From assembly GCA_046482545.1 (NCBI GenBank), contig JAWOEX010000039.1:136898-200897 (forward strand): a DNA stretch of 64,000 nucleotides. Direction: 5' to 3'. Each line of letters begins with the position of its first letter. The stretch's first letter is position 1. The DNA comes from Candidatus Thorarchaeota archaeon (GTDB lineage: Archaea > Asgardarchaeota > Thorarchaeia > Thorarchaeales > Thorarchaeaceae). Of the stretch, positions 1 through 64,000 are shown in pieces. A model generated the notes under the pieces. That model did not search any database, was not told where the DNA came from, and worked only from the letters and a program-made list of their open reading frames with translations. The translations under genes and the position numbers were made by a program.

Positions 1-23
1 TGACAGAGGGAAAATCAGGCCAA

Positions 24-911
24 TTGCCTGTTATCCAGATGACAGTGGAGATTCCCAAGGATATCAAGGAGACTTGGGACCTCTTTCTAAACGATCTGGT
101 CATGCTGCAGTGGCTCGGAAATGAAATCACAGCCAACCTGAAGGAGGGCGGAAAGATACAGTTTCTTGGAGACAATGCGCCCCATTCTCCCGAAGTTGCT
201 AGCCAGTGGACCATTAAGAAAATCAAGGAGCATCGAGCGATTTTGTTCGAATGGGATATTCTGGGTGTGGAAACACTGGTAGTGTTCAATTTCAGCCCCT
301 TTCAGACTGGAACTCTCATCGAGCTGAATCACGGTCCGGTTCCGGCTGCTGCACTACCTCTGAATATGCCAGAACACTGGACCATCATGCTCGCCAATTT
401 CAAATCATTTGTAGTATTAGGTGAACCAGCCCATAGGTTCGACTACTCAGATTATCATCCACTCAGACCTACGCGGTATGATCCAAAGGAAGTTCGTCAG
501 AGTGTACTAATCAGAGCACCACCAGAACTGCCATTCGATGTCTGGACCAACCCTGAAAAGCTGAAGCGATTCATCCAAGCAGAAAATCCGGTTGTCGATA
601 GACGATATGCTGGTCTATATACATGGTGGGCGGAAGGCAAGGGACCAGTCGTTTTCAGAAAGCTGGAAGAAAACGAAGAGATAGAGTTCAGCTGGGTATA
701 TGGTGATGAGCCGGAAACAATCGTAAACGTAAGATTCGAACAAGTTGAAGACGATACGTTGGTTACTCTTCACCACTATGGATTTCGTAAACCTGAAGAC
801 GTAATTGGTTATCGAGTTGGATGGGCTTCTGTACTTTGTGAGTTAAAGCTTGTCTGTGAATTGGGGGACTCGGGCATTACGCGTATAAGGGGCTGGGGAG
901 AAGGTCTGTAA
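24..911 (+). CDS. Tandem SRPBCC/AHSA1-like (START-fold) domain protein
   Basis: Two similar halves (I...W..F.....L..W...F.W....T.V...F......T...L.H....W...L), typical of Aha1 C-terminal/SRPBCC domains; TTG start. Confidence 0.75.
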   Translation: MPVIQMTVEIPKDIKETWDLFLNDLVMLQWLGNEITANLKEGGKIQFLGDNAPHSPEVASQWTIKKIKEHRAILFEWDILGVETLVVFNFSPFQTGTLIELNHGPVPAAALPLNMPEHWTIMLANFKSFVVLGEPAHRFDYSDYHPLRPTRYDPKEVRQSVLIRAPPELPFDVWTNPEKLKRFIQAENPVVDRRYAGLYTWWAEGKGPVVFRKLEENEEIEFSWVYGDEPETIVNVRFEQVEDDTLVTLHHYGFRKPEDVIGYRVGWASVLCELKLVCELGDSGITRIRGWGEGL

Positions 912-977
912 TAGCAGGCTATTTGGGCTCAGAAAGACACATTAGCCGAACGGGATACTGAAGTAGATGTTGCCCCG

Positions 978-1691
978 ATGATAGCCTTCAATCTCGCACC
1001 TCCAACAGCCCATGATATCTTTTTGGCCGTCGTCTCGCTCTCAGCAATTTACTCTGCGCTTTATATCGCAGTAGTACTGAATAGAGAAGGTAGACCTGCG
1101 TGGATTGGCCGAAAAGTGATTCATATCTCAGCTGGAACAATTATTGCACTTGTGCTCGTGTCTTTTTCCAGCCTGTATGCGCCTACAGTCACGTTAGTGG
1201 TCTTCCTTGGAAGCTTGTTTCTGGCATCTCTTTTCAACTTTGAATCTGTAAAAACCATGATTAACGCCGCCTCTAGAGAGGATGGAAGTACACAGGGGGC
1301 AGTCGCATCTGCAGCTGGAGCAGTTGTCTCGTATGGCATCGTGTTCTTTCTGACTGCTGATTCTCAATGGATTTTCGTGGCCGCCGTATTAGCAGTATCT
1401 TGGGGCGACGGCGCAGGAGAAATGATAGGGCGTCCTTTTGGGAACACGCACTATACAGTCGCGAAGACAACACGTTCACTTGAAGGAAGTCTAGCCGTGT
1501 TCGTCTTGACTGGACTAGCAGTTTCTGTTTCAATCGGCCTGTTCGGAAGTCACAAAGTCAGTTGTATCCTTCTATGGATCATTGGTGCGTCTCTGGTCGT
1601 TGCTCTGTTGGAAGCTGTTTCGCCATACTGGACTGACAATGTCTTCATTCCATTAGCTGTTGCATCAATGCTCACTCTACTGTCCTCTTAG
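978..1691 (+). CDS. Dolichol/phytol/diacylglycerol kinase family (CTP-dependent) membrane protein
   Basis: Motifs RKVIH, SWGDGAG.MIG..FG, RSLEGS, E......DN..IP; multiple TM helices. Confidence 0.8.
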   Translation: MIAFNLAPPTAHDIFLAVVSLSAIYSALYIAVVLNREGRPAWIGRKVIHISAGTIIALVLVSFSSLYAPTVTLVVFLGSLFLASLFNFESVKTMINAASREDGSTQGAVASAAGAVVSYGIVFFLTADSQWIFVAAVLAVSWGDGAGEMIGRPFGNTHYTVAKTTRSLEGSLAVFVLTGLAVSVSIGLFGSHKVSCILLWIIGASLVVALLEAVSPYWTDNVFIPLAVASMLTLLSS

Positions 1692-1737
1692 TTCGTCTTT
1701 CTTCTGTGAAGAATGGATGATTCAGTGTCAGGGAGGA

Positions 1738-2493
1738 TCAGAAAAGCAACACATCAGGGAAGATGAAAATCCACATGAACAATGCGGTGCCCCATGGTAA
1801 CAAGAGATTATCGAGCCATCTTCGACTGACAAACTCAAGAAATGAAATACAAAGGCCAATTACTAGGATAGGAACGGGAGTATCGGGAATAGAGGCAGGC
1901 GAATACAGGAGCAATGATGTCATACATGCAAGTATAGAAAAGACGAAGACCGCGATAGCACCCTCAATGGATTTGTCTCCGAAAGGTCTTCTAATCAGGG
2001 TCCCCCCATAGGGCCTGCCGATGATTTCTCCTGCTGCGTCGCCCCACGATACCGCGAGGATAGAGGCTACAAGAATACTCGGCTCCTTCAAGAATAGGAG
2101 GAAAACTAAGCCAAATGATATTAACCCAAAGATTCCTGAAGCGAATGTTCCGAAAGAGTTCTCTCCATCTCGACTCCCAGCAACAAGCAAATCCGATATC
2201 AAACTGCTATCGTGGGCCCATACATACATGAGAAAGCCGCAGAAGATTACTGTTGCAAGTACAGGACCACTGATGGTAGAATATCTCATTATTGTAAGGC
2301 CGATAATTGTTCCCATAGAAATATGAACCATCTTTCTAGCCTTCCAGCTTTCCACACCGTTTCCATGCCAATGGTAGGCTATTGCCAGTATAACAGATCC
2401 AGCTACCCCAGTAAGCACTGCAAGAGCTACGTCCATGCAGGTTAATGCCCCGAAGAATAGATGAACCATGATTCTCAGAGAAAAATCAGACAT
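1738..2493 (-). CDS. Dolichol/phytol kinase family membrane protein (paralog of 978-1691)
   Basis: Motifs RKMVH, SWGDAAGEIIG, KSIEG, LDNLLLP. Confidence 0.8.
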   Translation of the reverse strand: MSDFSLRIMVHLFFGALTCMDVALAVLTGVAGSVILAIAYHWHGNGVESWKARKMVHISMGTIIGLTIMRYSTISGPVLATVIFCGFLMYVWAHDSSLISDLLVAGSRDGENSFGTFASGIFGLISFGLVFLLFLKEPSILVASILAVSWGDAAGEIIGRPYGGTLIRRPFGDKSIEGAIAVFVFSILACMTSLLLYSPASIPDTPVPILVIGLCISFLEFVSRRWLDNLLLPWGTALFMWIFIFPDVLLF

Positions 2494-2559
2494 GCTCCCT
2501 TTTGTATATTGTTAAGGCCTAGACCCTTCTGGGCCATAATTGGGTGGTAGGCGCCCATC

Positions 2560-3138
2560 AATCTGTACACTTAACTATTCTAGATAACCTGTTTCTTACA
2601 GTTTTAGGAACTGTGTGAAACTCCTGTGTTCCACCCTTCCCCTGCCCAGCGTTGCCGCTATACCGGGGCACTACCCCGGCCAAGCAAGGGCTTTGGCCGC
2701 CATCATCAGGACACGGTCCCTCGTGCGGTCTCGGCTTCTGTCTCCTGCCCTGACCCGGACACATCACTCCCGGGGCAGCGAGTGTTTCCACAGCTTTTGC
2801 CACGGCGGAGTTATTATCGCTCGCTCCAGTCTCGTCACCGAAACTGGACAGGTCCAGTTGGACAAAGCGAACAGCCGCAGACTCTCCAGGGCCTGATGAG
2901 GACCCTTGTTTGGAGAGTGAGGTCTTCTGCTTAGAAGACGGGGTCTTCCTCACAGCCTTCGGGCTGGGCGCTTCTCCCGCGGGGGAGTGGCCCACCGCCC
3001 TAGTCCTACTAGACTCGGATTTCTTACTAGGCCTAATAAACTCCCCTCGTCCGGTGTGACAATAGTACTTGCAGGAAATTTTATACAAATCTTACACATT
3101 TGCACTCGGATTTTTACGATTCTTGTAAAACTTGCCTA
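2560..3138 (-). mobile_element. Internally deleted IS200/IS605/IS607-type element: putative tnpB 3' remnant plus omegaRNA-like right end
   Basis: GC-rich intergenic block. Its translation (..KQKTSLSKQGSSSGPGESAAVRFVQLDLSSFGDETGASDNNSAVAKAVETL.., then QETEAETARGTVS* in a shifted frame, TGA at 2706-2708) resembles, from recall, the low-complexity C-terminal tail of Asgard TnpB-family proteins. No RuvC or Zn-finger part is present. The downstream 130 nt recur at 22404-22534. Boundaries are approximate. Confidence 0.5.
2578..2708 (-). ncRNA. Putative structured RNA (omegaRNA/reRNA scaffold-like), copy 1
   Basis: 62/69 nt identical to 22466-22534; minus-strand stems CCCUUGCUUGGC/GCUGGGCAGGGG, CCGGGG/CCCCGG and ACAGUU/AACUGU. 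Confidence 0.55.
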
Positions 3139-3147
3139 CTCTAGATG

Positions 3148-3278
3148 GGCTCTGTGTGAAAAGTCAACAAGGAAGTAAGGAAACGGAGCAATCAAATTAC
3201 AAGATGCCTGATTTCTAACTTCATTTCCCTGTTTTGCGATCAGTCACATTCATCGCTAAAGACTTTTCACACAGCACC
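3148..3278. mobile_element. MITE (131 bp) with 18-bp terminal inverted repeats and 9-bp target-site duplication
   Basis: Left end GGCTCTGTGTGAAAAGTC (3148-3165) and right end GACTTTTCACACAGCACC (3261-3278) are 16/18 inverted; CTCTAGATG flanks both ends (3139-3147, 3279-3287). Confidence 0.85.
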
Positions 3279-3419
3279 CTCTAGATGCTAGGGCTTATAT
3301 TGTCTTGTTCACCATACAAGTTGCTTACAATCTAGATATTCCAGGTCGCACATTTATTGACCAAAGAAATACCTTAGATATAATGAACAGCAGACCAAGT
3401 GTGAGTGGGAGGTTAGATA

Positions 3420-4028
3420 TTGAGAGATCAGGATGACGGTAGCAAAGTTGTCAAATCAGTACTCATCGGAGATGCCGCAGTGGGCAAGACGAGCATACGG
3501 CGGAATTACTTAGGCGAAGGCTTCGAGGCATCTCATCTACCAACTATAGGTGTAGACCTAGCCACAAAGAAAGTGCTTTTTGGGGATGATCTTGTCAAAT
3601 TTGTGATTTGGGACCTAGCAGGCCAGCACAACTTCAAGTCGGTCAGGGGCCATTACTATCACGGTTCAAATGGAATCATTCTTGTGTACGATGTTGTGAA
3701 TCGTGAATCTTTCTTCAATGCATCCAAGTGGTTGGTTGAAGCATACCGCAACATGGGACCCCTTCCACCGACAATAATTGTGGGTAACAAGATAGATCTC
3801 AGACAAAGACCAGAATACACTGATGTAGTAACCACCGAAGAAGGAAAAGCATTCAGGGACAAATTCATTGAGAAGCTTGGTGTACCTGCTGTTTTCAAGG
3901 AAACCTCAGCCAAGACTGGGGAGAATATCGACGACACCTTTACTGAACTCTTGGCCATGATGGAGAAAGACAGGCAACGAGAAGCCCCCGAAATCTACCA
4001 AAGCGAAAGTGCACCACGTATCAAGTAG
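3420..4028 (+). CDS. Rab-like small GTPase (Ras superfamily, eukaryotic signature protein)
   Basis: G1 GDAAVGKTS, G2 PTIGVD, G3 WDLAGQ, G4 NKID, G5 ETSAK; GGGAGG upstream of TTG start. Confidence 0.92.
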   Translation: MRDQDDGSKVVKSVLIGDAAVGKTSIRRNYLGEGFEASHLPTIGVDLATKKVLFGDDLVKFVIWDLAGQHNFKSVRGHYYHGSNGIILVYDVVNRESFFNASKWLVEAYRNMGPLPPTIIVGNKIDLRQRPEYTDVVTTEEGKAFRDKFIEKLGVPAVFKETSAKTGENIDDTFTELLAMMEKDRQREAPEIYQSESAPRIK

Positions 4029-4149
4029 AAGTATCCTTCAGATTTTCGATAGCACTCAATCGCAACTATTATTAGGATAAAGCCGTTAACTATTGTTAAA
4101 GGTATATGCACTAGCAGTAGTACTGCACTGCCTTTTCAGAGGGGTATTA

Positions 4150-6921
4150 ATGAACCAAGAAGAAAAAGAAAAGAAACAGAAGAAGCTATCAATTAATGTT
4201 GAAGGAATGCATTGTGCTTCGTGTGTTGCAACCATCGAAAAATCACTACTGAACGAAGATGGCGTTATCAAAGCCAGTGTGAATCTTCTTGATGAAAAAG
4301 CACTTGTCCAATATGATGCTGGTAAAGTGAATCGCTCAAAGCTAGAGAAAGCGGTTGAGAACACTGGTTACAAGGTAAGAAGGGCGGGCATAACTTACTC
4401 TCTCGATCCCACTCCTGAAACTGACGGATGGGAAACTATTCGGGAAAACATGCAAAGTATGGAGGGCATTATCACAGTAAACACGTACCCGGAAACCGGA
4501 CGTGTTCTGTTAGAGTTCGACGAAGAGCTGCTCAAACCTAGAACAATCAAGAATGAGTTAGAGGGTTTGGGATATGATGTGGAACAAAGCGGAGGTTATG
4601 CAGCAGACAGAGAAGCTTCGGCTAGAACCGAGGAAATAAGGAACTACTTTCTGCTATTCGCATTCTCACTAACTCTGACAGTTCCAGTAGTTCTCATCAT
4701 GTTCAATGTTATCACACCATTTCTTCCATCTTGGATGCCCCCAGAGATTCTGATGTTCGTCCTTACAACCCCTGTCCAGTTCATTGCGGGATATCCTTTC
4801 TACAAAGCAAGTTTTCGCGGATTAATTCACGGCAAGACGAACATGGATACTCTCATCATGCTCGGAACGAGCGCAGCATACTTCTACTCTGTTGCTGCCA
4901 CGTTCCTGTTTCCCTCTTTCGCATCTTTCTATGACACATCGGGCATGCTAATCACCTTCATTCTGTTGGGTAGAACACTCGAAGCTATAGCGAAGGGAAG
5001 AACATCAAAAGCCATACGGAGTCTCATGAGCCTACAAGCGAAAGTCGCCAGAATCGTCCGCGATGGTGAGGAGAAGACAATACCCGTAGAGGACGTACGA
5101 CGTGATGATATAGTTCTTGTCAGACCTGGCGACAAAATTCCGGTCGATGGAGAAGTAGTAGAGGGACATTCAACCGTAGACGAGTCTATGATAACTGGCG
5201 AATCAATACCTGTTGAAAAGGCGATGGGTGATTCAGTCGTTGGAGCGACCATCAACAAGAACGGGGTTCTGCGGGTTCGTGCAACCGAAATCGGAGAGGA
5301 TACTGTTCTCTCTCAGATTGTCGAGCTTGTGGAAAAAGCACAGACAGAAAAGCCGCCTATCCAACGAAAAGCTGATGCCATAGCTGAGGTCTTTGTGCCA
5401 GTAGTTCTCTTAATCGCGGCCATAACCTTCGCGGGTTGGCTTGTCATCGGTGCTGCTTCCTGGACCCGAGCACTCAGTTTCACAATTGCGATTCTTGTTG
5501 CAGCCTGTCCTTGCGCTCTTGGACTTGCAACTCCAACGGCAATCATGGTTGGCCTAGGAAAAGGCGCAAAGAATGGAATCCTCATTAAGAACGGTTCAGC
5601 ACTAGAAGCAATCCCTAACATTGACATCATCGTTTTCGACAAAACCGGTACTCTCACGACTGGAAAGCCACAAGTGACTGACTTTATCACAGATGACGAT
5701 TTGGACAAAGAAAGCCTACTCGCAAGTATAGCATCAATCGAAAAGAACAGTGAGCATCCTCTTGCAGAGGCCATAGTTGAGTATGCGGATGACCAAACCT
5801 TGGTCACGCAATCTGTTGAAGATTTCAAAGCGTTATCTGGCATGGGTGTGAGAGCACGAATAGGTGACAATGAATATCTAATCGGCAATCAGAAATTGAT
5901 GGAAGAGAACGCTATCAGTATCAAGGATATCACGTCACACAGTAAAGTGCTGGAAGAGCAGGGTAAGACAACAGTCTATTGTGCGCAAGATGGTATTGCA
6001 AAGGGAGTTTTTGGAATCGCGGATACACTCAAAGCTAGCTCCGCTGACACCGTAGCAGCCCTTAGTAGAAAGGGAATAGAAGTCTGGATGATTACAGGAG
6101 ACAGAGAGCGTACTGGGCGGGCGATTGCAAAGAAAGTTGGGATTGACAGTGTGATGGCGGAAGTTATGCCATCGGAGAAAGCAGAAAAGATCAAGGAATT
6201 ACAGGCAGAGGGGCGGGTTGTTGCTATGACTGGGGATGGAATCAATGATGCTCCGGCCTTAGCGCAAGCAGACGTAGGCATTGCTCTTGGCTCTGGTACT
6301 GATGTATCGGTTGAAACTGGTGATATAGTGCTGGTGCGAGACAACCTTCTCGATGTGGTCAATGCCATTGAACTAGGTAATCGTACTATGACAAAAATCA
6401 AACAAGGCTTTTTCTGGGCACTTGTCTACAACATGGCGTTATTGCCAATCGCTGCAGGACTGCTTTATCCTTTGTTTGGATTGGCATTACGGCCAGAATT
6501 TGCCGGGCTTGCGATGGCATTATCAAGCGTAAGTGTCGTGTCCAATGCGCTACTACTGAACAGGTTCGAACCGAGTCGTGATACTGAATCTCAGACGGAA
6601 CCCGTTCCGAGAGATCACCAAGTTGTAATTGATCCTGCGTGTGGAATGGAAGTTGACCCAGAGACCTCGCATCTGTACACTGACTATGAAGATAAAAGAT
6701 ACTACTTCTGTGCTCCCAGATGCAAGAAGAAGTTCGAGGAAAATCCAAAGAAGTTCATAGGCAAATATGAAGAGCAAGAAATTGCAATCGATCCTGTTTG
6801 CAAAATGGAAGTCAATCCCCAGACCACCGACCTTTATACAGATTATCAGGGCGAGAGGTTCTATTTTTGCAATCCATATTGCAAAACCAGATTCCGAGAG
6901 AATCCCGAAAAGTATCTGTAG
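4150..6921 (+). CDS. copA: Cu+-translocating P1B-type ATPase with N-terminal HMA and two C-terminal YHS/TRASH domains
   Basis: [40 protein letters not shown] and MALSS motifs; two DP.C.M...YFC...C repeats; ATG at 4150 preferred. Confidence 0.93.
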
Positions 6922-7033
6922 ATGAGTTGATATCGCCAATTTAACAACCAACCCGCAAGCAACCTCGTCTCGGTAGAAATTAATACCCCGCCCTCAGTGC
7001 AAGAGATAACCAGCATCGCCTGAGGGAAAGGGT

Positions 7034-8368
7034 TTGCTTACAAGATTTCAGAAAGTCTACTATGGAATGGCTAGATTCGGCCCGAGTGCCATGCTTGATA
7101 TGCTTGACATAGCAACTTCGCTTTTTTATTTCTCAATTCAGCGGTTACCAGCCATCTATACAGGCATATCAATGGGTGTGAGCTATATCGCAATCATGGT
7201 TTCCGAGTTGGTGTTCGGCAATCTTTCAGATCGCACACGAACAAAAGTGGGACGCCGGAAGCCTTTCGTGTTGGTAGGAGCACCAGGAATGGCTCTCTCT
7301 TTTGCACTAGTTTTCACACCGCATCTTTTCCTTGTTCAAGGTGATGTGATTGCCCTATTTCTTTACGCACTCATAACTCAAAGCCTTTTCAAAATCTTTT
7401 ACGGAATGACAATGACACCGTTCCAATCATGGATGCCGGAACTAACAGAACCCGAAGAACGGCCGAGTGTGTCATCATGGCAAAATATCGCTAATTTCAT
7501 GGGATTTGTGGTTGGTGTATTCGGAACAACATTGCTGGCTGTCGAATCCTACAGATGGTGTCTTCCTCCAACTCTTCGGTACATGTTAATCGCGTTTATT
7601 TGGATTCAGCTAGCAGGTTTCATTGCGCCTCTTACCGGGCTAAGGAAAGAGGGAAAACACATAGAGCAACCAGATCTATTGAAAGACGTGAGACGAGCCC
7701 TTCGCAATCGAGATTTCTTGGGCTGGATTCTAGCTCAGGGTCTTTTGTCAATTGGCTTCGCAATGGTGATTAAATCGGCTTTTCCATTCATCAATGACTA
7801 TCTTCATTTTGGTACAACGGAATTCGCCATATTCGGAGCCGAACTGCTCCTTATCGTGTTTGTGTTCTTCATGATATGGCGCTGGATGATTAAGAACAAA
7901 GGAAAGGGTACAACCCTCCGAACAGCTATGATTATCACTGCCTTGAGCCTAGTTCTTACCCTCATCGTGCAGAATGCCCTGCAGGGTTTTATCATGATTG
8001 CCTTAGTAGGGGTAGGGCTTGCAGGGTACTACCTGATGCCATATATCATATACGCTGATTTCGCCAACAAAGACGAGATAATCACGGGTGAATCTAGAGC
8101 TGGATTCTATACCAGTTTCCCCTCTATCCCCCTCAATACCTGTCAGGCTATCTCTGCGTTTCTGTGGGGATTCGTCTTCAGCCTACCTGAAGTTGCTCCA
8201 GTTCCGAGTACTCCCTCTGAGACGGTCAGCCTTGGCTACTTGTATTGGGGGCCGATAGCAGCGGTATTCATTCTCTTAGCGGTGGTAATATTGACCCAGA
8301 TTAACATTGATCCCGACTTCGAGAAACTGAAAAGTGTGGCACAAAGGGGGGTTCAGGGGGCTAAATGA
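7034..8368 (+). CDS. MFS transporter, glycoside-pentoside-hexuronide (MelB-like) family
   Basis: G.LSDRTRTK.GRRKPF, PELT....ER, AD...DE..TG..RAG.Y; about 12 TM helices. Confidence 0.85.
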   Translation: MLTRFQKVYYGMARFGPSAMLDMLDIATSLFYFSIQRLPAIYTGISMGVSYIAIMVSELVFGNLSDRTRTKVGRRKPFVLVGAPGMALSFALVFTPHLFLVQGDVIALFLYALITQSLFKIFYGMTMTPFQSWMPELTEPEERPSVSSWQNIANFMGFVVGVFGTTLLAVESYRWCLPPTLRYMLIAFIWIQLAGFIAPLTGLRKEGKHIEQPDLLKDVRRALRNRDFLGWILAQGLLSIGFAMVIKSAFPFINDYLHFGTTEFAIFGAELLLIVFVFFMIWRWMIKNKGKGTTLRTAMIITALSLVLTLIVQNALQGFIMIALVGVGLAGYYLMPYIIYADFANKDEIITGESRAGFYTSFPSIPLNTCQAISAFLWGFVFSLPEVAPVPSTPSETVSLGYLYWGPIAAVFILLAVVILTQINIDPDFEKLKSVAQRGVQGAK

Positions 8369-8565
8369 GAGCCCGAGAGGAATGATACGATTCAGAAGAC
8401 TGTGTCTGATTGCAGGGTTTGGTGCGGGCAATAATCGGAAACAGTCGCTGAGCTGGTTTGAGCTCATCTGGATGATAATGTCGTGTGTGGCAGTGATGAT
8501 ATGGAGGTCTACAGAATTGTTTGGTCATAAAGCGACTCTGAGTCCCCTAATATCGCTCCTGTTTC

Positions 8566-9333
8566 TTAGAAAGCAAGCCAGCCACCATCGACAGCAAGAA
8601 CGTGCCCGGTCACATATCTGGCATCATCACTAGCTAAGAAGCAGATAGCACCCCTAATCCATTCCTTCTCTGCAAGCATCGGCAATGCAGTCCGCGGTTT
8701 AATCATATTCTTTCGGATTTCATCATTCGTCATCGCATCGATGCTTTGCTCAGTAGGAAAGAAGCCAGGCGCTATTGCATTGACTCGAATATTATATTTT
8801 CCAAGTTCAACAGCTAGACCTTTTGTAAGACTCACAACCCCACCTTTGGCTGCGTAATATCCCACAACCGGAAACTGCGTTGCGCCAAATGCGAATGTGG
8901 ACGCCATATTGATTATCACTCCGGTTCTATTCGGAATCATGACCTTCGCTGCTTCACGGCTTCCAAGAAACGCAGAAGTAAGATTAAGATCTATAGCATA
9001 GCGCCAGTCCTCAAGCGTCTGTTCAATTAGCGGCTTTGACACATAGTCGCCTACGTTGTTGACCATGATGTCGAGCTTCCCGAACTCATCAACAGCAGTG
9101 TTCACTGCTCGGATGATGTTACTTTCCTTGAGGACATCAGTGAGTACAACAAGTGTCTCGACTCCGTAGTCTTTCTCAATCTTCTCCGCATTTGCCTCAA
9201 GTTCATCCTTACTGCGTGAAGCCAAGACTATGTTGGCCCCAGACTCAGCAAGACCGTAACAGAACTGTTCACCTAGTCCGGCTGAAGCACCAGTTACAAT
9301 AGCTGTTTTGTCACCCAAATCATAATCGGCCAT
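8566..9333 (-). CDS. Short-chain dehydrogenase/reductase (FabG-like)
   Basis: TGASAGLG, VNN.G, YYAAK, NAIAPG, VDGG. Confidence 0.9.
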   Translation of the reverse strand: MADYDLGDKTAIVTGASAGLGEQFCYGLAESGANIVLASRSKDELEANAEKIEKDYGVETLVVLTDVLKESNIIRAVNTAVDEFGKLDIMVNNVGDYVSKPLIEQTLEDWRYAIDLNLTSAFLGSREAAKVMIPNRTGVIINMASTFAFGATQFPVVGYYAAKGGVVSLTKGLAVELGKYNIRVNAIAPGFFPTEQSIDAMTNDEIRKNMIKPRTALPMLAEKEWIRGAICFLASDDARYVTGHVLAVDGGWLAF

Positions 9334-9411
9334 TACATCAACACATCCGAGATAGTATTCACTGTTCGTTGATGACGTATTAAATGCTTAAGGCAAGAAG
9401 AACCGCAATAC

Positions 9412-10374
9412 CTAGCCAGGCGGTACGTCGCATTCCTCATCATCTTGTTGAATGAATTCATTCCCCGCTTGCCGAATCTGGTAGTATCTTAGAAGACCAA
9501 TCGGAACCACAATGAACAGCCAGATGATTATGTCACCGATAGTAGCAATCATGATGCTCTGATCAGCAGGATCGAGCCACATTTGTCCCAGTTTCATCAT
9601 CTTCACAAGGGGGAATACCAAGACCAAGCCGAATACTCGCTTGAGCCCGACAGCATCAACCTCGCAGGCAATCCGTGGACCAATCTGAGCGCCGACTATC
9701 ATGCCTATGCCCAGAGCTATAGCGAAGAATGGATTGATGTGGCCACCCGTGTAGTTTCGAAGTGTGCCAGCGCTTGCAGTGAAAATCATCGTGAACATGG
9801 AAGTTGCGACAGCCCCGTGAATGGGCATGCCCATCAGAATTGTCAACACTGGAACGACAACTGCACCACCACCTATCCCAAGTAACCCTGCAGCCGTACC
9901 GCCGACAAAGCCGCCGACAAGTGATATCGCAAGTCTTGTGTAACTTATATCTGAAAAATCGAATAATGCCATATCTTCAGCAGAAGTGCCCCGGCGTTTG
10001 GCGAATAGCATTTTCAGCGCAACAGGGAAGAGCGAGATGCCAAAAATCAATCGGAGGATGTAATCATTAGGAATAATCTCTCGTAGTACAACACCCACCA
10101 GGGAACCAGGGATCGTCGTTATGGCTAGGAACAGTCCTGCTTTCGGAACTATCGGAGATGGATCTTGCCGTGCGTAAGAAATCGTACTTGCTACCGCAAC
10201 AAATAGGGCTGCAACCAAGGCTGTTGCCGGTGCCGCCTGTTCGTTCAGTAGGAACACAATAATGAGTAGAGGCGTATTGATAATTCCGCCACCGATCCCT
10301 ACCATAGAAGAAATCGTTCCAACGGCGATGGCGAATAGTGCTATTGGCAAAATGTCAAGCAGCAGTTGTTGCAT
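9412..10374 (-). CDS. Sulfite exporter TauE/SafE family membrane protein
   Basis: Duplicated GIGGG...P motifs; hydrophobic. Confidence 0.88.
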   Translation of the reverse strand: MQQLLLDILPIALFAIAVGTISSMVGIGGGIINTPLLIIVFLLNEQAAPATALVAALFVAVASTISYARQDPSPIVPKAGLFLAITTIPGSLVGVVLREIIPNDYILRLIFGISLFPVALKMLFAKRRGTSAEDMALFDFSDISYTRLAISLVGGFVGGTAAGLLGIGGGAVVVPVLTILMGMPIHGAVATSMFTMIFTASAGTLRNYTGGHINPFFAIALGIGMIVGAQIGPRIACEVDAVGLKRVFGLVLVFPLVKMMKLGQMWLDPADQSIMIATIGDIIIWLFIVVPIGLLRYYQIRQAGNEFIQQDDEECDVPPG

Positions 10375-10467
10375 TTGAATCGTCCATCCGGCAACACTCC
10401 GAGCGACTGTACGGGTACTTAAAGCGTACTATGCATACACCTCGATTCTATTGCAATGCATCAGCCA

Positions 10468-10896
10468 TTACTGCGGTGTCTTGCGGGTTCCTAAGTAGTA
10501 GCAGCCGCTGAACATAATAGCTATGCCTACTAGCAAAACAATTAGCATGAAATTTTGTGTTGGTATGTCTGTTGATAACAAATACCCTGCCAGAGAAATC
10601 AAAACTACAATGAAACCAATTGCGGCAACTATTCGTCCTGGACGTGGATTGAATTTCATGAATGGAGGAACATCTTCTTCCGTTGATTTCATTTCATGTT
10701 CAATCTCAACATCATCCCCAAAGAACCTCTCGCCATCTTCAGTGATATAACCGTCAAGCTCTCCCTCTTCAACTAAATGTGTAAGGTAGTCCCTTACAGT
10801 TTCTAAGTCCAGATTGAGTCTTTCGGCCATGACCTGGATGGAGGTCAGATGCTCCTTTTTCACTACCTCTAGCAATTTTTCCTTTTGGGAGGTCAT
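10468..10896 (-). CDS. Winged-helix (PCI/DDRGK-like) protein with two C-terminal TM helices
   Basis: MAERLNLDLETVRDYLTHLVEEGELDGYITEDGERFF wHTH pattern followed by two hydrophobic helices; ATG at 10896 (alternative TTG at 10941). Confidence 0.55.
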   Translation of the reverse strand: MTSQKEKLLEVVKKEHLTSIQVMAERLNLDLETVRDYLTHLVEEGELDGYITEDGERFFGDDVEIEHEMKSTEEDVPPFMKFNPRPGRIVAAIGFIVVLISLAGYLLSTDIPTQNFMLIVLLVGIAIMFSGCYYLGTRKTPQ

Positions 10897-10941
10897 AAGT
10901 ATTCTCACTGCCTCTAGCAATTTCCTCTTGTGAGAGCTCAA
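10861..10941. repeat. Imperfect 36-bp direct repeat (45-bp period) duplicating the start of the wHTH gene
   Basis: 10861-10896 vs 10906-10941 are 28/36 identical, encoding MTSQKEKLLEVV and LSSHKRKLLEAV. Confidence 0.7.
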
Positions 10942-10968
10942 AAACTTGTTGCTTGGATTCTCGGTGAC

Positions 10969-11433
10969 CTATTTACAGCCAAAAACCGCTTTTCCCCATA
11001 AATTGTCAGTGAACTTTCGCAATATCTCATCGATCCACTTCTTTTTGACAGCCTCTTGTTCATCAAAGTCTCTTGTGAACAATATATAGCCTTCAAAGAA
11101 CTCTACCGTTAGGGGCTCAGCTGGAATCACATCAAGGATTTACTCCAAGTAACAATCCGGTTTGTTGGCTTCTTTACAGACGAAAAATGTGGCGAGTGGA
11201 CTCTGAGATAGAGCTGACTGTTTCTCCGATACGAACTGGAGAATATCATCTTGTACCTTGCCCCCGTATACTGCAGAGTCAAATACCACCCTATCATGAG
11301 ATTTTGGAATCATTTTGCTAGGCCTGCCGGCCTCAAAATGAACTTTATGACTCTTCAAAGCACTGGGTAGTCACTTAACTGTTGATATGGTAGCTTTCTC
11401 CCGCTTACTGGAGTATACAACTCCAACTTTCAT
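10969..11433 (-). pseudogene. Flavodoxin-domain (HemG-like) pseudogene
   Basis: Single frame MKVGVVYSSKREKATISTVK*LPSALK...DSAVYGGKV...LATFFVC...YLE*ILDVIP...GCK* with internal TGA (11371-11373) and TAA (11140-11142). Confidence 0.7.
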
Positions 11434-11556
11434 TTGATTCAACCTGCCTGTATGAATATTGCTTTCTAATGATTTAGCAAGAAGAGGGATTCTTCGTGAT
11501 TAGTATCTCCTAAAGAAAACACATGCCTTATCAAGCGAGATTCTCGAGTAATCATA

Positions 11557-12225
11557 GTGATTTCCATGGATGATAAGGAAGACATCTCGGTTTCAGCACC
11601 CGAAGAGTGGATGGGGGGTTGGAACAGACACTATGGTGATTTGCTTGAAAGCCAAGATGAACAACTCCTTGACTTCGTGCCCCCTCATCCAATAACCCGC
11701 CTTCAACACGCGTTTAAAATTGAAGAAATCGATGCTGAAGAAATTGAAGCTTTGGAGCTTGCATGCGGAGATGGCAAATCCACATGTACCCTGGCAAAAT
11801 GGGGAGCATCAGTAACTGCAATGGACGCACTCGATTCTGCGGTCAAACTTTCAAAGAAACGTGCCAAAATTGTCGGTGTGTCCGATCGCATCAGATTTTT
11901 GAAGGGAGACATAGACTCATGGCCGATTGGAAGCAGCAGCTATAATGTTATTGTAGCAATCCAAATCCTTCAGTACCTCTTCGAGAGAGCGATACCAAGA
12001 CTTCAAGAAATAAAGAATGGTGTACGGCCTGGAGGCTTCTTGGTATACTCTGGCAATGTCGAACCGCACTTTGAGACGGATCCCGAAATCCGATTTATCA
12101 CAGAGACAGAGCTCACAGAAATATTAGAAGGCTGGAAGATTCACAGTATCGGAAAAGAAGAGGTCCTCATTAGAGAAGAAGACCGGAGGGGCTACATTTG
12201 GGTTGTAGCCCAGAAGCCCCTTTGA
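11557..12225 (+). CDS. Class I SAM-dependent methyltransferase (TehB-like)
   Basis: ALELACGDG motif I, acidic residue after beta-2, RPGG. Confidence 0.85.
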   Translation: MISMDDKEDISVSAPEEWMGGWNRHYGDLLESQDEQLLDFVPPHPITRLQHAFKIEEIDAEEIEALELACGDGKSTCTLAKWGASVTAMDALDSAVKLSKKRAKIVGVSDRIRFLKGDIDSWPIGSSSYNVIVAIQILQYLFERAIPRLQEIKNGVRPGGFLVYSGNVEPHFETDPEIRFITETELTEILEGWKIHSIGKEEVLIREEDRRGYIWVVAQKPL

Positions 12226-12232
12226 TATTCTG

Positions 12233-12751
12233 TTAACGGTTGTCTTGGAAAAACATCATGTCGACAACTATGGCTGCAGTCACACCATGAAGCCAGTCCA
12301 TGTACTCTCCAACTGTGACTCTGAATTCATCCCGTACACTAATGACTTTTTTATCCAGCTTAAGGGCGAAATGCCCTAAACTACTGTAGCCTTCAAAGCC
12401 CCAACCCAAGATTCCGCCGTCAGCTTTGATTACCTCATCACGATAGAGGATTTTAAATTTCTTGCCAAAGGAAAACCAAGGCCGCTCAATAGCACCGACG
12501 ACCTCACCAGATGGTTCTATAAGTTCGAATTTCTTCTTGAAAAAACCGCTCTTCGCGGTGAGTAGCCTGTTTTCGTTTGGATCTTCGATGTTGATGGTAG
12601 ATCTCAGAAAACTCATCCATGTCTGACGACCAATGGCGACCTTCTTATCGGTGGCTTCCTCGTAAATCTCATAAACTGGTCTCAGCGATATGATCTTCTG
12701 TTTGACTCTGAACTGTCTCTGTTCTGTGGGTGTTCCAGTGTCAGTCTCCAA
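12233..12751 (-). CDS. LURP-one/scramblase (Tubby C-terminal-like) family protein
   Basis: F.VKQK..S....Y.I pattern, repeated beta hairpins, K...S.RD.F.V, terminal hydrophobic helix ending in D. Confidence 0.75.
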   Translation of the reverse strand: METDTGTPTEQRQFRVKQKIISLRPVYEIYEEATDKKVAIGRQTWMSFLRSTINIEDPNENRLLTAKSGFFKKKFELIEPSGEVVGAIERPWFSFGKKFKILYRDEVIKADGGILGWGFEGYSSLGHFALKLDKKVISVRDEFRVTVGEYMDWLHGVTAAIVVDMMFFQDNR

Positions 12752-12812
12752 TGTACCTACTTCCTTGGATACCCTTTTGTTTCGTTCCTAATAAACAAGA
12801 TTTGCACAGATA

Positions 12813-13478
12813 TCAAGAGGTCCTCTTCACTGCAAAAGTAATTCCATCGCCAATTGGGATGATGGTGCTCTCCAAATCTCGGGAATGTGCAACTTTCTTA
12901 TTGAAGGTATGTATTGATTCCATCCTAGCATCCCAATTCTCTCTATCTTGGCGCAATGGAATAAAAGCATCGTCAGCTAAGAAGAGTCCTCCAGGCTTCA
13001 AGACCCTGATGCATTCATCTAATAGGAGAGGGTATAGTGTTTTGTCAGCATCTTGAAAAACTACATCAAAGGTTTCAGACTCAAATTCGGTAATCAGTTC
13101 GGAGGCATCACCGATTCTCACTTCGATAGAATCCTCCAATCCAAGCCTTTCAAAATTCTTTCGAGCAAATTCAACAATATCAGAATCTATCTCTAGACTT
13201 GTAACATGGCCACCATGAGGTTTGATGGCATTTGCAATTGAGGATGTTGAAAAGCCGATACTCATGCCTATCTCAAGAACATGCTGAGCGCTTACAAGAT
13301 GCAATACAACTCTGAAGAAATCCGCCACCTCGTCTTCTATCACTGGTACAAAGTCATCTGTGAGTGTTCGATCTATGTATTCCTGATGTCTGGGTCGCGG
13401 AGTGTCTGCATAAATCCGTGATATGTAATCTAGTGACTTAGAATAATCCATGCAATCTAATCCCGTAGTCTCTGACAT
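12813..13478 (-). CDS. O-methyltransferase (COMT/caffeoyl-CoA OMT family)
   Basis: VLEIGMSIGFS, FDVVFQDADK..Y, LKPGG, IPIGDG; start placed at MSETTG (or 13451). Confidence 0.88.
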   Translation of the reverse strand: MSETTGLDCMDYSKSLDYISRIYADTPRPRHQEYIDRTLTDDFVPVIEDEVADFFRVVLHLVSAQHVLEIGMSIGFSTSSIANAIKPHGGHVTSLEIDSDIVEFARKNFERLGLEDSIEVRIGDASELITEFESETFDVVFQDADKTLYPLLLDECIRVLKPGGLFLADDAFIPLRQDRENWDARMESIHTFNKKVAHSRDLESTIIPIGDGITFAVKRTS

Positions 13479-13662
13479 GGACACTTCTGTACAAAACCGT
13501 TTGCCTTGTATAGAAGATTGAGCAGCCGCGTTCATGCAATTGCTGAAAATGAGCAAAAGCATTAGTGACTGGACTAGAGTTATCCACAAGAAGGATGCAG
13601 TAGCCACAAGGCAACGAAGAATGGACAGTAACTTCGCTGCCCTGTGATACTGTCTGTTCCAA

Positions 13663-14727
13663 TTACTTCTCGTAGAAGTATTTCCCTTCGGAGTAGATTA
13701 CCTCATCTCCTGCCAGCACTTTTCCTTGCTTCATGTTTTTTATCATATCAACATGTACGGCACTGTCATTAGTCCCATTACAGTCCTTGTATGCTCTACC
13801 CAAAGCGCAATGCACAGTATCGCCTATCTTCTCGTCGAAGAGCATGTTGAGCGTATACTCCTTAATGCCACGATTTGTTCCGATAGCCATCTCACCAAGA
13901 TAGCGAGAGCCTTCGTCCGTATTGATGATAGACTCCAGTACTTCTTCGTTCTTTTCCGCCGAGTAATCAACAACTTCACCGCTTTCGAAGACAAGCCTTA
14001 CGCCTTCGATAACCTTGCCCTGCTGCATAAACGGAATATCGAAGTAAATCGTGCCTTCAACGGTATCTTCGACAGGTGCAGTGAAAACCTCTCCACTTGG
14101 CATGTTATGTTTTCCATCGGATGCTACCCAGATTCGTCCTTCGGTTGAGGCTTGGAGATCTGTCTCGGGTCCTACAAATCGGACATCATCGTGTCGTTCC
14201 AGATGCTCTTTCATGAGATACATATTCTCACTTGCTTGTTCCCAATCGATGAGTGTAGCATTGTATACGAAGGTCTGGTACTCGTCTAGGCTCATATTGG
14301 CTTGTTGAGCCAATGTTCGGCACGGATGGACGGTCCCGCACCATCGCTTATCCATGATGATATCGCTTAGCTCTTTGCGTGTCTTGCGGGAAATCATTTG
14401 TCTTTTCGGATCAACATTGGCCATAGCTTTGGTGTTTACTGGCGAGCTGACACCGATGAATACGTCTGCAGCTTCAACCGCAGCTTTCTGGTGCTTTGGG
14501 AAGATTTTCAGTGTCTCGTCCGATGCTCCGTCAAAGAAGGCTCTGGAGGCCTCTTCGCTTGACATCAAAACCATTGGAACTGCGCCTGCCTTGGCTATTT
14601 CGCGGTTTAGTGCGACAACCAAATCATGGGCATCAGGGTGCGCTCGGATTATTACCATGTCGCCTTCTTGGACTTCGGTAGACCATTCGACAAGAATTTG
14701 TGCATGTTTCTCAATTCTCGAATCCAT
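13663..14727 (-). CDS. Aminopeptidase, M29 family (AmpS/AmpT-like)
   Basis: NMPSGEVFTAP, LGEMAIGTN, LFDEKIG..H.ALG..Y, SAVHVD. Confidence 0.92.
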   Translation of the reverse strand: MDSRIEKHAQILVEWSTEVQEGDMVIIRAHPDAHDLVVALNREIAKAGAVPMVLMSSEEASRAFFDGASDETLKIFPKHQKAAVEAADVFIGVSSPVNTKAMANVDPKRQMISRKTRKELSDIIMDKRWCGTVHPCRTLAQQANMSLDEYQTFVYNATLIDWEQASENMYLMKEHLERHDDVRFVGPETDLQASTEGRIWVASDGKHNMPSGEVFTAPVEDTVEGTIYFDIPFMQQGKVIEGVRLVFESGEVVDYSAEKNEEVLESIINTDEGSRYLGEMAIGTNRGIKEYTLNMLFDEKIGDTVHCALGRAYKDCNGTNDSAVHVDMIKNMKQGKVLAGDEVIYSEGKYFYEK

Positions 14728-14959
14728 AGAATATCACAACAAATAGAATCTGAGAATATGCAGGTGATATAGATTCCGAATGCAGCGACAACATATTGAA
14801 TCTCAAACTAAAGAGTCATACAAACAGGGATACAAATGGGGTTTCCAACTATTGGCACCTGAAGACTCGGGAAGTTGGTATATCAGCTGTGTAGATGGCT
14901 CGTTGAGCACCGGTGGGGTTTATCTTGTTATGGTGGCCTTTACTGATACGACTAATCTA

Positions 14960-15290
14960 TAGACGAATTTTCCGTGGGTATTTTATGCGTTCTTTGAGAT
15001 AGTGGTTGTGACTGCTATTCTCAGGTTCGTGGGCAAAGGCTGGAGACTTGACTCGCATAGAAAGGATGAATTCATCAAGGTTGACACTAGTTTACTTCGG
15101 AGCGTTGTTGTCAATGACGAATGAATCATTTTCGGGCCACCTCAATCAACATTAGGTGAGGCGTGACGTGCAGACTTGTCTTTCGAGACTATCAAAGAGG
15201 AGGGCAAGTGAATTATCGAGAACACACAAAGCAATGATATCACTCGAAAACGGTTGTCGGACTATGACGGGATTGCCATAATCGTGGCGA
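14960..15290 (+). pseudogene. Decayed tandem paralog of the 15446-15952 membrane protein
   Basis: Frame from 15071 reads FIKVDTSLLRSVVVNDE*...FETIKEEGK*IIENTQSNDITRKRLSDYDGIAII, aligning with FTEVDTSQLHRVVIDN...FERIDKKSNWVIVDERGNDITDKKLSDYHEITRI; several internal TGA stops; 5' boundary approximate. Confidence 0.75.
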
Positions 15291-15445
15291 AATACGGTTC
15301 GGAATGCACCCGAAACTATCACATCGAGAGTAGGTCTTACTCCTCGATAGAAGACAGCGTCGAATTCTATGGTTGCTCATGAACCACTCTCATGAAACAG
15401 CACTTTTGCAGTTAAAACATAAAAGCAGAAATGTCGGAAATGTAA

Positions 15446-15952
15446 GTGTACGTAGGAGGTCCAAGAATATTGGATTACGAGTCAATTAAGAATCTTGCCA
15501 AGCTCTTTGTGTCAGCGTTTGTTGTTACCGTAATGTTCATCTTACTCTATCCGTTCCTAGGGCCATATCTATTGTTCTCGAGCTTGATGAATACCCCATT
15601 GGGGTTGTTTGTGATGGCTTTCACTACTGCGCTGGTGGCAGTCACACTTTTCTCCTATGCGAACAGCCGAATTGGTGCTGCTGATCAAAGAGACCGTAGT
15701 TTCACCGAGGTTGATACTTCTCAATTGCACAGAGTAGTTATTGATAACCTCACCGGTGAAGAAAAAGTAATCTCGGGGAGTCAAGATGTAACATTTCGAT
15801 CGGCAGCTCAGAAAAACTGGCCTTTTGAAAGAATAGACAAAAAATCAAACTGGGTAATCGTAGATGAGCGTGGAAACGATATTACGGATAAGAAACTAAG
15901 CGATTATCATGAAATCACCAGAATACAACTGAAACATGAAACCAGTGGGTAG
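15446..15952 (+). CDS. Hypothetical membrane protein (2 TM plus small soluble domain)
   Basis: Intact ORF with two hydrophobic segments; the adjacent decayed paralog supports coding status. Confidence 0.7.
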   Translation: MYVGGPRILDYESIKNLAKLFVSAFVVTVMFILLYPFLGPYLLFSSLMNTPLGLFVMAFTTALVAVTLFSYANSRIGAADQRDRSFTEVDTSQLHRVVIDNLTGEEKVISGSQDVTFRSAAQKNWPFERIDKKSNWVIVDERGNDITDKKLSDYHEITRIQLKHETSG

Positions 15953-16011
15953 TGAGGGTAGCACAAAGGCACTGGAAGTCGGTTCATAGATATACCCGAA
16001 ATTGTGGATTT

Positions 16012-16659
16012 CTAGCCGCACTGCCTTGACCGTTCAAGCAAGTTCCTGACTTCTTCGTCAGTGGTCTGCGAGAAGTCTTCATACCAAGCCCCGACTCCAA
16101 AGAAAGGAGATGGTGTAACAAGACTAACTGTATCATCAACCATTGAGTCGAGTTCCCTTAGAGTGTCAGGAGGTGCCGTTCCCACAGCTACCACCAAACG
16201 TTTTGCACCAGCTTGCTTCAATCCTTTGACTGCAGCCCGCATAGTAGCCCCAGTAGCCATTCCATCATCAGCAAGAATTATCGTCTTGTCCTCAATGTCA
16301 GCCTCGAGTAGGGCGCTCCCATACTGTTTCTGGCGTCTTTCAAGCTCTTTCTGTTCCTTCTGGACTACTTGCTCGATGCTCTCTTGTGTGAGATCCGCCC
16401 GGTGTACCATATCTTGGTTGATGGTCTTTATTCCACCCGAAGCAATAGCTCCGAATGCGACCTCTTGGTTGTATGGCAAGCCAAGTTTCCGCACAATTAA
16501 GACATCTAACGGAGCATCCAAGCTTTCAGCTATCTCATACGCGACTGGAACGCCGCCTCTGGGAAGTCCCAAAACCATCACATCGTTTTGGTCCTCGTAT
16601 TCAGCAAGTTCCTTGGCCAGCTTTCTGCCTCCTTCACGGCGGTCTTCAAAGCGATTCAT
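16012..16659 (-). CDS. Phosphoribosyltransferase family protein
   Basis: LPRGGVPV, VRKLG.P, ADDGMATGAT PRPP-binding loop, WYEDF.Q..D.EV. Confidence 0.9.
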   Translation of the reverse strand: MNRFEDRREGGRKLAKELAEYEDQNDVMVLGLPRGGVPVAYEIAESLDAPLDVLIVRKLGLPYNQEVAFGAIASGGIKTINQDMVHRADLTQESIEQVVQKEQKELERRQKQYGSALLEADIEDKTIILADDGMATGATMRAAVKGLKQAGAKRLVVAVGTAPPDTLRELDSMVDDTVSLVTPSPFFGVGAWYEDFSQTTDEEVRNLLERSRQCG

Positions 16660-16870
16660 GGCCCATCATTCTCTTGACGAGCTTTCTTCCTCTCCTGATT
16701 TATTCTTAGGTTTGGTAATTCTATTGGGTTGAAAAGGCGAAAAGTAGAGCGTTGGAAGAAGCTCAAATCCCTCTCAAGTCCATTTTCCAGCGGTAGGGTG
16801 TTCAAAATCCTCTGGAAAATCGACTCGCCAGTCACTATAAGAAGACTGGAGGGAATCAGTGCTACGTGCG

Positions 16871-17134
16871 TTATTCTACGAGAAATACCTCATCATGCTT
16901 GCGTACACGGTTCTTTACTTTGATAGCTATCTCTTGACCTGGCTTACCTGTCTCAATTGGGTCACGGTCGACTTCCATCGAGTCGATTTTCTGCTCGAAA
17001 TCTGTAGTATGACCTTTGATTCTGACTGTGTCACCCACGTTCAACTCATCTTCAAGCATGATTGCGGCAACGTCTATATTCGTGAAATAATGTGTGATTT
17101 CTCCAACTTTTCTCTCCATGATTTTCATCCACAC
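16871..17134 (-). CDS. Small EF-Tu domain-2-like beta-barrel protein
   Basis: VG.ITHYF..I.VA, L.VGD.V.I.G..TDFEQ.I.SM, G.EIAIKV..RVR..D.V. Confidence 0.75.
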   Translation of the reverse strand: MWMKIMERKVGEITHYFTNIDVAAIMLEDELNVGDTVRIKGHTTDFEQKIDSMEVDRDPIETGKPGQEIAIKVKNRVRKHDEVFLVE

Positions 17135-17189
17135 TCCATAGGTGGTTCCTACCTAGAAAAAGTCTTTGTGTTGCACAAAAACTGATTTT

Positions 17190-18185
17190 CTATCTAGGTT
17201 TTACAAATCCACGCCACTCAACCATATCTTCAACAGTAGATACCAAGCCCCATTTGGAACGGTACCCGAGCTCTTCACGGATTTTGCTATCGTCAATGAT
17301 GTACTCCGAACCAAACATCTTTGCCCTGAAAGCAGTTAGGAGAGGAGCATTGTCTCGCCCAAACGCTCGATACAGTGACCCCAAAAATCCCCCCACAGTC
17401 TTGGCCAGTCCATATGGAATCTCCCTAAATGATGGTTCGACATCAACTTCCTCTGCTATCGCTTCCATGAGCTTTCTGAACTCACAGGTAAATGACGTTA
17501 CGTTGAATGCTTCATTTCTGGCTGACTCGAAATTCTCTGCGGCCACAACAAGACCACGCGCGACATCCTCTGCATGAACGAAACTCTGTTCATTGCTCCC
17601 GTCGCCAAAAACGACCATGCTCCCCTCTTCAATCCGCTCAATAAACTGCGGACCCGTGAACAGGTCTCCTTCACCGAGAACAACAGGGGGTCTGATCATC
17701 GCCGCTTCAATACCATAATCAGCCACGTATCGGCGAATCAATTCCTCTGAAGCCAGCTTGGACTCTTGATATGCGTTGGCTGGATTCTTTTCCCAATCTT
17801 CCGTGATAGGCTCAGAAGTCTCCGGAAACCCATATACCGCGGTAGAGGAAGTATGCAATAAGCGAGGGATGTCCTTTCGACGAATCACTTCGAGTATGTT
17901 CTCTGTTCCACCAACATTGACCGGAAAGAAATGCTCCTTGTCTCCCCAATCGGCCATGATGGCGGCGTTATGAAACAACCACTCTGTTGAATCCGGAATA
18001 CCTTCCAGAAGGGTGTCCAAGTCAGTAACATCGCCCACAGTCGTTTCATATTCAAGGCCGTCCAAGAGATTTAGGCTTGAATCCTCTCTGATGAGGATGC
18101 GAACGTTGTGTCGATTTTGTCTGAGTTGTTTGACGATGTGATGCCCGATGAAGCCGGTAGCCCCGGTAACAAAGCAATCAGCCAT
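17190..18185 (-). CDS. NAD-dependent epimerase/dehydratase (3-beta-HSD-like extended SDR)
   Basis: TGATGFIG, H.AA, YQESK, RP..V.G. Confidence 0.88.
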   Translation of the reverse strand: MADCFVTGATGFIGHHIVKQLRQNRHNVRILIREDSSLNLLDGLEYETTVGDVTDLDTLLEGIPDSTEWLFHNAAIMADWGDKEHFFPVNVGGTENILEVIRRKDIPRLLHTSSTAVYGFPETSEPITEDWEKNPANAYQESKLASEELIRRYVADYGIEAAMIRPPVVLGEGDLFTGPQFIERIEEGSMVVFGDGSNEQSFVHAEDVARGLVVAAENFESARNEAFNVTSFTCEFRKLMEAIAEEVDVEPSFREIPYGLAKTVGGFLGSLYRAFGRDNAPLLTAFRAKMFGSEYIIDDSKIREELGYRSKWGLVSTVEDMVEWRGFVKPR

Positions 18186-18282
18186 TGATATTCATTGAAA
18201 TAACGAAACACCGCATCTTAGGTCTTTCGAACACAAGGTATAATGGGTAGTAGTAAGCGATAGGAATAAACTAGGTGATAAG

Positions 18283-18615
18283 ATGACTTCGAAAGTTTTA
18301 GTGATAATAGCAAGCTCAAATGCCGATACTGCTCTGGCAGGAATGATGTACGCACGCAATGCGATTGCTCACAAATGGCTGGATGATGTCAAGGTCGTAT
18401 TCTTCGGCCCATCCGAAGAGCTGCTGGCTTCCAATGAGCAGGTTGCCAAGTCTGCAGCCGCTCTTGCTGATGTTTCTGAACCACTTGCCTGCAAGTATAT
18501 CTCCGACCAGCAAGAAGTATCTGAGGATATTACTGGATTGGGAGTAGGTGTCGAGTATGTAGGCACGGTCGTCTCGGATTTCATCAAGCAGGGATATACT
18601 CCTATGGTTTGGTAG
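18283..18615 (+). CDS. DsrE family protein
   Basis: W.DDVK.VFFGPSE, PLAC, G..V.YVG...S..IK.GY.PMVW. Confidence 0.75.
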   Translation: MTSKVLVIIASSNADTALAGMMYARNAIAHKWLDDVKVVFFGPSEELLASNEQVAKSAAALADVSEPLACKYISDQQEVSEDITGLGVGVEYVGTVVSDFIKQGYTPMVW

Positions 18616-18760
18616 TAGCAGTTCTGCGATCAATAGGCGAATTTCAACCTCATTTGGAAGCTACAACATGAGACATCAGGCATGAGGGCTTTGTCTTTCT
18701 CCTCAATCCCGCTCCACATGTTCTTCTTCAAACATGTTCAATATTTCGCCTTTGGAGCTA

Positions 18761-20185
18761 CTAGTGATGGTGATGTTCATGACCACCAAGCGGAGCTAGA
18801 CTGCCGGCGGCCCGCTGAACGACCTCCGAAAGCGCTGGATGAATGTGAATGGCTCGCAGCAAAGGTACGAAACTCTCATTCTGTGTATACATAAGATTGG
18901 CAATTTCTTGGATGAGTACAGGAGCATGGGGTCCGATAATGCTAGCTCCAAGCAACCTACCTGATTCTTGATCTGCTATGATTCGAACAAAGCCCTCTGG
19001 ATTGCCCATAGCCATGCCTTTTGCGGTATCGATGTAGGGCGCCTTGCCAACAAGCAATTCATGGTCGGATTCCTTGGCTTCCCTCAATGTCATGCCAACT
19101 GTAGCAATTTGTGGGTCGGAGAAGACGGCTTTAGGTACTGCGTGATAGTCGGCAGGAACAAGTTCTTCGTCACTAACATCCGGGTCATTGATTGACTTGA
19201 CCATGTTGTGCCAGACCATTTGTGATTCATCATTGGCCATATGACGGAACATGTGCTTGCCAATGGCGTCTCCAAATGCCCAGATTCGTTCCTTTGAGGT
19301 GTGGAAGTAATCATCTACGATTATCCATCCGTTCTCGTCCGTGTCCACACCGGTATTCTCCGGCTTTAGCAGATCCGAGTTCGAACGACGACCCGTCGCA
19401 ATCAGTATTTCCTCAGCTTCAAATTCTAGCTCTTTCCCGATCTCCCGATTCTTGGCAATTGCTTTTTTGAGATTGCCTGACTCTTCAGCATGCACTACTT
19501 CATGGTTAGTATACACATGCATACGCTTGGACAGCTCAGACTTCAATAAATCAGAAACATCATGATCTTCATCAGGTACAAGATAGGGATTCCTTCCTAG
19601 GATGGTCACATCGGTTCCAACAGCAGAGAAGAAATGTCCAAATTCAGCTGCTATGTAACCGCCCCCCACAATAATCAATGAATCAGGTTTCTCCGTAATC
19701 TCTAGAATGGTCTTACTGGTATGGTAGTTGATATCATCAATTCCATCTATGGGAGGTATGAGGGGTCTGGCCCCACTGGCTAATACGATGTGCTCGGCTC
19801 GAATCTTCTCACTGCCAACCTGCATCGTGTAGTCGTCAATGAACTCGCCGGTCTTATTGTAGAAATCGTAGTTCTCGGTTTGAGCAACAGATTTCTCAAT
19901 TTGCTCAGAATCACCCCATGTCTCTTCGTGCATTCGCTCCATCAAACCCTGAAAATTGACCTCATCAACGCTCGCCTTCAGGTTAATGTCTTCGGACTTC
20001 TCGATTCTCCTGATAGTATCAGCAACATACACGAGAATCTTCGTGGGTATGCAACCCCGATTTAGACAGGTACCACCAAATCTTCCGTTGTCAATAATAG
20101 CAACAGACAGACCCTGTTGATATGCAGGTGCTGCCACATTTGCTCCAGCTCCAGATCCGACTACTAACAAATCGTAGCGCTTCAT
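18761..20185 (-). CDS. Pyridine nucleotide-disulfide oxidoreductase (dihydrolipoamide dehydrogenase/mycothione reductase-like)
   Basis: VGSGAG, GGTCLNRGCIP, GGGYIAAE, HIHPALSE; ATG at 20185. Confidence 0.9.
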   Translation of the reverse strand: MKRYDLLVVGSGAGANVAAPAYQQGLSVAIIDNGRFGGTCLNRGCIPTKILVYVADTIRRIEKSEDINLKASVDEVNFQGLMERMHEETWGDSEQIEKSVAQTENYDFYNKTGEFIDDYTMQVGSEKIRAEHIVLASGARPLIPPIDGIDDINYHTSKTILEITEKPDSLIIVGGGYIAAEFGHFFSAVGTDVTILGRNPYLVPDEDHDVSDLLKSELSKRMHVYTNHEVVHAEESGNLKKAIAKNREIGKELEFEAEEILIATGRRSNSDLLKPENTGVDTDENGWIIVDDYFHTSKERIWAFGDAIGKHMFRHMANDESQMVWHNMVKSINDPDVSDEELVPADYHAVPKAVFSDPQIATVGMTLREAKESDHELLVGKAPYIDTAKGMAMGNPEGFVRIIADQESGRLLGASIIGPHAPVLIQEIANLMYTQNESFVPLLRAIHIHPALSEVVQRAAGSLAPLGGHEHHHH

Positions 20186-20307
20186 GATTGTTAAGTTTCT
20201 GAATTGTATGATAAAGATAGTGGTCTGGAAAACGGAAACCTCACCTATGCCAATGTTTTTCACCACAAATTACAGGTTATTAAATATAGTTAAGAGAGGT
20301 GTTCATA

Positions 20308-20550
20308 ATGGAAGTAATCGAAAAAAGAGTTGCACAAGACAAAAACACGGTTATGAAAGAAGCCAAGGATTTCTTTGAAGGAAGACTAGGTCTCTCTCTT
20401 CGTGATGAAATTGAAAATTGCTGTCTTGAATTCAATACAGACCTTGGATTCATCAACGTTCAGGTAAATGAACGAAACGGGAAAACAGCAGTCACGCTTC
20501 GAAGCAGGGAATACGAAAGACAAGCTAGAGAGTTCCTCGACACTCTATAG
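20308..20550 (+). CDS. Small hypothetical protein
   Basis: ORF with GAGGTG upstream of ATG 20308; protein-like composition. Confidence 0.55.
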   Translation: MEVIEKRVAQDKNTVMKEAKDFFEGRLGLSLRDEIENCCLEFNTDLGFINVQVNERNGKTAVTLRSREYERQAREFLDTL

Positions 20551-20799
20551 AGAATAAGGGGGTAATTTTCCCAATTTCAGTTGCCTCAATACGGATTGTA
20601 TGTGTAATAGAATACCACAGAAAAACTATGAGCTGAGTTGAAACTAACTCCGGCTGTGATTGAATTTTGCATGGCGTGCAGGACAGGAGGTTTTTTGGTC
20701 ATTTGCATGCTTGCCCTGGTAGTCATGCCTCGCGGTACCTCTTCTGCTTCAATGACAACAGAATCAATCAAACAATGACTCTTTTTGGATAAGAGTGTA

Positions 20800-21030
20800 T
20801 TTGATTATCCTCACAATTACCATGGCCTGATAGAGGGTCTACTGGATGATGAAATCCAAGTTGTTGATGACGTAATACAATAGAGTGTCCTACCTGAATT
20901 AAGGGAAGCCGAGAACACCAAAACAGCTGAAATCCTCAGAGATGGCTATGGATATCTCAGCATCAACTGTGCAAAATATCCATTCCACATAACCGCATTC
21001 AGGAAGACTTTCGCATTTGCAATTGACAGT
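20800..21030 (+). pseudogene. Fragment of an ABC oligopeptide-type substrate-binding protein
   Basis: DEIQVVDDVIQ*SVLPELREAENTKTAEILRDGYGYLSINCAKYP, then frameshift to FHITAFRKTFAFAID, matching the SBP family 5 N...PF.....R.A...AID segment. Confidence 0.6.
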
Positions 21031-21098
21031 CATACTCTCTGCAGTGGTCATCCTCCGACTTACATCAGCAAAAGGGATAGAAAAATCTTAGATTGCGC

Positions 21099-22112
21099 TC
21101 ATTTGTCGAAAAAGGTTGATTGTAGAGACGCTAGAAGTTCGTTTTCGCTGGCAAAATCTCTCTCCTCTATGGTATCAAAAACCTCTCTCACCTTTATGCT
21201 CTCATCAGGTTTAATCCAAACCCACCAATCTCCACACTTTGAAAGTATTTCATCTTTGGTGATGGGATATTGTACATCAATTTCTGCCATTACAGCATCA
21301 GCGCCCCAAGAAACTTCTGGGAATTCGTTCTCTCGGAGGTATTGGACAAAACGCCTACAGTCGTTGTGCATCTCATAGTTGTTGAAGAGCACATAGACCA
21401 TCTGATTCGCGTATTCCTCACATTTCTCATAGAGTCTCTTCAGGTCATCATTGGTGAATTTGTATCTATACTTCTGTGACCCTAATCCATGCAGTCTGAA
21501 GTACTTCAGGTCAACATTATCAATCTTTAGCGTTTCACTCTTGAGAGGATCAACCACATTGACAAGCTTGTATTCATCACATAGATCGCTAATGATATCG
21601 TCAGTCCATTCAGCTCCACGGGTCTCCAATGCCAAAGAAAAATCGGCATCGGTGCCTTCCAAAAAATTGCTTAGATTGGATAGATGTTCGTCAGACGGTT
21701 CAAAACTTGAAGGCGTTTGAAGCAAGCAGATGTCGGCAGCCAGTTCTTCACAGATGGCTTTCGTTTCAAGCCATGCATCAAAAACCTCTTCGGTCGGTCT
21801 AAAGGAGCCATAATTGTCCACTTTCCCCTCCTCAACTTCAATGCCTCCTTTGTCATAGGTAGGACTTGAAGGTTCGTGAGTGATTCGTTGATTGGCCTTA
21901 ACAACGAATCTGAAATCAGAATTTACCTCATCGACTAGTTTCCGCCATTTTTGGGCAGTCCTTTTCATTGGCAATTTGTAGAAGGACGAATTCAATTCTA
22001 GAAGAGGATATTCATCCGAATAAGCCTGTATCTTCTGTACGTATTTTTCTTTCCACCCTTCAGGAGGTCGGTAGTATCTATATCCAGAACAACCAGGTAC
22101 AATCTGCGCCAT
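21099..22112 (-). CDS. DUF72 domain protein
   Basis: GCSG, ELNSSFY..P, F.VKA...ITH, LLQTPSSF, YFRLHG, YVLFNN; start MAQIV at 22112. Confidence 0.88.
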   Translation of the reverse strand: MAQIVPGCSGYRYYRPPEGWKEKYVQKIQAYSDEYPLLELNSSFYKLPMKRTAQKWRKLVDEVNSDFRFVVKANQRITHEPSSPTYDKGGIEVEEGKVDNYGSFRPTEEVFDAWLETKAICEELAADICLLQTPSSFEPSDEHLSNLSNFLEGTDADFSLALETRGAEWTDDIISDLCDEYKLVNVVDPLKSETLKIDNVDLKYFRLHGLGSQKYRYKFTNDDLKRLYEKCEEYANQMVYVLFNNYEMHNDCRRFVQYLRENEFPEVSWGADAVMAEIDVQYPITKDEILSKCGDWWVWIKPDESIKVREVFDTIEERDFASENELLASLQSTFFDK

Positions 22113-22403
22113 TACATTCCCTGTTGTATCTTCAACTGCGCACCTAAAATTCCTTTCAAAACGTAAAATAAACAGCAAAATCAAATCAGAGGGAGTTTCC
22201 CTCATCGAGAATACTAACCAAATGTTATTCTTGGAAATAAAACACCCCAATTAGCTGAATATGTCGTTGCGGCTATTCTCGATATCAATAGCGCAAAAGA
22301 CCTGAGTGGAAGAACTAAAGCCCACGAACATGTTTTTGGTGCCATAATCATTAGAATATACAAATCTTGGCAACAAGACATGAATGGAGGAAATATATTC
22401 CAA

Positions 22404-22534
22404 TGAAGACGGACAAAGCCCCTGCTAACTCACGGGCCTACGGGTACCGTGGGAGCGGCGATGCTGGCAGGGGAAGGGTGGAACACAGAAGTTTCATGCA
22501 GTTCCTAGAACTGTAAGAAATGGGTTATCAAGAA
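22404..22534 (+). ncRNA. Putative structured RNA (omegaRNA scaffold-like), stand-alone copy 2 upstream of thrS
   Basis: Homologous to 2578-2708 (minus); stems CCCCUGC 22419-22425/GCAGGGG 22467-22473, CACGG/CCGUG hairpin with cUACGg tetraloop, GCAGUUC/GAACUGU. Confidence 0.55.
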
Positions 22535-22638
22535 GGGGTAGCACAACACAGGAAAAATGAACTTGAAAACGGTTTGTCTCACTCCTAGGGCATCACTCTT
22601 AAGAATGTGAATGCTCATCATAAACACGGGTTCTCATC

Positions 22639-24522
22639 ATGAGGATGCTTCAAATCCATAGCAACAGCTTTTCGTTTGAGCTTAAAAAGAAAGCTCTGAA
22701 AAACGCAGAAGAAGTCGAAGATGAGTCTATATCAATCTCAGATTCGTGTTTGGTCAATTTCATTGCTGGCGAAAAGAGTGACAGCACAGATATTGAACTT
22801 GTTTCAGAGAAAACAGCTGAGATGATAGCTGCAGCCGCCGAAGATGTCAATGAGAATAGAATCGTTGTATATCCCTGGGTGCATCTTACTGAGAATCCAA
22901 GTCCCCCACATGTTGCACTCGCGCTTCTCAGAAATGTGGCATCAAAGCTTCGGGACATGGATTATGAAGTCACTAGAGTTCCATTTGGCTGGTACAAGGA
23001 ATTCTCTATTCACTGTAAAGGCCATCCATTGGCTGAGAGATCCAAAGTCCTAGATATTTCCAAAGCTGAAGCGCAGACGGAAGTTACCGTTTCAGAGGAC
23101 CTTACGGCATTGGAAGCGGAGGAAGAAGCGAAATCAGTATTCTACATAATGGAACCAGATGGCGAATTGACTGAGGTTGAAGATTACGACTTCAGCGGCA
23201 AAGAAGAACTGCGAATGTATGTGGATTATGAGATTGCTAAGGATCGTACCGCCCACGAACCGCCAGCGCATATCGAGATAATGAAAGACCTAGAGCTAGT
23301 GGATTATGAACCGGGTTCCGACGCGGGTAACTTCCGCTGGCCACCCAGAGGGCTCACACTGAAAAAGGCCGTTGAAAAGAGAGTAACTGCTGAAATGGTT
23401 GATTATGGCGCTCACATAGTTGAGACGCCCCTGATTTACGATTACAGTCACCCATCTCTGAAGTCGTATCTTCAACGGTTTCCATCTAGACAATATGTCG
23501 TACGCAGTGGTGACAAGGATTACTTTGCTCGCTTCTCTGCTTGCTTTGGACAGTTCCTACTCGTATCCCAAGCACAAGCCTCATACAAGCAACTACCATT
23601 AAAACTCTTTGAAATCGCGCCCTCTTATCGGAGAGAGCAATCCGGAGAGCTGGCGGGAATGAGGAGACCAAGGGCGTTCACCATGCCCGATATTCATGAG
23701 ATTGTATCTGATGTTGAGATGGCTAAGAACTCTGTCATGAACCAGATGGAGTTTGTCGAGAAATTACACCACGAACTCGAAGTTGACTATGAAGTGTCGT
23801 TCCGTGTTCTCAAATCATTCTTTGACGAACACAGGGATTTCGTCAATGGAGTAGTAGAGAAAGTAGGCAAACCGGTTATGCTCGAAGTCTTCGATGAACG
23901 CTATGCGTATTTCATTTTCAAAGGAGAATGGAACGTAGTTGATTCTCAAGAAAAGGCAGGGTGTCTAGGCACAATTCAAATTGACGTCGAGAACTCTAAA
24001 CGGTTCGACATCACTTATGTAGGTGAAGACGGAGAAGAACACTATCCTCTGATTCTGCATACATCTCCTTCAGGATCAATCGAGCGGGTTCTATATGGTG
24101 TACTTGAGCAGGCGCATAAGCAGATGGAGAAAGGGGTTAAACCACGGTTGCCCCTTTGGATGACCCCAGTTCAGGTCAGGCTTGCCCCGCTTGATGACAC
24201 GTTTGTTGACTATTGTGTCGAGCTTAGCAAGGTTTTCGAAGAAGCTGGAATAAGGTACGAAATTGATGACAGGTCGATGACAGTGGGCAAGAAAGTTCGG
24301 TCAGCAGAGAAAATGTGGGTGCCATACATCTGTGTAGTGGGAGACAGGGAAAAGGAAAGCGGAGAGCTCAGCGTTAGAAGGCGCGAAGAAGGTGACAATA
24401 TTAAGATGAAGCCTGAAGAACTCGTCGAACGTATTCAGGAACAGACATCTTTTGCGCCCAAACAAAGGCTCCTGCTACCGAATCTGATATCAAAGCAAGC
24501 CATATTTTCAAGAGAAGTCTAA
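22639..24522 (+). CDS. thrS: Threonine--tRNA ligase (archaeal type with N-terminal editing domain)
   Basis: YP.VHL and PFGWYK.F...CKGHPLAE.S editing domain; SYRREQSGEL, R.FTMPDIH, QIDVEN..RF, HTSPSGSIER. Confidence 0.96.
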   Translation: MRMLQIHSNSFSFELKKKALKNAEEVEDESISISDSCLVNFIAGEKSDSTDIELVSEKTAEMIAAAAEDVNENRIVVYPWVHLTENPSPPHVALALLRNVASKLRDMDYEVTRVPFGWYKEFSIHCKGHPLAERSKVLDISKAEAQTEVTVSEDLTALEAEEEAKSVFYIMEPDGELTEVEDYDFSGKEELRMYVDYEIAKDRTAHEPPAHIEIMKDLELVDYEPGSDAGNFRWPPRGLTLKKAVEKRVTAEMVDYGAHIVETPLIYDYSHPSLKSYLQRFPSRQYVVRSGDKDYFARFSACFGQFLLVSQAQASYKQLPLKLFEIAPSYRREQSGELAGMRRPRAFTMPDIHEIVSDVEMAKNSVMNQMEFVEKLHHELEVDYEVSFRVLKSFFDEHRDFVNGVVEKVGKPVMLEVFDERYAYFIFKGEWNVVDSQEKAGCLGTIQIDVENSKRFDITYVGEDGEEHYPLILHTSPSGSIERVLYGVLEQAHKQMEKGVKPRLPLWMTPVQVRLAPLDDTFVDYCVELSKVFEEAGIRYEIDDRSMTVGKKVRSAEKMWVPYICVVGDREKESGELSVRRREEGDNIKMKPEELVERIQEQTSFAPKQRLLLPNLISKQAIFSREV

Positions 24523-24625
24523 CCTGTGAAAATCAAGGTTTATTCTCATTGGGCGCTACCGCTAGCCGATATGCTCTTTACGGACCGTGCTTATACAATA
24601 GCATCAACAAACTGGAGACATGTAG

Positions 24626-25768
24626 ATGAAAGCATTGGTGTTGGGCTCAGGCCAAATGGGAAAGGGTGTGGCATTTGATCTTGTGTCACATGAGATATGC
24701 ACGGAGGCCTTTGTAGGCGACATCAACAAACAAAGGGCGAAAGAGGTGGCTGACTATGCAGGTCCAAAGGTTTCACCCCTCAAAATCGATGCGGAAAATA
24801 GAGAAGAGCTGAAGGATGCCTTCTCGGATGTAGACGTCGTTGTGAGCTGCGTGAGCTACAGAATCAATCCGCTGCATACCGAAATAGCGATTGAGACTGG
24901 CACGAACATGGTGGATCTTGGCGGAAACTACAAAATAGTTGAACAGCAGTTGCAGATGGATAAGGATGCTAAAGAAGCAGACATCATTGTGATCCCGGAT
25001 TGCGGCCTGGCACCTGGTATGACAAACATCCTTGTCAGCAGCGGTATCGAGTATCTCGACCAGACAGAAGACGTTGGGATTCGAGTTGGCGGTCTTCCAA
25101 AACAGCCTCGTCCACCACTGAACTACTCCCTTGTGTTTTCTGTTGAAGGGCTCATCAATGAATACGTTGAGCCCTGTAGAGTTATCAAAGATGGAAAAAT
25201 CGACTATGAAGACCCCCTTGTTGGGTTTGAACAAATCGATTTCCCAGATCCTTTTGGAACGTTAGAGGCGTTCAATACGAGCGGCGGAACGTCTACGTTG
25301 CCATCTACCTACGAAGGCAAAGTGGAGAACCTGGACTACAAGACTGTTCGTTATCCGGGTCATGGCCATAAGATGTGGACTCTGCTCCAGCTAGGTCTGA
25401 TGAATTCGGAAGAAATCACGGTAGAAACAACCAAAATTGCACCCAGAAAACTATTGGAGAAGCTTCTCAAAGAAAATCTCCCCGAAGTCAAAGAAGATGT
25501 CACACTTCTGAGGGTCAAAATTAGTGGCTGGAAAGGTACTGAATCAAGGAGTATCGAGTATGAGTTGATAGACCATTACGATGAAGAAACAGGACTTACC
25601 TCGATGGCAAGGACCACTGCTTTCAGTGCATCTGCAGTTGCCACTATGATTTGTAATGGTAGCATAGAAGAACGTGGAGTTCTGCCTCCGGAGCTGGCAG
25701 TGCCCTCTGAATCTTTCATTACAGAAATGAGGAAAAGAGGAATCGGTATCAAGAAGCGAATCTTCTAG
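24626..25768 (+). CDS. Saccharopine dehydrogenase / lysine 6-dehydrogenase family
   Basis: LGSGQMG, DLGG, CGLAPG, VGGLP, FSVEGLINEY, YKTVRYPGH, MARTT. Confidence 0.88.
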   Translation: MKALVLGSGQMGKGVAFDLVSHEICTEAFVGDINKQRAKEVADYAGPKVSPLKIDAENREELKDAFSDVDVVVSCVSYRINPLHTEIAIETGTNMVDLGGNYKIVEQQLQMDKDAKEADIIVIPDCGLAPGMTNILVSSGIEYLDQTEDVGIRVGGLPKQPRPPLNYSLVFSVEGLINEYVEPCRVIKDGKIDYEDPLVGFEQIDFPDPFGTLEAFNTSGGTSTLPSTYEGKVENLDYKTVRYPGHGHKMWTLLQLGLMNSEEITVETTKIAPRKLLEKLLKENLPEVKEDVTLLRVKISGWKGTESRSIEYELIDHYDEETGLTSMARTTAFSASAVATMICNGSIEERGVLPPELAVPSESFITEMRKRGIGIKKRIF

Positions 25769-26157
25769 TCTTAGGAAAACTAGAGCGGCTAGTCTATGGC
25801 TTTTCAGCCGCGGATACTCATCGGAGTTCTCATTAGGTCCCTGAGAATATCCTCCGTAACCTGTAGCAATAGTGAGATTCCCTGCGGAATACTCAATGAG
25901 GGCAGTTCCGACTTCACCACCAGAGACGAAGATAAATGGAGTGCTCTCAAGTTTTCAGTGCGATGAAGCAAGCTAAGAATCTACTGGACGGCATAGTTCA
26001 TGTGACTCTCCTTAATCATTCAACTACGTTCAGCGGGATAGCGAGGAGAACTGCATGCGCCTTACGTTCATTAACAATACTTGCAGTGAATTCTAAACAG
26101 TGCGCTTAAGGTCCTGCATTTGCGGATTCATGCGCACCGGAGTAAGTGTACCTCCAC

Positions 26158-27102
26158 CTAGTTGCCGATTCTCGCCGAGAGCTTCTCTATCATATCTTCG
26201 GTCATGTCAGCGAGATCATAGTCTGGCTCCCAACCCCATTCATCACGAGCCGCACTATCATCAATAGAGCTTGGCCAGGAATCAGCGATTTCCTGTCTGT
26301 AGTCCGGTTCATATTGCACTTCGAATTCTGGAATATGCTTCTTGATTTCAGCAACGAGCTCCGCGGGGGTGAAACTCATAGCGGTGATATTGAAGCTCCT
26401 GTGTTTCAAATCTGACTCATTCGCTTCCATCAGGTCTATGGTGCTCTTGATACAGTCAGGCATGTACATCATTGGAAGCCTACTATCCTCTTCCAAGAAA
26501 CAGGTGTACTGCTTGTTCTCAAGTGCTTCATAGAAAATCTCCACAGCATAATCGGTAGTTCCCCCACCAGGCATGGTTTCAGAGCTGATAATGCCAGGAT
26601 AGCGTAATGACCTGAAATCCACATCAAACCGCTTGGCATAGTACTCTCCAAGCAGCTCGATGAAAACTTTGGTTACGCCGTACATGCTGGTCGGCCTCAT
26701 AATCACATCATTAGGGGTGTTCTCCTTCGGTGTGCTTGGCCCGAAGGCTGCTATTGAACTGGGAATGATTATCTGATCCAGATTCAAAATCCTAGCAGCT
26801 TCCAGCGCGTTATAGCTTCCTTGTACATTTGTTCGGTATGCAAGCTGTGGATTATTCTCACCAACAGCCGATAATACTGATGCATTATGGATTAGAGCAT
26901 CTATGTCGTGCTCTACCAGCAACGTGTGAAACTGGGTGGTATCAAGCACATCAAGTCGTCGATACGGGCCTTTTTCTCTCAACACATCTGGTGGTTTCTT
27001 CCTCCCTGTTGCTACTATATTTTCGCCTCCATACCTCTCTCTCAGTGCTTCAATTAGCTCAGTCCCGATTTGCCCGTAGCTACCAGTCACAAGTATCTTC
27101 AT
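26158..27102 (-). CDS. L-threonine 3-dehydrogenase (SDR/GalE-like)
   Basis: TGSYGQIG, LSAVGE, PSSIAAFG, YGVTK, PGGGTTDYA, PMMYMPD, RQ.IADSWP. Confidence 0.88.
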   Translation of the reverse strand: MKILVTGSYGQIGTELIEALRERYGGENIVATGRKKPPDVLREKGPYRRLDVLDTTQFHTLLVEHDIDALIHNASVLSAVGENNPQLAYRTNVQGSYNALEAARILNLDQIIIPSSIAAFGPSTPKENTPNDVIMRPTSMYGVTKVFIELLGEYYAKRFDVDFRSLRYPGIISSETMPGGGTTDYAVEIFYEALENKQYTCFLEEDSRLPMMYMPDCIKSTIDLMEANESDLKHRSFNITAMSFTPAELVAEIKKHIPEFEVQYEPDYRQEIADSWPSSIDDSAARDEWGWEPDYDLADMTEDMIEKLSARIGN

Positions 27103-27404
27103 TCATCTTTATCCTCAATAATTCATTATGTACCGAGCAACATCAGAGTCATGACGCTCTTCTCTGCTAAAGCTCGGTGTATCTCAGTTTCTAGGCCCAT
27201 AGAACCCCAATTAAAAACCTACCGAGAGCTCCATCTTTTTTTTTGAAACAACGTAATTATGAGTAGAAATTCGATTCAGGAGATCACCAATCTACCTGCA
27301 ACGGTATTTCGCACGGATTGACTTATTTAGACAGCGAACAAATTGGACTCACTTGGGTTTGCGTCATCTATGCAATCTGTTCTCAACTACGTAGGTGGAT
27401 AAAC

Positions 27405-29165
27405 ATGAATGGCGAAAGAGAACTCCTTGAATCGCTAGAGTCGCTTGTTTTTGTCATAGACTCCGATAACAAATTCACCAGCTGCTATGGAGGAAAGCGG
27501 ACCCCTCTTTACGCGAAACCAGAAAATTTCATCGGACAACCAGTTAGTAGCATAATTCCTCAACATGTTTTGGATAAATTCCAAGATACAGCTGCATTGG
27601 TGCGAAAAACTGAGCATCGTCATGGTTTTGATTATTCCCTTGTGATAGACGGAGAAGATAGATGGTTCCATATAGACATAGAGCTCCATAATGATGGTCA
27701 GAGCCTTATTGGAATTGTAAATGAGATAACAGCAACAAGGAGAATTCAGAACGCAATCGCGGAAAGGGAACTGATGTACAGAGTTCTCTTCGAATCAGCA
27801 AATGATGCCATTTTCATCATGAATCGCGCTACATTCTTGAAATGTAACGACAGAACCTTGGAAATGTTTGGATGCCAGAGAGATGAAATACTGGGTAAAC
27901 ATCCGTTCGACCTCTCTCCAGAATACCAGCCAAATGGAGATCCATCAGAGGATTTAGCCTTAGAGAGAATCAATGAAGCATTACAGGGAAATCCGCAGGT
28001 TTTTCGCTGGGTCCATAAGCGCTGTGATTCTAAACTATTCCATGCACAAGTAAGCCTAAATAGGATTCAACTGGATGGTGAGACTCTCATACAAGCGATA
28101 GTCCGCGATGTCACCGACCAAGTGAACATGGAGAAGGAACTCAGGGAGAGCCAGAAGAAGTACAGGACTCTATTCGAGGAAGCCCCTGTAGCAATTATGA
28201 TAGTTGGAAGCGAAGGAGATATCCTTGCAGCTAATGACGCTGCTTCAGTTTTGCTTGGATATGATACCACACATCTCCAATCGATGAATTTCAAGACACT
28301 ATATTCAAGCCATAACAACAGCAAGGGTTTAGTTCACACCTTGGTTAGTAATGGAAAGCTTACTCGCCATGAAGCTACATTGAAACACAGAACCGGAAGG
28401 AATCTTTCCATCGTACTCGATTCTGAGCCAGTTCAGATAGCCCATGAGTGGGTGAACTTCGTTACAATCCGTGACATCACGCAACAGAAGAGAATAAGCG
28501 AGAACCTAAAGACAGCAGCTGAAACCGCTAATCTCTACTTAGACATCATGAGCCATGATATCAGGAACAATCTGCAGGCAATCATGACGGCTGCTGAAAT
28601 CATCCGCAATGAAGCCCAGAATGTGGAAGTGGAAAGGCCTATTGAAACAATCATCGAAGCCGTGGGCAATTCCAATGCAATGATACACAGCCTTCACGAC
28701 ACAAAAGGTCTACTCTCTGTTGAATTACAAAGAATGAATCTTATTGACGTCATAGATCACTGTATCGCTGATTTGAGAACCGAGCATCCCAGAATCGCAA
28801 TTCAAAAAGACTATGAGACCGGCGAGGCTCCTGTTCAAGCCGATAGATACGCTTACGACCTCTTTCACAACCTTATCGAGAATGGCATCATCCATAACGA
28901 TAATCCGAAACCCAGTGTGTGGATACAACTGGTCCAAGTGGATCGAGGGTATCTTGTAATGGTCGCAGATAACGGTCCTGGATTTAGTCGTAGCAGAAAG
29001 CAAGCATTATTCGATCCTAAACGAAGGTTCGGAGGAGTGGGGCTTCATCAGGTCAAGTACCTAGTTGAAAGGTACGATGGAAAAATCGATGTGCGGAACA
29101 GAGTGGAAAACAAAAACGATGAGGGAACCAGCTTTGTAATCTGGCTCCCCCAAGCGAGTACGTAA
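27405..29165 (+). CDS. PAS-domain sensor histidine kinase (3 PAS + HisKA + HATPase)
   Basis: LFESANDAI and LFEEAPVAI PAS starts, RDVT/RDIT ends, H-box SHDIRNNLQ, N-box NLIENG, DNGPG, GVGL. Confidence 0.9.
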   Translation: MNGERELLESLESLVFVIDSDNKFTSCYGGKRTPLYAKPENFIGQPVSSIIPQHVLDKFQDTAALVRKTEHRHGFDYSLVIDGEDRWFHIDIELHNDGQSLIGIVNEITATRRIQNAIAERELMYRVLFESANDAIFIMNRATFLKCNDRTLEMFGCQRDEILGKHPFDLSPEYQPNGDPSEDLALERINEALQGNPQVFRWVHKRCDSKLFHAQVSLNRIQLDGETLIQAIVRDVTDQVNMEKELRESQKKYRTLFEEAPVAIMIVGSEGDILAANDAASVLLGYDTTHLQSMNFKTLYSSHNNSKGLVHTLVSNGKLTRHEATLKHRTGRNLSIVLDSEPVQIAHEWVNFVTIRDITQQKRISENLKTAAETANLYLDIMSHDIRNNLQAIMTAAEIIRNEAQNVEVERPIETIIEAVGNSNAMIHSLHDTKGLLSVELQRMNLIDVIDHCIADLRTEHPRIAIQKDYETGEAPVQADRYAYDLFHNLIENGIIHNDNPKPSVWIQLVQVDRGYLVMVADNGPGFSRSRKQALFDPKRRFGGVGLHQVKYLVERYDGKIDVRNRVENKNDEGTSFVIWLPQAST

Positions 29166-29185
29166 ACCTTTAGACTTCTCAACCA

Positions 29186-31939
29186 CTATGGCTGCGGCTC
29201 ACCACGCTTCTCTCTAATAGCCGCTTGAGCGGCCGCCAATCTCGCAATAGGCAACCGATATGGCGAACAGGATACGTAATCCAAACCGATTTCATGGAAG
29301 AAACCAATTGAACGGGCATCCCCCGCATGTTCTCCGCAGACCCCCAGTTTGATATTGGGTCTTGTCTGCCTCGCGCGATGTATTGCAATTTCCATGAGCC
29401 CACCGATACCCCTCTTGTCGATACTCTGGAACGGATCGTTGATAAGGATGCCGTCCTCCAAGTAACCGGGCAGGAAGGAATCTATGTCATCTCTGCTGAA
29501 ACCGAAGCCCATCTGAGTGAGGTCATTGGTTCCAAAGGAGAAGAACTCCGCAACTTTAGCCATATCCCTACCACGCATACAAGCACGTGGAATCTCAATC
29601 ATGGTTCCGAGGGCGACATCAATATCAATACCCAGTTCTTCGATTACCTTCTTGTATTGTTTCTTAACTATTCCATTCATAGTACGAAGCTCAGAGTACC
29701 CGGCAATCACGGGTATCATGATTTCAAGAGAGACATCCTTGCCCTCCTTTTTCAATTCAGCCACAGCTTCAATTATGGCACTGACCTGCATCTCAGGTAT
29801 TTCGGGATACGTTATTCCCAGTCGTACACCTCGATGTCCCATCATGGGGTTGTTCTCACGCAATTCATTTGCTCTGCGCCTGACATCTGTAACATCAATT
29901 CCCAAAGCGTTTGCAAGCTTTTCTTGACCAATTTTACTCTGAGGGACGAATTCGTGAAGCGGAGGATCCAGCAATCGAATTGTTACAGGTTTGTCCTCCA
30001 TAACGGCAAGTGTAGCCTTGATGCTATCTTTTACATACGGTTTCAGCTCTTCTAACGCTTCAATGCGCTTTTCTTCGGTATCACTCAGGATCATCTTTCT
30101 GAGTAGCAGTAACGGTTCATCAGAGCCTTCACCGTAAAACATGTGTTCAGTTCTGAGCAGACCAATACCCTCCGCACCGAATTCCAGTGCTTGCTGAGCA
30201 TCTTCAGGGGTGTCCGCATTTGCACGCACACCCAGAATGCGGTACTGGTCTACTGCATCCATAAACTCCAGAAGGCGAGGATTGCTCGTGGAGTCCCTCA
30301 TAGGAAGCTCTCCCTCGTAAACCAAACCCTTTGTACCATTGAGTGTCAAAACATCGCCTTCCTTGTAGACTTTGCCCTCAACAGTCATCTGCTTGTCAAT
30401 AGCATCAATTTCCAGTGCAGCAGCGCCAACGATACAACATTTGCCCCAACCACGAGTCACAAGGGCTGCGTGGCTGGTCATTCCACCTCGTGCAGTCAAT
30501 GTGGCAACGGATGCTCTCATGCCTTCAACATCCTCGGGGCTGGTTTCTTCTCTAACTAAAATCACGTCCTTGCCCCTATCAGCCCACTCTACGGCGTCAT
30601 CAGATGTAAAGACAATGTGTCCAGACGCGCCTCCGGGCCCAGCAGGCAAACCCTTGGCTATTGGTTCAATCTCTTCCTCTGCATCAGGGTCAATGACGGG
30701 ATAGAGAAGCTGACCTAGCTGCTCTGGCTTCAAGCGTAAAACCATGGTTTCTTCATCAATGAGATTCTCTTCCACCATGTCCATGGCCATGTTAAGAGCC
30801 GCCGTTGCAGTTCTTTTGCCGACCCTGTACTGAACAATGTAGAGTTTGCCCTCTTGAATTGTGAACTCCAAATCTACCATATCATGGCTATGCCGCTCAA
30901 GGGTTCTACGGATTTCACAAAGTTCCTCGTAGATTTCAGGCATTTTGGACTCCAGACTTTCCAGTTCACGGTTCTGTTCGTTCTTGCTTTCCTCATTAAG
31001 GGGATTAGGTGTCCTAATTCCAGCTACAACATCTTCTCCTTGGGCATTGAAGAGAACCTCTCCATAGAATTCGTTCTCTCCAGTTGCGGGGTTTCTTGTG
31101 AATGCGACTCCCGTTGCTGAATCCGGACCCATATTGCCGTAGACCATGCTCTGTACGGTAACCGCTGTTCCCCAATGGTCTGGAATCCCTTCGATTCTCC
31201 TGTAAGACACAGAACGGGGGTTGTTCCAGCTCTTAAAAACAGCCGCAATGGCCCCCCACAGCTGTTCCATGGGGTCATCGGGAAATTCTCTACCCAGAAC
31301 CTCTTTGATTCTAACCTTGAAATCCTCACATAATTCTTTGAGATCCTCAGCAGTAAAATCAGTATCATCTATGTATCTTTTCTCTATTCGTCTCTTCCTC
31401 ATCAGTCGTTCAAGCTGAACACGAATACCCTGACCTTCTTCGGAAACAATACCCTCAGCCATTTCCATCACAACATCAGCGTACATCGTTATCAGGCGTC
31501 TGTAAGTGTCATATACGAAACGCGGGTTACCCGTTTGTTTGATAAGACCAGGAATAGTCTCTGTGGTCAGGCCTACGTTCAACACCGTGTCCATCATGCC
31601 CGGCATAGATTGCCTAGCGCCAGACCGCGCAGAAACCAGCAACGGATTGTCCGGATCGCCAAACTTGGCATCCATGATTTCTTCAACCCAGTGTAGGGCC
31701 TCCAGAGCCTGTTCTTTCATTTCATCTGGAAGACCACCTATCTCGAAGTAATAATTACAAACTTTAGTCGGAATCGTAAAACCTGGGGGGACAGGTAGGT
31801 TTAGTCTGGTCATGCCAGCCATGCTAGCACCCTTGCCTCCAAGCTCGTTTCTCATCTCTTCGTTACCATCTGCTTGCCCCGCACCAAATTTGTACACAAG
31901 TTTCTCGTCAGGGCCGATATGATTCGAATTGTTAGCCAT
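29186..31939 (-). CDS. ppdK: Pyruvate, phosphate dikinase
   Basis: LGGKGA, SMPGMMDT, NAQGEDVVAG, GGMTSHAA, RTEHMF, NPMMGHRG, FGTNDLTQ, CGEH. Confidence 0.97.
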   Translation of the reverse strand: MANNSNHIGPDEKLVYKFGAGQADGNEEMRNELGGKGASMAGMTRLNLPVPPGFTIPTKVCNYYFEIGGLPDEMKEQALEALHWVEEIMDAKFGDPDNPLLVSARSGARQSMPGMMDTVLNVGLTTETIPGLIKQTGNPRFVYDTYRRLITMYADVVMEMAEGIVSEEGQGIRVQLERLMRKRRIEKRYIDDTDFTAEDLKELCEDFKVRIKEVLGREFPDDPMEQLWGAIAAVFKSWNNPRSVSYRRIEGIPDHWGTAVTVQSMVYGNMGPDSATGVAFTRNPATGENEFYGEVLFNAQGEDVVAGIRTPNPLNEESKNEQNRELESLESKMPEIYEELCEIRRTLERHSHDMVDLEFTIQEGKLYIVQYRVGKRTATAALNMAMDMVEENLIDEETMVLRLKPEQLGQLLYPVIDPDAEEEIEPIAKGLPAGPGGASGHIVFTSDDAVEWADRGKDVILVREETSPEDVEGMRASVATLTARGGMTSHAALVTRGWGKCCIVGAAALEIDAIDKQMTVEGKVYKEGDVLTLNGTKGLVYEGELPMRDSTSNPRLLEFMDAVDQYRILGVRANADTPEDAQQALEFGAEGIGLLRTEHMFYGEGSDEPLLLLRKMILSDTEEKRIEALEELKPYVKDSIKATLAVMEDKPVTIRLLDPPLHEFVPQSKIGQEKLANALGIDVTDVRRRANELRENNPMMGHRGVRLGITYPEIPEMQVSAIIEAVAELKKEGKDVSLEIMIPVIAGYSELRTMNGIVKKQYKKVIEELGIDIDVALGTMIEIPRACMRGRDMAKVAEFFSFGTNDLTQMGFGFSRDDIDSFLPGYLEDGILINDPFQSIDKRGIGGLMEIAIHRARQTRPNIKLGVCGEHAGDARSIGFFHEIGLDYVSCSPYRLPIARLAAAQAAIREKRGEPQP

Positions 31940-32336
31940 TGTTCTTCAACCTCTTGCTACTTCTTGGACATACATTCCTACTAGCCGTGCAACTATGGTA
32001 TATGCAGCAGATTATCGCTATGCTGCCGTAAAATCTCAAGCTGCACTATTATAGTTATCAATACGTTTTCTTAGCGTACTCGCGTCTTATCGCCTTTTAA
32101 TTTCTCGGAATAGTCATTGTCGCAATGTTCTATAGAATCATATCATTGCTTAACGGAATTAGAAACAAGTGCGGCAAGTTTTGCAAGGGCATTTCGATTA
32201 TACCCTCTACTCGTTTCAGGTCTTGATTGGAAAGGTGACGTGAAAGAGATGCAAATCAAAGCCTTTTTGTGAGGGCGTCCCAGTCAAACAATGACGCGGT
32301 CGCAGATATAAAGAACAACCCTGGGAGACTGGGAAC

Positions 32337-33806
32337 ATGATAGATTTAGAAATCAACCAAGAGCAGCTGAAACGAACGGTAGAACGGTGCAGAGAAAGAG
32401 ACATTATCATTCCTACATTCGAACAGATGAAACATCCCGAGAGAGTCCCTGACCAGGTGGAGGAGCAATTGAAAGAAACAGAGCTTTGGGAAGTGGCCCC
32501 TCAAAACCTTTTTCGAATCACTTGGAAGAATGAACCAGTTGATAAGGGGGGACTATACAAACCGATAGCAAACTACATCGAACTCCCTCCTGAGCTAACT
32601 GGGGTTAAAGCTAGAATCATAGCTTTGATTGGAAAGTGGTTTCCAACAGGCTCACACAAAGTTGGCGCAACATTCGGATGCCTCGTACCACCACTCGTAA
32701 CTGGCCAATTTGATCCAACATATCATAAAGCGGTCTGGCCGAGTACTGGAAACTATTGCCGGGGCGGGGCATACGATGCCGCTCTGCTTGCATGCAAGAG
32801 TGTAGCGATATTGCCAGAAGAGATGTCGCAGGAGCGGTTCGACTGGCTCAAAACCGTAGCCGGTGAGATCGTCAAGACGCCGGGTGGAGAAAGCAATGTC
32901 TTCGAAATATACGAAGCTGTCAATGAAATGAAAGCCGAACGCGACGACGTTTTCGTATTCAACCAATTCTCAGAATTCGGGAATTACGCGTTTCATGCAT
33001 CTGTTACTTCCTCTGCAATGGAAGAAGTCCTTGAGAAGGAAATGGGAAATGACCGATACCATGGGCTCTGCTTGACTACAGGGTCAGCAGGTACTATCGC
33101 TTGCGGCGATTCTCTGAAAGAAGTTTATCCAACATCGAAAATCGTAGCCGGCGAAGCGCTTCAATGTCCTACATTACTGTTGAATGGCTACGGATATCAC
33201 CGTATCGAAGGAATCGGGGACAAACATGTACCTTGGATCCACAACGTTCGCAACACAGATATGGTCATAGGTATCGATGATAGAGACACCATGCGTTTGA
33301 TTAGACTCTTCAACGAACCCGCAGGGCAGAAGTATCTGAAGAATGAAATTGGCGTGCCTGATGAATTCGTAGATAAATTGAATCTCTTAGGCATATCGAG
33401 TATAGCAAACGTCCTCATGGCAATCAAATACGCGAAGTACTACGAGCTCACCAGTGACGACATTGTCATGACCGTCTTCACAGACTCTATGGATTTATAC
33501 CAATCCCGATTGAGGGAAGCGCGTCAGAAACATGGAAAATACACGAAAGAGGACGCCATACGGGACTATCATCAATGTATCCTTGGACAGAAAATAGATG
33601 CGATGCAAGAGCTTACGTTCTATGAAAGAAAAAGAATCCATCACCTGAAGTACTTCACCTGGATCGAGCAGCAGGGCTTTCCGTTGGATAAACTGAATGC
33701 ACAGTGGTATGACTACGATGAATACTGGCCTGCTATCCGGAAGATGGTTGACCCAATCGATGATTTGATTCGCAAATTCAATGAGAAAGTTGGACTACTA
33801 GAATAG
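32337..33806 (+). CDS. PLP-dependent enzyme, fold type II (cysteine synthase-like)
   Basis: FPTGSHKVG (PLP lysine), PSTGN, GSAGT, HRIEGIG. Confidence 0.8.
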   Translation: MIDLEINQEQLKRTVERCRERDIIIPTFEQMKHPERVPDQVEEQLKETELWEVAPQNLFRITWKNEPVDKGGLYKPIANYIELPPELTGVKARIIALIGKWFPTGSHKVGATFGCLVPPLVTGQFDPTYHKAVWPSTGNYCRGGAYDAALLACKSVAILPEEMSQERFDWLKTVAGEIVKTPGGESNVFEIYEAVNEMKAERDDVFVFNQFSEFGNYAFHASVTSSAMEEVLEKEMGNDRYHGLCLTTGSAGTIACGDSLKEVYPTSKIVAGEALQCPTLLLNGYGYHRIEGIGDKHVPWIHNVRNTDMVIGIDDRDTMRLIRLFNEPAGQKYLKNEIGVPDEFVDKLNLLGISSIANVLMAIKYAKYYELTSDDIVMTVFTDSMDLYQSRLREARQKHGKYTKEDAIRDYHQCILGQKIDAMQELTFYERKRIHHLKYFTWIEQQGFPLDKLNAQWYDYDEYWPAIRKMVDPIDDLIRKFNEKVGLLE

Positions 33807-34165
33807 TCCATCTCGCGTGGGTTAGGGCACCAAAGATAATGTGAAGTCAATTCTCTCTCTTCACAGGCCCTACAGCTCAAGCAATTGGATGGTTCGATGC
33901 AGGGAACTGTAAGGAGAGAAAGCTTAATCCTAGGAATAGTAGCTGTAGCCTATACCATACTGTAGCTGGCTGTATTGCCTTTCGTCTTCTATAGCCCACC
34001 TCAAACTGTAGATGCTGACGCCCTAACGGTCCACCGAATCTGTAAGCTCCGAATCATTTCAGTTAACAGCATGAGTACAATATTTCTTCACACTTTAAAA
34101 CAGACCTTACCATGATGTAATGATAATAATTATAAGTTGTTCAAAAACAAAACCGAATCAGATGA

Positions 34166-35536
34166 ATGAAATTTATGGTATTATCGAAGTATAAGATTAT
34201 AGTCGGTTGTATTCTACTGACAGTTCTTCTTGCAGTACCGTTGGCAAACAATCCACATGCTCCCGGTGAGAATCCTTCCCGGGCTGCATCTGCTGATGTT
34301 ACCACTCTCTGGTCCTTTGAAACCGGCGATGATGTCGATTCTTCACCGGCTCTCGGTGATTTAGATGGTGATGGTGATCTGGATGTGGTTGTGGGAAGTA
34401 ATGACCGCAACATCTACGCGCTGGATGGCACTTCCGGTACCGAGCTCTGGTCCTATAGGACTGGTGCCCCTGTGTTTTCCTCACCTGCACTTGGTGATTT
34501 AGATGGTGATGGCGACCTCGATGTGGCTGTAGGAGCCCTCGAGGCCAAGATTTACGCACTCGATGGCAGCTCCGGCAACGAGCTCTGGTCCTTTACGACT
34601 GGCGACGAAGTCGTCTCCTCACCGGCTCTCGGTGACCTAGATGGTGATGGCGGCCTCGATGTAGCTGTAGGAAGCTACGATGGCAAGATTTATGCACTCG
34701 ATGGCACTTCCGGTACCGAGCTTTGGTCCTTTACGACTGGTGACACTGTCTTCTCCTCACCGGCTCTCGGTGACCTAGATGGTGATGGCGGCCTCGATGT
34801 GGTAGTGGGAAGTTTCGACAATAACACCTACGCACTCGATGGCACTTCCGGTACCGAGCTTTGGTCCTTTGAGACTGGCGACGAAATCTTCTCCTCGCCG
34901 GCTCTCGGTGATTTAGATGGTGACGGTAGTCTCGATGTAGCCATAGGAAGCTACGATGGCAAGATTTATGCACTCGATGGCAGCTCCGGCAGCGAGCTTT
35001 GGTCCTTCCAAACGGGCCTTGCTGTCACATCCTCACCAGCAATTGGTGATTTAGATGGTGATGGTAATTTGGATGTGGTTGTGGGAGATGTATATGGTAC
35101 GGTCGATGCTCTAGACGGTAGCTCCGGCACACAGCTCTGGTCCTTTCAGACGGGGGATAATATCATCTGTTCTACGCTGGCAATCGCTGATATGGACGGT
35201 GATGATGGCATGGATGTGGTGGTAGGAAGCAGAGATCACAATGTCTACGCGCTGGATGGTTCTTCCGGTACCGAGCTCTGGTCCTTTACGACTGGCGGAG
35301 ACTTGGTTTCCTCACCAGCAATCGCTGATTTGGATGGCGATGGTACCTTAGATGTCGTCGTTGGTAGTGGGGATGATAAGGTCTATGCGTTAACCATGAC
35401 TCCTTCAACGACCACTACTGAGTCGACTACAGAAACCACGGAGGCAGAGGGAATTGATCCGGTGCTACTCGTTGCGGGAGTTGGTGCTGCGGTTGGAGTA
35501 ATAATAGTCATTGCCATTGTCTATTTCAAGAAGTAA
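34166..35536 (+). CDS. Membrane-anchored FG-GAP/PQQ-like beta-propeller surface protein
   Basis: Signal peptide; 8 repeats of 46 aa (LWSF.TG..V.SSPALGDLDGDG.LDV.VGS.D...YALDG.SG.E); Thr-rich stalk; C-terminal TM ending in KK. Confidence 0.88.
   Translation: MKFMVLSKYKIIVGCILLTVLLAVPLANNPHAPGENPSRAASADVTTLWSFETGDDVDSSPALGDLDGDGDLDVVVGSNDRNIYALDGTSGTELWSYRTGAPVFSSPALGDLDGDGDLDVAVGALEAKIYALDGSSGNELWSFTTGDEVVSSPALGDLDGDGGLDVAVGSYDGKIYALDGTSGTELWSFTTGDTVFSSPALGDLDGDGGLDVVVGSFDNNTYALDGTSGTELWSFETGDEIFSSPALGDLDGDGSLDVAIGSYDGKIYALDGSSGSELWSFQTGLAVTSSPAIGDLDGDGNLDVVVGDVYGTVDALDGSSGTQLWSFQTGDNIICSTLAIADMDGDDGMDVVVGSRDHNVYALDGSSGTELWSFTTGGDLVSSPAIADLDGDGTLDVVVGSGDDKVYALTMTPSTTTTESTTETTEAEGIDPVLLVAGVGAAVGVIIVIAIVYFKK
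34307..35392 (+). repeat. Intragenic tandem repeat, 8 units of about 138 bp
   Basis: Near-identical units such as GAGCTCTGGTCCTTT and CCGGCTCTCGGTGAYYTAGATGGTGATGG recur every 138 bp. Confidence 0.92.
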
Positions 35537-35626
35537 GCCGTGCGGAGAAGCAGACCGAATGCATGACTCGGGCGTACCTAGGGCGAATGTGCAAATCGCA
35601 TTTCGCTATGAGGAATAAGTAAATCG

Positions 35627-35674
35627 GAAGGGATGTAGCTAGAGTCCCTTCTCCTTTCTCTTTCTTTTTTTCTT
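35627..35674 (+). terminator. Putative terminator (hairpin plus pyrimidine/T tract) after the FG-GAP gene
   Basis: GAAGGGA (35627-35633)/TCCCTTC (35645-35651) stem followed by TCCTTTCTCTTTCTTTTTTTCTT. Confidence 0.5.
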
Positions 35675-35830
35675 GAACGCAAATTGGACACTGACTACAG
35701 TCGCTAGAACCTGTTGAATCTGATTGCTGTATCTAAATGAGGTATTTCAGGTGATGCCGTTAGCTTATTGAAATACTCCAATAAATCAGCCCGATCCATA
35801 GCAAAAGGTAAGGGTGGACAAGTGATAATA

Positions 35831-37621
35831 TCAAGACTGTTGAACCCATATAGGACCAGTTGCCGTAAATCGGCCATTGTTTGTAACTATTCTCACGAAG
35901 TAATAGTCAACCCCAGCTGTGTATAATGAATCAGGATCTACAGGTTCTAACGACTCCCCGTTGATGTACCACTCGCCATCTCTTATGGTGCAGTTTTCGT
36001 ATGCCGTTCCCGCGATTGCCGTCGTATCATTGAAACCAATGGAGGCAATAGGTGTGGAAATCTCCTGCTCTCTCCAAAGCATACCATTCTTGAATACCTC
36101 TACTTTCGCACTCCAATCCGGTTCTTCAAGCCAAGGTGTGGCAGCCCGTTTGTAGCCGGCTGACGGGTTCCCATCTTGAGCTATGAATATTGTCACTTTC
36201 CTCTTTGCAGTCTCATTATCCACAATCAAAACCGAATCATTCTCTCCAGGATAAAGTCCGTTAATTGAGAAGCTGAGATAAGGCCGGCCATAGTCAGAAT
36301 TGGCAATAGTAGCTCTGTCGTAGATGGCATCGAAAATAGATTGTCGGGTGATATTCCCAGCAAAAACACCTGTCAGGCCGCTTGGATAGGGTTGTGGAAC
36401 CCTTGATGAATCATACGCTGGAGGATACTGATGTCCGATAAATGCGCGCGTGTGAGAGAGAGAATGACCAAGGAATCCATCATGAGAATCTCCATTCGCT
36501 ATGAATCCCAAGCGCAGGCCCATCGTGAGAGCTTCATTGATGCTGCTTCCGGGAATCTTTTCTTCCGGTTGTCCCACAGTCCCGGTTGCATTCCACGGAG
36601 AATATGGATTCACCAAGCTGCTACCGTGGACCGAATATGCCTCGGCTATCCGCATGTACTCTGGATGGTTCAAGCACGCGGCCCAATCTTGAATAAAGGG
36701 TTGGCGCACGCAGTGATGTGGCTGTGCAATAGCTCGTTCGCCAGTTTCACTCGTAAACTGATCCAGATAGTTCCATAACTCGTCAGATGTTTTCTGAATG
36801 TCAGCACTGATACGCCCTACTTCATCGCCCGAAAAGATGAATGTAAGATGGCCATAGCCCCACGAGGGAGTGTGGGGACCTCCACTGGAGGTCCATTCCA
36901 CGCCCTGAAAAGCGACAAATTCTCCGGGGTCATTTGCAGCATTGGTTGCCGCTTGAATCCAGGACCAACCATTATCGAGATGTAGGTTTTCCCCGTGATC
37001 TGTAACAGCAGCGAATTCTAATCCAGCTACGACTCTAGCAAAATAGTGATTTTCGTACGGCATTCCGCTTCCGTCTGACAAGAGCGAGTGGGAGTGGATA
37101 TCACCCCAGACAAGTGACTTGGTGGCCTCTTCCACAACAATGGGATTACTCCAGTATGTCTTCTCTGTTGCTGTGTCATGGACTAGGATATAATGCACGC
37201 CCGCAGTCATTATCCGGAAATCGAATCTACGCATGCCATTATCCATGCCGGGTAGCATATAGGCAGGTATGACACCCTGTCCCAAAAGATGACCAGTGAA
37301 GCGGTGAGAATGTGGCAAGTGGCTGGTAACGTCTTCCTGAGGCAGAAGCTTGAGGGTATCCATGCTGTATGATTTGAGAGAGAATTCCACCCTGCCGTTG
37401 TATGAACAGCTGAGCCGTTCAAAACTATCCCACGCCTCGACAACTAGTTCTCCTTCTTCTCCAGGTTCAAGGGTTGAGGGAGCATGGACCCAAAGCATAG
37501 TGGTGTCATTGTTTGTAATAACTCCAATATCTATGTTGATGACTCCCCATACAAGCAAAGGAGCAATCGTGATAGATATCTTCAGAACTGTTGAGGCCTT
37601 GATGTTCTTAGTTCTAATCAT
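35831..37621 (-). CDS. DUF3604/PHP-like metallohydrolase domain membrane protein (probably the 3' part of a longer gene)
   Basis: WGDIHSHS..SDG, AVTDH, G.EW, GFIANGDSH, YYFVRI; in frame with the upstream ORF across one TAG. Confidence 0.75.
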   Translation of the reverse strand: MIRTKNIKASTVLKISITIAPLLVWGVINIDIGVITNNDTTMLWVHAPSTLEPGEEGELVVEAWDSFERLSCSYNGRVEFSLKSYSMDTLKLLPQEDVTSHLPHSHRFTGHLLGQGVIPAYMLPGMDNGMRRFDFRIMTAGVHYILVHDTATEKTYWSNPIVVEEATKSLVWGDIHSHSLLSDGSGMPYENHYFARVVAGLEFAAVTDHGENLHLDNGWSWIQAATNAANDPGEFVAFQGVEWTSSGGPHTPSWGYGHLTFIFSGDEVGRISADIQKTSDELWNYLDQFTSETGERAIAQPHHCVRQPFIQDWAACLNHPEYMRIAEAYSVHGSSLVNPYSPWNATGTVGQPEEKIPGSSINEALTMGLRLGFIANGDSHDGFLGHSLSHTRAFIGHQYPPAYDSSRVPQPYPSGLTGVFAGNITRQSIFDAIYDRATIANSDYGRPYLSFSINGLYPGENDSVLIVDNETAKRKVTIFIAQDGNPSAGYKRAATPWLEEPDWSAKVEVFKNGMLWREQEISTPIASIGFNDTTAIAGTAYENCTIRDGEWYINGESLEPVDPDSLYTAGVDYYFVRIVTNNGRFTATGPIWVQQS

Positions 37622-37627
37622 GGCAGC

Positions 37628-38172
37628 CTACCTCCAGAAGGATAGATACACGAAAATCTGTACAAGCAAAGTCCAAGCGATTGAAACGACGCCCATAATC
37701 TCCCACGCTTTATTCCGTCCGAACCACAAAAGAAGGATTCCACACAGGAATGCCAACATGTTCCAGAAATACAGCGAGCTGCCAATAATCCCCATCAGAA
37801 AGACAGACAAACGAAGCAGATGACCGGCGACAGATATTGGTCCTGTTCCGATTTTGTCATTGCTGTTGTTAGCGATAGTAAGAAGAATCCAAGAACTAGA
37901 CAACGCAAACAGACCAGAAATGGCCACTATAGCGCACTGAAGAGCTCTTACTGGTACGGCCGCTAGAGGAAGAATCCAAATGTAAACCTGTATTCCTCCG
38001 TAGACGAAAAATGAAACGGGCACGAGAACAGCTGCGGAAATCGAAACGAATGCAAGAGCGCGACCAAGACCCTGCCAAGAAAACTCTAGGTTCAAATCCA
38101 ACGCCCAACATACACTATCCACATGGGGAGATATTAGAATATCGAAGACAAGACAACACTAACAAATTGCAT
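37628..38172 (-). pseudogene. Multi-TM N-terminal region of the DUF3604 gene, interrupted
   Basis: ...LSFWR-TAG-AA-MIRTK.. is in the same frame as 35831-37621; the 5' end reads MQFVSVVLSSIF*YLPMWIVYVGRW and then shifts frame. Confidence 0.5.
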
Positions 38173-38181
38173 CTTCCAACT

Positions 38182-39621
38182 TCACTTTGTCTCTCTTTGT
38201 CGCCTAGTTTCGTAGTAGTCGCATACCCGGGCCAAAGAGCCAATGCATTCCGACATATTGTGGAATATCGGCAAATCCCGCGCCTTGATGGCTTCCCACG
38301 CGATATTACGAGCTTCTGGATAGGCTATGTCTGGAATTGCCGCAAGAACAGGTTTGTTGTGTCTGTCAACAATACTTCTGGCTCCTTCTGCAAGAGAGTC
38401 CCAGTAATAGCCGATAGCGTCCTCGGCGCCCATGATTGAAGCAATCTGGTGAATATTATGAGCATCAGCCTCTATGATAATAGAATCAAAATTCTCTTCG
38501 TCACCTACAATCCTGATAACCTCTGAGACAGTCTGATCCATATAGTAGTCTGCTGCTAGGTCTATGGGATTCTTGAGGGATGTTCCAACATCCTGAATGA
38601 GAGGATTTAGGCGTTCACGAATCTCTGGACTCGTTTCTGGCACTTTGAGTCCAGCTTCAATGCACAAATCAGTATAGATAACGCTCGTTCCGCCGCTAAT
38701 TGCCACAATGCCAACATTTCTGGATTCTGGCTCAGGACACATAGAAAAAACACTCAAGGTTCCAACAAGGTCCTCTATAGTATTAACAGACACTACATTG
38801 GCCTGACGAAGCGCTGCTTTCCAAATCTCCAAGTTGCCTGCAAGGGCACCTGTATGCGAAGCAGCAACTCTCGAACCTTCTGTTGAGCGGCCTCCTTTCA
38901 AAGCTACAATAGGCTTCTCTAAAGCAGTTTCTCGAAGATGACCTACAAGTTCTCGTCCGTCATTAGCTCCTTCTATGTAGATACCCAAAACATTCGTTTC
39001 ATCATCATCTGCAAAGTAATTCACAATTTCGGGGGGCTTGATATCAACGGCATTTCCAAAACTGAACAGCTTGCTAAAGCCCAACCCCGAAGCGGTTCCT
39101 GCTGTGTATGCAGCTATCGCTACACCTCCTGATTGTGAAACAAATCCTACATCACCTTCGACGCGTGGTACCGTTGGAACGAAAGCAAATCCCAACTGGG
39201 GATACATCAATCCCATACAGTTGGGGCCAAGGATTCTCAGGCCGATATTGTTAACGACCTCTCGCAATTCTTCTTCGTTTTGTCTTCCTTCCGCCGTACC
39301 CAGTTCCGAATAACCACTTGAAAACACAGTCGCTGCTTTTGCCCCTTTCGCAGCTGCTTCTTTCAGTACACTGATCACCGCTCTCTGAGGTACCGCCACA
39401 ATGACATAATCAACATTACTGGGGACCTCAGTCAGGCTCGGATAAATAGGTCGACCCATTACCTCTCCGCCCGATCGGGACACAAAGAATATCTCAAGGT
39501 CATGTTCCCATTGTGTCATTGTATGCACCCAGTAATAGCCCATCCGAGGAGAAACTCCCACAATAGCAACAGAATCAATCTCTAGAACTTCCGAAATGCT
39601 TGGTCTATTCTGGGCATTCAT
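38182..39621 (-). CDS. Acyl-CoA synthetase (NDP-forming) alpha-subunit / CoA-binding protein
   Basis: VAIVGVS, GPNCMG, SQSGG, GNAVD, LKGGRS..G...AASHTGALAG, NPIDL. Confidence 0.88.
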   Translation of the reverse strand: MNAQNRPSISEVLEIDSVAIVGVSPRMGYYWVHTMTQWEHDLEIFFVSRSGGEVMGRPIYPSLTEVPSNVDYVIVAVPQRAVISVLKEAAAKGAKAATVFSSGYSELGTAEGRQNEEELREVVNNIGLRILGPNCMGLMYPQLGFAFVPTVPRVEGDVGFVSQSGGVAIAAYTAGTASGLGFSKLFSFGNAVDIKPPEIVNYFADDDETNVLGIYIEGANDGRELVGHLRETALEKPIVALKGGRSTEGSRVAASHTGALAGNLEIWKAALRQANVVSVNTIEDLVGTLSVFSMCPEPESRNVGIVAISGGTSVIYTDLCIEAGLKVPETSPEIRERLNPLIQDVGTSLKNPIDLAADYYMDQTVSEVIRIVGDEENFDSIIIEADAHNIHQIASIMGAEDAIGYYWDSLAEGARSIVDRHNKPVLAAIPDIAYPEARNIAWEAIKARDLPIFHNMSECIGSLARVCDYYETRRQRETK

Positions 39622-39898
39622 TAGGTACAATCTCCCGACTTTCAGGGAGTCAATGACGTTCACGATTTAAGACTAGTGGCTATGGCGTAAATTCTGTAAA
39701 CCAATTACAGACAGGTTCTTATTTCATCAGGGGATGCATAATCAAACCAATAGGTTTTTCCTAATAACGGCGTTGACCTAACGAAAGACCTTAATGGTAA
39801 GGCAATTCAATCGAATTAGTCTTGGTTAGCTAGGCCGCCATTTTTAGGATGGGAGCCCCGTTGGACCAGTACAGATGATATGATAAGGAGAAAAAATA

Positions 39899-41707
39899 AT
39901 GCGCGTGTATCTCGATGCCAATTTTTTCATAAGCGGATTCAGCGAACGACCGAAAGATGTTGCGCATATTCAAGAAGCTGCTGAAAAAGCAGACATGCAG
40001 CTCTGGATAACAAGACAAGTCTTCCATGAATTGCGATGGTATTTGCGGAGAGAAGTTGAAGCAATAATTAGGATAGATGAGACCTTAAGTAAAGACATCA
40101 AGGAATTCATTGATAGCATCAAGATGCCAGAGAGAAAACTACCCCAATTTAATGATATGTCTCTCATTCTTGCGGCGATGCGTGCAGACGAGGCAAAGAT
40201 AGTCACAAGCGATATAAAACTGCTTAACACCATTGAGGATTTAAAAGTTGACACCGAAGGAATTGTAGGTTCGGCTTTTGTTTTGGAATTGCTAGAATCG
40301 ATTGAAGATGAAAAACTTGAGAAGAAGCTAAGAACGATTAGAGAAAGGATATATAGCGAAGAAGTCAGATACAGCATCTCCCGACGAAAATCCTACGATC
40401 CTGTAACTCGCATCAGAATCATTGAAGACCATGCGCTTCGTGTAATACGGTCAGTAAAGAGACCGGCCGAAGATGTTGACAAGAAGCTTTCAGAAGGGCA
40501 ACCCCTGTTTGTGCTTGACTTTCTTGAAGATATCAAGGCTGGCTTACCTGCTATGTTCGAGGATTTTCAGAAAGGAATGTATGATTCCCTTGCGAACGAA
40601 ATCGAAGCAATTCAGAACGAAATCGAACGTTTGCTCATTGTATCAACGCTTACCCAAGACAGCATCACTCATCATAGATTGGTAGACCACGCGTCAGACC
40701 TCACGTTGTTTCTTTACTATTTGGAAATGATATGCTATCTGTATCGTGGAACACGTGAAGGGGTGGAAAATGCGCTCAGAATCAGCGATGAAGCCACACG
40801 GCTGCTCATGTTCGCTTCCATCAGTAATAACGAGCTGAAGGCTTCTGTCTTCATGGTCATCATCATTCTGAACTTAATCCAAGAAGACTACGAAGAAATA
40901 GACTACTATTACTCGCTCTATGACGGTCTACTGGATAGGGCGGGCCTGAATCAAATGCAAGAGACGTCAGAAGGACTCTATGTAACCATGCAGATACTCC
41001 GAGAATTCATGGGCGGCTTCAAATTAGCCAAGACAAAATTGGAGTATCCATCCGTCACGATTTCAATGCTCAATGATATTGCGACTTACTGCATCCAGTT
41101 CGATAATCATGACAATGCATGGCATCTCGCCCTCAATGGCTACAAAATTGGAGTTGCTTATGGTAAGAAGGAAGGGGCTTTAGCTTCCTTTCTGATGCTC
41201 TACAAAATCTCTTCTTCATCTCATGGACGCTTCGAATCGGCTCTTGAGAAAATCGCGGAGCATGCATTGAAAGTTTTCGTCAAGAAAGGATGGTCAACCG
41301 ACAAGATAACCCCCATCCTGCATGAAATCCAAGGGAACCTGCCTGAGGTTGAAGATATGAGCACAGAAGGTTTCCAGCCGCTGAAGGAACTCCCAGAAGA
41401 AATGAAGGGTTGGATGGATGTCCTGAGCAGAGAAGATGTGGATGGAAAAGAGGTGCTCATCGCTAGGAATGATGAAATCCAAGCTCGTGTTGGAATAGAT
41501 ACTCGCGAGCACAAAGAGATTCGAGGGCTCAAAACCGGTCATAAGATTGCCTTGAGCAAGGGTGAATTCAAAATAGAAGAGACAAGCGACAAGCTGAAAA
41601 AGAATCACGCAGTAGTCTTTCTTATTACCCCGGGTGAGGGAGCCGAAGTGTCATTTGAAGGCGAATATGGTTTCCGTTACTTGGAAATAGCTCAACCGCA
41701 AGCCTAA
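39899..41707 (+). CDS. PIN-domain protein with long helical (TPR-like) region
   Basis: VYLDANF, V..EL, DMSLI, IVTSD PIN acidic tetrad; helical remainder and beta-rich C-terminus. Confidence 0.7.
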   Translation: MRVYLDANFFISGFSERPKDVAHIQEAAEKADMQLWITRQVFHELRWYLRREVEAIIRIDETLSKDIKEFIDSIKMPERKLPQFNDMSLILAAMRADEAKIVTSDIKLLNTIEDLKVDTEGIVGSAFVLELLESIEDEKLEKKLRTIRERIYSEEVRYSISRRKSYDPVTRIRIIEDHALRVIRSVKRPAEDVDKKLSEGQPLFVLDFLEDIKAGLPAMFEDFQKGMYDSLANEIEAIQNEIERLLIVSTLTQDSITHHRLVDHASDLTLFLYYLEMICYLYRGTREGVENALRISDEATRLLMFASISNNELKASVFMVIIILNLIQEDYEEIDYYYSLYDGLLDRAGLNQMQETSEGLYVTMQILREFMGGFKLAKTKLEYPSVTISMLNDIATYCIQFDNHDNAWHLALNGYKIGVAYGKKEGALASFLMLYKISSSSHGRFESALEKIAEHALKVFVKKGWSTDKITPILHEIQGNLPEVEDMSTEGFQPLKELPEEMKGWMDVLSREDVDGKEVLIARNDEIQARVGIDTREHKEIRGLKTGHKIALSKGEFKIEETSDKLKKNHAVVFLITPGEGAEVSFEGEYGFRYLEIAQPQA

Positions 41708-41868
41708 AGCTGCCAAACACCTAAGATGAGGCATTTATGAGAAAGCCCTGCATTTCGATGCTTTACTCTGACCAATGGCAAACCGAGTTTGACCTTCGAG
41801 CAGATAGGGTAACATAATCTGTGGCAATCGTACACCCCATTCTAAATGAGGTTCGAAAACGCTACCAA

Positions 41869-42231
41869 TCAAGCCGCAGAAGGCTTGACTTTGTCATCGG
41901 GGATGTTTGGCAATTTTACAGCAATGAAGCTAACGTCCGTATCCGCCGGAGCTGAGAACCAGTGCTCTTCACCAGGATCTACAATTACAACATCTCCTGG
42001 GCCCACGGGTATGACTTCTTCATCAATCCCAATCTCTGTATCATCAAGGAAAATGAAAACTTCCTGCAACGAGTGATGAGCGTGTGGTTCTGTGCGTTTT
42101 CCCGCATCTACGTGTACTACAATGAATGCAGCAGTTTCTACTCGTTGTATTAACTCGACATCTGCAATATAGGTCGCCGTATAGCCGGCACGCGTTTTAG
42201 GTTCAGTTTCATCAGCCCTGAATATCTTCAA
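41869..42231 (-). CDS. Cupin domain protein
   Basis: PHAH...QEVF and GDVVIVDPGEEH. Confidence 0.85.
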   Translation of the reverse strand: MKIFRADETEPKTRAGYTATYIADVELIQRVETAAFIVVHVDAGKRTEPHAHHSLQEVFIFLDDTEIGIDEEVIPVGPGDVVIVDPGEEHWFSAPADTDVSFIAVKLPNIPDDKVKPSAA

Positions 42232-42339
42232 TCTTTACCATCTCGTTTCGGGTACCGTAGGTTTCTCGTAAAAGGATAGCTGTAAGAAACTGTAACATCA
42301 GGTTTAAACTCGATTCTATATGATGAAGACACAGGCAGG

Positions 42340-42840
42340 ATGATATCATTGAAGACGACTGTTGCTGTAATAGGTGGCTCTGATACGAGCGGAAGAGGCT
42401 TGGAGCTTGCTGAAGAAGTGGGTGCTGAGATTGCGAAGCGCGGACACGTATTGGTATGCGGGGGACTAGGAGGCGTTATGGAAGCTGCCTGCAAGGGAGC
42501 AAAAAAACACGGAGGGCTGACAGTAGGCATTCTACCCACCGAGAGAAAAAGCCATGCTAACCCGTATGTCGACATTGCCATTCCAACAGGACTGGGTTAT
42601 GTAAGGAACTTTCTTGTTGCCCGTGGAGGCGATGCAGTAATTGCTATTGCTGGATCTGCGGGAACTCTCAGTGAAATGGCAATCGCTTGGTTCTCCGACC
42701 GTCCGGTTGTCGCGCTGGTAGAATCAGGGGGATGGGCTGAAAAGCTGGCTGGGCAAAGAATCGACCATAGGCGAAGTGACACCGTGTATCCTGCTCAGAG
42801 TGCTGAAGAAGCAGTAGAGGTCGCAGTTGATTCAATCTGA
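42340..42840 (+). CDS. TIGR00725 / LOG (SLOG) family nucleotide-binding protein
   Basis: CGGLGGVMEAACKGA, GILP, RN, GSAGTLSE. Confidence 0.88.
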   Translation: MISLKTTVAVIGGSDTSGRGLELAEEVGAEIAKRGHVLVCGGLGGVMEAACKGAKKHGGLTVGILPTERKSHANPYVDIAIPTGLGYVRNFLVARGGDAVIAIAGSAGTLSEMAIAWFSDRPVVALVESGGWAEKLAGQRIDHRRSDTVYPAQSAEEAVEVAVDSI

Positions 42841-42871
42841 TTACACTCATCTCAACCCGAGTCTATGTTGA

Positions 42872-43762
42872 TTGCCACAACACTATAAGAAAGGTCGCAA
42901 GTGTCTTATTGAAAAGGATATGAAGCTCGCGAAGGAAGTCATCCATGGCGACTATGATTTAGTGGAACACGAGGTTCAATATCTAATAAATCGGCTCTCT
43001 TCAAATTATAAGCTCAAACCTAACGTTGTAGAGTTCCCTTCTGAAGATGTGCTGTTTGTAGGAGATCTCCATGGCGACATACAGGCCGCTGAAGGAGTGC
43101 TCAATGAATTCAATGAAATGAGTCCGTCGGCTGTTGTCTTTCTTGGAGATTATGCTGACAGGGGAAGCGCTCAGATTCACACCATCAACCTGGTCATATC
43201 CATGGCCATTGAATTTCCAGAACAAGTGATAATGCTGCGGGGTAACCACGAAGCAGAAGATCTTGCTGCTCGCTACGGCTTTAGGGGCGAAGTTCGAAGA
43301 GGGTATTCGGACGATCTTTTTCGAAGCTATTGCGAACTCTTCAAATCACTACCGATGGCAGCCATGAATGAAGAGAGAATATTTGCGTGCCATGGTGGAA
43401 TACCAGAAGATGTTTCATCAATCTCTGACCTTCAGAAAATAGATAGGCAACACGCGAATATTCATGACAAAGTATTATTCCAATTGGTCTGGAATGACCC
43501 CAAACCTGCTGACTTCTACTTCCGGCCCAGTATGCGTGGTGGGGGATCGAAATACTTCGGACGGAGAGCTTTCGACGAATTTTCAAAGAACTTGGACATC
43601 CATACCATTGTTCGAGCTCACGAAGCATTTCCTTCTGGTTTCAGAAGATTCTTTGATGGGAATCTCATCAGTGTATTCAGCACGGCATATGGTGGCCGTG
43701 TTAATCCAAAAATCGGTCATTTATCAACTGAACGTACAATCAGCCCGATATCACACATATAA
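42872..43762 (+). CDS. PPP-family serine/threonine protein phosphatase
   Basis: GDLHG, GDYADRG, LRGNHE, CHGG, WNDP, RAHE, SVFS; start may be ATG 42920. Confidence 0.9.
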   Translation: MPQHYKKGRKCLIEKDMKLAKEVIHGDYDLVEHEVQYLINRLSSNYKLKPNVVEFPSEDVLFVGDLHGDIQAAEGVLNEFNEMSPSAVVFLGDYADRGSAQIHTINLVISMAIEFPEQVIMLRGNHEAEDLAARYGFRGEVRRGYSDDLFRSYCELFKSLPMAAMNEERIFACHGGIPEDVSSISDLQKIDRQHANIHDKVLFQLVWNDPKPADFYFRPSMRGGGSKYFGRRAFDEFSKNLDIHTIVRAHEAFPSGFRRFFDGNLISVFSTAYGGRVNPKIGHLSTERTISPISHI

Positions 43763-43910
43763 TCAATCAGATATTTGTAGTATTACGTAACATGATATGG
43801 GCTAAAAACCACTCCATGCCAACCTAGCAGCTCCCTTGCTAGAGACAAGTTCTTAAATAATGGCGGAAGTTCTCGACTCAGCCGGTCTTTGCTCCGAAGG
43901 TGGAAATACA

Positions 43911-44993
43911 ATGACAAAAGTTGCAGTGGTTAAAACAACACCAAAGACAATCCACGAAGACATAGCGCGTGTCATGGATCTCGCAGATTATGACAAGTAC
44001 GTCTCAAAGAACATCGAGACAACGATTAAACTCAATTTGTCTTGGAGCAAGTTCTATCCGGCATGTTCAACCAATCCCTATACCTTTGACGGAGTCCTCA
44101 GGAAATTAATCGGAGATGGTTTTCTCAACAGAAGCATTCAAGCAGTTGAGAATGAAACCGTCGTCACAAACATATACGAGGGGACCCATAAGAACAACTG
44201 GTATCCAGTCATCAAGAAGCACGGCATCAGGTTTCTCCCTCTCATCAAAGCCAATTATGTTGATGTCGAACTGCCGCAGGATACATTGGCTCTAGAGGAT
44301 ATCTTTGGAGAAGTGATAGCTCCAGAGGAAATATTCGATACCAATATCATCCACTTGCCGACAATCAAGGTGCATGGGCACACATCGATGACAGGTGCGA
44401 TGAAGGATTCCTTTGGTCTCTATCTTACCAAGAATCGTCACTTAGCCCATTTGAAGATACACGAAGTGCTTGTTGACCTGCTACTCTTACAGAAGACCAT
44501 ATCACATTCGGAATTCGTTGTAACAGATGGGACAGTGGTAGGCGATGGTGCCGGCCCTCGAACAATGGAACCAAAAATTGGAAACCTTCTCATAGCAACT
44601 CACGATATGGTTGCAGCAGATGCTGTTCAGACCCGATTGATGGGAATACCTCAAGAACAGGTCAGAAAACTACAGATTGCTGAAGAGCTTGGACTAGGAG
44701 ATGCAAGCAGGGATCGCATAGAAATTGTAGGGGATTTCGAATCCTGGGATGATTTGCCCAACCTCCATCTCAGTACTGGCAAGAGCCCTGTTATAGCATG
44801 GAACAGGGGTTTTCTCAAGTTTCCGGGTATGGAGCAACTGATCTTCCGTTCACCTCTTATGTGGTTACCAACCCAACTTTCAGGGCTTTATCATGATGGC
44901 ATTTGGCTCCCTCTGTTTGGCAAGAAATGGGTCGAATGGTTCTTGGAGGAAACTGAATGGGGCGAGCTTTGGAAGTCTTACTCTGAAGAATAA
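43911..44993 (+). CDS. DUF362 domain protein
   Basis: IKLNLSW, LPTIKVHGHT.MTGAMK..FG, DG...GDG.GP, D.VAAD. Confidence 0.85.
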   Translation: MTKVAVVKTTPKTIHEDIARVMDLADYDKYVSKNIETTIKLNLSWSKFYPACSTNPYTFDGVLRKLIGDGFLNRSIQAVENETVVTNIYEGTHKNNWYPVIKKHGIRFLPLIKANYVDVELPQDTLALEDIFGEVIAPEEIFDTNIIHLPTIKVHGHTSMTGAMKDSFGLYLTKNRHLAHLKIHEVLVDLLLLQKTISHSEFVVTDGTVVGDGAGPRTMEPKIGNLLIATHDMVAADAVQTRLMGIPQEQVRKLQIAEELGLGDASRDRIEIVGDFESWDDLPNLHLSTGKSPVIAWNRGFLKFPGMEQLIFRSPLMWLPTQLSGLYHDGIWLPLFGKKWVEWFLEETEWGELWKSYSEE

Positions 44994-45986
44994 TTGGAGA
45001 TGGAAAAATTGCCTGTTAAGGATTATCTACGGTTAATGCGACCGCAGCAGTGGTACAAGAACTTGTTAGTTTTTCTCGCCATCATTTTCGTGGAGTTGCC
45101 ACAAAAATGGCCCTGGGAGACAATTCCTGCTGTTTTCAGGCTTTCAAACTACCCCCCGCTTATAATGGGTTTTCTTGTTCTTTGTGCAGTATCCAGCAGC
45201 GGATACATCATAAACGACATCATGGATATCGAGGAGGATGCTGCCCATCCCGAGAAAAAGAAAAGACCATTACCATCAGGAGCAGTATCCAAGTCTGCAT
45301 CCTATGCTCTAGCTATGGTGCTTCTTGGTTCAGGACTTGTGCTCTCGTACTACTTGAGCAGGATGTTCTTTCTATGCATCTTGCTGTACTTATTCAATTC
45401 CCAAGCATACAACAAATTCCTCAAGAACTACGCGGTGGTAGACGTTGTTACGATTGCAGTTGGTTTCATTATCAGGGCTGTATCTGGTACCTTCTTAATG
45501 GGTGTGGGATTTACATCCTGGCTGGTTATCGGAGTTTTCTTTTTTGCATTAGTTCTTGGATTTGGAAAAAGGAAGAATGAATTGCAGCTGCTTGGTGATG
45601 ATGCACCAGAACACAAGCCCGTGTTTACTCAATATACAGATACAATGCTGAATCACGCAATTAGCATTTCAGCCACTTGGGTAGTGCTTTTCTACGCCCT
45701 CTATACATATGAAAACTATCGAGACGTTATGGTCAAACAGCCAGTTATGATCACCGTACCAATCGCTGCAAGCATCATTCTAAGATACATCTACCTACTG
45801 CATATTGGAAGTCCTGTCGGCCGCAAGCCACATCTCGCCGCAAGAGACAAAGGTATTCTTGTTGGAGCCATTATCTTCGGTGTAGTACTTGTCTTGACTC
45901 TCTTCTTCTGGCAGCCAATATTCAGTTTCTTTACCGATTTGCTTCCGATACCCCCAGATGTTCCAGATGTTACAGACCTTCCGTAG
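44994..45986 (+). CDS. UbiA-family prenyltransferase, decaprenyl-phosphate phosphoribosyltransferase-like
   Basis: MRP.QW.KN..V, Y.IND..D...D..HP.K..RP..SG, GF.IRA..G, GKR..EL. Confidence 0.85.
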   Translation: MEMEKLPVKDYLRLMRPQQWYKNLLVFLAIIFVELPQKWPWETIPAVFRLSNYPPLIMGFLVLCAVSSSGYIINDIMDIEEDAAHPEKKKRPLPSGAVSKSASYALAMVLLGSGLVLSYYLSRMFFLCILLYLFNSQAYNKFLKNYAVVDVVTIAVGFIIRAVSGTFLMGVGFTSWLVIGVFFFALVLGFGKRKNELQLLGDDAPEHKPVFTQYTDTMLNHAISISATWVVLFYALYTYENYRDVMVKQPVMITVPIAASIILRYIYLLHIGSPVGRKPHLAARDKGILVGAIIFGVVLVLTLFFWQPIFSFFTDLLPIPPDVPDVTDLP

Positions 45987-46661
45987 GTGTTTGAAATGCG
46001 GAAGGCTCTTTTTCCATTCGACCTTCACAGCCACACTCTCTTTTCAAAGGATGGGCTCAACAAGCCACGAGACATGTTCAAGTGGATGAGGAAGAAGAAG
46101 CTGAAAGGAATGGCTCTCACTGAACATGAAAGAGCCTCCATTCTCACACCAATAGTCCACAAAGGTCGTTTCTTGTTACCCGCTTGTGAATACAAATCTA
46201 CTGACTATGGCGAGTTGATTGGTCTTTTCATAAATGGTCATATTGAAAATCGTACCTTTGTTGAAATCGCAGAAGATATCCATGACCAAGATGCCTTCAC
46301 TGTGCTTCCTCACCCGAGGGATCCGTTTAGGAAAGAGACAGCTCTAATGCAGAAACTCCCAGACAAGATAATCAAAAAACACGTTGATTTCATCGAAGGT
46401 ATAAACTCTCGTTGTCTTTTTCCCATATTTAACAAATGGGCACAGGATTTGGCCAAACGTCTTGACAAACCAATGACTGCTGGGAGCGATGCTCACAGCC
46501 ATCTAGAAATCGGTCATGCAAAAACTTGGTTTGAAAAAGCAGATACACCTCAACAAGTTTACGAGGAGCTGAAACAAGGTAACACGGTGATATCCGGAAG
46601 GGTTTCTTTTCCGTGGGTACACCTCCCTTCAATGCTCTGGCAACGTGCTAGGAAGTTGTGA
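45987..46661 (+). CDS. PHP-domain metal-dependent phosphoesterase
   Basis: DLHSH...S.DG, LTEH, PHP, E.INSR, AGSDAH. Confidence 0.85.
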   Translation: MFEMRKALFPFDLHSHTLFSKDGLNKPRDMFKWMRKKKLKGMALTEHERASILTPIVHKGRFLLPACEYKSTDYGELIGLFINGHIENRTFVEIAEDIHDQDAFTVLPHPRDPFRKETALMQKLPDKIIKKHVDFIEGINSRCLFPIFNKWAQDLAKRLDKPMTAGSDAHSHLEIGHAKTWFEKADTPQQVYEELKQGNTVISGRVSFPWVHLPSMLWQRARKL

Positions 46662-47683
46662 ATGTGACTGCAGAAACTGCTAACGAAACTGAACCTGAAC
46701 AAGATTTCATCAGCACGAGAAACCTGGTCATTTTCATTGCGATCGGTGTACTTGTATACTTGGTAATAGTATTTTACGCAGATTTTGACTTGGTTCTGCA
46801 TGCCCTTCTCAGTATCCCTTGGTGGTGGGTACTGCCTACCATGATGGCGATGTCCTTTGCCAACTATGCAATCAGGTTCGTCAAATGGCAATACTACCTT
46901 GGCTTGATTGATGTGGATTTGCCAGCAAAAAAGAGCTTTAGCGTTTTCCTAGCAGGTTTCACTCTCACAGCTACACCCGGAAAAATTGGTGAGGCCATCA
47001 AGGGTTACTTTTGCAATCAACTGGATGGAACTCCGATAGCCAAAACTGTTCCAGTGGTAATTTCTGAAAGAATAACCGATCTGCTCGCTATGGTTGCATT
47101 AGCTATAGGGGGTTTCATTCTTGCATTCAATGTCGGAAACCAGCTGCTTCTCCTAGCTGGCGTAGGAGCACTGGCAATTATTGGAGCAGTTATTCTAAGT
47201 AACAAAGCATTCTACTCCAAAATCCTCAGGAAGCTAACCTCTTTCGGCCCACTGAAAAGATACCAAGATAGCTGTGATTTGATTGAAGACACACTAATGA
47301 AGACACTTTCACCTAAACCCCTTGTTCTCAGTTCTCTGGTAAGTATTCCAGGGTGGTTCATGGAGTGTATGGAATTGTGGCTATTACTCAGTCTGTTCAA
47401 TGGCATGGGGCTACCCAGTCTTGCTCCCGAATCATTGATACTCTTAGCCTCAGCCACTTTCATTCATGCGGGGGCATCCACAATTGGAGCCGTACTCGTG
47501 TTTCTCCCGGGTGGGCTTGGCGGCTACGAAGCCTTCGCCATAGGGATGATGACAGGTCTTATGGCATTACCAGCAGCCATAGCTAGTGCCGCAACTATTC
47601 TGGTCCGCTTTGTAACATTATGGTTCAGCGTCATGGTTGGCTTTGTAGCCATGGCGATAGTGACGAGAATGAGCGCAAACTGA
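46658..47683 (+). CDS. Lysylphosphatidylglycerol-synthase TM domain (flippase-like) protein
   Basis: RF.KW, TPGKIGE..K, ERITD, PGGLG..E, R..TLW; GTGA overlap with the PHP gene. Confidence 0.85.
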   Translation: MNVTAETANETEPEQDFISTRNLVIFIAIGVLVYLVIVFYADFDLVLHALLSIPWWWVLPTMMAMSFANYAIRFVKWQYYLGLIDVDLPAKKSFSVFLAGFTLTATPGKIGEAIKGYFCNQLDGTPIAKTVPVVISERITDLLAMVALAIGGFILAFNVGNQLLLLAGVGALAIIGAVILSNKAFYSKILRKLTSFGPLKRYQDSCDLIEDTLMKTLSPKPLVLSSLVSIPGWFMECMELWLLLSLFNGMGLPSLAPESLILLASATFIHAGASTIGAVLVFLPGGLGGYEAFAIGMMTGLMALPAAIASAATILVRFVTLWFSVMVGFVAMAIVTRMSAN

Positions 47684-47745
47684 ACTGGTGCCGTCCCCAG
47701 CAACCTTAAATCAATGACTTCAATGCACCCCATCTGTGAGAACAT

Positions 47746-48762
47746 ATGAGTACTCGCGTAGAAATCGCTCTTGCTAATGCCGAAGAAGTAGTAACCGCTG
47801 ATGAAATAGAGGAAATACTGGCTAACAAAGAGGATTTCACGTTTTATTATGGTACGGCACCGACAGGACCATTTCACTTCGCGTATCTAATACCGCTTAA
47901 CAAACTCATTCAACTCGCTGAGATAGGCGGGGAAGGCACCATACTACTAGCTGATTACCACGCGCACTTAGATTCCAGAAAGACCTCCTTTGAACAAATG
48001 CAGATAAGGTCAGATTACTACGAACAGTGCACACGAGGTATTCTCGGCGAGTACTCAGATAAGATGAAATTCGTCAGGGGTTCCTCCTATCAACATACTC
48101 GTGAATACGTAGAAGATCTATACAGAATAGCCGCACGAGTAACAACAAACAGGGCAAAGCGAGCTGCCAGTGAAGTTGTCCGCCAGAGAGGGACCGCCAA
48201 GGTTTCAGAACTGCTTTATCCACTCCTCCAGATTCTGGATGTCAAGTACCTGAATGCAGATATTACGGTTGGAGGCATAGACCAACGCAACATCTACATG
48301 CTCGGTCGTGAACATCTCGAATACGTACATTTCCCCAAGAGTTCCTACGTTTTCATGCCCTTGTTACCATCGCTAAGGGGCGGTGGTGCCAAAATGTCTG
48401 CAAGTGATCCCACTTCTCATATTCGAGTGACTGATGACCCTGAGAACATACGAAAAACAATTCGAGAAGCATACTGTCCTGCAGGAGAACTGGCCGAAAA
48501 TCCAATCACAGCTACGATGAGATATATTATCTTCCCAAGATACGGAGAGATACAGATAGAAAGAAAAGAGAAATTCGGGGGAGACATATCCTTCGGTTCA
48601 ATAGAGGAATTTGAACGAGCATATGTTGAGGAGGAAGTACATCCCCTCGACGTCAAAAAGACCGTAGCAAAAGCCCTTGTTGAATTGCTTGAACCTGCTA
48701 GAACCTATTTTGAGAAGCACGAGGGACTACTCGAGGAAGCACAGAAAACCTTCCAAGAATAG
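47746..48762 (+). CDS. tyrS: Tyrosine--tRNA ligase (archaeal/eukaryotic type)
   Basis: YYG.APTG..HFAY (HIGH-like), LADYHAHL, YPLLQ.LD, GGIDQR, KMSAS, AYCP, HPLDVK. Confidence 0.94.
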   Translation: MSTRVEIALANAEEVVTADEIEEILANKEDFTFYYGTAPTGPFHFAYLIPLNKLIQLAEIGGEGTILLADYHAHLDSRKTSFEQMQIRSDYYEQCTRGILGEYSDKMKFVRGSSYQHTREYVEDLYRIAARVTTNRAKRAASEVVRQRGTAKVSELLYPLLQILDVKYLNADITVGGIDQRNIYMLGREHLEYVHFPKSSYVFMPLLPSLRGGGAKMSASDPTSHIRVTDDPENIRKTIREAYCPAGELAENPITATMRYIIFPRYGEIQIERKEKFGGDISFGSIEEFERAYVEEEVHPLDVKKTVAKALVELLEPARTYFEKHEGLLEEAQKTFQE

Positions 48763-48797
48763 CCCATGGTCCGGTGCAACAGTTGCATGAATTATAT

Positions 48798-51700
48798 TCA
48801 GAAACTGATACCTAGACTCTCCAAGAGGGCCTCCAGATCACTCTTTGAAAGGTTCTTTGCCTGTTCGACTATTACCTCAATTTCATCACGAGTCATGCCT
48901 TTCCCCCTTAGTTGTTCTCGTAACGCTTCAAGCTCACCTGGCTGAGAAGCAAGTGTCTTCTCGACAGCCTCCTCCACCTCGGGTGCTTCTACTGGGACTC
49001 CCTCTTCAGTCTTCCTGGCCGTTTCTTGTCGGATGACCTCTCGGATGAAGCCTGGGCGTTCACTCGCTCTCATTCTCGACAAGTCTAATCGGAAAGCTTC
49101 AAGCTCCTTTTCACCAAGTCCAGTCAGGTCAGCAAGCTCCTCTAGAAGTTCATTTACCTCAGGAACAACCGCAACAACTGTCTCTCCTTCCACTTCGCCA
49201 CTCGTCTTGGAAACGTTCACAGGCTGAAGTAGTTCGTTTGCCACACCACGAAGAATCTCCGCCCTTGATGGCACTTCCGCTGGCTCAGGCACATTGCCCT
49301 TCTTGAGGTCTCCAATCATACCGTTAATGATTCGGATGATTCTAGGAACGCTCCAGACTCTGACATAGAGAATTATTAGAAGGGCGAATATGGCAAGCCC
49401 AACACCTCCTGCAATCTGAACGTTTCGAACTAAGACTTGTTCTGCTGTAACATCCGAATCTATGGTAATCTGAATTGTCTTGCTTTCATATTGTTCCTTA
49501 GAGAATCCAATCTGTATGTTGAAGGTTTGTGTTGCATTAACTCTAAAAGTGAGCTCATAGGTCCCGTTATTATACGGTTCATTGGTCAAATCAGGGTAAT
49601 ATTGTATATCCTGTTCTCCGTAGGTGATATACTCTTCCGCACCACTAATACCAACATTGTGATCCAAATCAATGTAAGACACCACGATAGTTATTCTTGC
49701 GCCAGGTTGCGTTGAGATTCTTGATGTTCTTGCAATCAATCGGGTCTGTACCCGGCGAATGGTTATTTGAACATTGATGGACTCAACAGAGTAAATGGTC
49801 GTTGGAAAGGCGATTTCCACAGAATAGGTATCGATAGGTAAATCTCCAGGAACTGTAATCAGGTAGCTTCCGTTGCCAAGTGACTCAAGCGATTCCTCTC
49901 CAATATTCTCCCAGTACGCTAGGCCATTGACATCGCCAACGGTTTGATTGTTTAGAGAGTTGGTGAGCGTGTATAGTATAGTCCTAGAATCGTTTACAGG
50001 AATGGACACGCTCTGCGGCCCTGAGATTGTAGCGGGCATTGCTTTCAACTGCACACTCACAATCATCGATGCAGATTGGTGGTTGTCAAGTGAAAATGTA
50101 ACAGGAATATCATAAAGACGTGGATTTACTGGGGTGAGATATATCTCTAGGAGATACGACCCGTTTCCAAGTTCAGTGACATTGGCGTCTTCCCATCCAA
50201 TATTTGCGCTTGCACCTGAAAGCCCTATATTGTTGTAAGTGTCATTGTAAGTGAGTTCATAGGTAACCTTCTCACCGTGATATCCGTCTGCAGTTACAAC
50301 TGGAGCATTCAGTTGAGTGGGTACAAGCCGGATATTAGTGAGGATTGTTCTCCTCTGCAGCTGATACCCAGTCTTGGCAGCGGTTATTCGAAGCTGGAAA
50401 CTCTGAGCTGTAAGTACGGTCGTATCAACAGAAACAACATAGCTACCATTCGATGCCGGTTCAAGCTGACCGCTGAGTCCACCTAGGTTATAGGATACGT
50501 TAGCTGAATCAATAGTTCCGCCGTAATAGGTATCATTGAATAATACTTGAATATCCAAATTATCTCCGTAAGTGACTAACAACGATGTCTTGTTCTCCAC
50601 AAGCTGTAATTTCGAAGGAATTGGAATAATCTGTACATTGATTGTGGAAACCAGAAATGCGTAATTGTTAGCATTTGCACTGATTATCAAATCGTACTGG
50701 CCTAGTGCAAATCCAGAAGAATTCAGTTCACCAAAGTAGTATCCAGGGGTGCCGTTATTCAGCAGAGTGGACTCAGTTTCATTGAACTCCATGAATACTT
50801 CGACATCACTCACGGGCCCTCCGTTGGTTGTATCTTCAACATACACCCAGAAGTCCTCTGTGGATTCCAGAACAACATCCTTCGATGAGGATTCGGGTAT
50901 TACCGTACCAGTAGCTTTAGCTACGATTAGATTCATCGAAGTTGTCTTTGTCCGGTAATACTCTCCAGTTGCACTGACTTGTGGTTCGTAAGTACCGTAA
51001 CCGAAATCTGAGGTTGTTAGATTGAGAATATATGTTCCATTGTTCAGATCATCGAGGTAGTAAAGTGAGTTGTTCCAAAGGAGAGATGTGTTCAAACCCT
51101 TGACGAGATTGTTGTAGTATGTTTCGCGTACTTCAACTCTGATTCTGACAATCTCGCCCCAATCAGCATAGTATGAGCTTTTTTCGAGTACAATGTCAAG
51201 TGTAGCTGAGCCGGGCTGTATGTCAAGTGTCTGATTCACAGATTCATAGTAGGTCTTGTTTGCCACCACTGCAAAGGTATATTCGCCCGCAACTAGGCCT
51301 GTTGTGTTCATGGTGAGTTCGTATTCTCCGTCACCTATTTCACTGATAGATACTGATGTTCCATACAAGGATTCCCAGTTTGTTGTGACGTTTGCATTTA
51401 CAATGGGAAGGTCATGGTCATAATCAGTATAAGTCAAGCTCACAGTGATAGGCTCACCAACCGGAATGGTACCTGCAGCGGGTACTTCAGATTCCATTGT
51501 TGTTTGGATCAGCCGAATGGAAGCTGGCAGGTTGCTCGCAGTTCTATTCGCATAGAACGGCTCTCCGCTCCAGATCAGCGTTAGATTGAAGAAAACTACG
51601 CCTATACTTCCAAATTGATCTGTAGGAACCTTGATGAGGTAATTCCCATCACCCTGGTCTGTCGTATAGTATGCTAGACTTGTGGCATTGTTGCTCAGTA

Positions 51701-54700
51701 GTTCGATGCCTGCATTTTCGATTCCTTTCCCCTCAGTATAGTCCTCATAGGCAAAATCGATTGTGATGTTATCACCATATGGGGTTTCTTCCACAAGGGT
51801 AAACAAGATTGCCGTGGGTCTACGGACAGATGATGCAGAGGTAGTTACTGATCTGGCCGCATGATACGGTGGAAGAGAGGACCTATCTATCAATAGTTTC
51901 AATTCTTTTGTTACAAGCGCTGTAGCGTTAAGCACAGTTGAGTTCATACTAATCTCATAATACGTGCCATGCTCATAGAGTGTATACTCGAAATCCGAAA
52001 CCACTACTGACCCATCTAATTGAAGCGTTATGTTGCCTTGGAGAACAGGAATGAGAGCACCTGTGGTGAAATCTTCATATCGGAATGTAAGGGTTAGATT
52101 CTCTCCGAAAGCAGTCTCTCCTGGAGTCTTTGTCAATACAATCCGAGTAGGCCTTGTCGAAACGTCAGCACTGATTTGTTTTGTTCTGGGTGCGTAGAAG
52201 GGTTCTCCAGTTCTGGATACTGACACAGAAAGAGTATATCGTTCGGGTCCTCCCAGCGCACTGCTGTTAACCAGAATGAGGTAAAGACCATCTCCCTGTT
52301 CTTCAACCCAGTAATTATCGCCAGCTGATAGGGCTTCTTCAGCGGGGGCACAAGAGACATCCACTGTTGCCCCTTCAATACCGCGACCCGTACTATCATC
52401 GGTGTATTCAAAGAATAGCGAAACGTTCTCTAGGTAGGCCGTGGGATCGGGACTTTCGAATCCGATTTGGGTAACACGTTTCAGAACCGTGATGGTAAAG
52501 ATCTCGAAAGCATCGCTCGCGAAGTTTGATCCCGTATACTGAACAGAAGCATTGACATTGAATTCGCCGTCCTGTGAGAAAGCCGAAGTATTGAGGACAA
52601 CGAGGAAATGACCATCACCCAGATACTCAACAGAATACCCGCCACTAAGGGAATCGTTTAGCGATAAATCTCCCACCATGTTCTCAGAACTTCCCGCAAC
52701 AAGATCGGTGTAGACGAAGTCAATACTGACATTATTCGCATATTGCGGCGGGGAGAAAGAGAGATGTGAAAGTTGGGTAGTACGTAGAGTAACGGTTACA
52801 GAGAACAGGTATTCTTGAATATCTTGATAGTACGGTTCACCAGTCCAAGTTAGATTCAGATGCAGATTATTTGTATCGATGCTCAGTCCAGTCGAATTAA
52901 TGTAGACGGTGAAAATCTTCTGACTTGAATCATAGCCTAGAGTGTATGATATTCCAGCCTCATTAATCTGAATCTCAAGATTCGAACTGTTAGCGATTTT
53001 AGCGGCAGTCAATGAATCAAAGAAGCTGAATGATAGATTAGCAAGTTCATTATACGGTGTTGCTTGAACCGGCGTGTGATCAATGTAGGTTGGCCGTTCT
53101 ATTATCAGCACTGTGACCGTCAATGTGCCATTCTCATATAGAGGATCAGCTCCACTTCTCCACATCATTTCGATTGCAAATCGGAAGGTTCCTGTTTCAA
53201 GACAGTACTCACTGTCCAGACGGAATTCGTACGTCCCCGGATTCCCAGCTTGCTCGAATATGTAGAAATCGCTCTGGGTGACAAACGATCCTGAATCTAA
53301 GGAGCTGACGTCTATTAAGACGTTATCAGTACTATTAGAGATTAGCGTATCATTAATGGCATCTCTGTAACGTACAGTGAAAGTGACGTTGTCAAGGTAG
53401 TTTGTCGCAGTAGGAGCAACATCTAAGAAAACATCAGTCTCAGTTCCTAGAACCCTGACCGATGTTTCAAGGGTCTGTTGGTAGTACTTGAGTACAGCAC
53501 CGTCCCATTTGATAGTAAAGGACAGATTCTTCCAACCTATGGTCCCCCATTGGTTAGCAGGGATGGAAACGTTGTAGTGACCATCTCCAAGACCAGAGGG
53601 CTCTGAATAGAATACGAGGGCAGACATGCCCGGAGAGGAGATGCTCAAGTTAACGTTTCCAGTTTCATTTGTAACTCCCTCAGACAAGTCAGTGTCTTGA
53701 TAGAATAACAGAACGGTTATGTTCTGACCAAATGGCGTCTGTTCTACCGGTTCGTCTAGCGTAAACAGTGTGTTGTGGCTGCGTATCTCCACACCAATAT
53801 CGAATGAATGATTCTGGTACCCACTTCTATTGACGTAAAATCGGACAGTATAGAATTCATCCTCTTCCGTGAGCGGATCATCAGATTCGGTATACACCGT
53901 TATGTTGTACTCGCCATCAGCGGTCTCGATTACTGTATAATTCTGTTCATCACTGGAGTGGAAAGAGGTCCAGTTGCATGTAATCGAGCTGTTTGCATCT
54001 ATAACAGGCTGATCATTATCTATATCAGTCCACGTTAACGTGAAGGACGCAGCTTCACCAGCAGGGATTGAAAGTTGATTTGCCGTGTACTGGATAGTAT
54101 TGTATATTTCACGGACCTCTACATAAATGACAAGATATGATGGATTTACGTATGGTGCGCTTGCATTTACGAGAATTGGATACTCTGCAATCTCAGCAGA
54201 TGCGAGATTGAGTTCGATCGCGTATTCTCCGCCACCATTGTCCGTGACCTCGTATCCTGCTGTCCAGTTGCATTGTAGATTTGCATCCTCTATACCGGAC
54301 CCATTGACATTTGAAAAATCCATATCCAAAGTCTGATTTCCGCCAATCGGACCTGAAGTCTTTGGGTAATCTGGTGAATCTAATACAGAATCATAGTTCA
54401 CAACGAGGTTGAAGCCAGCTGCTGCTTCGTCGTAATTATCTCGAGACCAAGATAGGCTCAGAAGGTATTCACCTTTACCAGGCACAGCTGATGTATCAAT
54501 CACGTTCGTATACTCGCCATTGCCGTTATCATCGAATTCGTCTGTACCGTCAACCCAACTCATGGTCAAGGTACCCCCAGGAACAAGGACATCGCTATCG
54601 GTATCGTTTGCTTCTATCACCAAGAGAAGAAGATCGCCGTATGTGGCGTTTACTTCCCAAGTCTGTCTAGCTTCAGAGGGGTACTTGACATTCAGTTCGG

Positions 54701-56540
54701 ATGAGTGAGTTATGCTGAAGGCACGCCTGAAGAAACCTGTTTCATGCCAAGTGCCGTTGCTCCCCATGTCGTTCGTCATTGCCTGAACCATCCAATCTCC
54801 TGCCAAGGCATTCGTGCCTGCAAGATTGAAGACTGAAGTGGTCGCATAGCCTGAAGAGTCAACAGTTGCATTTGCGGAAAGCCAAGAATTGCCTTCTGGG
54901 TTGTATATGGTGATATTGACAATAGAGTTCTCGTATGCCGGACCTATATAGGCTCTGACCCGGCTATCCTCACCTGCTCGGAAGTTCGCTGATTGACTCC
55001 AAGTCCCGCCATCAGAATCATACAGCTCCACGTCCTGTATCATGTTAGATGACCTACTCTTTATCCTCCAATAGCCGTATCTTCCGGCCTCTGTCGTGAC
55101 CTCAAAGGTTGATACATTCAGGTATTTGTCACCGATATTCCCACCTGACCAGCCAGCAGTCAGATTTGTATTGGGTGCCAACGGTCTAGCAACAAAGTAC
55201 ACATCTCGATCATAAGGGAGAGTCTGATTGAAGAAATACAAATTCGGATAACCATCCGGTATGTCTGCATGATGGTACGTTGTGTAGTACCCATCTGTCC
55301 CATTCTGAATTGAGAATCTCTCTCCATAGGATTCTGGGCTGATTTCGTAAACTGTCTCAGCTGAAGTATCCCTAGCAAACATGTTTGTCTCTACTGAGAA
55401 GTCAACAGTTATCGTCTTGTTGGGGTCGGGATTAGTTGGTGTTGGAGACCAGCTGAAATTGAATTCTACCGGATTATCCGTCCAAGGTGTAGATGGAACT
55501 ATTGTAACGCTTCCCGACCCATATTCTGTGGAATTTGAAACTTCATGTCCGTCCATCTCCAGATTGACCTGAGAAGGCATTGCCTTCGTTTGCATGTATA
55601 ATACAACATTATCAATCATCGCAGATGGTCCAATTTCAGGATCGTAGCCAACATCCTGCTTGCTCAATAAGCCGACTTCTATATCCACATTAGAATCGGA
55701 TAACAAATCGAAGATGCTTTCGGGAATTGGGATTAGACCTGAATCGTACCAAGTCTCTTCGGCATCGATGTCATCGAATACAAGCTCCCATACTTCTTGG
55801 CCCTCAACTTCCACATATATCGAAAATGAACCAGTCATACCATAGTGAGTATCATCCAGAGTATCGGCCCAATAATCGAGTCGAATCCCAGCCCAGATGA
55901 GATCACCTCTGGGAACCGATACCGTCTGAGTGACATAAGCAGCATCATCAGCATCGTAATAATAGGGAGCACTTGTGTCATCAGACTTGATTTCAAAGTA
56001 GAAAGAATCGTCGCCTGGTCCATGGCCGCTTTCATTCCACCGAGTTATTGGATCGCTGTAACTACCAACATTATTAGTAGAATTTGTCCAGTCACCCCGT
56101 CCACCTTGAAAGCCAGGGTCAGTAACCCACGTTCTATTCTCGGTCAAATCAAACACAGTGGATTCAAGACAATAACCCTCCCAGTCTTCGCTTGTGGGTA
56201 TGCTAACGGATGTATTAGTGGTTGTATTGGTTGGTAGATATTGCATTGAATTCCCTGTGAATGTATCAGACCTATTGCCATATTCACCTGTGCTCAATGA
56301 CGATGAAATGCCAGTCCATTCTGTCATTCCCTGTTCTGAGGTGATAAATCTCATAGCATCATCCAGTTGAGCATCTTGGACTTGAGTGGTATCATCTGAC
56401 ACCTCTTTTCCAACATCCTCGCCCGAAACACTCGCCTCAGAATCAATTGAAGTGCTATACATTGTGGAGAGATATGGGCCCGCAATGATGAGCAGCACTA
56501 GAAGCGATACTGCAAGCGGTGCTAATTTCCGAATGTTCAC
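48798..56540 (-). CDS. Giant (2580 aa) type-I membrane surface protein with Ig-like repeats and cytoplasmic tail
   Basis: N-terminal signal/anchor; many ~100-120 aa beta-rich repeats (Y.D......I.GA...W...G.G.Y...L.T); many N-x-S/T sequons; TM near the C-terminus; ~180-aa charged helical tail. Confidence 0.85.
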   Translation of the reverse strand: MNIRKLAPLAVSLLVLLIIAGPYLSTMYSTSIDSEASVSGEDVGKEVSDDTTQVQDAQLDDAMRFITSEQGMTEWTGISSSLSTGEYGNRSDTFTGNSMQYLPTNTTTNTSVSIPTSEDWEGYCLESTVFDLTENRTWVTDPGFQGGRGDWTNSTNNVGSYSDPITRWNESGHGPGDDSFYFEIKSDDTSAPYYYDADDAAYVTQTVSVPRGDLIWAGIRLDYWADTLDDTHYGMTGSFSIYVEVEGQEVWELVFDDIDAEETWYDSGLIPIPESIFDLLSDSNVDIEVGLLSKQDVGYDPEIGPSAMIDNVVLYMQTKAMPSQVNLEMDGHEVSNSTEYGSGSVTIVPSTPWTDNPVEFNFSWSPTPTNPDPNKTITVDFSVETNMFARDTSAETVYEISPESYGERFSIQNGTDGYYTTYHHADIPDGYPNLYFFNQTLPYDRDVYFVARPLAPNTNLTAGWSGGNIGDKYLNVSTFEVTTEAGRYGYWRIKSRSSNMIQDVELYDSDGGTWSQSANFRAGEDSRVRAYIGPAYENSIVNITIYNPEGNSWLSANATVDSSGYATTSVFNLAGTNALAGDWMVQAMTNDMGSNGTWHETGFFRRAFSITHSSELNVKYPSEARQTWEVNATYGDLLLLVIEANDTDSDVLVPGGTLTMSWVDGTDEFDDNGNGEYTNVIDTSAVPGKGEYLLSLSWSRDNYDEAAAGFNLVVNYDSVLDSPDYPKTSGPIGGNQTLDMDFSNVNGSGIEDANLQCNWTAGYEVTDNGGGEYAIELNLASAEIAEYPILVNASAPYVNPSYLVIYVEVREIYNTIQYTANQLSIPAGEAASFTLTWTDIDNDQPVIDANSSITCNWTSFHSSDEQNYTVIETADGEYNITVYTESDDPLTEEDEFYTVRFYVNRSGYQNHSFDIGVEIRSHNTLFTLDEPVEQTPFGQNITVLLFYQDTDLSEGVTNETGNVNLSISSPGMSALVFYSEPSGLGDGHYNVSIPANQWGTIGWKNLSFTIKWDGAVLKYYQQTLETSVRVLGTETDVFLDVAPTATNYLDNVTFTVRYRDAINDTLISNSTDNVLIDVSSLDSGSFVTQSDFYIFEQAGNPGTYEFRLDSEYCLETGTFRFAIEMMWRSGADPLYENGTLTVTVLIIERPTYIDHTPVQATPYNELANLSFSFFDSLTAAKIANSSNLEIQINEAGISYTLGYDSSQKIFTVYINSTGLSIDTNNLHLNLTWTGEPYYQDIQEYLFSVTVTLRTTQLSHLSFSPPQYANNVSIDFVYTDLVAGSSENMVGDLSLNDSLSGGYSVEYLGDGHFLVVLNTSAFSQDGEFNVNASVQYTGSNFASDAFEIFTITVLKRVTQIGFESPDPTAYLENVSLFFEYTDDSTGRGIEGATVDVSCAPAEEALSAGDNYWVEEQGDGLYLILVNSSALGGPERYTLSVSVSRTGEPFYAPRTKQISADVSTRPTRIVLTKTPGETAFGENLTLTFRYEDFTTGALIPVLQGNITLQLDGSVVVSDFEYTLYEHGTYYEISMNSTVLNATALVTKELKLLIDRSSLPPYHAARSVTTSASSVRRPTAILFTLVEETPYGDNITIDFAYEDYTEGKGIENAGIELLSNNATSLAYYTTDQGDGNYLIKVPTDQFGSIGVVFFNLTLIWSGEPFYANRTASNLPASIRLIQTTMESEVPAAGTIPVGEPITVSLTYTDYDHDLPIVNANVTTNWESLYGTSVSISEIGDGEYELTMNTTGLVAGEYTFAVVANKTYYESVNQTLDIQPGSATLDIVLEKSSYYADWGEIVRIRVEVRETYYNNLVKGLNTSLLWNNSLYYLDDLNNGTYILNLTTSDFGYGTYEPQVSATGEYYRTKTTSMNLIVAKATGTVIPESSSKDVVLESTEDFWVYVEDTTNGGPVSDVEVFMEFNETESTLLNNGTPGYYFGELNSSGFALGQYDLIISANANNYAFLVSTINVQIIPIPSKLQLVENKTSLLVTYGDNLDIQVLFNDTYYGGTIDSANVSYNLGGLSGQLEPASNGSYVVSVDTTVLTAQSFQLRITAAKTGYQLQRRTILTNIRLVPTQLNAPVVTADGYHGEKVTYELTYNDTYNNIGLSGASANIGWEDANVTELGNGSYLLEIYLTPVNPRLYDIPVTFSLDNHQSASMIVSVQLKAMPATISGPQSVSIPVNDSRTILYTLTNSLNNQTVGDVNGLAYWENIGEESLESLGNGSYLITVPGDLPIDTYSVEIAFPTTIYSVESINVQITIRRVQTRLIARTSRISTQPGARITIVVSYIDLDHNVGISGAEEYITYGEQDIQYYPDLTNEPYNNGTYELTFRVNATQTFNIQIGFSKEQYESKTIQITIDSDVTAEQVLVRNVQIAGGVGLAIFALLIILYVRVWSVPRIIRIINGMIGDLKKGNVPEPAEVPSRAEILRGVANELLQPVNVSKTSGEVEGETVVAVVPEVNELLEELADLTGLGEKELEAFRLDLSRMRASERPGFIREVIRQETARKTEEGVPVEAPEVEEAVEKTLASQPGELEALREQLRGKGMTRDEIEVIVEQAKNLSKSDLEALLESLGISF

Positions 56541-59500
56541 TGCTCGTCACCTCCCAACTGGTCAAGTAGTGCATCTATTTCAGCTCGTGAAAGATTCCTC
56601 GCTTGTTCAACGATAAGGTCTACTTCACTGCTTTCCATTCCGCGTGCTTCCAAGCGGCGGCGCAAATCATCGAGTTCTGCCTCTGATAATCCTCTCTCAA
56701 TCTCTGGTTCCTCAGCCTTTCTGGCCTTCTTCTTGATTTCTCGTGCCCTTCGTGCCTTCTCTTGCCTAATAACCTCTGAAACGAATCCCGGACGTTCACT
56801 CGGTCGCATTGCCTCCAAATCATCCCTCAAGAGGGCAACATCATCCTCAGTAAGACCCACAATCTTAGCAAGCTCGTCAAGCAATTCCTCAATATCAAGC
56901 ACGGAAACATCCACAGTCGATGGAGCTACATCATTTGTCGTCTTTCGAATATGTACTGATTCGAGGTCTTCATTCATCATTTCCATCAGAACCTCCCTTC
57001 TGGACCTCACAGGTTTAGCCTCAGGAACTTCACCCTTCTCCAATCTCCCTACCATGGACCTGAGCCAGCGAAGCATTTTCGGAACTGATAGCACCTTCAC
57101 ATATAACGCTCCCAGAATAACAAGTGCGATCAACCCAACCATTCCGTAGCTAAATCCTGTAACAAGCGCTTCTTGTTCTGGTGTTAACAGAGAGTAAATC
57201 GTAATGCTGACCTCTCCATCTTCATAATCTGAAGCGCTAAGCGTGACGTTGATTTGATACTTCCTCACATTGTTCGCAACAAAACCGAAGGCGTACGTTC
57301 CGTTTCCGTAATCAATATCGATATCTGGTGAGCGAGTGAGCTGGAGACTCGGAGTGTCATTTGCTGCATTCGCAATAGGTACTCCATGGTCAATATCCAA
57401 AAATGTCACGACTAACAGAAACGGCTCCCCGACATAGACCTGATTCAAATCATTCTCTATGATTACTTCAGTTTTGATTGGCCGAATCGTCAAGTCAACA
57501 AGCAGCACAGCTTGGCTATAGTTGCCACGGGAAAACACTATTCGAATTCTATATGGTTCAGAGCGAATCTGAAGCCTTGAATCATTGGTTTCTGCAGGAC
57601 CAAAACGGTACGAGCCGTTGTTGAGATTCGTTAGCTGTACGGTACCGAATTCCCATATTGCGGTCGCTGTAGCATCCATCACCGATTTGTTATGAAGCGT
57701 ATCTCGGAATCCGAAGAACTGGCTGTAATCATCCCCCACAGGGAAATCTACCTCTTCCGAGCCAAGAATCTGAGTAGGAATAGGCTTGACAAGAATCCTA
57801 ACGTTCCCGTAGGCATAGGAATATCTCTCCTTGCTAAATGTGATAGAAATGGTATGAGGTAAGCTTCCTGCACTTACTGTTGTCGTATTAACTATCAGTG
57901 AGTATTCTCCATCACCCTCATCAATCAGGGTTCCAGATGAAGATGCGAAGGAATAGCTTGTCGATGCATTGACTATGCCCACATTGTTATGCGAGTCAGA
58001 AAACGTCAGGTTATAAGTCACATTCTGACCGTAGAAAGCCTCTTGAAAGGCATCACCTACTACAGCTATTCGTGTAGGTATCTTTTCAACTTCAACGGTG
58101 AATCGAATCACACTTGACTCGTATCCGTCTTTGAAAGACGAAACACTCAAAGTCCATTCACGGATTTGGAGAATCTCTGTTGAGACATTACCGGAATAAT
58201 AACCGTCGCCGATATCCGGAAGATTTCCAGTTACGGATCCAATACTGAATGTGAGATTTGCTCCGGAAACAGCAATACCCAAATCAGTATTGTTCAAATA
58301 TACGGTAACGTTAACTTGATCTCCAGAAATCACCGACAGGACAGTCTCATTGCCAAAAGGTGCAAGTTCAGTAGAAATCTGTTTTACTTCTATCAACAAC
58401 TGAGTATTTACACTCTTGTAGTTACTTGAAGTCGCCCTTAGCAAGAATTGATGACTGCCGATGGGAACACCCGACACCGTGAACACGCCTGTATAACTAG
58501 CCTGCTCTGTATCCCAACTCAGACTTCCTGTACCACCAATCCAGTCGTATGTGACAGATCCATCAGTTATTGGGGTCGTTTCCCCTTGAAGTGTATAGTT
58601 AGCTCGTACAGTCACATTCTCGCCATTTACAACTGTCGATTGACCTGGTTCCAGTACCACCGCTGCAGAAAGGGTTGATGCCAGCTTTGCTATCTTTATC
58701 TGAGCGTCCTTCTCTCGTGTCTCATAGTTGAATTTTTCAAAAGCTACAGTAATCGTATATTGGCCTGCAGTGTAATCAGTAGAATTGAAAGTGCAGTTGT
58801 ATATTCCATTAGCGACTTCATCTGCCAAGAATATATCGCCAGAGAAAGTCACATTGACTGTAGCATCAGACACAGGATCATAGTTCTGGAGGTCAGTCAC
58901 ATTCACAGTAACATTAAACACATCACCCCATTCAGGAGTCTCAGGGGAAATCTCTATCTGAATCTCAACGGGAAAAGCTGAAAGTAGAATTTCAGCTTGA
59001 ATCGACTGATTTACGTGAAAAATTTTGGATGCATTGATTTCGAAGTCGTACCAGCCTGCATCCAGACCTGTAGTGTTTATGCTAAGATTATAGATTCCAT
59101 TTCCAATCTCAGATATTTCATATGATGTCCCATAGGAATCACCCCAGCCTGTTTGGACCGAAGCATCTTCGATTCCCGTCGAGGTCACAATATCGACAAA
59201 TGAGATGTTTCCTACAATCTGATCCCCGGGGTAGTATGTGGGGCTTGCGGGTAACTCAAATTTGAGTGAAGTTGAAACCGGGTTAACGGTTATACTAAAG
59301 GAGAGTCCAGTCCGATTCTGGTAATAGGGAATACCAGTCCAAGTGGCATTTGCCTTGAAGTAGTAGGTCCCTAGGCCACTAAGGCCGGTGGTATTGACTC
59401 TGATTTCGTAGCTTCCGTCAGCCAAATCATAGACCCAGTATTCAAAACTGGTGACATTCTGAGAAGATACAGAAATATCCGCACCACCTATTCCTTCACC

Positions 59501-62500
59501 AGACAAGTAGTCACTATAACGGATGGTTGCACTAGCATTGAAAAACATGTAAGCAGGTGGAGTTGAAAGCACTCCCATCTGTGTGAACCTTGCTGTTATG
59601 GACACTTCTGTTGAAGTTGTTGCATTAGCATAGAAAGGTGTCACATCGCCCCAGTGGAAGCGCAATTCAATTGGATAATCATCTGTAAGCGATTGACTAA
59701 GCTTGCTGGAATTGATTGAGATAATGTAGACCCCATCATCACCAGATATGTCATACTCTGAATCCTCTAGCAATGTGTCAACACCATGATGAATGATGAG
59801 AACATCTTTAGATGCATTCACGCCTTCACCGCTTATCGAATCTGTTACTGTTATTTCGAAGGATACGTTCTCCAAGTAAGCAGTGCTAAGAGGGGATTCT
59901 GAAACTGTGAATGATATAGGTCTTCTAGAGACCTCAAGACTAACACTCGTGCTCCGTCCTAGATAGTATGGGGAACCAGTCCAGTTGACTATCACCGAAA
60001 TGGAATAAGTCCCGAAATCTCCAAGAGCTTGGTCGGTTGAAATTGAAATCGTGTAGTTACCGTCACCATGATCCTCTATCCAATAGTTTGTTCCAAGCTC
60101 AAGTTCGTTCTGGGCTGTGTCACAGGTCGCATATACATCCGCACTAGGAACTCCAGCCCCATCATTATCATCTGTGTATGCTACTGTGATGTTGGCAAGG
60201 GTCTGATAGGGTGCCAATGATGGTAATTCGCTGGTTAGCTGTGTCATTCGCCTCGTTATTTTCAGGTAGAAATAATCTGTGGCGTTTTCACAGAATCTCG
60301 TGCCACGATAGGTGATATTCGCATTCACTTGATAAGTACCCAGTGCCGCAAATGCGGTGGTATTCAATCGTAATGTGTAGTTTCCGGTGCCTTGGTCGAT
60401 TATCTCATAATACCCAATGAGAGATGAATTAAGAGCTAATATACTTCCTTCCATTCCGCTTGTGCTATAATCATCTAAATCACGGAAAGTGAACACCAAA
60501 GTGAGATTATTGCCATACTGAATAGGACCATAGGATCCATGAACCAGCTCAGTATAGCGGTATCTTACTGTTATGGGAATCTCGGAGGATGTTCTGTTCT
60601 GATAGAACGGTTCACCAATCCAAGTGAAATTCAGATGAAAGTTGTGACTACCAGGCTCCCAACTCGAAGTGTTTAGTTCAATAATGAATTCACCCGAAGC
60701 ATCACCAGCATAGAATACAGAATACAGAATGCTTTCCCTGATGGACACACTCAGAGCTGAAGAATTGAGTATTGGTTCGCCGCTCAACACGTCTGTGTAA
60801 ACAACGGTGAGGTTGACCAATTCATCGTATGGCGTGACCGGCAGCGGTTGCCAATCAACAGTGCTTTGTCTGTATGTTGCATGGACTGAGACTGTCAAGG
60901 ACTGATTTTCATAGAGCGGTAGTTGCCCACTTGTCCAGTTCAACCATATCATCAAGTCATAAGAGCCCAGACCGCTGAGATGGCTCGTATTGAATTCAAT
61001 CAAATATTCACCAGGACTACCTACTGGGTCTGACTCATTGATGAACATGTCATTCTGGCTAAGAGTTTCGCCAGAAGTAAGAACTTCCACATTTAGGTAG
61101 ACATTGTCAGGATACAGTCCAGTAGAATTCGATATCCCTGTATCGTTTGCAAGGTCGTAATAGACCACAGTGAAACTGATGTTTTCTCCGTACGGAGTCA
61201 TCACGGGACTTTGTCCGAGATAAATATTGGTGGGTGTTCCGACGATTGTCACATCAGTTTCTATGGTACGGTTGTAATACTTCCGGGTGGGTCCAGTCCA
61301 GTTGACAAGAATCGTGAGGTCCTTTTCACCTGTCGAACCCCATTGATCCGCCGCAATGAGGATAGTATACTCTCCAGCCTGACTACCGTTAGACACGGAG
61401 AAATCAACAGACAGTAAGGTAGAACTCTTCACTTCTAGGAGGACATTGTATCCTGTGGCACTTCCATTCGTAATTCCAGTGTCCGCATCAATATCGTAGT
61501 ACACAACATATGCTTCTATATCGCCAGTGTAGGGAGTTGGTTCTATAGGATTATCCAAGTAAAACGAGGTCAGGTGAGTCCTTAGTTCAACTGCTAGTGT
61601 AAATGTATGATTCTGAGTTGCATATCTTCGAATATCGAAAACTACATCGTAGGTATCAAGAACATCCGAATCTTCAGAAAATAATGTAACTTCATACTCC
61701 CCAGGGGAGATTTCGACTACTGTGTAATTCTCCTCACCTGAAGAATGAATATCAGACCAGTTACAACTAATTGCATCCGCTGCACCTGTGATTGGCTGGT
61801 CGTGGTCTGTATCTCGATAGGTTATGGTGAACGAACTTTGATAACCTACAGGTAGAGAAACCTTGCTTGTTGAAGGAATAGCTGAAGTCAACAGTTCCCT
61901 AACTTGGACTGAAAGGACTATTGTGCGACTTTCGCAGTAATCCTGCGAGGCGTTGATTTCTAGTCGATATGTATCCAGAGGTGTGTTGTCTGTTTCTAAT
62001 GTGAGTCTGTAGTATCCCGGACTGTCTACCACCTCTTCAACAGAGTATCCATCGTGTGACCAGTTAGCTATTATCGATGCATCCGTTATAGGATTAGATT
62101 CCTCATCCTCAAAATAGAGCTCAATCTCGCCATCATATCCACCCGGAATATCGATCCCCGGTGCATCTGGGGAGAGCAGTTCAGTATCGAAAATCACATT
62201 GATTGTGAAGGTAGTCGTAATGGGGTCGTAATAATCATCGGTCCACTCTAGGCTAACCGGATATGCATCTCTATCCGTCACCTTGCTAGTATTCAATGTA
62301 ACACTATACTCACCAGTGCCCATATCATTCAATACCCCGGGGCCAACAGCCCAAGAGTAGGTCATTTCGCCGCCAGGCAGGAGTTCGCCATTGTCCGCAT
62401 CCTTAATCCTGAATTGCAGTAATACGGGGTCTCCGTACGATACATTCTTGGACCACGAGCTTTGAGATCCGAGTGGATACTTCACACTAATATCGGTTGA

Positions 62501-64000
62501 ATGTTGAATCGAGAACTGTCTTCTATAGAAACCCACGTTTCGAGTAACGCCACCAGATATAGAATCAGCAACTTCCGCCTGCACTTCCCACGTGCCCACG
62601 GAAGCATTGTATGCATCGAAGTTTATGAAATCGGTTATTGCCTCGCCATTGCTGTCTACTGTAGCCTGTAGATTAGTCCAAACACTACCATTAGGAGCAT
62701 ACACTGTGAAATTCACGATATCATTCTGATAAGCGGCAGGCAACGTAGCCTTGAATCTGGAATCGTTGTTCGCCCTGAAAACCTCGGTTCTTGACCACTG
62801 AGAAAGATCTTGATTCCAAACCTCAAGATTCTGAATCATGTTCGGAGATGACCCTTTTAACAACCAGAATCCGTTTTGTTGGTCTATGGTTATTTCATGA
62901 GCCGATACATTCACCAATCCGTCACCCGGGTCTCCATAATTCCAACCATATGTGAGATTCGTAGTCCGGTCAGTTGGCTGTGCTACATAGTCAATGTCTC
63001 TATTCTGAGGGAGAGAAATGTTGAAGAAATACTTGGAGGAGTAGCCACCCGGGACTGCCGCATAGAAGTTCGTTTGCCATCTCACATTGCTTGCATTCTC
63101 AACAGAATAGCTGTCACCGACTAGGAAGTCCTCAGCATCATATATTGTGGATACATTGTATCTTCTAGCATAGGCTGTAACAGAGGCGTCAAGCTGGACG
63201 TTGATATCGAAATTGGGATCTGGTGGATCAGGAGAGGGGTTCCAAGAGAAGTTTGCGTAGGCTGCTCCCTGACTCCATGGATTTGGAGGGGAATAAGAAA
63301 TGGTTCCCAGTCCGTGGACAGGATTACCGCCATCTATGACATTCGATACGGCCTGCCCATTCATTTCCAAGTTGATGTTCTCAGGGGTAGCTTTTGCTTT
63401 GATATATATGACTAGGTTATCCAAACGCCCTTGTGGTACAATATCGGGTTGGTACCACTCCAACTGCGTAACTCTCAAACCACTCCATATACTTAGATTA
63501 GGGAGGGAAAAAGAAGAGGGGTCAACCGAGACAAGGCCTGAAGAAAACCAAGACTCATCACTATCAATAGCATCAAATTTCTTCGACCATAGATACTCAC
63601 CTCCATTATCTGGATCTCCATCGCTAACAAACAATTCAAAGAACCCGGTCATATACGGATCGGGCCACCCAGAGCTGTCAGCCCAATAGTCTAGGGACAC
63701 ACCCATCCAAGTGATATCCCCTCGGTCAATGGTTAGATCTTGAGTCACGTAGGCCTTGTCACCGGGATCGTACCAGTATCCATCTTGGTCGCTAGTATTG
63801 TAATAGTATCCTGTTATCTCAAAAAATGTGGAACCATCACCTGTCCCATGCCCATCCGAATCCCACTCAGAAATAAATTCATTGTCTTCATCACTTTCCG
63901 GGTACGTTTTTGGTTCATTGTGATATGTATAATTCCAGATTGAATCGTCATCAAATCCAGAATTCTCTATCCATGTGCGATTTTCTGTTATGTCTGTTAC
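56537..64000 (-). CDS. Giant surface protein paralog (more than 2480 aa, 5' end beyond the window)
   Basis: Frame stays open from 63748 to 64000 (VTDITENRTWIENSGF aligns with VFDLTENRTWVTDPGF of the paralog); same repeat/TM/tail architecture; GTGA stop/start overlap at 56537-56540. Confidence 0.85.
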   Translation of the reverse strand, partial: VTDITENRTWIENSGFDDDSIWNYTYHNEPKTYPESDEDNEFISEWDSDGHGTGDGSTFFEITGYYYNTSDQDGYWYDPGDKAYVTQDLTIDRGDITWMGVSLDYWADSSGWPDPYMTGFFELFVSDGDPDNGGEYLWSKKFDAIDSDESWFSSGLVSVDPSSFSLPNLSIWSGLRVTQLEWYQPDIVPQGRLDNLVIYIKAKATPENINLEMNGQAVSNVIDGGNPVHGLGTISYSPPNPWSQGAAYANFSWNPSPDPPDPNFDINVQLDASVTAYARRYNVSTIYDAEDFLVGDSYSVENASNVRWQTNFYAAVPGGYSSKYFFNISLPQNRDIDYVAQPTDRTTNLTYGWNYGDPGDGLVNVSAHEITIDQQNGFWLLKGSSPNMIQNLEVWNQDLSQWSRTEVFRANNDSRFKATLPAAYQNDIVNFTVYAPNGSVWTNLQATVDSNGEAITDFINFDAYNASVGTWEVQAEVADSISGGVTRNVGFYRRQFSIQHSTDISVKYPLGSQSSWSKNVSYGDPVLLQFRIKDADNGELLPGGEMTYSWAVGPGVLNDMGTGEYSVTLNTSKVTDRDAYPVSLEWTDDYYDPITTTFTINVIFDTELLSPDAPGIDIPGGYDGEIELYFEDEESNPITDASIIANWSHDGYSVEEVVDSPGYYRLTLETDNTPLDTYRLEINASQDYCESRTIVLSVQVRELLTSAIPSTSKVSLPVGYQSSFTITYRDTDHDQPITGAADAISCNWSDIHSSGEENYTVVEISPGEYEVTLFSEDSDVLDTYDVVFDIRRYATQNHTFTLAVELRTHLTSFYLDNPIEPTPYTGDIEAYVVYYDIDADTGITNGSATGYNVLLEVKSSTLLSVDFSVSNGSQAGEYTILIAADQWGSTGEKDLTILVNWTGPTRKYYNRTIETDVTIVGTPTNIYLGQSPVMTPYGENISFTVVYYDLANDTGISNSTGLYPDNVYLNVEVLTSGETLSQNDMFINESDPVGSPGEYLIEFNTSHLSGLGSYDLMIWLNWTSGQLPLYENQSLTVSVHATYRQSTVDWQPLPVTPYDELVNLTVVYTDVLSGEPILNSSALSVSIRESILYSVFYAGDASGEFIIELNTSSWEPGSHNFHLNFTWIGEPFYQNRTSSEIPITVRYRYTELVHGSYGPIQYGNNLTLVFTFRDLDDYSTSGMEGSILALNSSLIGYYEIIDQGTGNYTLRLNTTAFAALGTYQVNANITYRGTRFCENATDYFYLKITRRMTQLTSELPSLAPYQTLANITVAYTDDNDGAGVPSADVYATCDTAQNELELGTNYWIEDHGDGNYTISISTDQALGDFGTYSISVIVNWTGSPYYLGRSTSVSLEVSRRPISFTVSESPLSTAYLENVSFEITVTDSISGEGVNASKDVLIIHHGVDTLLEDSEYDISGDDGVYIISINSSKLSQSLTDDYPIELRFHWGDVTPFYANATTSTEVSITARFTQMGVLSTPPAYMFFNASATIRYSDYLSGEGIGGADISVSSQNVTSFEYWVYDLADGSYEIRVNTTGLSGLGTYYFKANATWTGIPYYQNRTGLSFSITVNPVSTSLKFELPASPTYYPGDQIVGNISFVDIVTSTGIEDASVQTGWGDSYGTSYEISEIGNGIYNLSINTTGLDAGWYDFEINASKIFHVNQSIQAEILLSAFPVEIQIEISPETPEWGDVFNVTVNVTDLQNYDPVSDATVNVTFSGDIFLADEVANGIYNCTFNSTDYTAGQYTITVAFEKFNYETREKDAQIKIAKLASTLSAAVVLEPGQSTVVNGENVTVRANYTLQGETTPITDGSVTYDWIGGTGSLSWDTEQASYTGVFTVSGVPIGSHQFLLRATSSNYKSVNTQLLIEVKQISTELAPFGNETVLSVISGDQVNVTVYLNNTDLGIAVSGANLTFSIGSVTGNLPDIGDGYYSGNVSTEILQIREWTLSVSSFKDGYESSVIRFTVEVEKIPTRIAVVGDAFQEAFYGQNVTYNLTFSDSHNNVGIVNASTSYSFASSSGTLIDEGDGEYSLIVNTTTVSAGSLPHTISITFSKERYSYAYGNVRILVKPIPTQILGSEEVDFPVGDDYSQFFGFRDTLHNKSVMDATATAIWEFGTVQLTNLNNGSYRFGPAETNDSRLQIRSEPYRIRIVFSRGNYSQAVLLVDLTIRPIKTEVIIENDLNQVYVGEPFLLVVTFLDIDHGVPIANAANDTPSLQLTRSPDIDIDYGNGTYAFGFVANNVRKYQINVTLSASDYEDGEVSITIYSLLTPEQEALVTGFSYGMVGLIALVILGALYVKVLSVPKMLRWLRSMVGRLEKGEVPEAKPVRSRREVLMEMMNEDLESVHIRKTTNDVAPSTVDVSVLDIEELLDELAKIVGLTEDDVALLRDDLEAMRPSERPGFVSEVIRQEKARRAREIKKKARKAEEPEIERGLSEAELDDLRRRLEARGMESSEVDLIVEQARNLSRAEIDALLDQLGGDEQ

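Follow-up and report, generated by a model that had tools for sequence, protein, structure and literature searches.

A decayed insertion upstream of thrS in a Thorarchaeota archaeon is probably the right end of a gene-less aCas1-TnpB transposon derivative

The window, by which we mean the whole 64,000-nt stretch of Candidatus Thorarchaeota DNA analysed here, contains a DUF72 gene (21099..22250, minus strand) and an archaeal threonyl-tRNA synthetase gene (thrS; 22639..24522, plus strand), with a repeat copy lying between them. A sequence-only reading had matched 22466-22534 to the reverse complement of 2578-2646 at 62 of 69 nt, had named hairpins in both copies and had seen no tnpB beside the thrS copy; re-computation gave the same identity, the hairpins are present, with both copies folding better than shuffled sequences (z = -3.0 and -3.2), and the neighbours are indeed only DUF72 and thrS. 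Its limits for the copy were partly right, the 5′ extension of the similarity being real but the copy starting at 22386 rather than 22404, and the letters shared at the 3′ end being real but TCwAGA there representing a duplicated target hexamer and not scaffold. A UNCG loop which it had regarded as kept structure is not conserved across the family.

A profile made from full copies was searched against the 3.05-Mb genome (98.9% complete), giving 106 family matches, of which 36 were near full length (~560 bp) and 74 had the right end, where the earlier reading had seen one of two copies. Together they make up 34.5 kb, or 1.1% of this genome, disrupt genes and in many cases lie at contig ends. 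Related sequence occurs in 23/36 genomes of the host's family and in 0/24 other genomes searched, and homologous proteins come from sources whose names indicate Thorarchaeota. In the profile comparison the copy upstream of thrS corresponds to model positions 425-574 of 583 (window 22386-22533), i.e. a piece of ~145 nt consisting of 22386-22527 and the target hexamer TCAAGA, equivalent to the right end of the ~560-bp element type. Across 22411-22533 there is a single site different from a full copy elsewhere in this genome (contig C24, C24:2549-3125). On the profile and this C24 copy we annotate 22386..22527 (plus strand) as a right-end remnant of an aCas1-TnpB element, comprising the 3′ part of an omegaRNA-like scaffold and a terminal repeat, so that the stand-alone RNA of the earlier reading becomes a 5′-truncated mobile-element remnant. 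The first 24 nt (22386-22409) differ from the closest copy at 8/24 sites, against one site in the remaining ~124 nt, and this fast-diverged segment, which has retained a hairpin and gained an AT-rich run, could mark either a recombination junction or the gain of a promoter.

Reading along the plus strand, the remnant opens with a small GGAA/TTCC hairpin (22389..22401; helix 1, 96% paired, 4/5 pairs with two-sided changes) directly past the position of the tnpB stop in full elements. An enclosing stem follows (22419..22473, formed by 22419-22426 and 22466-22473; helix 2, 95% paired, 7/8 pairs compensatory), inside which lie two hairpins, one inner and variable (22429-22453), the other with a GCGA loop (22455-22464), helix 4 of the covariation set being 100% paired. 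The terminal hairpin (22492..22520) has a loop of 3-5 nt in the subfamily of the thrS copy instead of the conserved GTTCACTC loop, and overlaps the right terminal inverted repeat TGTAAG-N10 (22512..22527), which mirrors the N10-YTTACA of the left end; the target hexamer TCAAGA, duplicated upon insertion, is at 22528..22533. A hidden left end upstream of the thrS copy was searched for and not found. By eye, 21068-21090 at the DUF72 stop resembles one left-end subtype, and if it were a real left end DUF72 would be cargo, but the left-end profile gives it no score. Known RNA families (RNase P, SRP, HEARO, ROOL, introns) were considered and dropped, Rfam giving no match at gathering score and E-value hits at chance level only.

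The second copy in the window is a complete non-autonomous element (2585..3139, minus strand) with both ends and, between them, a tnpB tail of ~100 codons that overlaps the scaffold, the nuclease domain being absent, and is flanked by a TCTAGA duplication at 2579..2584 (right side) and 3140..3145 (left side). Beside it, 3148-3278 is a second, unrelated MITE of ~131 bp whose inverted repeats measure 19 nt and which has a duplication of 8-9 bp (3139-3147, 3279-3287). The ends of this MITE are similar to those of the DDE elements of this genome, and the TnpB-family copy is located within its duplication.

Full copies share the layout TCnnGA - 10 or 11 nt - YTTACA ... TGTAAG - 10 nt - TCnnGA. The hexamer varies among copies, and the two ends of a copy carry an identical one in 20/37, compared with 3.6 by permutation (kinship ignored), whilst removing the element together with one hexamer restores a frame of at least 60 codons on each side in 5/37 cases versus 0-1 at neighbouring offsets. 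Two elements of 8.2-8.3 kb (on contigs C20 and C28) also have matching hexamers at both ends, and excision of the 8,232-bp C20 element with one hexamer restores an ORF of ~315 codons, which by sequence appears acetyltransferase-like. Congeners lack both the minus-strand window copy and the C28 element at the corresponding places. The gene-less copies have the features of MITEs, namely small size, high copy number, the ends of an autonomous element and empty sites. Comparison of copies and sites establishes family size, ends, past mobility and a 6-bp TCnnGA target duplication, the outer letters of which may belong to the target or to the element. Copy pairs joined left end to left end, one having inserted beside the other, were seen at C20:181311-182450 and C41:25041-25604.

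In the subfamily of the thrS copy, TCAAGA ends 6/6 members in this genome versus 6/31 other copies (p = 4e-4), and one member in the congener G001 also ends at TCAAGA. Over the whole tree heritability of the hexamer is weak and region-dependent (p = 0.004-0.17), being clear only for this subfamily, and the bias could reflect either a carried core or a lineage-specific choice of target. RNA-guided choice of insertion site was also considered and set aside, as variable bases of the left end compared with right flanks gave no match beyond the hexamer (p > 0.15).

Upstream of thrS the element is absent from the 4-5 relatives compared (G001, G002, G003, G018 and G005), and DUF72 has no close ortholog in five relatives (≤32% identity). 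In G001 the position of DUF72 is the site of ~13 kb of ABC substrate-binding genes, in place of which the window has 2 kb made up of a 5′ gene remnant, DUF72 and the right end; the gene remnant, from an ABC substrate-binding gene (about 20744..21030, plus strand), bounds the rearranged segment on the left. In G001 and G002 a single TATCAAGA is located 121 and 125 nt, respectively, before the thrS ATG, compared with 111 nt in the window, and in both congeners an ABC substrate-binding gene contains it within its 3′ end. Sequence past the hexamer aligns poorly with congeners, and the duplication belonging to the thrS copy is not visible because its left junction has been lost. The simplest history, and one that we consider probable, is that the ABC gene preceding thrS received a copy in its 3′ end, at TCAAGA, and that a later deletion or replacement took the left ~420 nt of this copy along with the ABC gene array. 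We are confident that the thrS copy represents an insertion in decay, of which the right end survives, and that it derives from a MITE-like deletion form of a Thorarchaeota aCas1-TnpB transposon; it is probably inert, ordinary debris and a mere marker of family activity, with thrS a bystander. The earlier suggestion that it had been co-opted in the DUF72/thrS promoter region, acting as a cis-regulator or promoter of either gene, could draw on its location between divergent genes and on a TATA-like AT-rich run (22391-22399) within the faster-diverged first 24 nt, but no copy exists at the thrS loci of the five relatives, the native 57 nt before thrS are kept without the element, and the remainder of the copy is 99% identical to a dispersed one and hence young and unadapted; we regard co-option as very improbable.

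The claim of a dispersed Asgard scaffold family of the TnpB omegaRNA type fared well, since the repeat forms the 3′ end of 6/6 tnpB genes in this genome and its fold covaries. In a set of 44 sequences, pairing in the named structure amounts to 88% and covariation was 0.41, compared with 0.22 after shuffling and 0.13-0.18 with slid partners (kinship not modelled). This conserved, covarying scaffold overlaps the tnpB 3′ end and is followed by variable sequence, on which grounds its description as TnpB omegaRNA-like holds. The variable stretch pairs mostly with sequence past the GTTCACTC loop and so forms the terminal hairpin (23/44 below z = -1.65), and the apparent scaffold end lies ~30 nt beyond this hairpin arm, at GGTYR(G/T). 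A further pairing, GGGTGGA/TTCACTC (helix 5), is 89% paired with just one pair changing on both sides and is unproven. Full elements have a GTTCACTCA motif downstream of tnpB which the subfamily of the thrS copy has lost, and the GTTCACTC loop is lost from 45/74 right ends. Putative guides taken after TTCAC or at the element end gave only chance-level matches to their own locus, apart from duplicated tRNA sequence. In contigs of RNA runs 22410-22533 had a depth of 50-230 against 4-8 for thrS, although these words are common to 74 right ends and DNA is a possible source.

Model positions 142-440 correspond to the 3′ tail of a TnpB of 545-620 aa (PF07282), which scored above cut-off in six loci. 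In this TnpB the usual RuvC-II position lacks a Glu, an invariant E403 being present instead. In four loci an ORF of 1,410-1,963 aa is directed away from tnpB toward the left end, and intermediate deletion derivatives retain 3′ fragments of it beside left ends; it was found in 26/36 genomes of the family, with tnpB adjoining in 13/19 loci of relatives. Sequence searches with the giant protein did not find Cas1, Foldseek E-values were >0.02, and Atlas, PDB-sequence and NCBIfam searches gave no usable match. The predicted model of its first 255 residues has the fold of the Cas1 catalytic domain (Z 13.2, rmsd 3.8 over 181 residues), the top 12 VIA matches for the N-terminus all being Cas1 or casposase (Z 13.2-9.3) and the next scoring 7.0, and E79, H174, D181 and D184 of this domain are invariant. 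After the Cas1 core comes a Cas4-like nuclease, a weaker call (Z 7.9) supported by a PD-(D/E)xK-type motif, and then a third, RecA/KaiC-like domain (Z about 10) with no clear Walker A lysine. The modelled structure describes a putative aCas1 fusion of Cas1 core, Cas4-like nuclease and RecA-like domain. aCas1 is reportedly a subject of Makarova and co-workers' 2020 work. The complete 8.2-kb element reads left end, giant aCas1 fusion, divergently oriented tnpB, omegaRNA, right end.

We consider it probable that aCas1 binds the TTACA/TGTAA end motifs and would move the gene-less copies in trans. The elements could instead be real but be moved by another enzyme, either a host DDE or Y1 transposase or a recombinase crossing over at the hexamer, with aCas1 as cargo. 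The tracking of lineage by the hexamer fits a carried core of this kind, the tRNA-Gly sites of the sister clade resemble integrase sites in having a displaced 3′ half, and the genome does have DDE and Y1 transposases. These lie elsewhere, however, with none inside aCas1-TnpB elements and a sole Y1 match, the inverted repeats of the DDE elements differ from the ends of this family, and tyrosine recombinase, serine recombinase and IS110 gave no match in the 98.9% complete genome; aCas1 is the sole integrase-type gene within the ends and has kept its catalytic residues. Another mobiliser, which might act in trans, is an unlikely alternative to aCas1.

In the sister aCas1-TnpB clade, elements lie at tRNA-Gly(TCC) (L003:10229-10303 and L072-L075). 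L072, L074 and L075 have at their far end the 3′ half of the tRNA, displaced and reaching to the anticodon loop, and L072 also shows a tandem remnant. For a further locus, L081, the site is a tRNA-Tyr-like gene, and a 16-bp repeat is present.

The family resembles casposons (PMC9939771) in its Cas1-family integrase, inverted repeats and target duplication and in that the sister clade inserts at tRNA genes, in one case in tandem. Unlike casposons, the 8.2-kb elements lack PolB (absent from the ORF lists and Pfam matches of the complete C20 and C28 elements), carry TnpB and have Cas1 fused to nuclease and RecA-like domains; the duplication is 6 bp instead of ~15 bp in A. boonei, and there are ~100 gene-less copies. 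By its gene content the element is not a casposon, though it may work like a polymerase-free one carrying TnpB. With IS200/IS605 elements such as ISDra2 and their non-autonomous derivatives it shares a structured omegaRNA that extends over both the 3′ end of tnpB and the right end, and the inferred TAM TT(C/A)AT resembles TTGAT (PMC13639567), but it lacks a Y1 TnpA, has inverted repeats and a duplication, encodes a TnpB of different RuvC-II arrangement and has the TAM at 0/37 insertion sites, so that cleavage of empty sites does not fit. The absence of TnpA, the duplication and the TAM-less sites argue that it is not an IS605 element.

Altae-Tran et al. (2023; PMC10691335) described Asgard aCas1-TnpB loci (Cas1H-Asgard-1/-2) as a probable transposon family with a GTTCACTCA motif after tnpB, and the system found here is to that extent not undescribed, as the sequence-only reading had supposed. 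The likeness covers the Asgard host, a strongly diverged Cas1 adjoining tnpB, flanking repeats and a conserved T, variable stretch and GTTCACTCA downstream of tnpB. On all features compared, by sequence and by structural model, the present family fits this predicted class. The main text of that paper is silent on end sequences, a duplication, a MITE family and a leader unit, all of which are found here, and it offers the variable stretch as guide, which here is mostly one arm of the terminal hairpin. No published description of these ends, the duplication or the leader unit was found.

That leader unit lies outside the window, ~50 nt before the tnpB start of full elements, begins with GAGTGAAC and ends with GGTYRG like the right end of the element. 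The 11-14 nt past it exactly repeat the TATA region of tnpB ~96 nt upstream in 14/15 elements (the 15th, by eye, at 12/13), and the promoter match is preceded by TTCAT or TTAAT in 14/14 parsed cases. Leader spacer and promoter agree at 182/195 positions compared with 128±6 when permuted, changing element by element (kinship ignored). The unit also pairs with the arm and loop of its own scaffold better than with those of others, with compensatory changes (p = 2e-4, kinship ignored), and its last hexamer covaries with a scaffold strand ~190 nt upstream (p = 1e-4, kinship ignored). On the strength of these correlations we think it fairly likely that in full elements the scaffold would act as a tracr-like partner of the crRNA-like leader unit, which would park TnpB on its own TATA box through the TAM TT(C/A)AT and the 11-14 nt match; this match to its own promoter suggests RNA-guided autorepression of tnpB. 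A duplicated operator of a protein repressor is an alternative, but it is a poor explanation of covariation base by base. Similar in kind are tracr-L, crlRNA and CreR autorepression (10.1101/2023.03.03.530964), with a short repeat-like unit and a match of ~11 nt to the effector's promoter, and the split guides of TranC (Jin et al., 2025, via PMC13565253), in which an omegaRNA functions as tracrRNA; those are CRISPR-Cas loci with arrays, whilst here a single unit lies in a transposon with no array. A search of the literature on TnpB in Thorarchaeota or TnpB autoregulation gave no relevant paper, nor a description of a single leader unit for TnpB.

The sequence-only reading had proposed that the thrS copy is itself a working orphan guide which loads TnpB in trans, in a multi-guide system. 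By analogy with the leader unit such a guide would begin in the flank at 22529. The scaffold portion, which is nearly intact, does fold, the genome has six tnpB genes and family sequence occurs in metatranscriptome contigs. Against this, the copy has neither the GTTCACTC loop nor the upstream strand, ~190 nt away, with which the scaffold 3′ hexamer covaries, pairing between its arm and leader units comes to -8 to -13 kcal/mol, no better than shuffled sequence (-9 to -11 kcal/mol), guides from 69 right-end flanks gave TAM-adjacent matches with a mean of 7.12 nt versus 7.12 nt for controls, and the TAM is at none of the insertion sites. We regard a functional orphan guide as very improbable, and the decayed insertion remains the reading we prefer.

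The composite reading, a polymerase-free active Cas1 transposon in which a 6-bp word carried by lineage partly picks the target and a split-guide TnpB represses its own promoter, we rate at a little short of an even chance. Were it true, a Cas1 integrase, a Cas12 ancestor and a repeat-spacer unit would be united in one transposon with no CRISPR array. If aCas1 does move these ends it would be a programmable-size integrase, unlike PolB casposons, and if the leader guide works it would represent RNA-guided TnpB autoregulation, a plausible way-station to type V CRISPR. aCas1-TnpB elements have so far been proposed from gene neighbourhoods alone, and the copies described here make the class directly testable by supplying a natural mini-donor of ~560 bp with exact ends, a 6-bp TCnnGA target, the predicted TAM TT(C/A)AT and a predicted guide start.

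Several further features were observed. At L004:6510-8329 (contig C34) an AbiEii toxin gene and a probable antitoxin lie directly before a tnpB lacking both the promoter target and an aCas1 partner, and at C44:61-400 there is a CRISPR-like array whose repeats begin with GTTTCAATCC at a spacing of ~75 nt. In the window, two convergent paralogous membrane-type ORFs (978-1691 and 1738-2493) share 72% nucleotide identity over 72 nt with no Pfam match, 34166-35536 encodes an FG-GAP/PQQ-type beta-propeller protein with 138-nt (46-aa) repeats, and two adjacent paralogous giant ORFs on the minus strand (48798-56540 and 56537-63748) encode proteins of 2580 and 2403 aa that have hardly any Pfam match.
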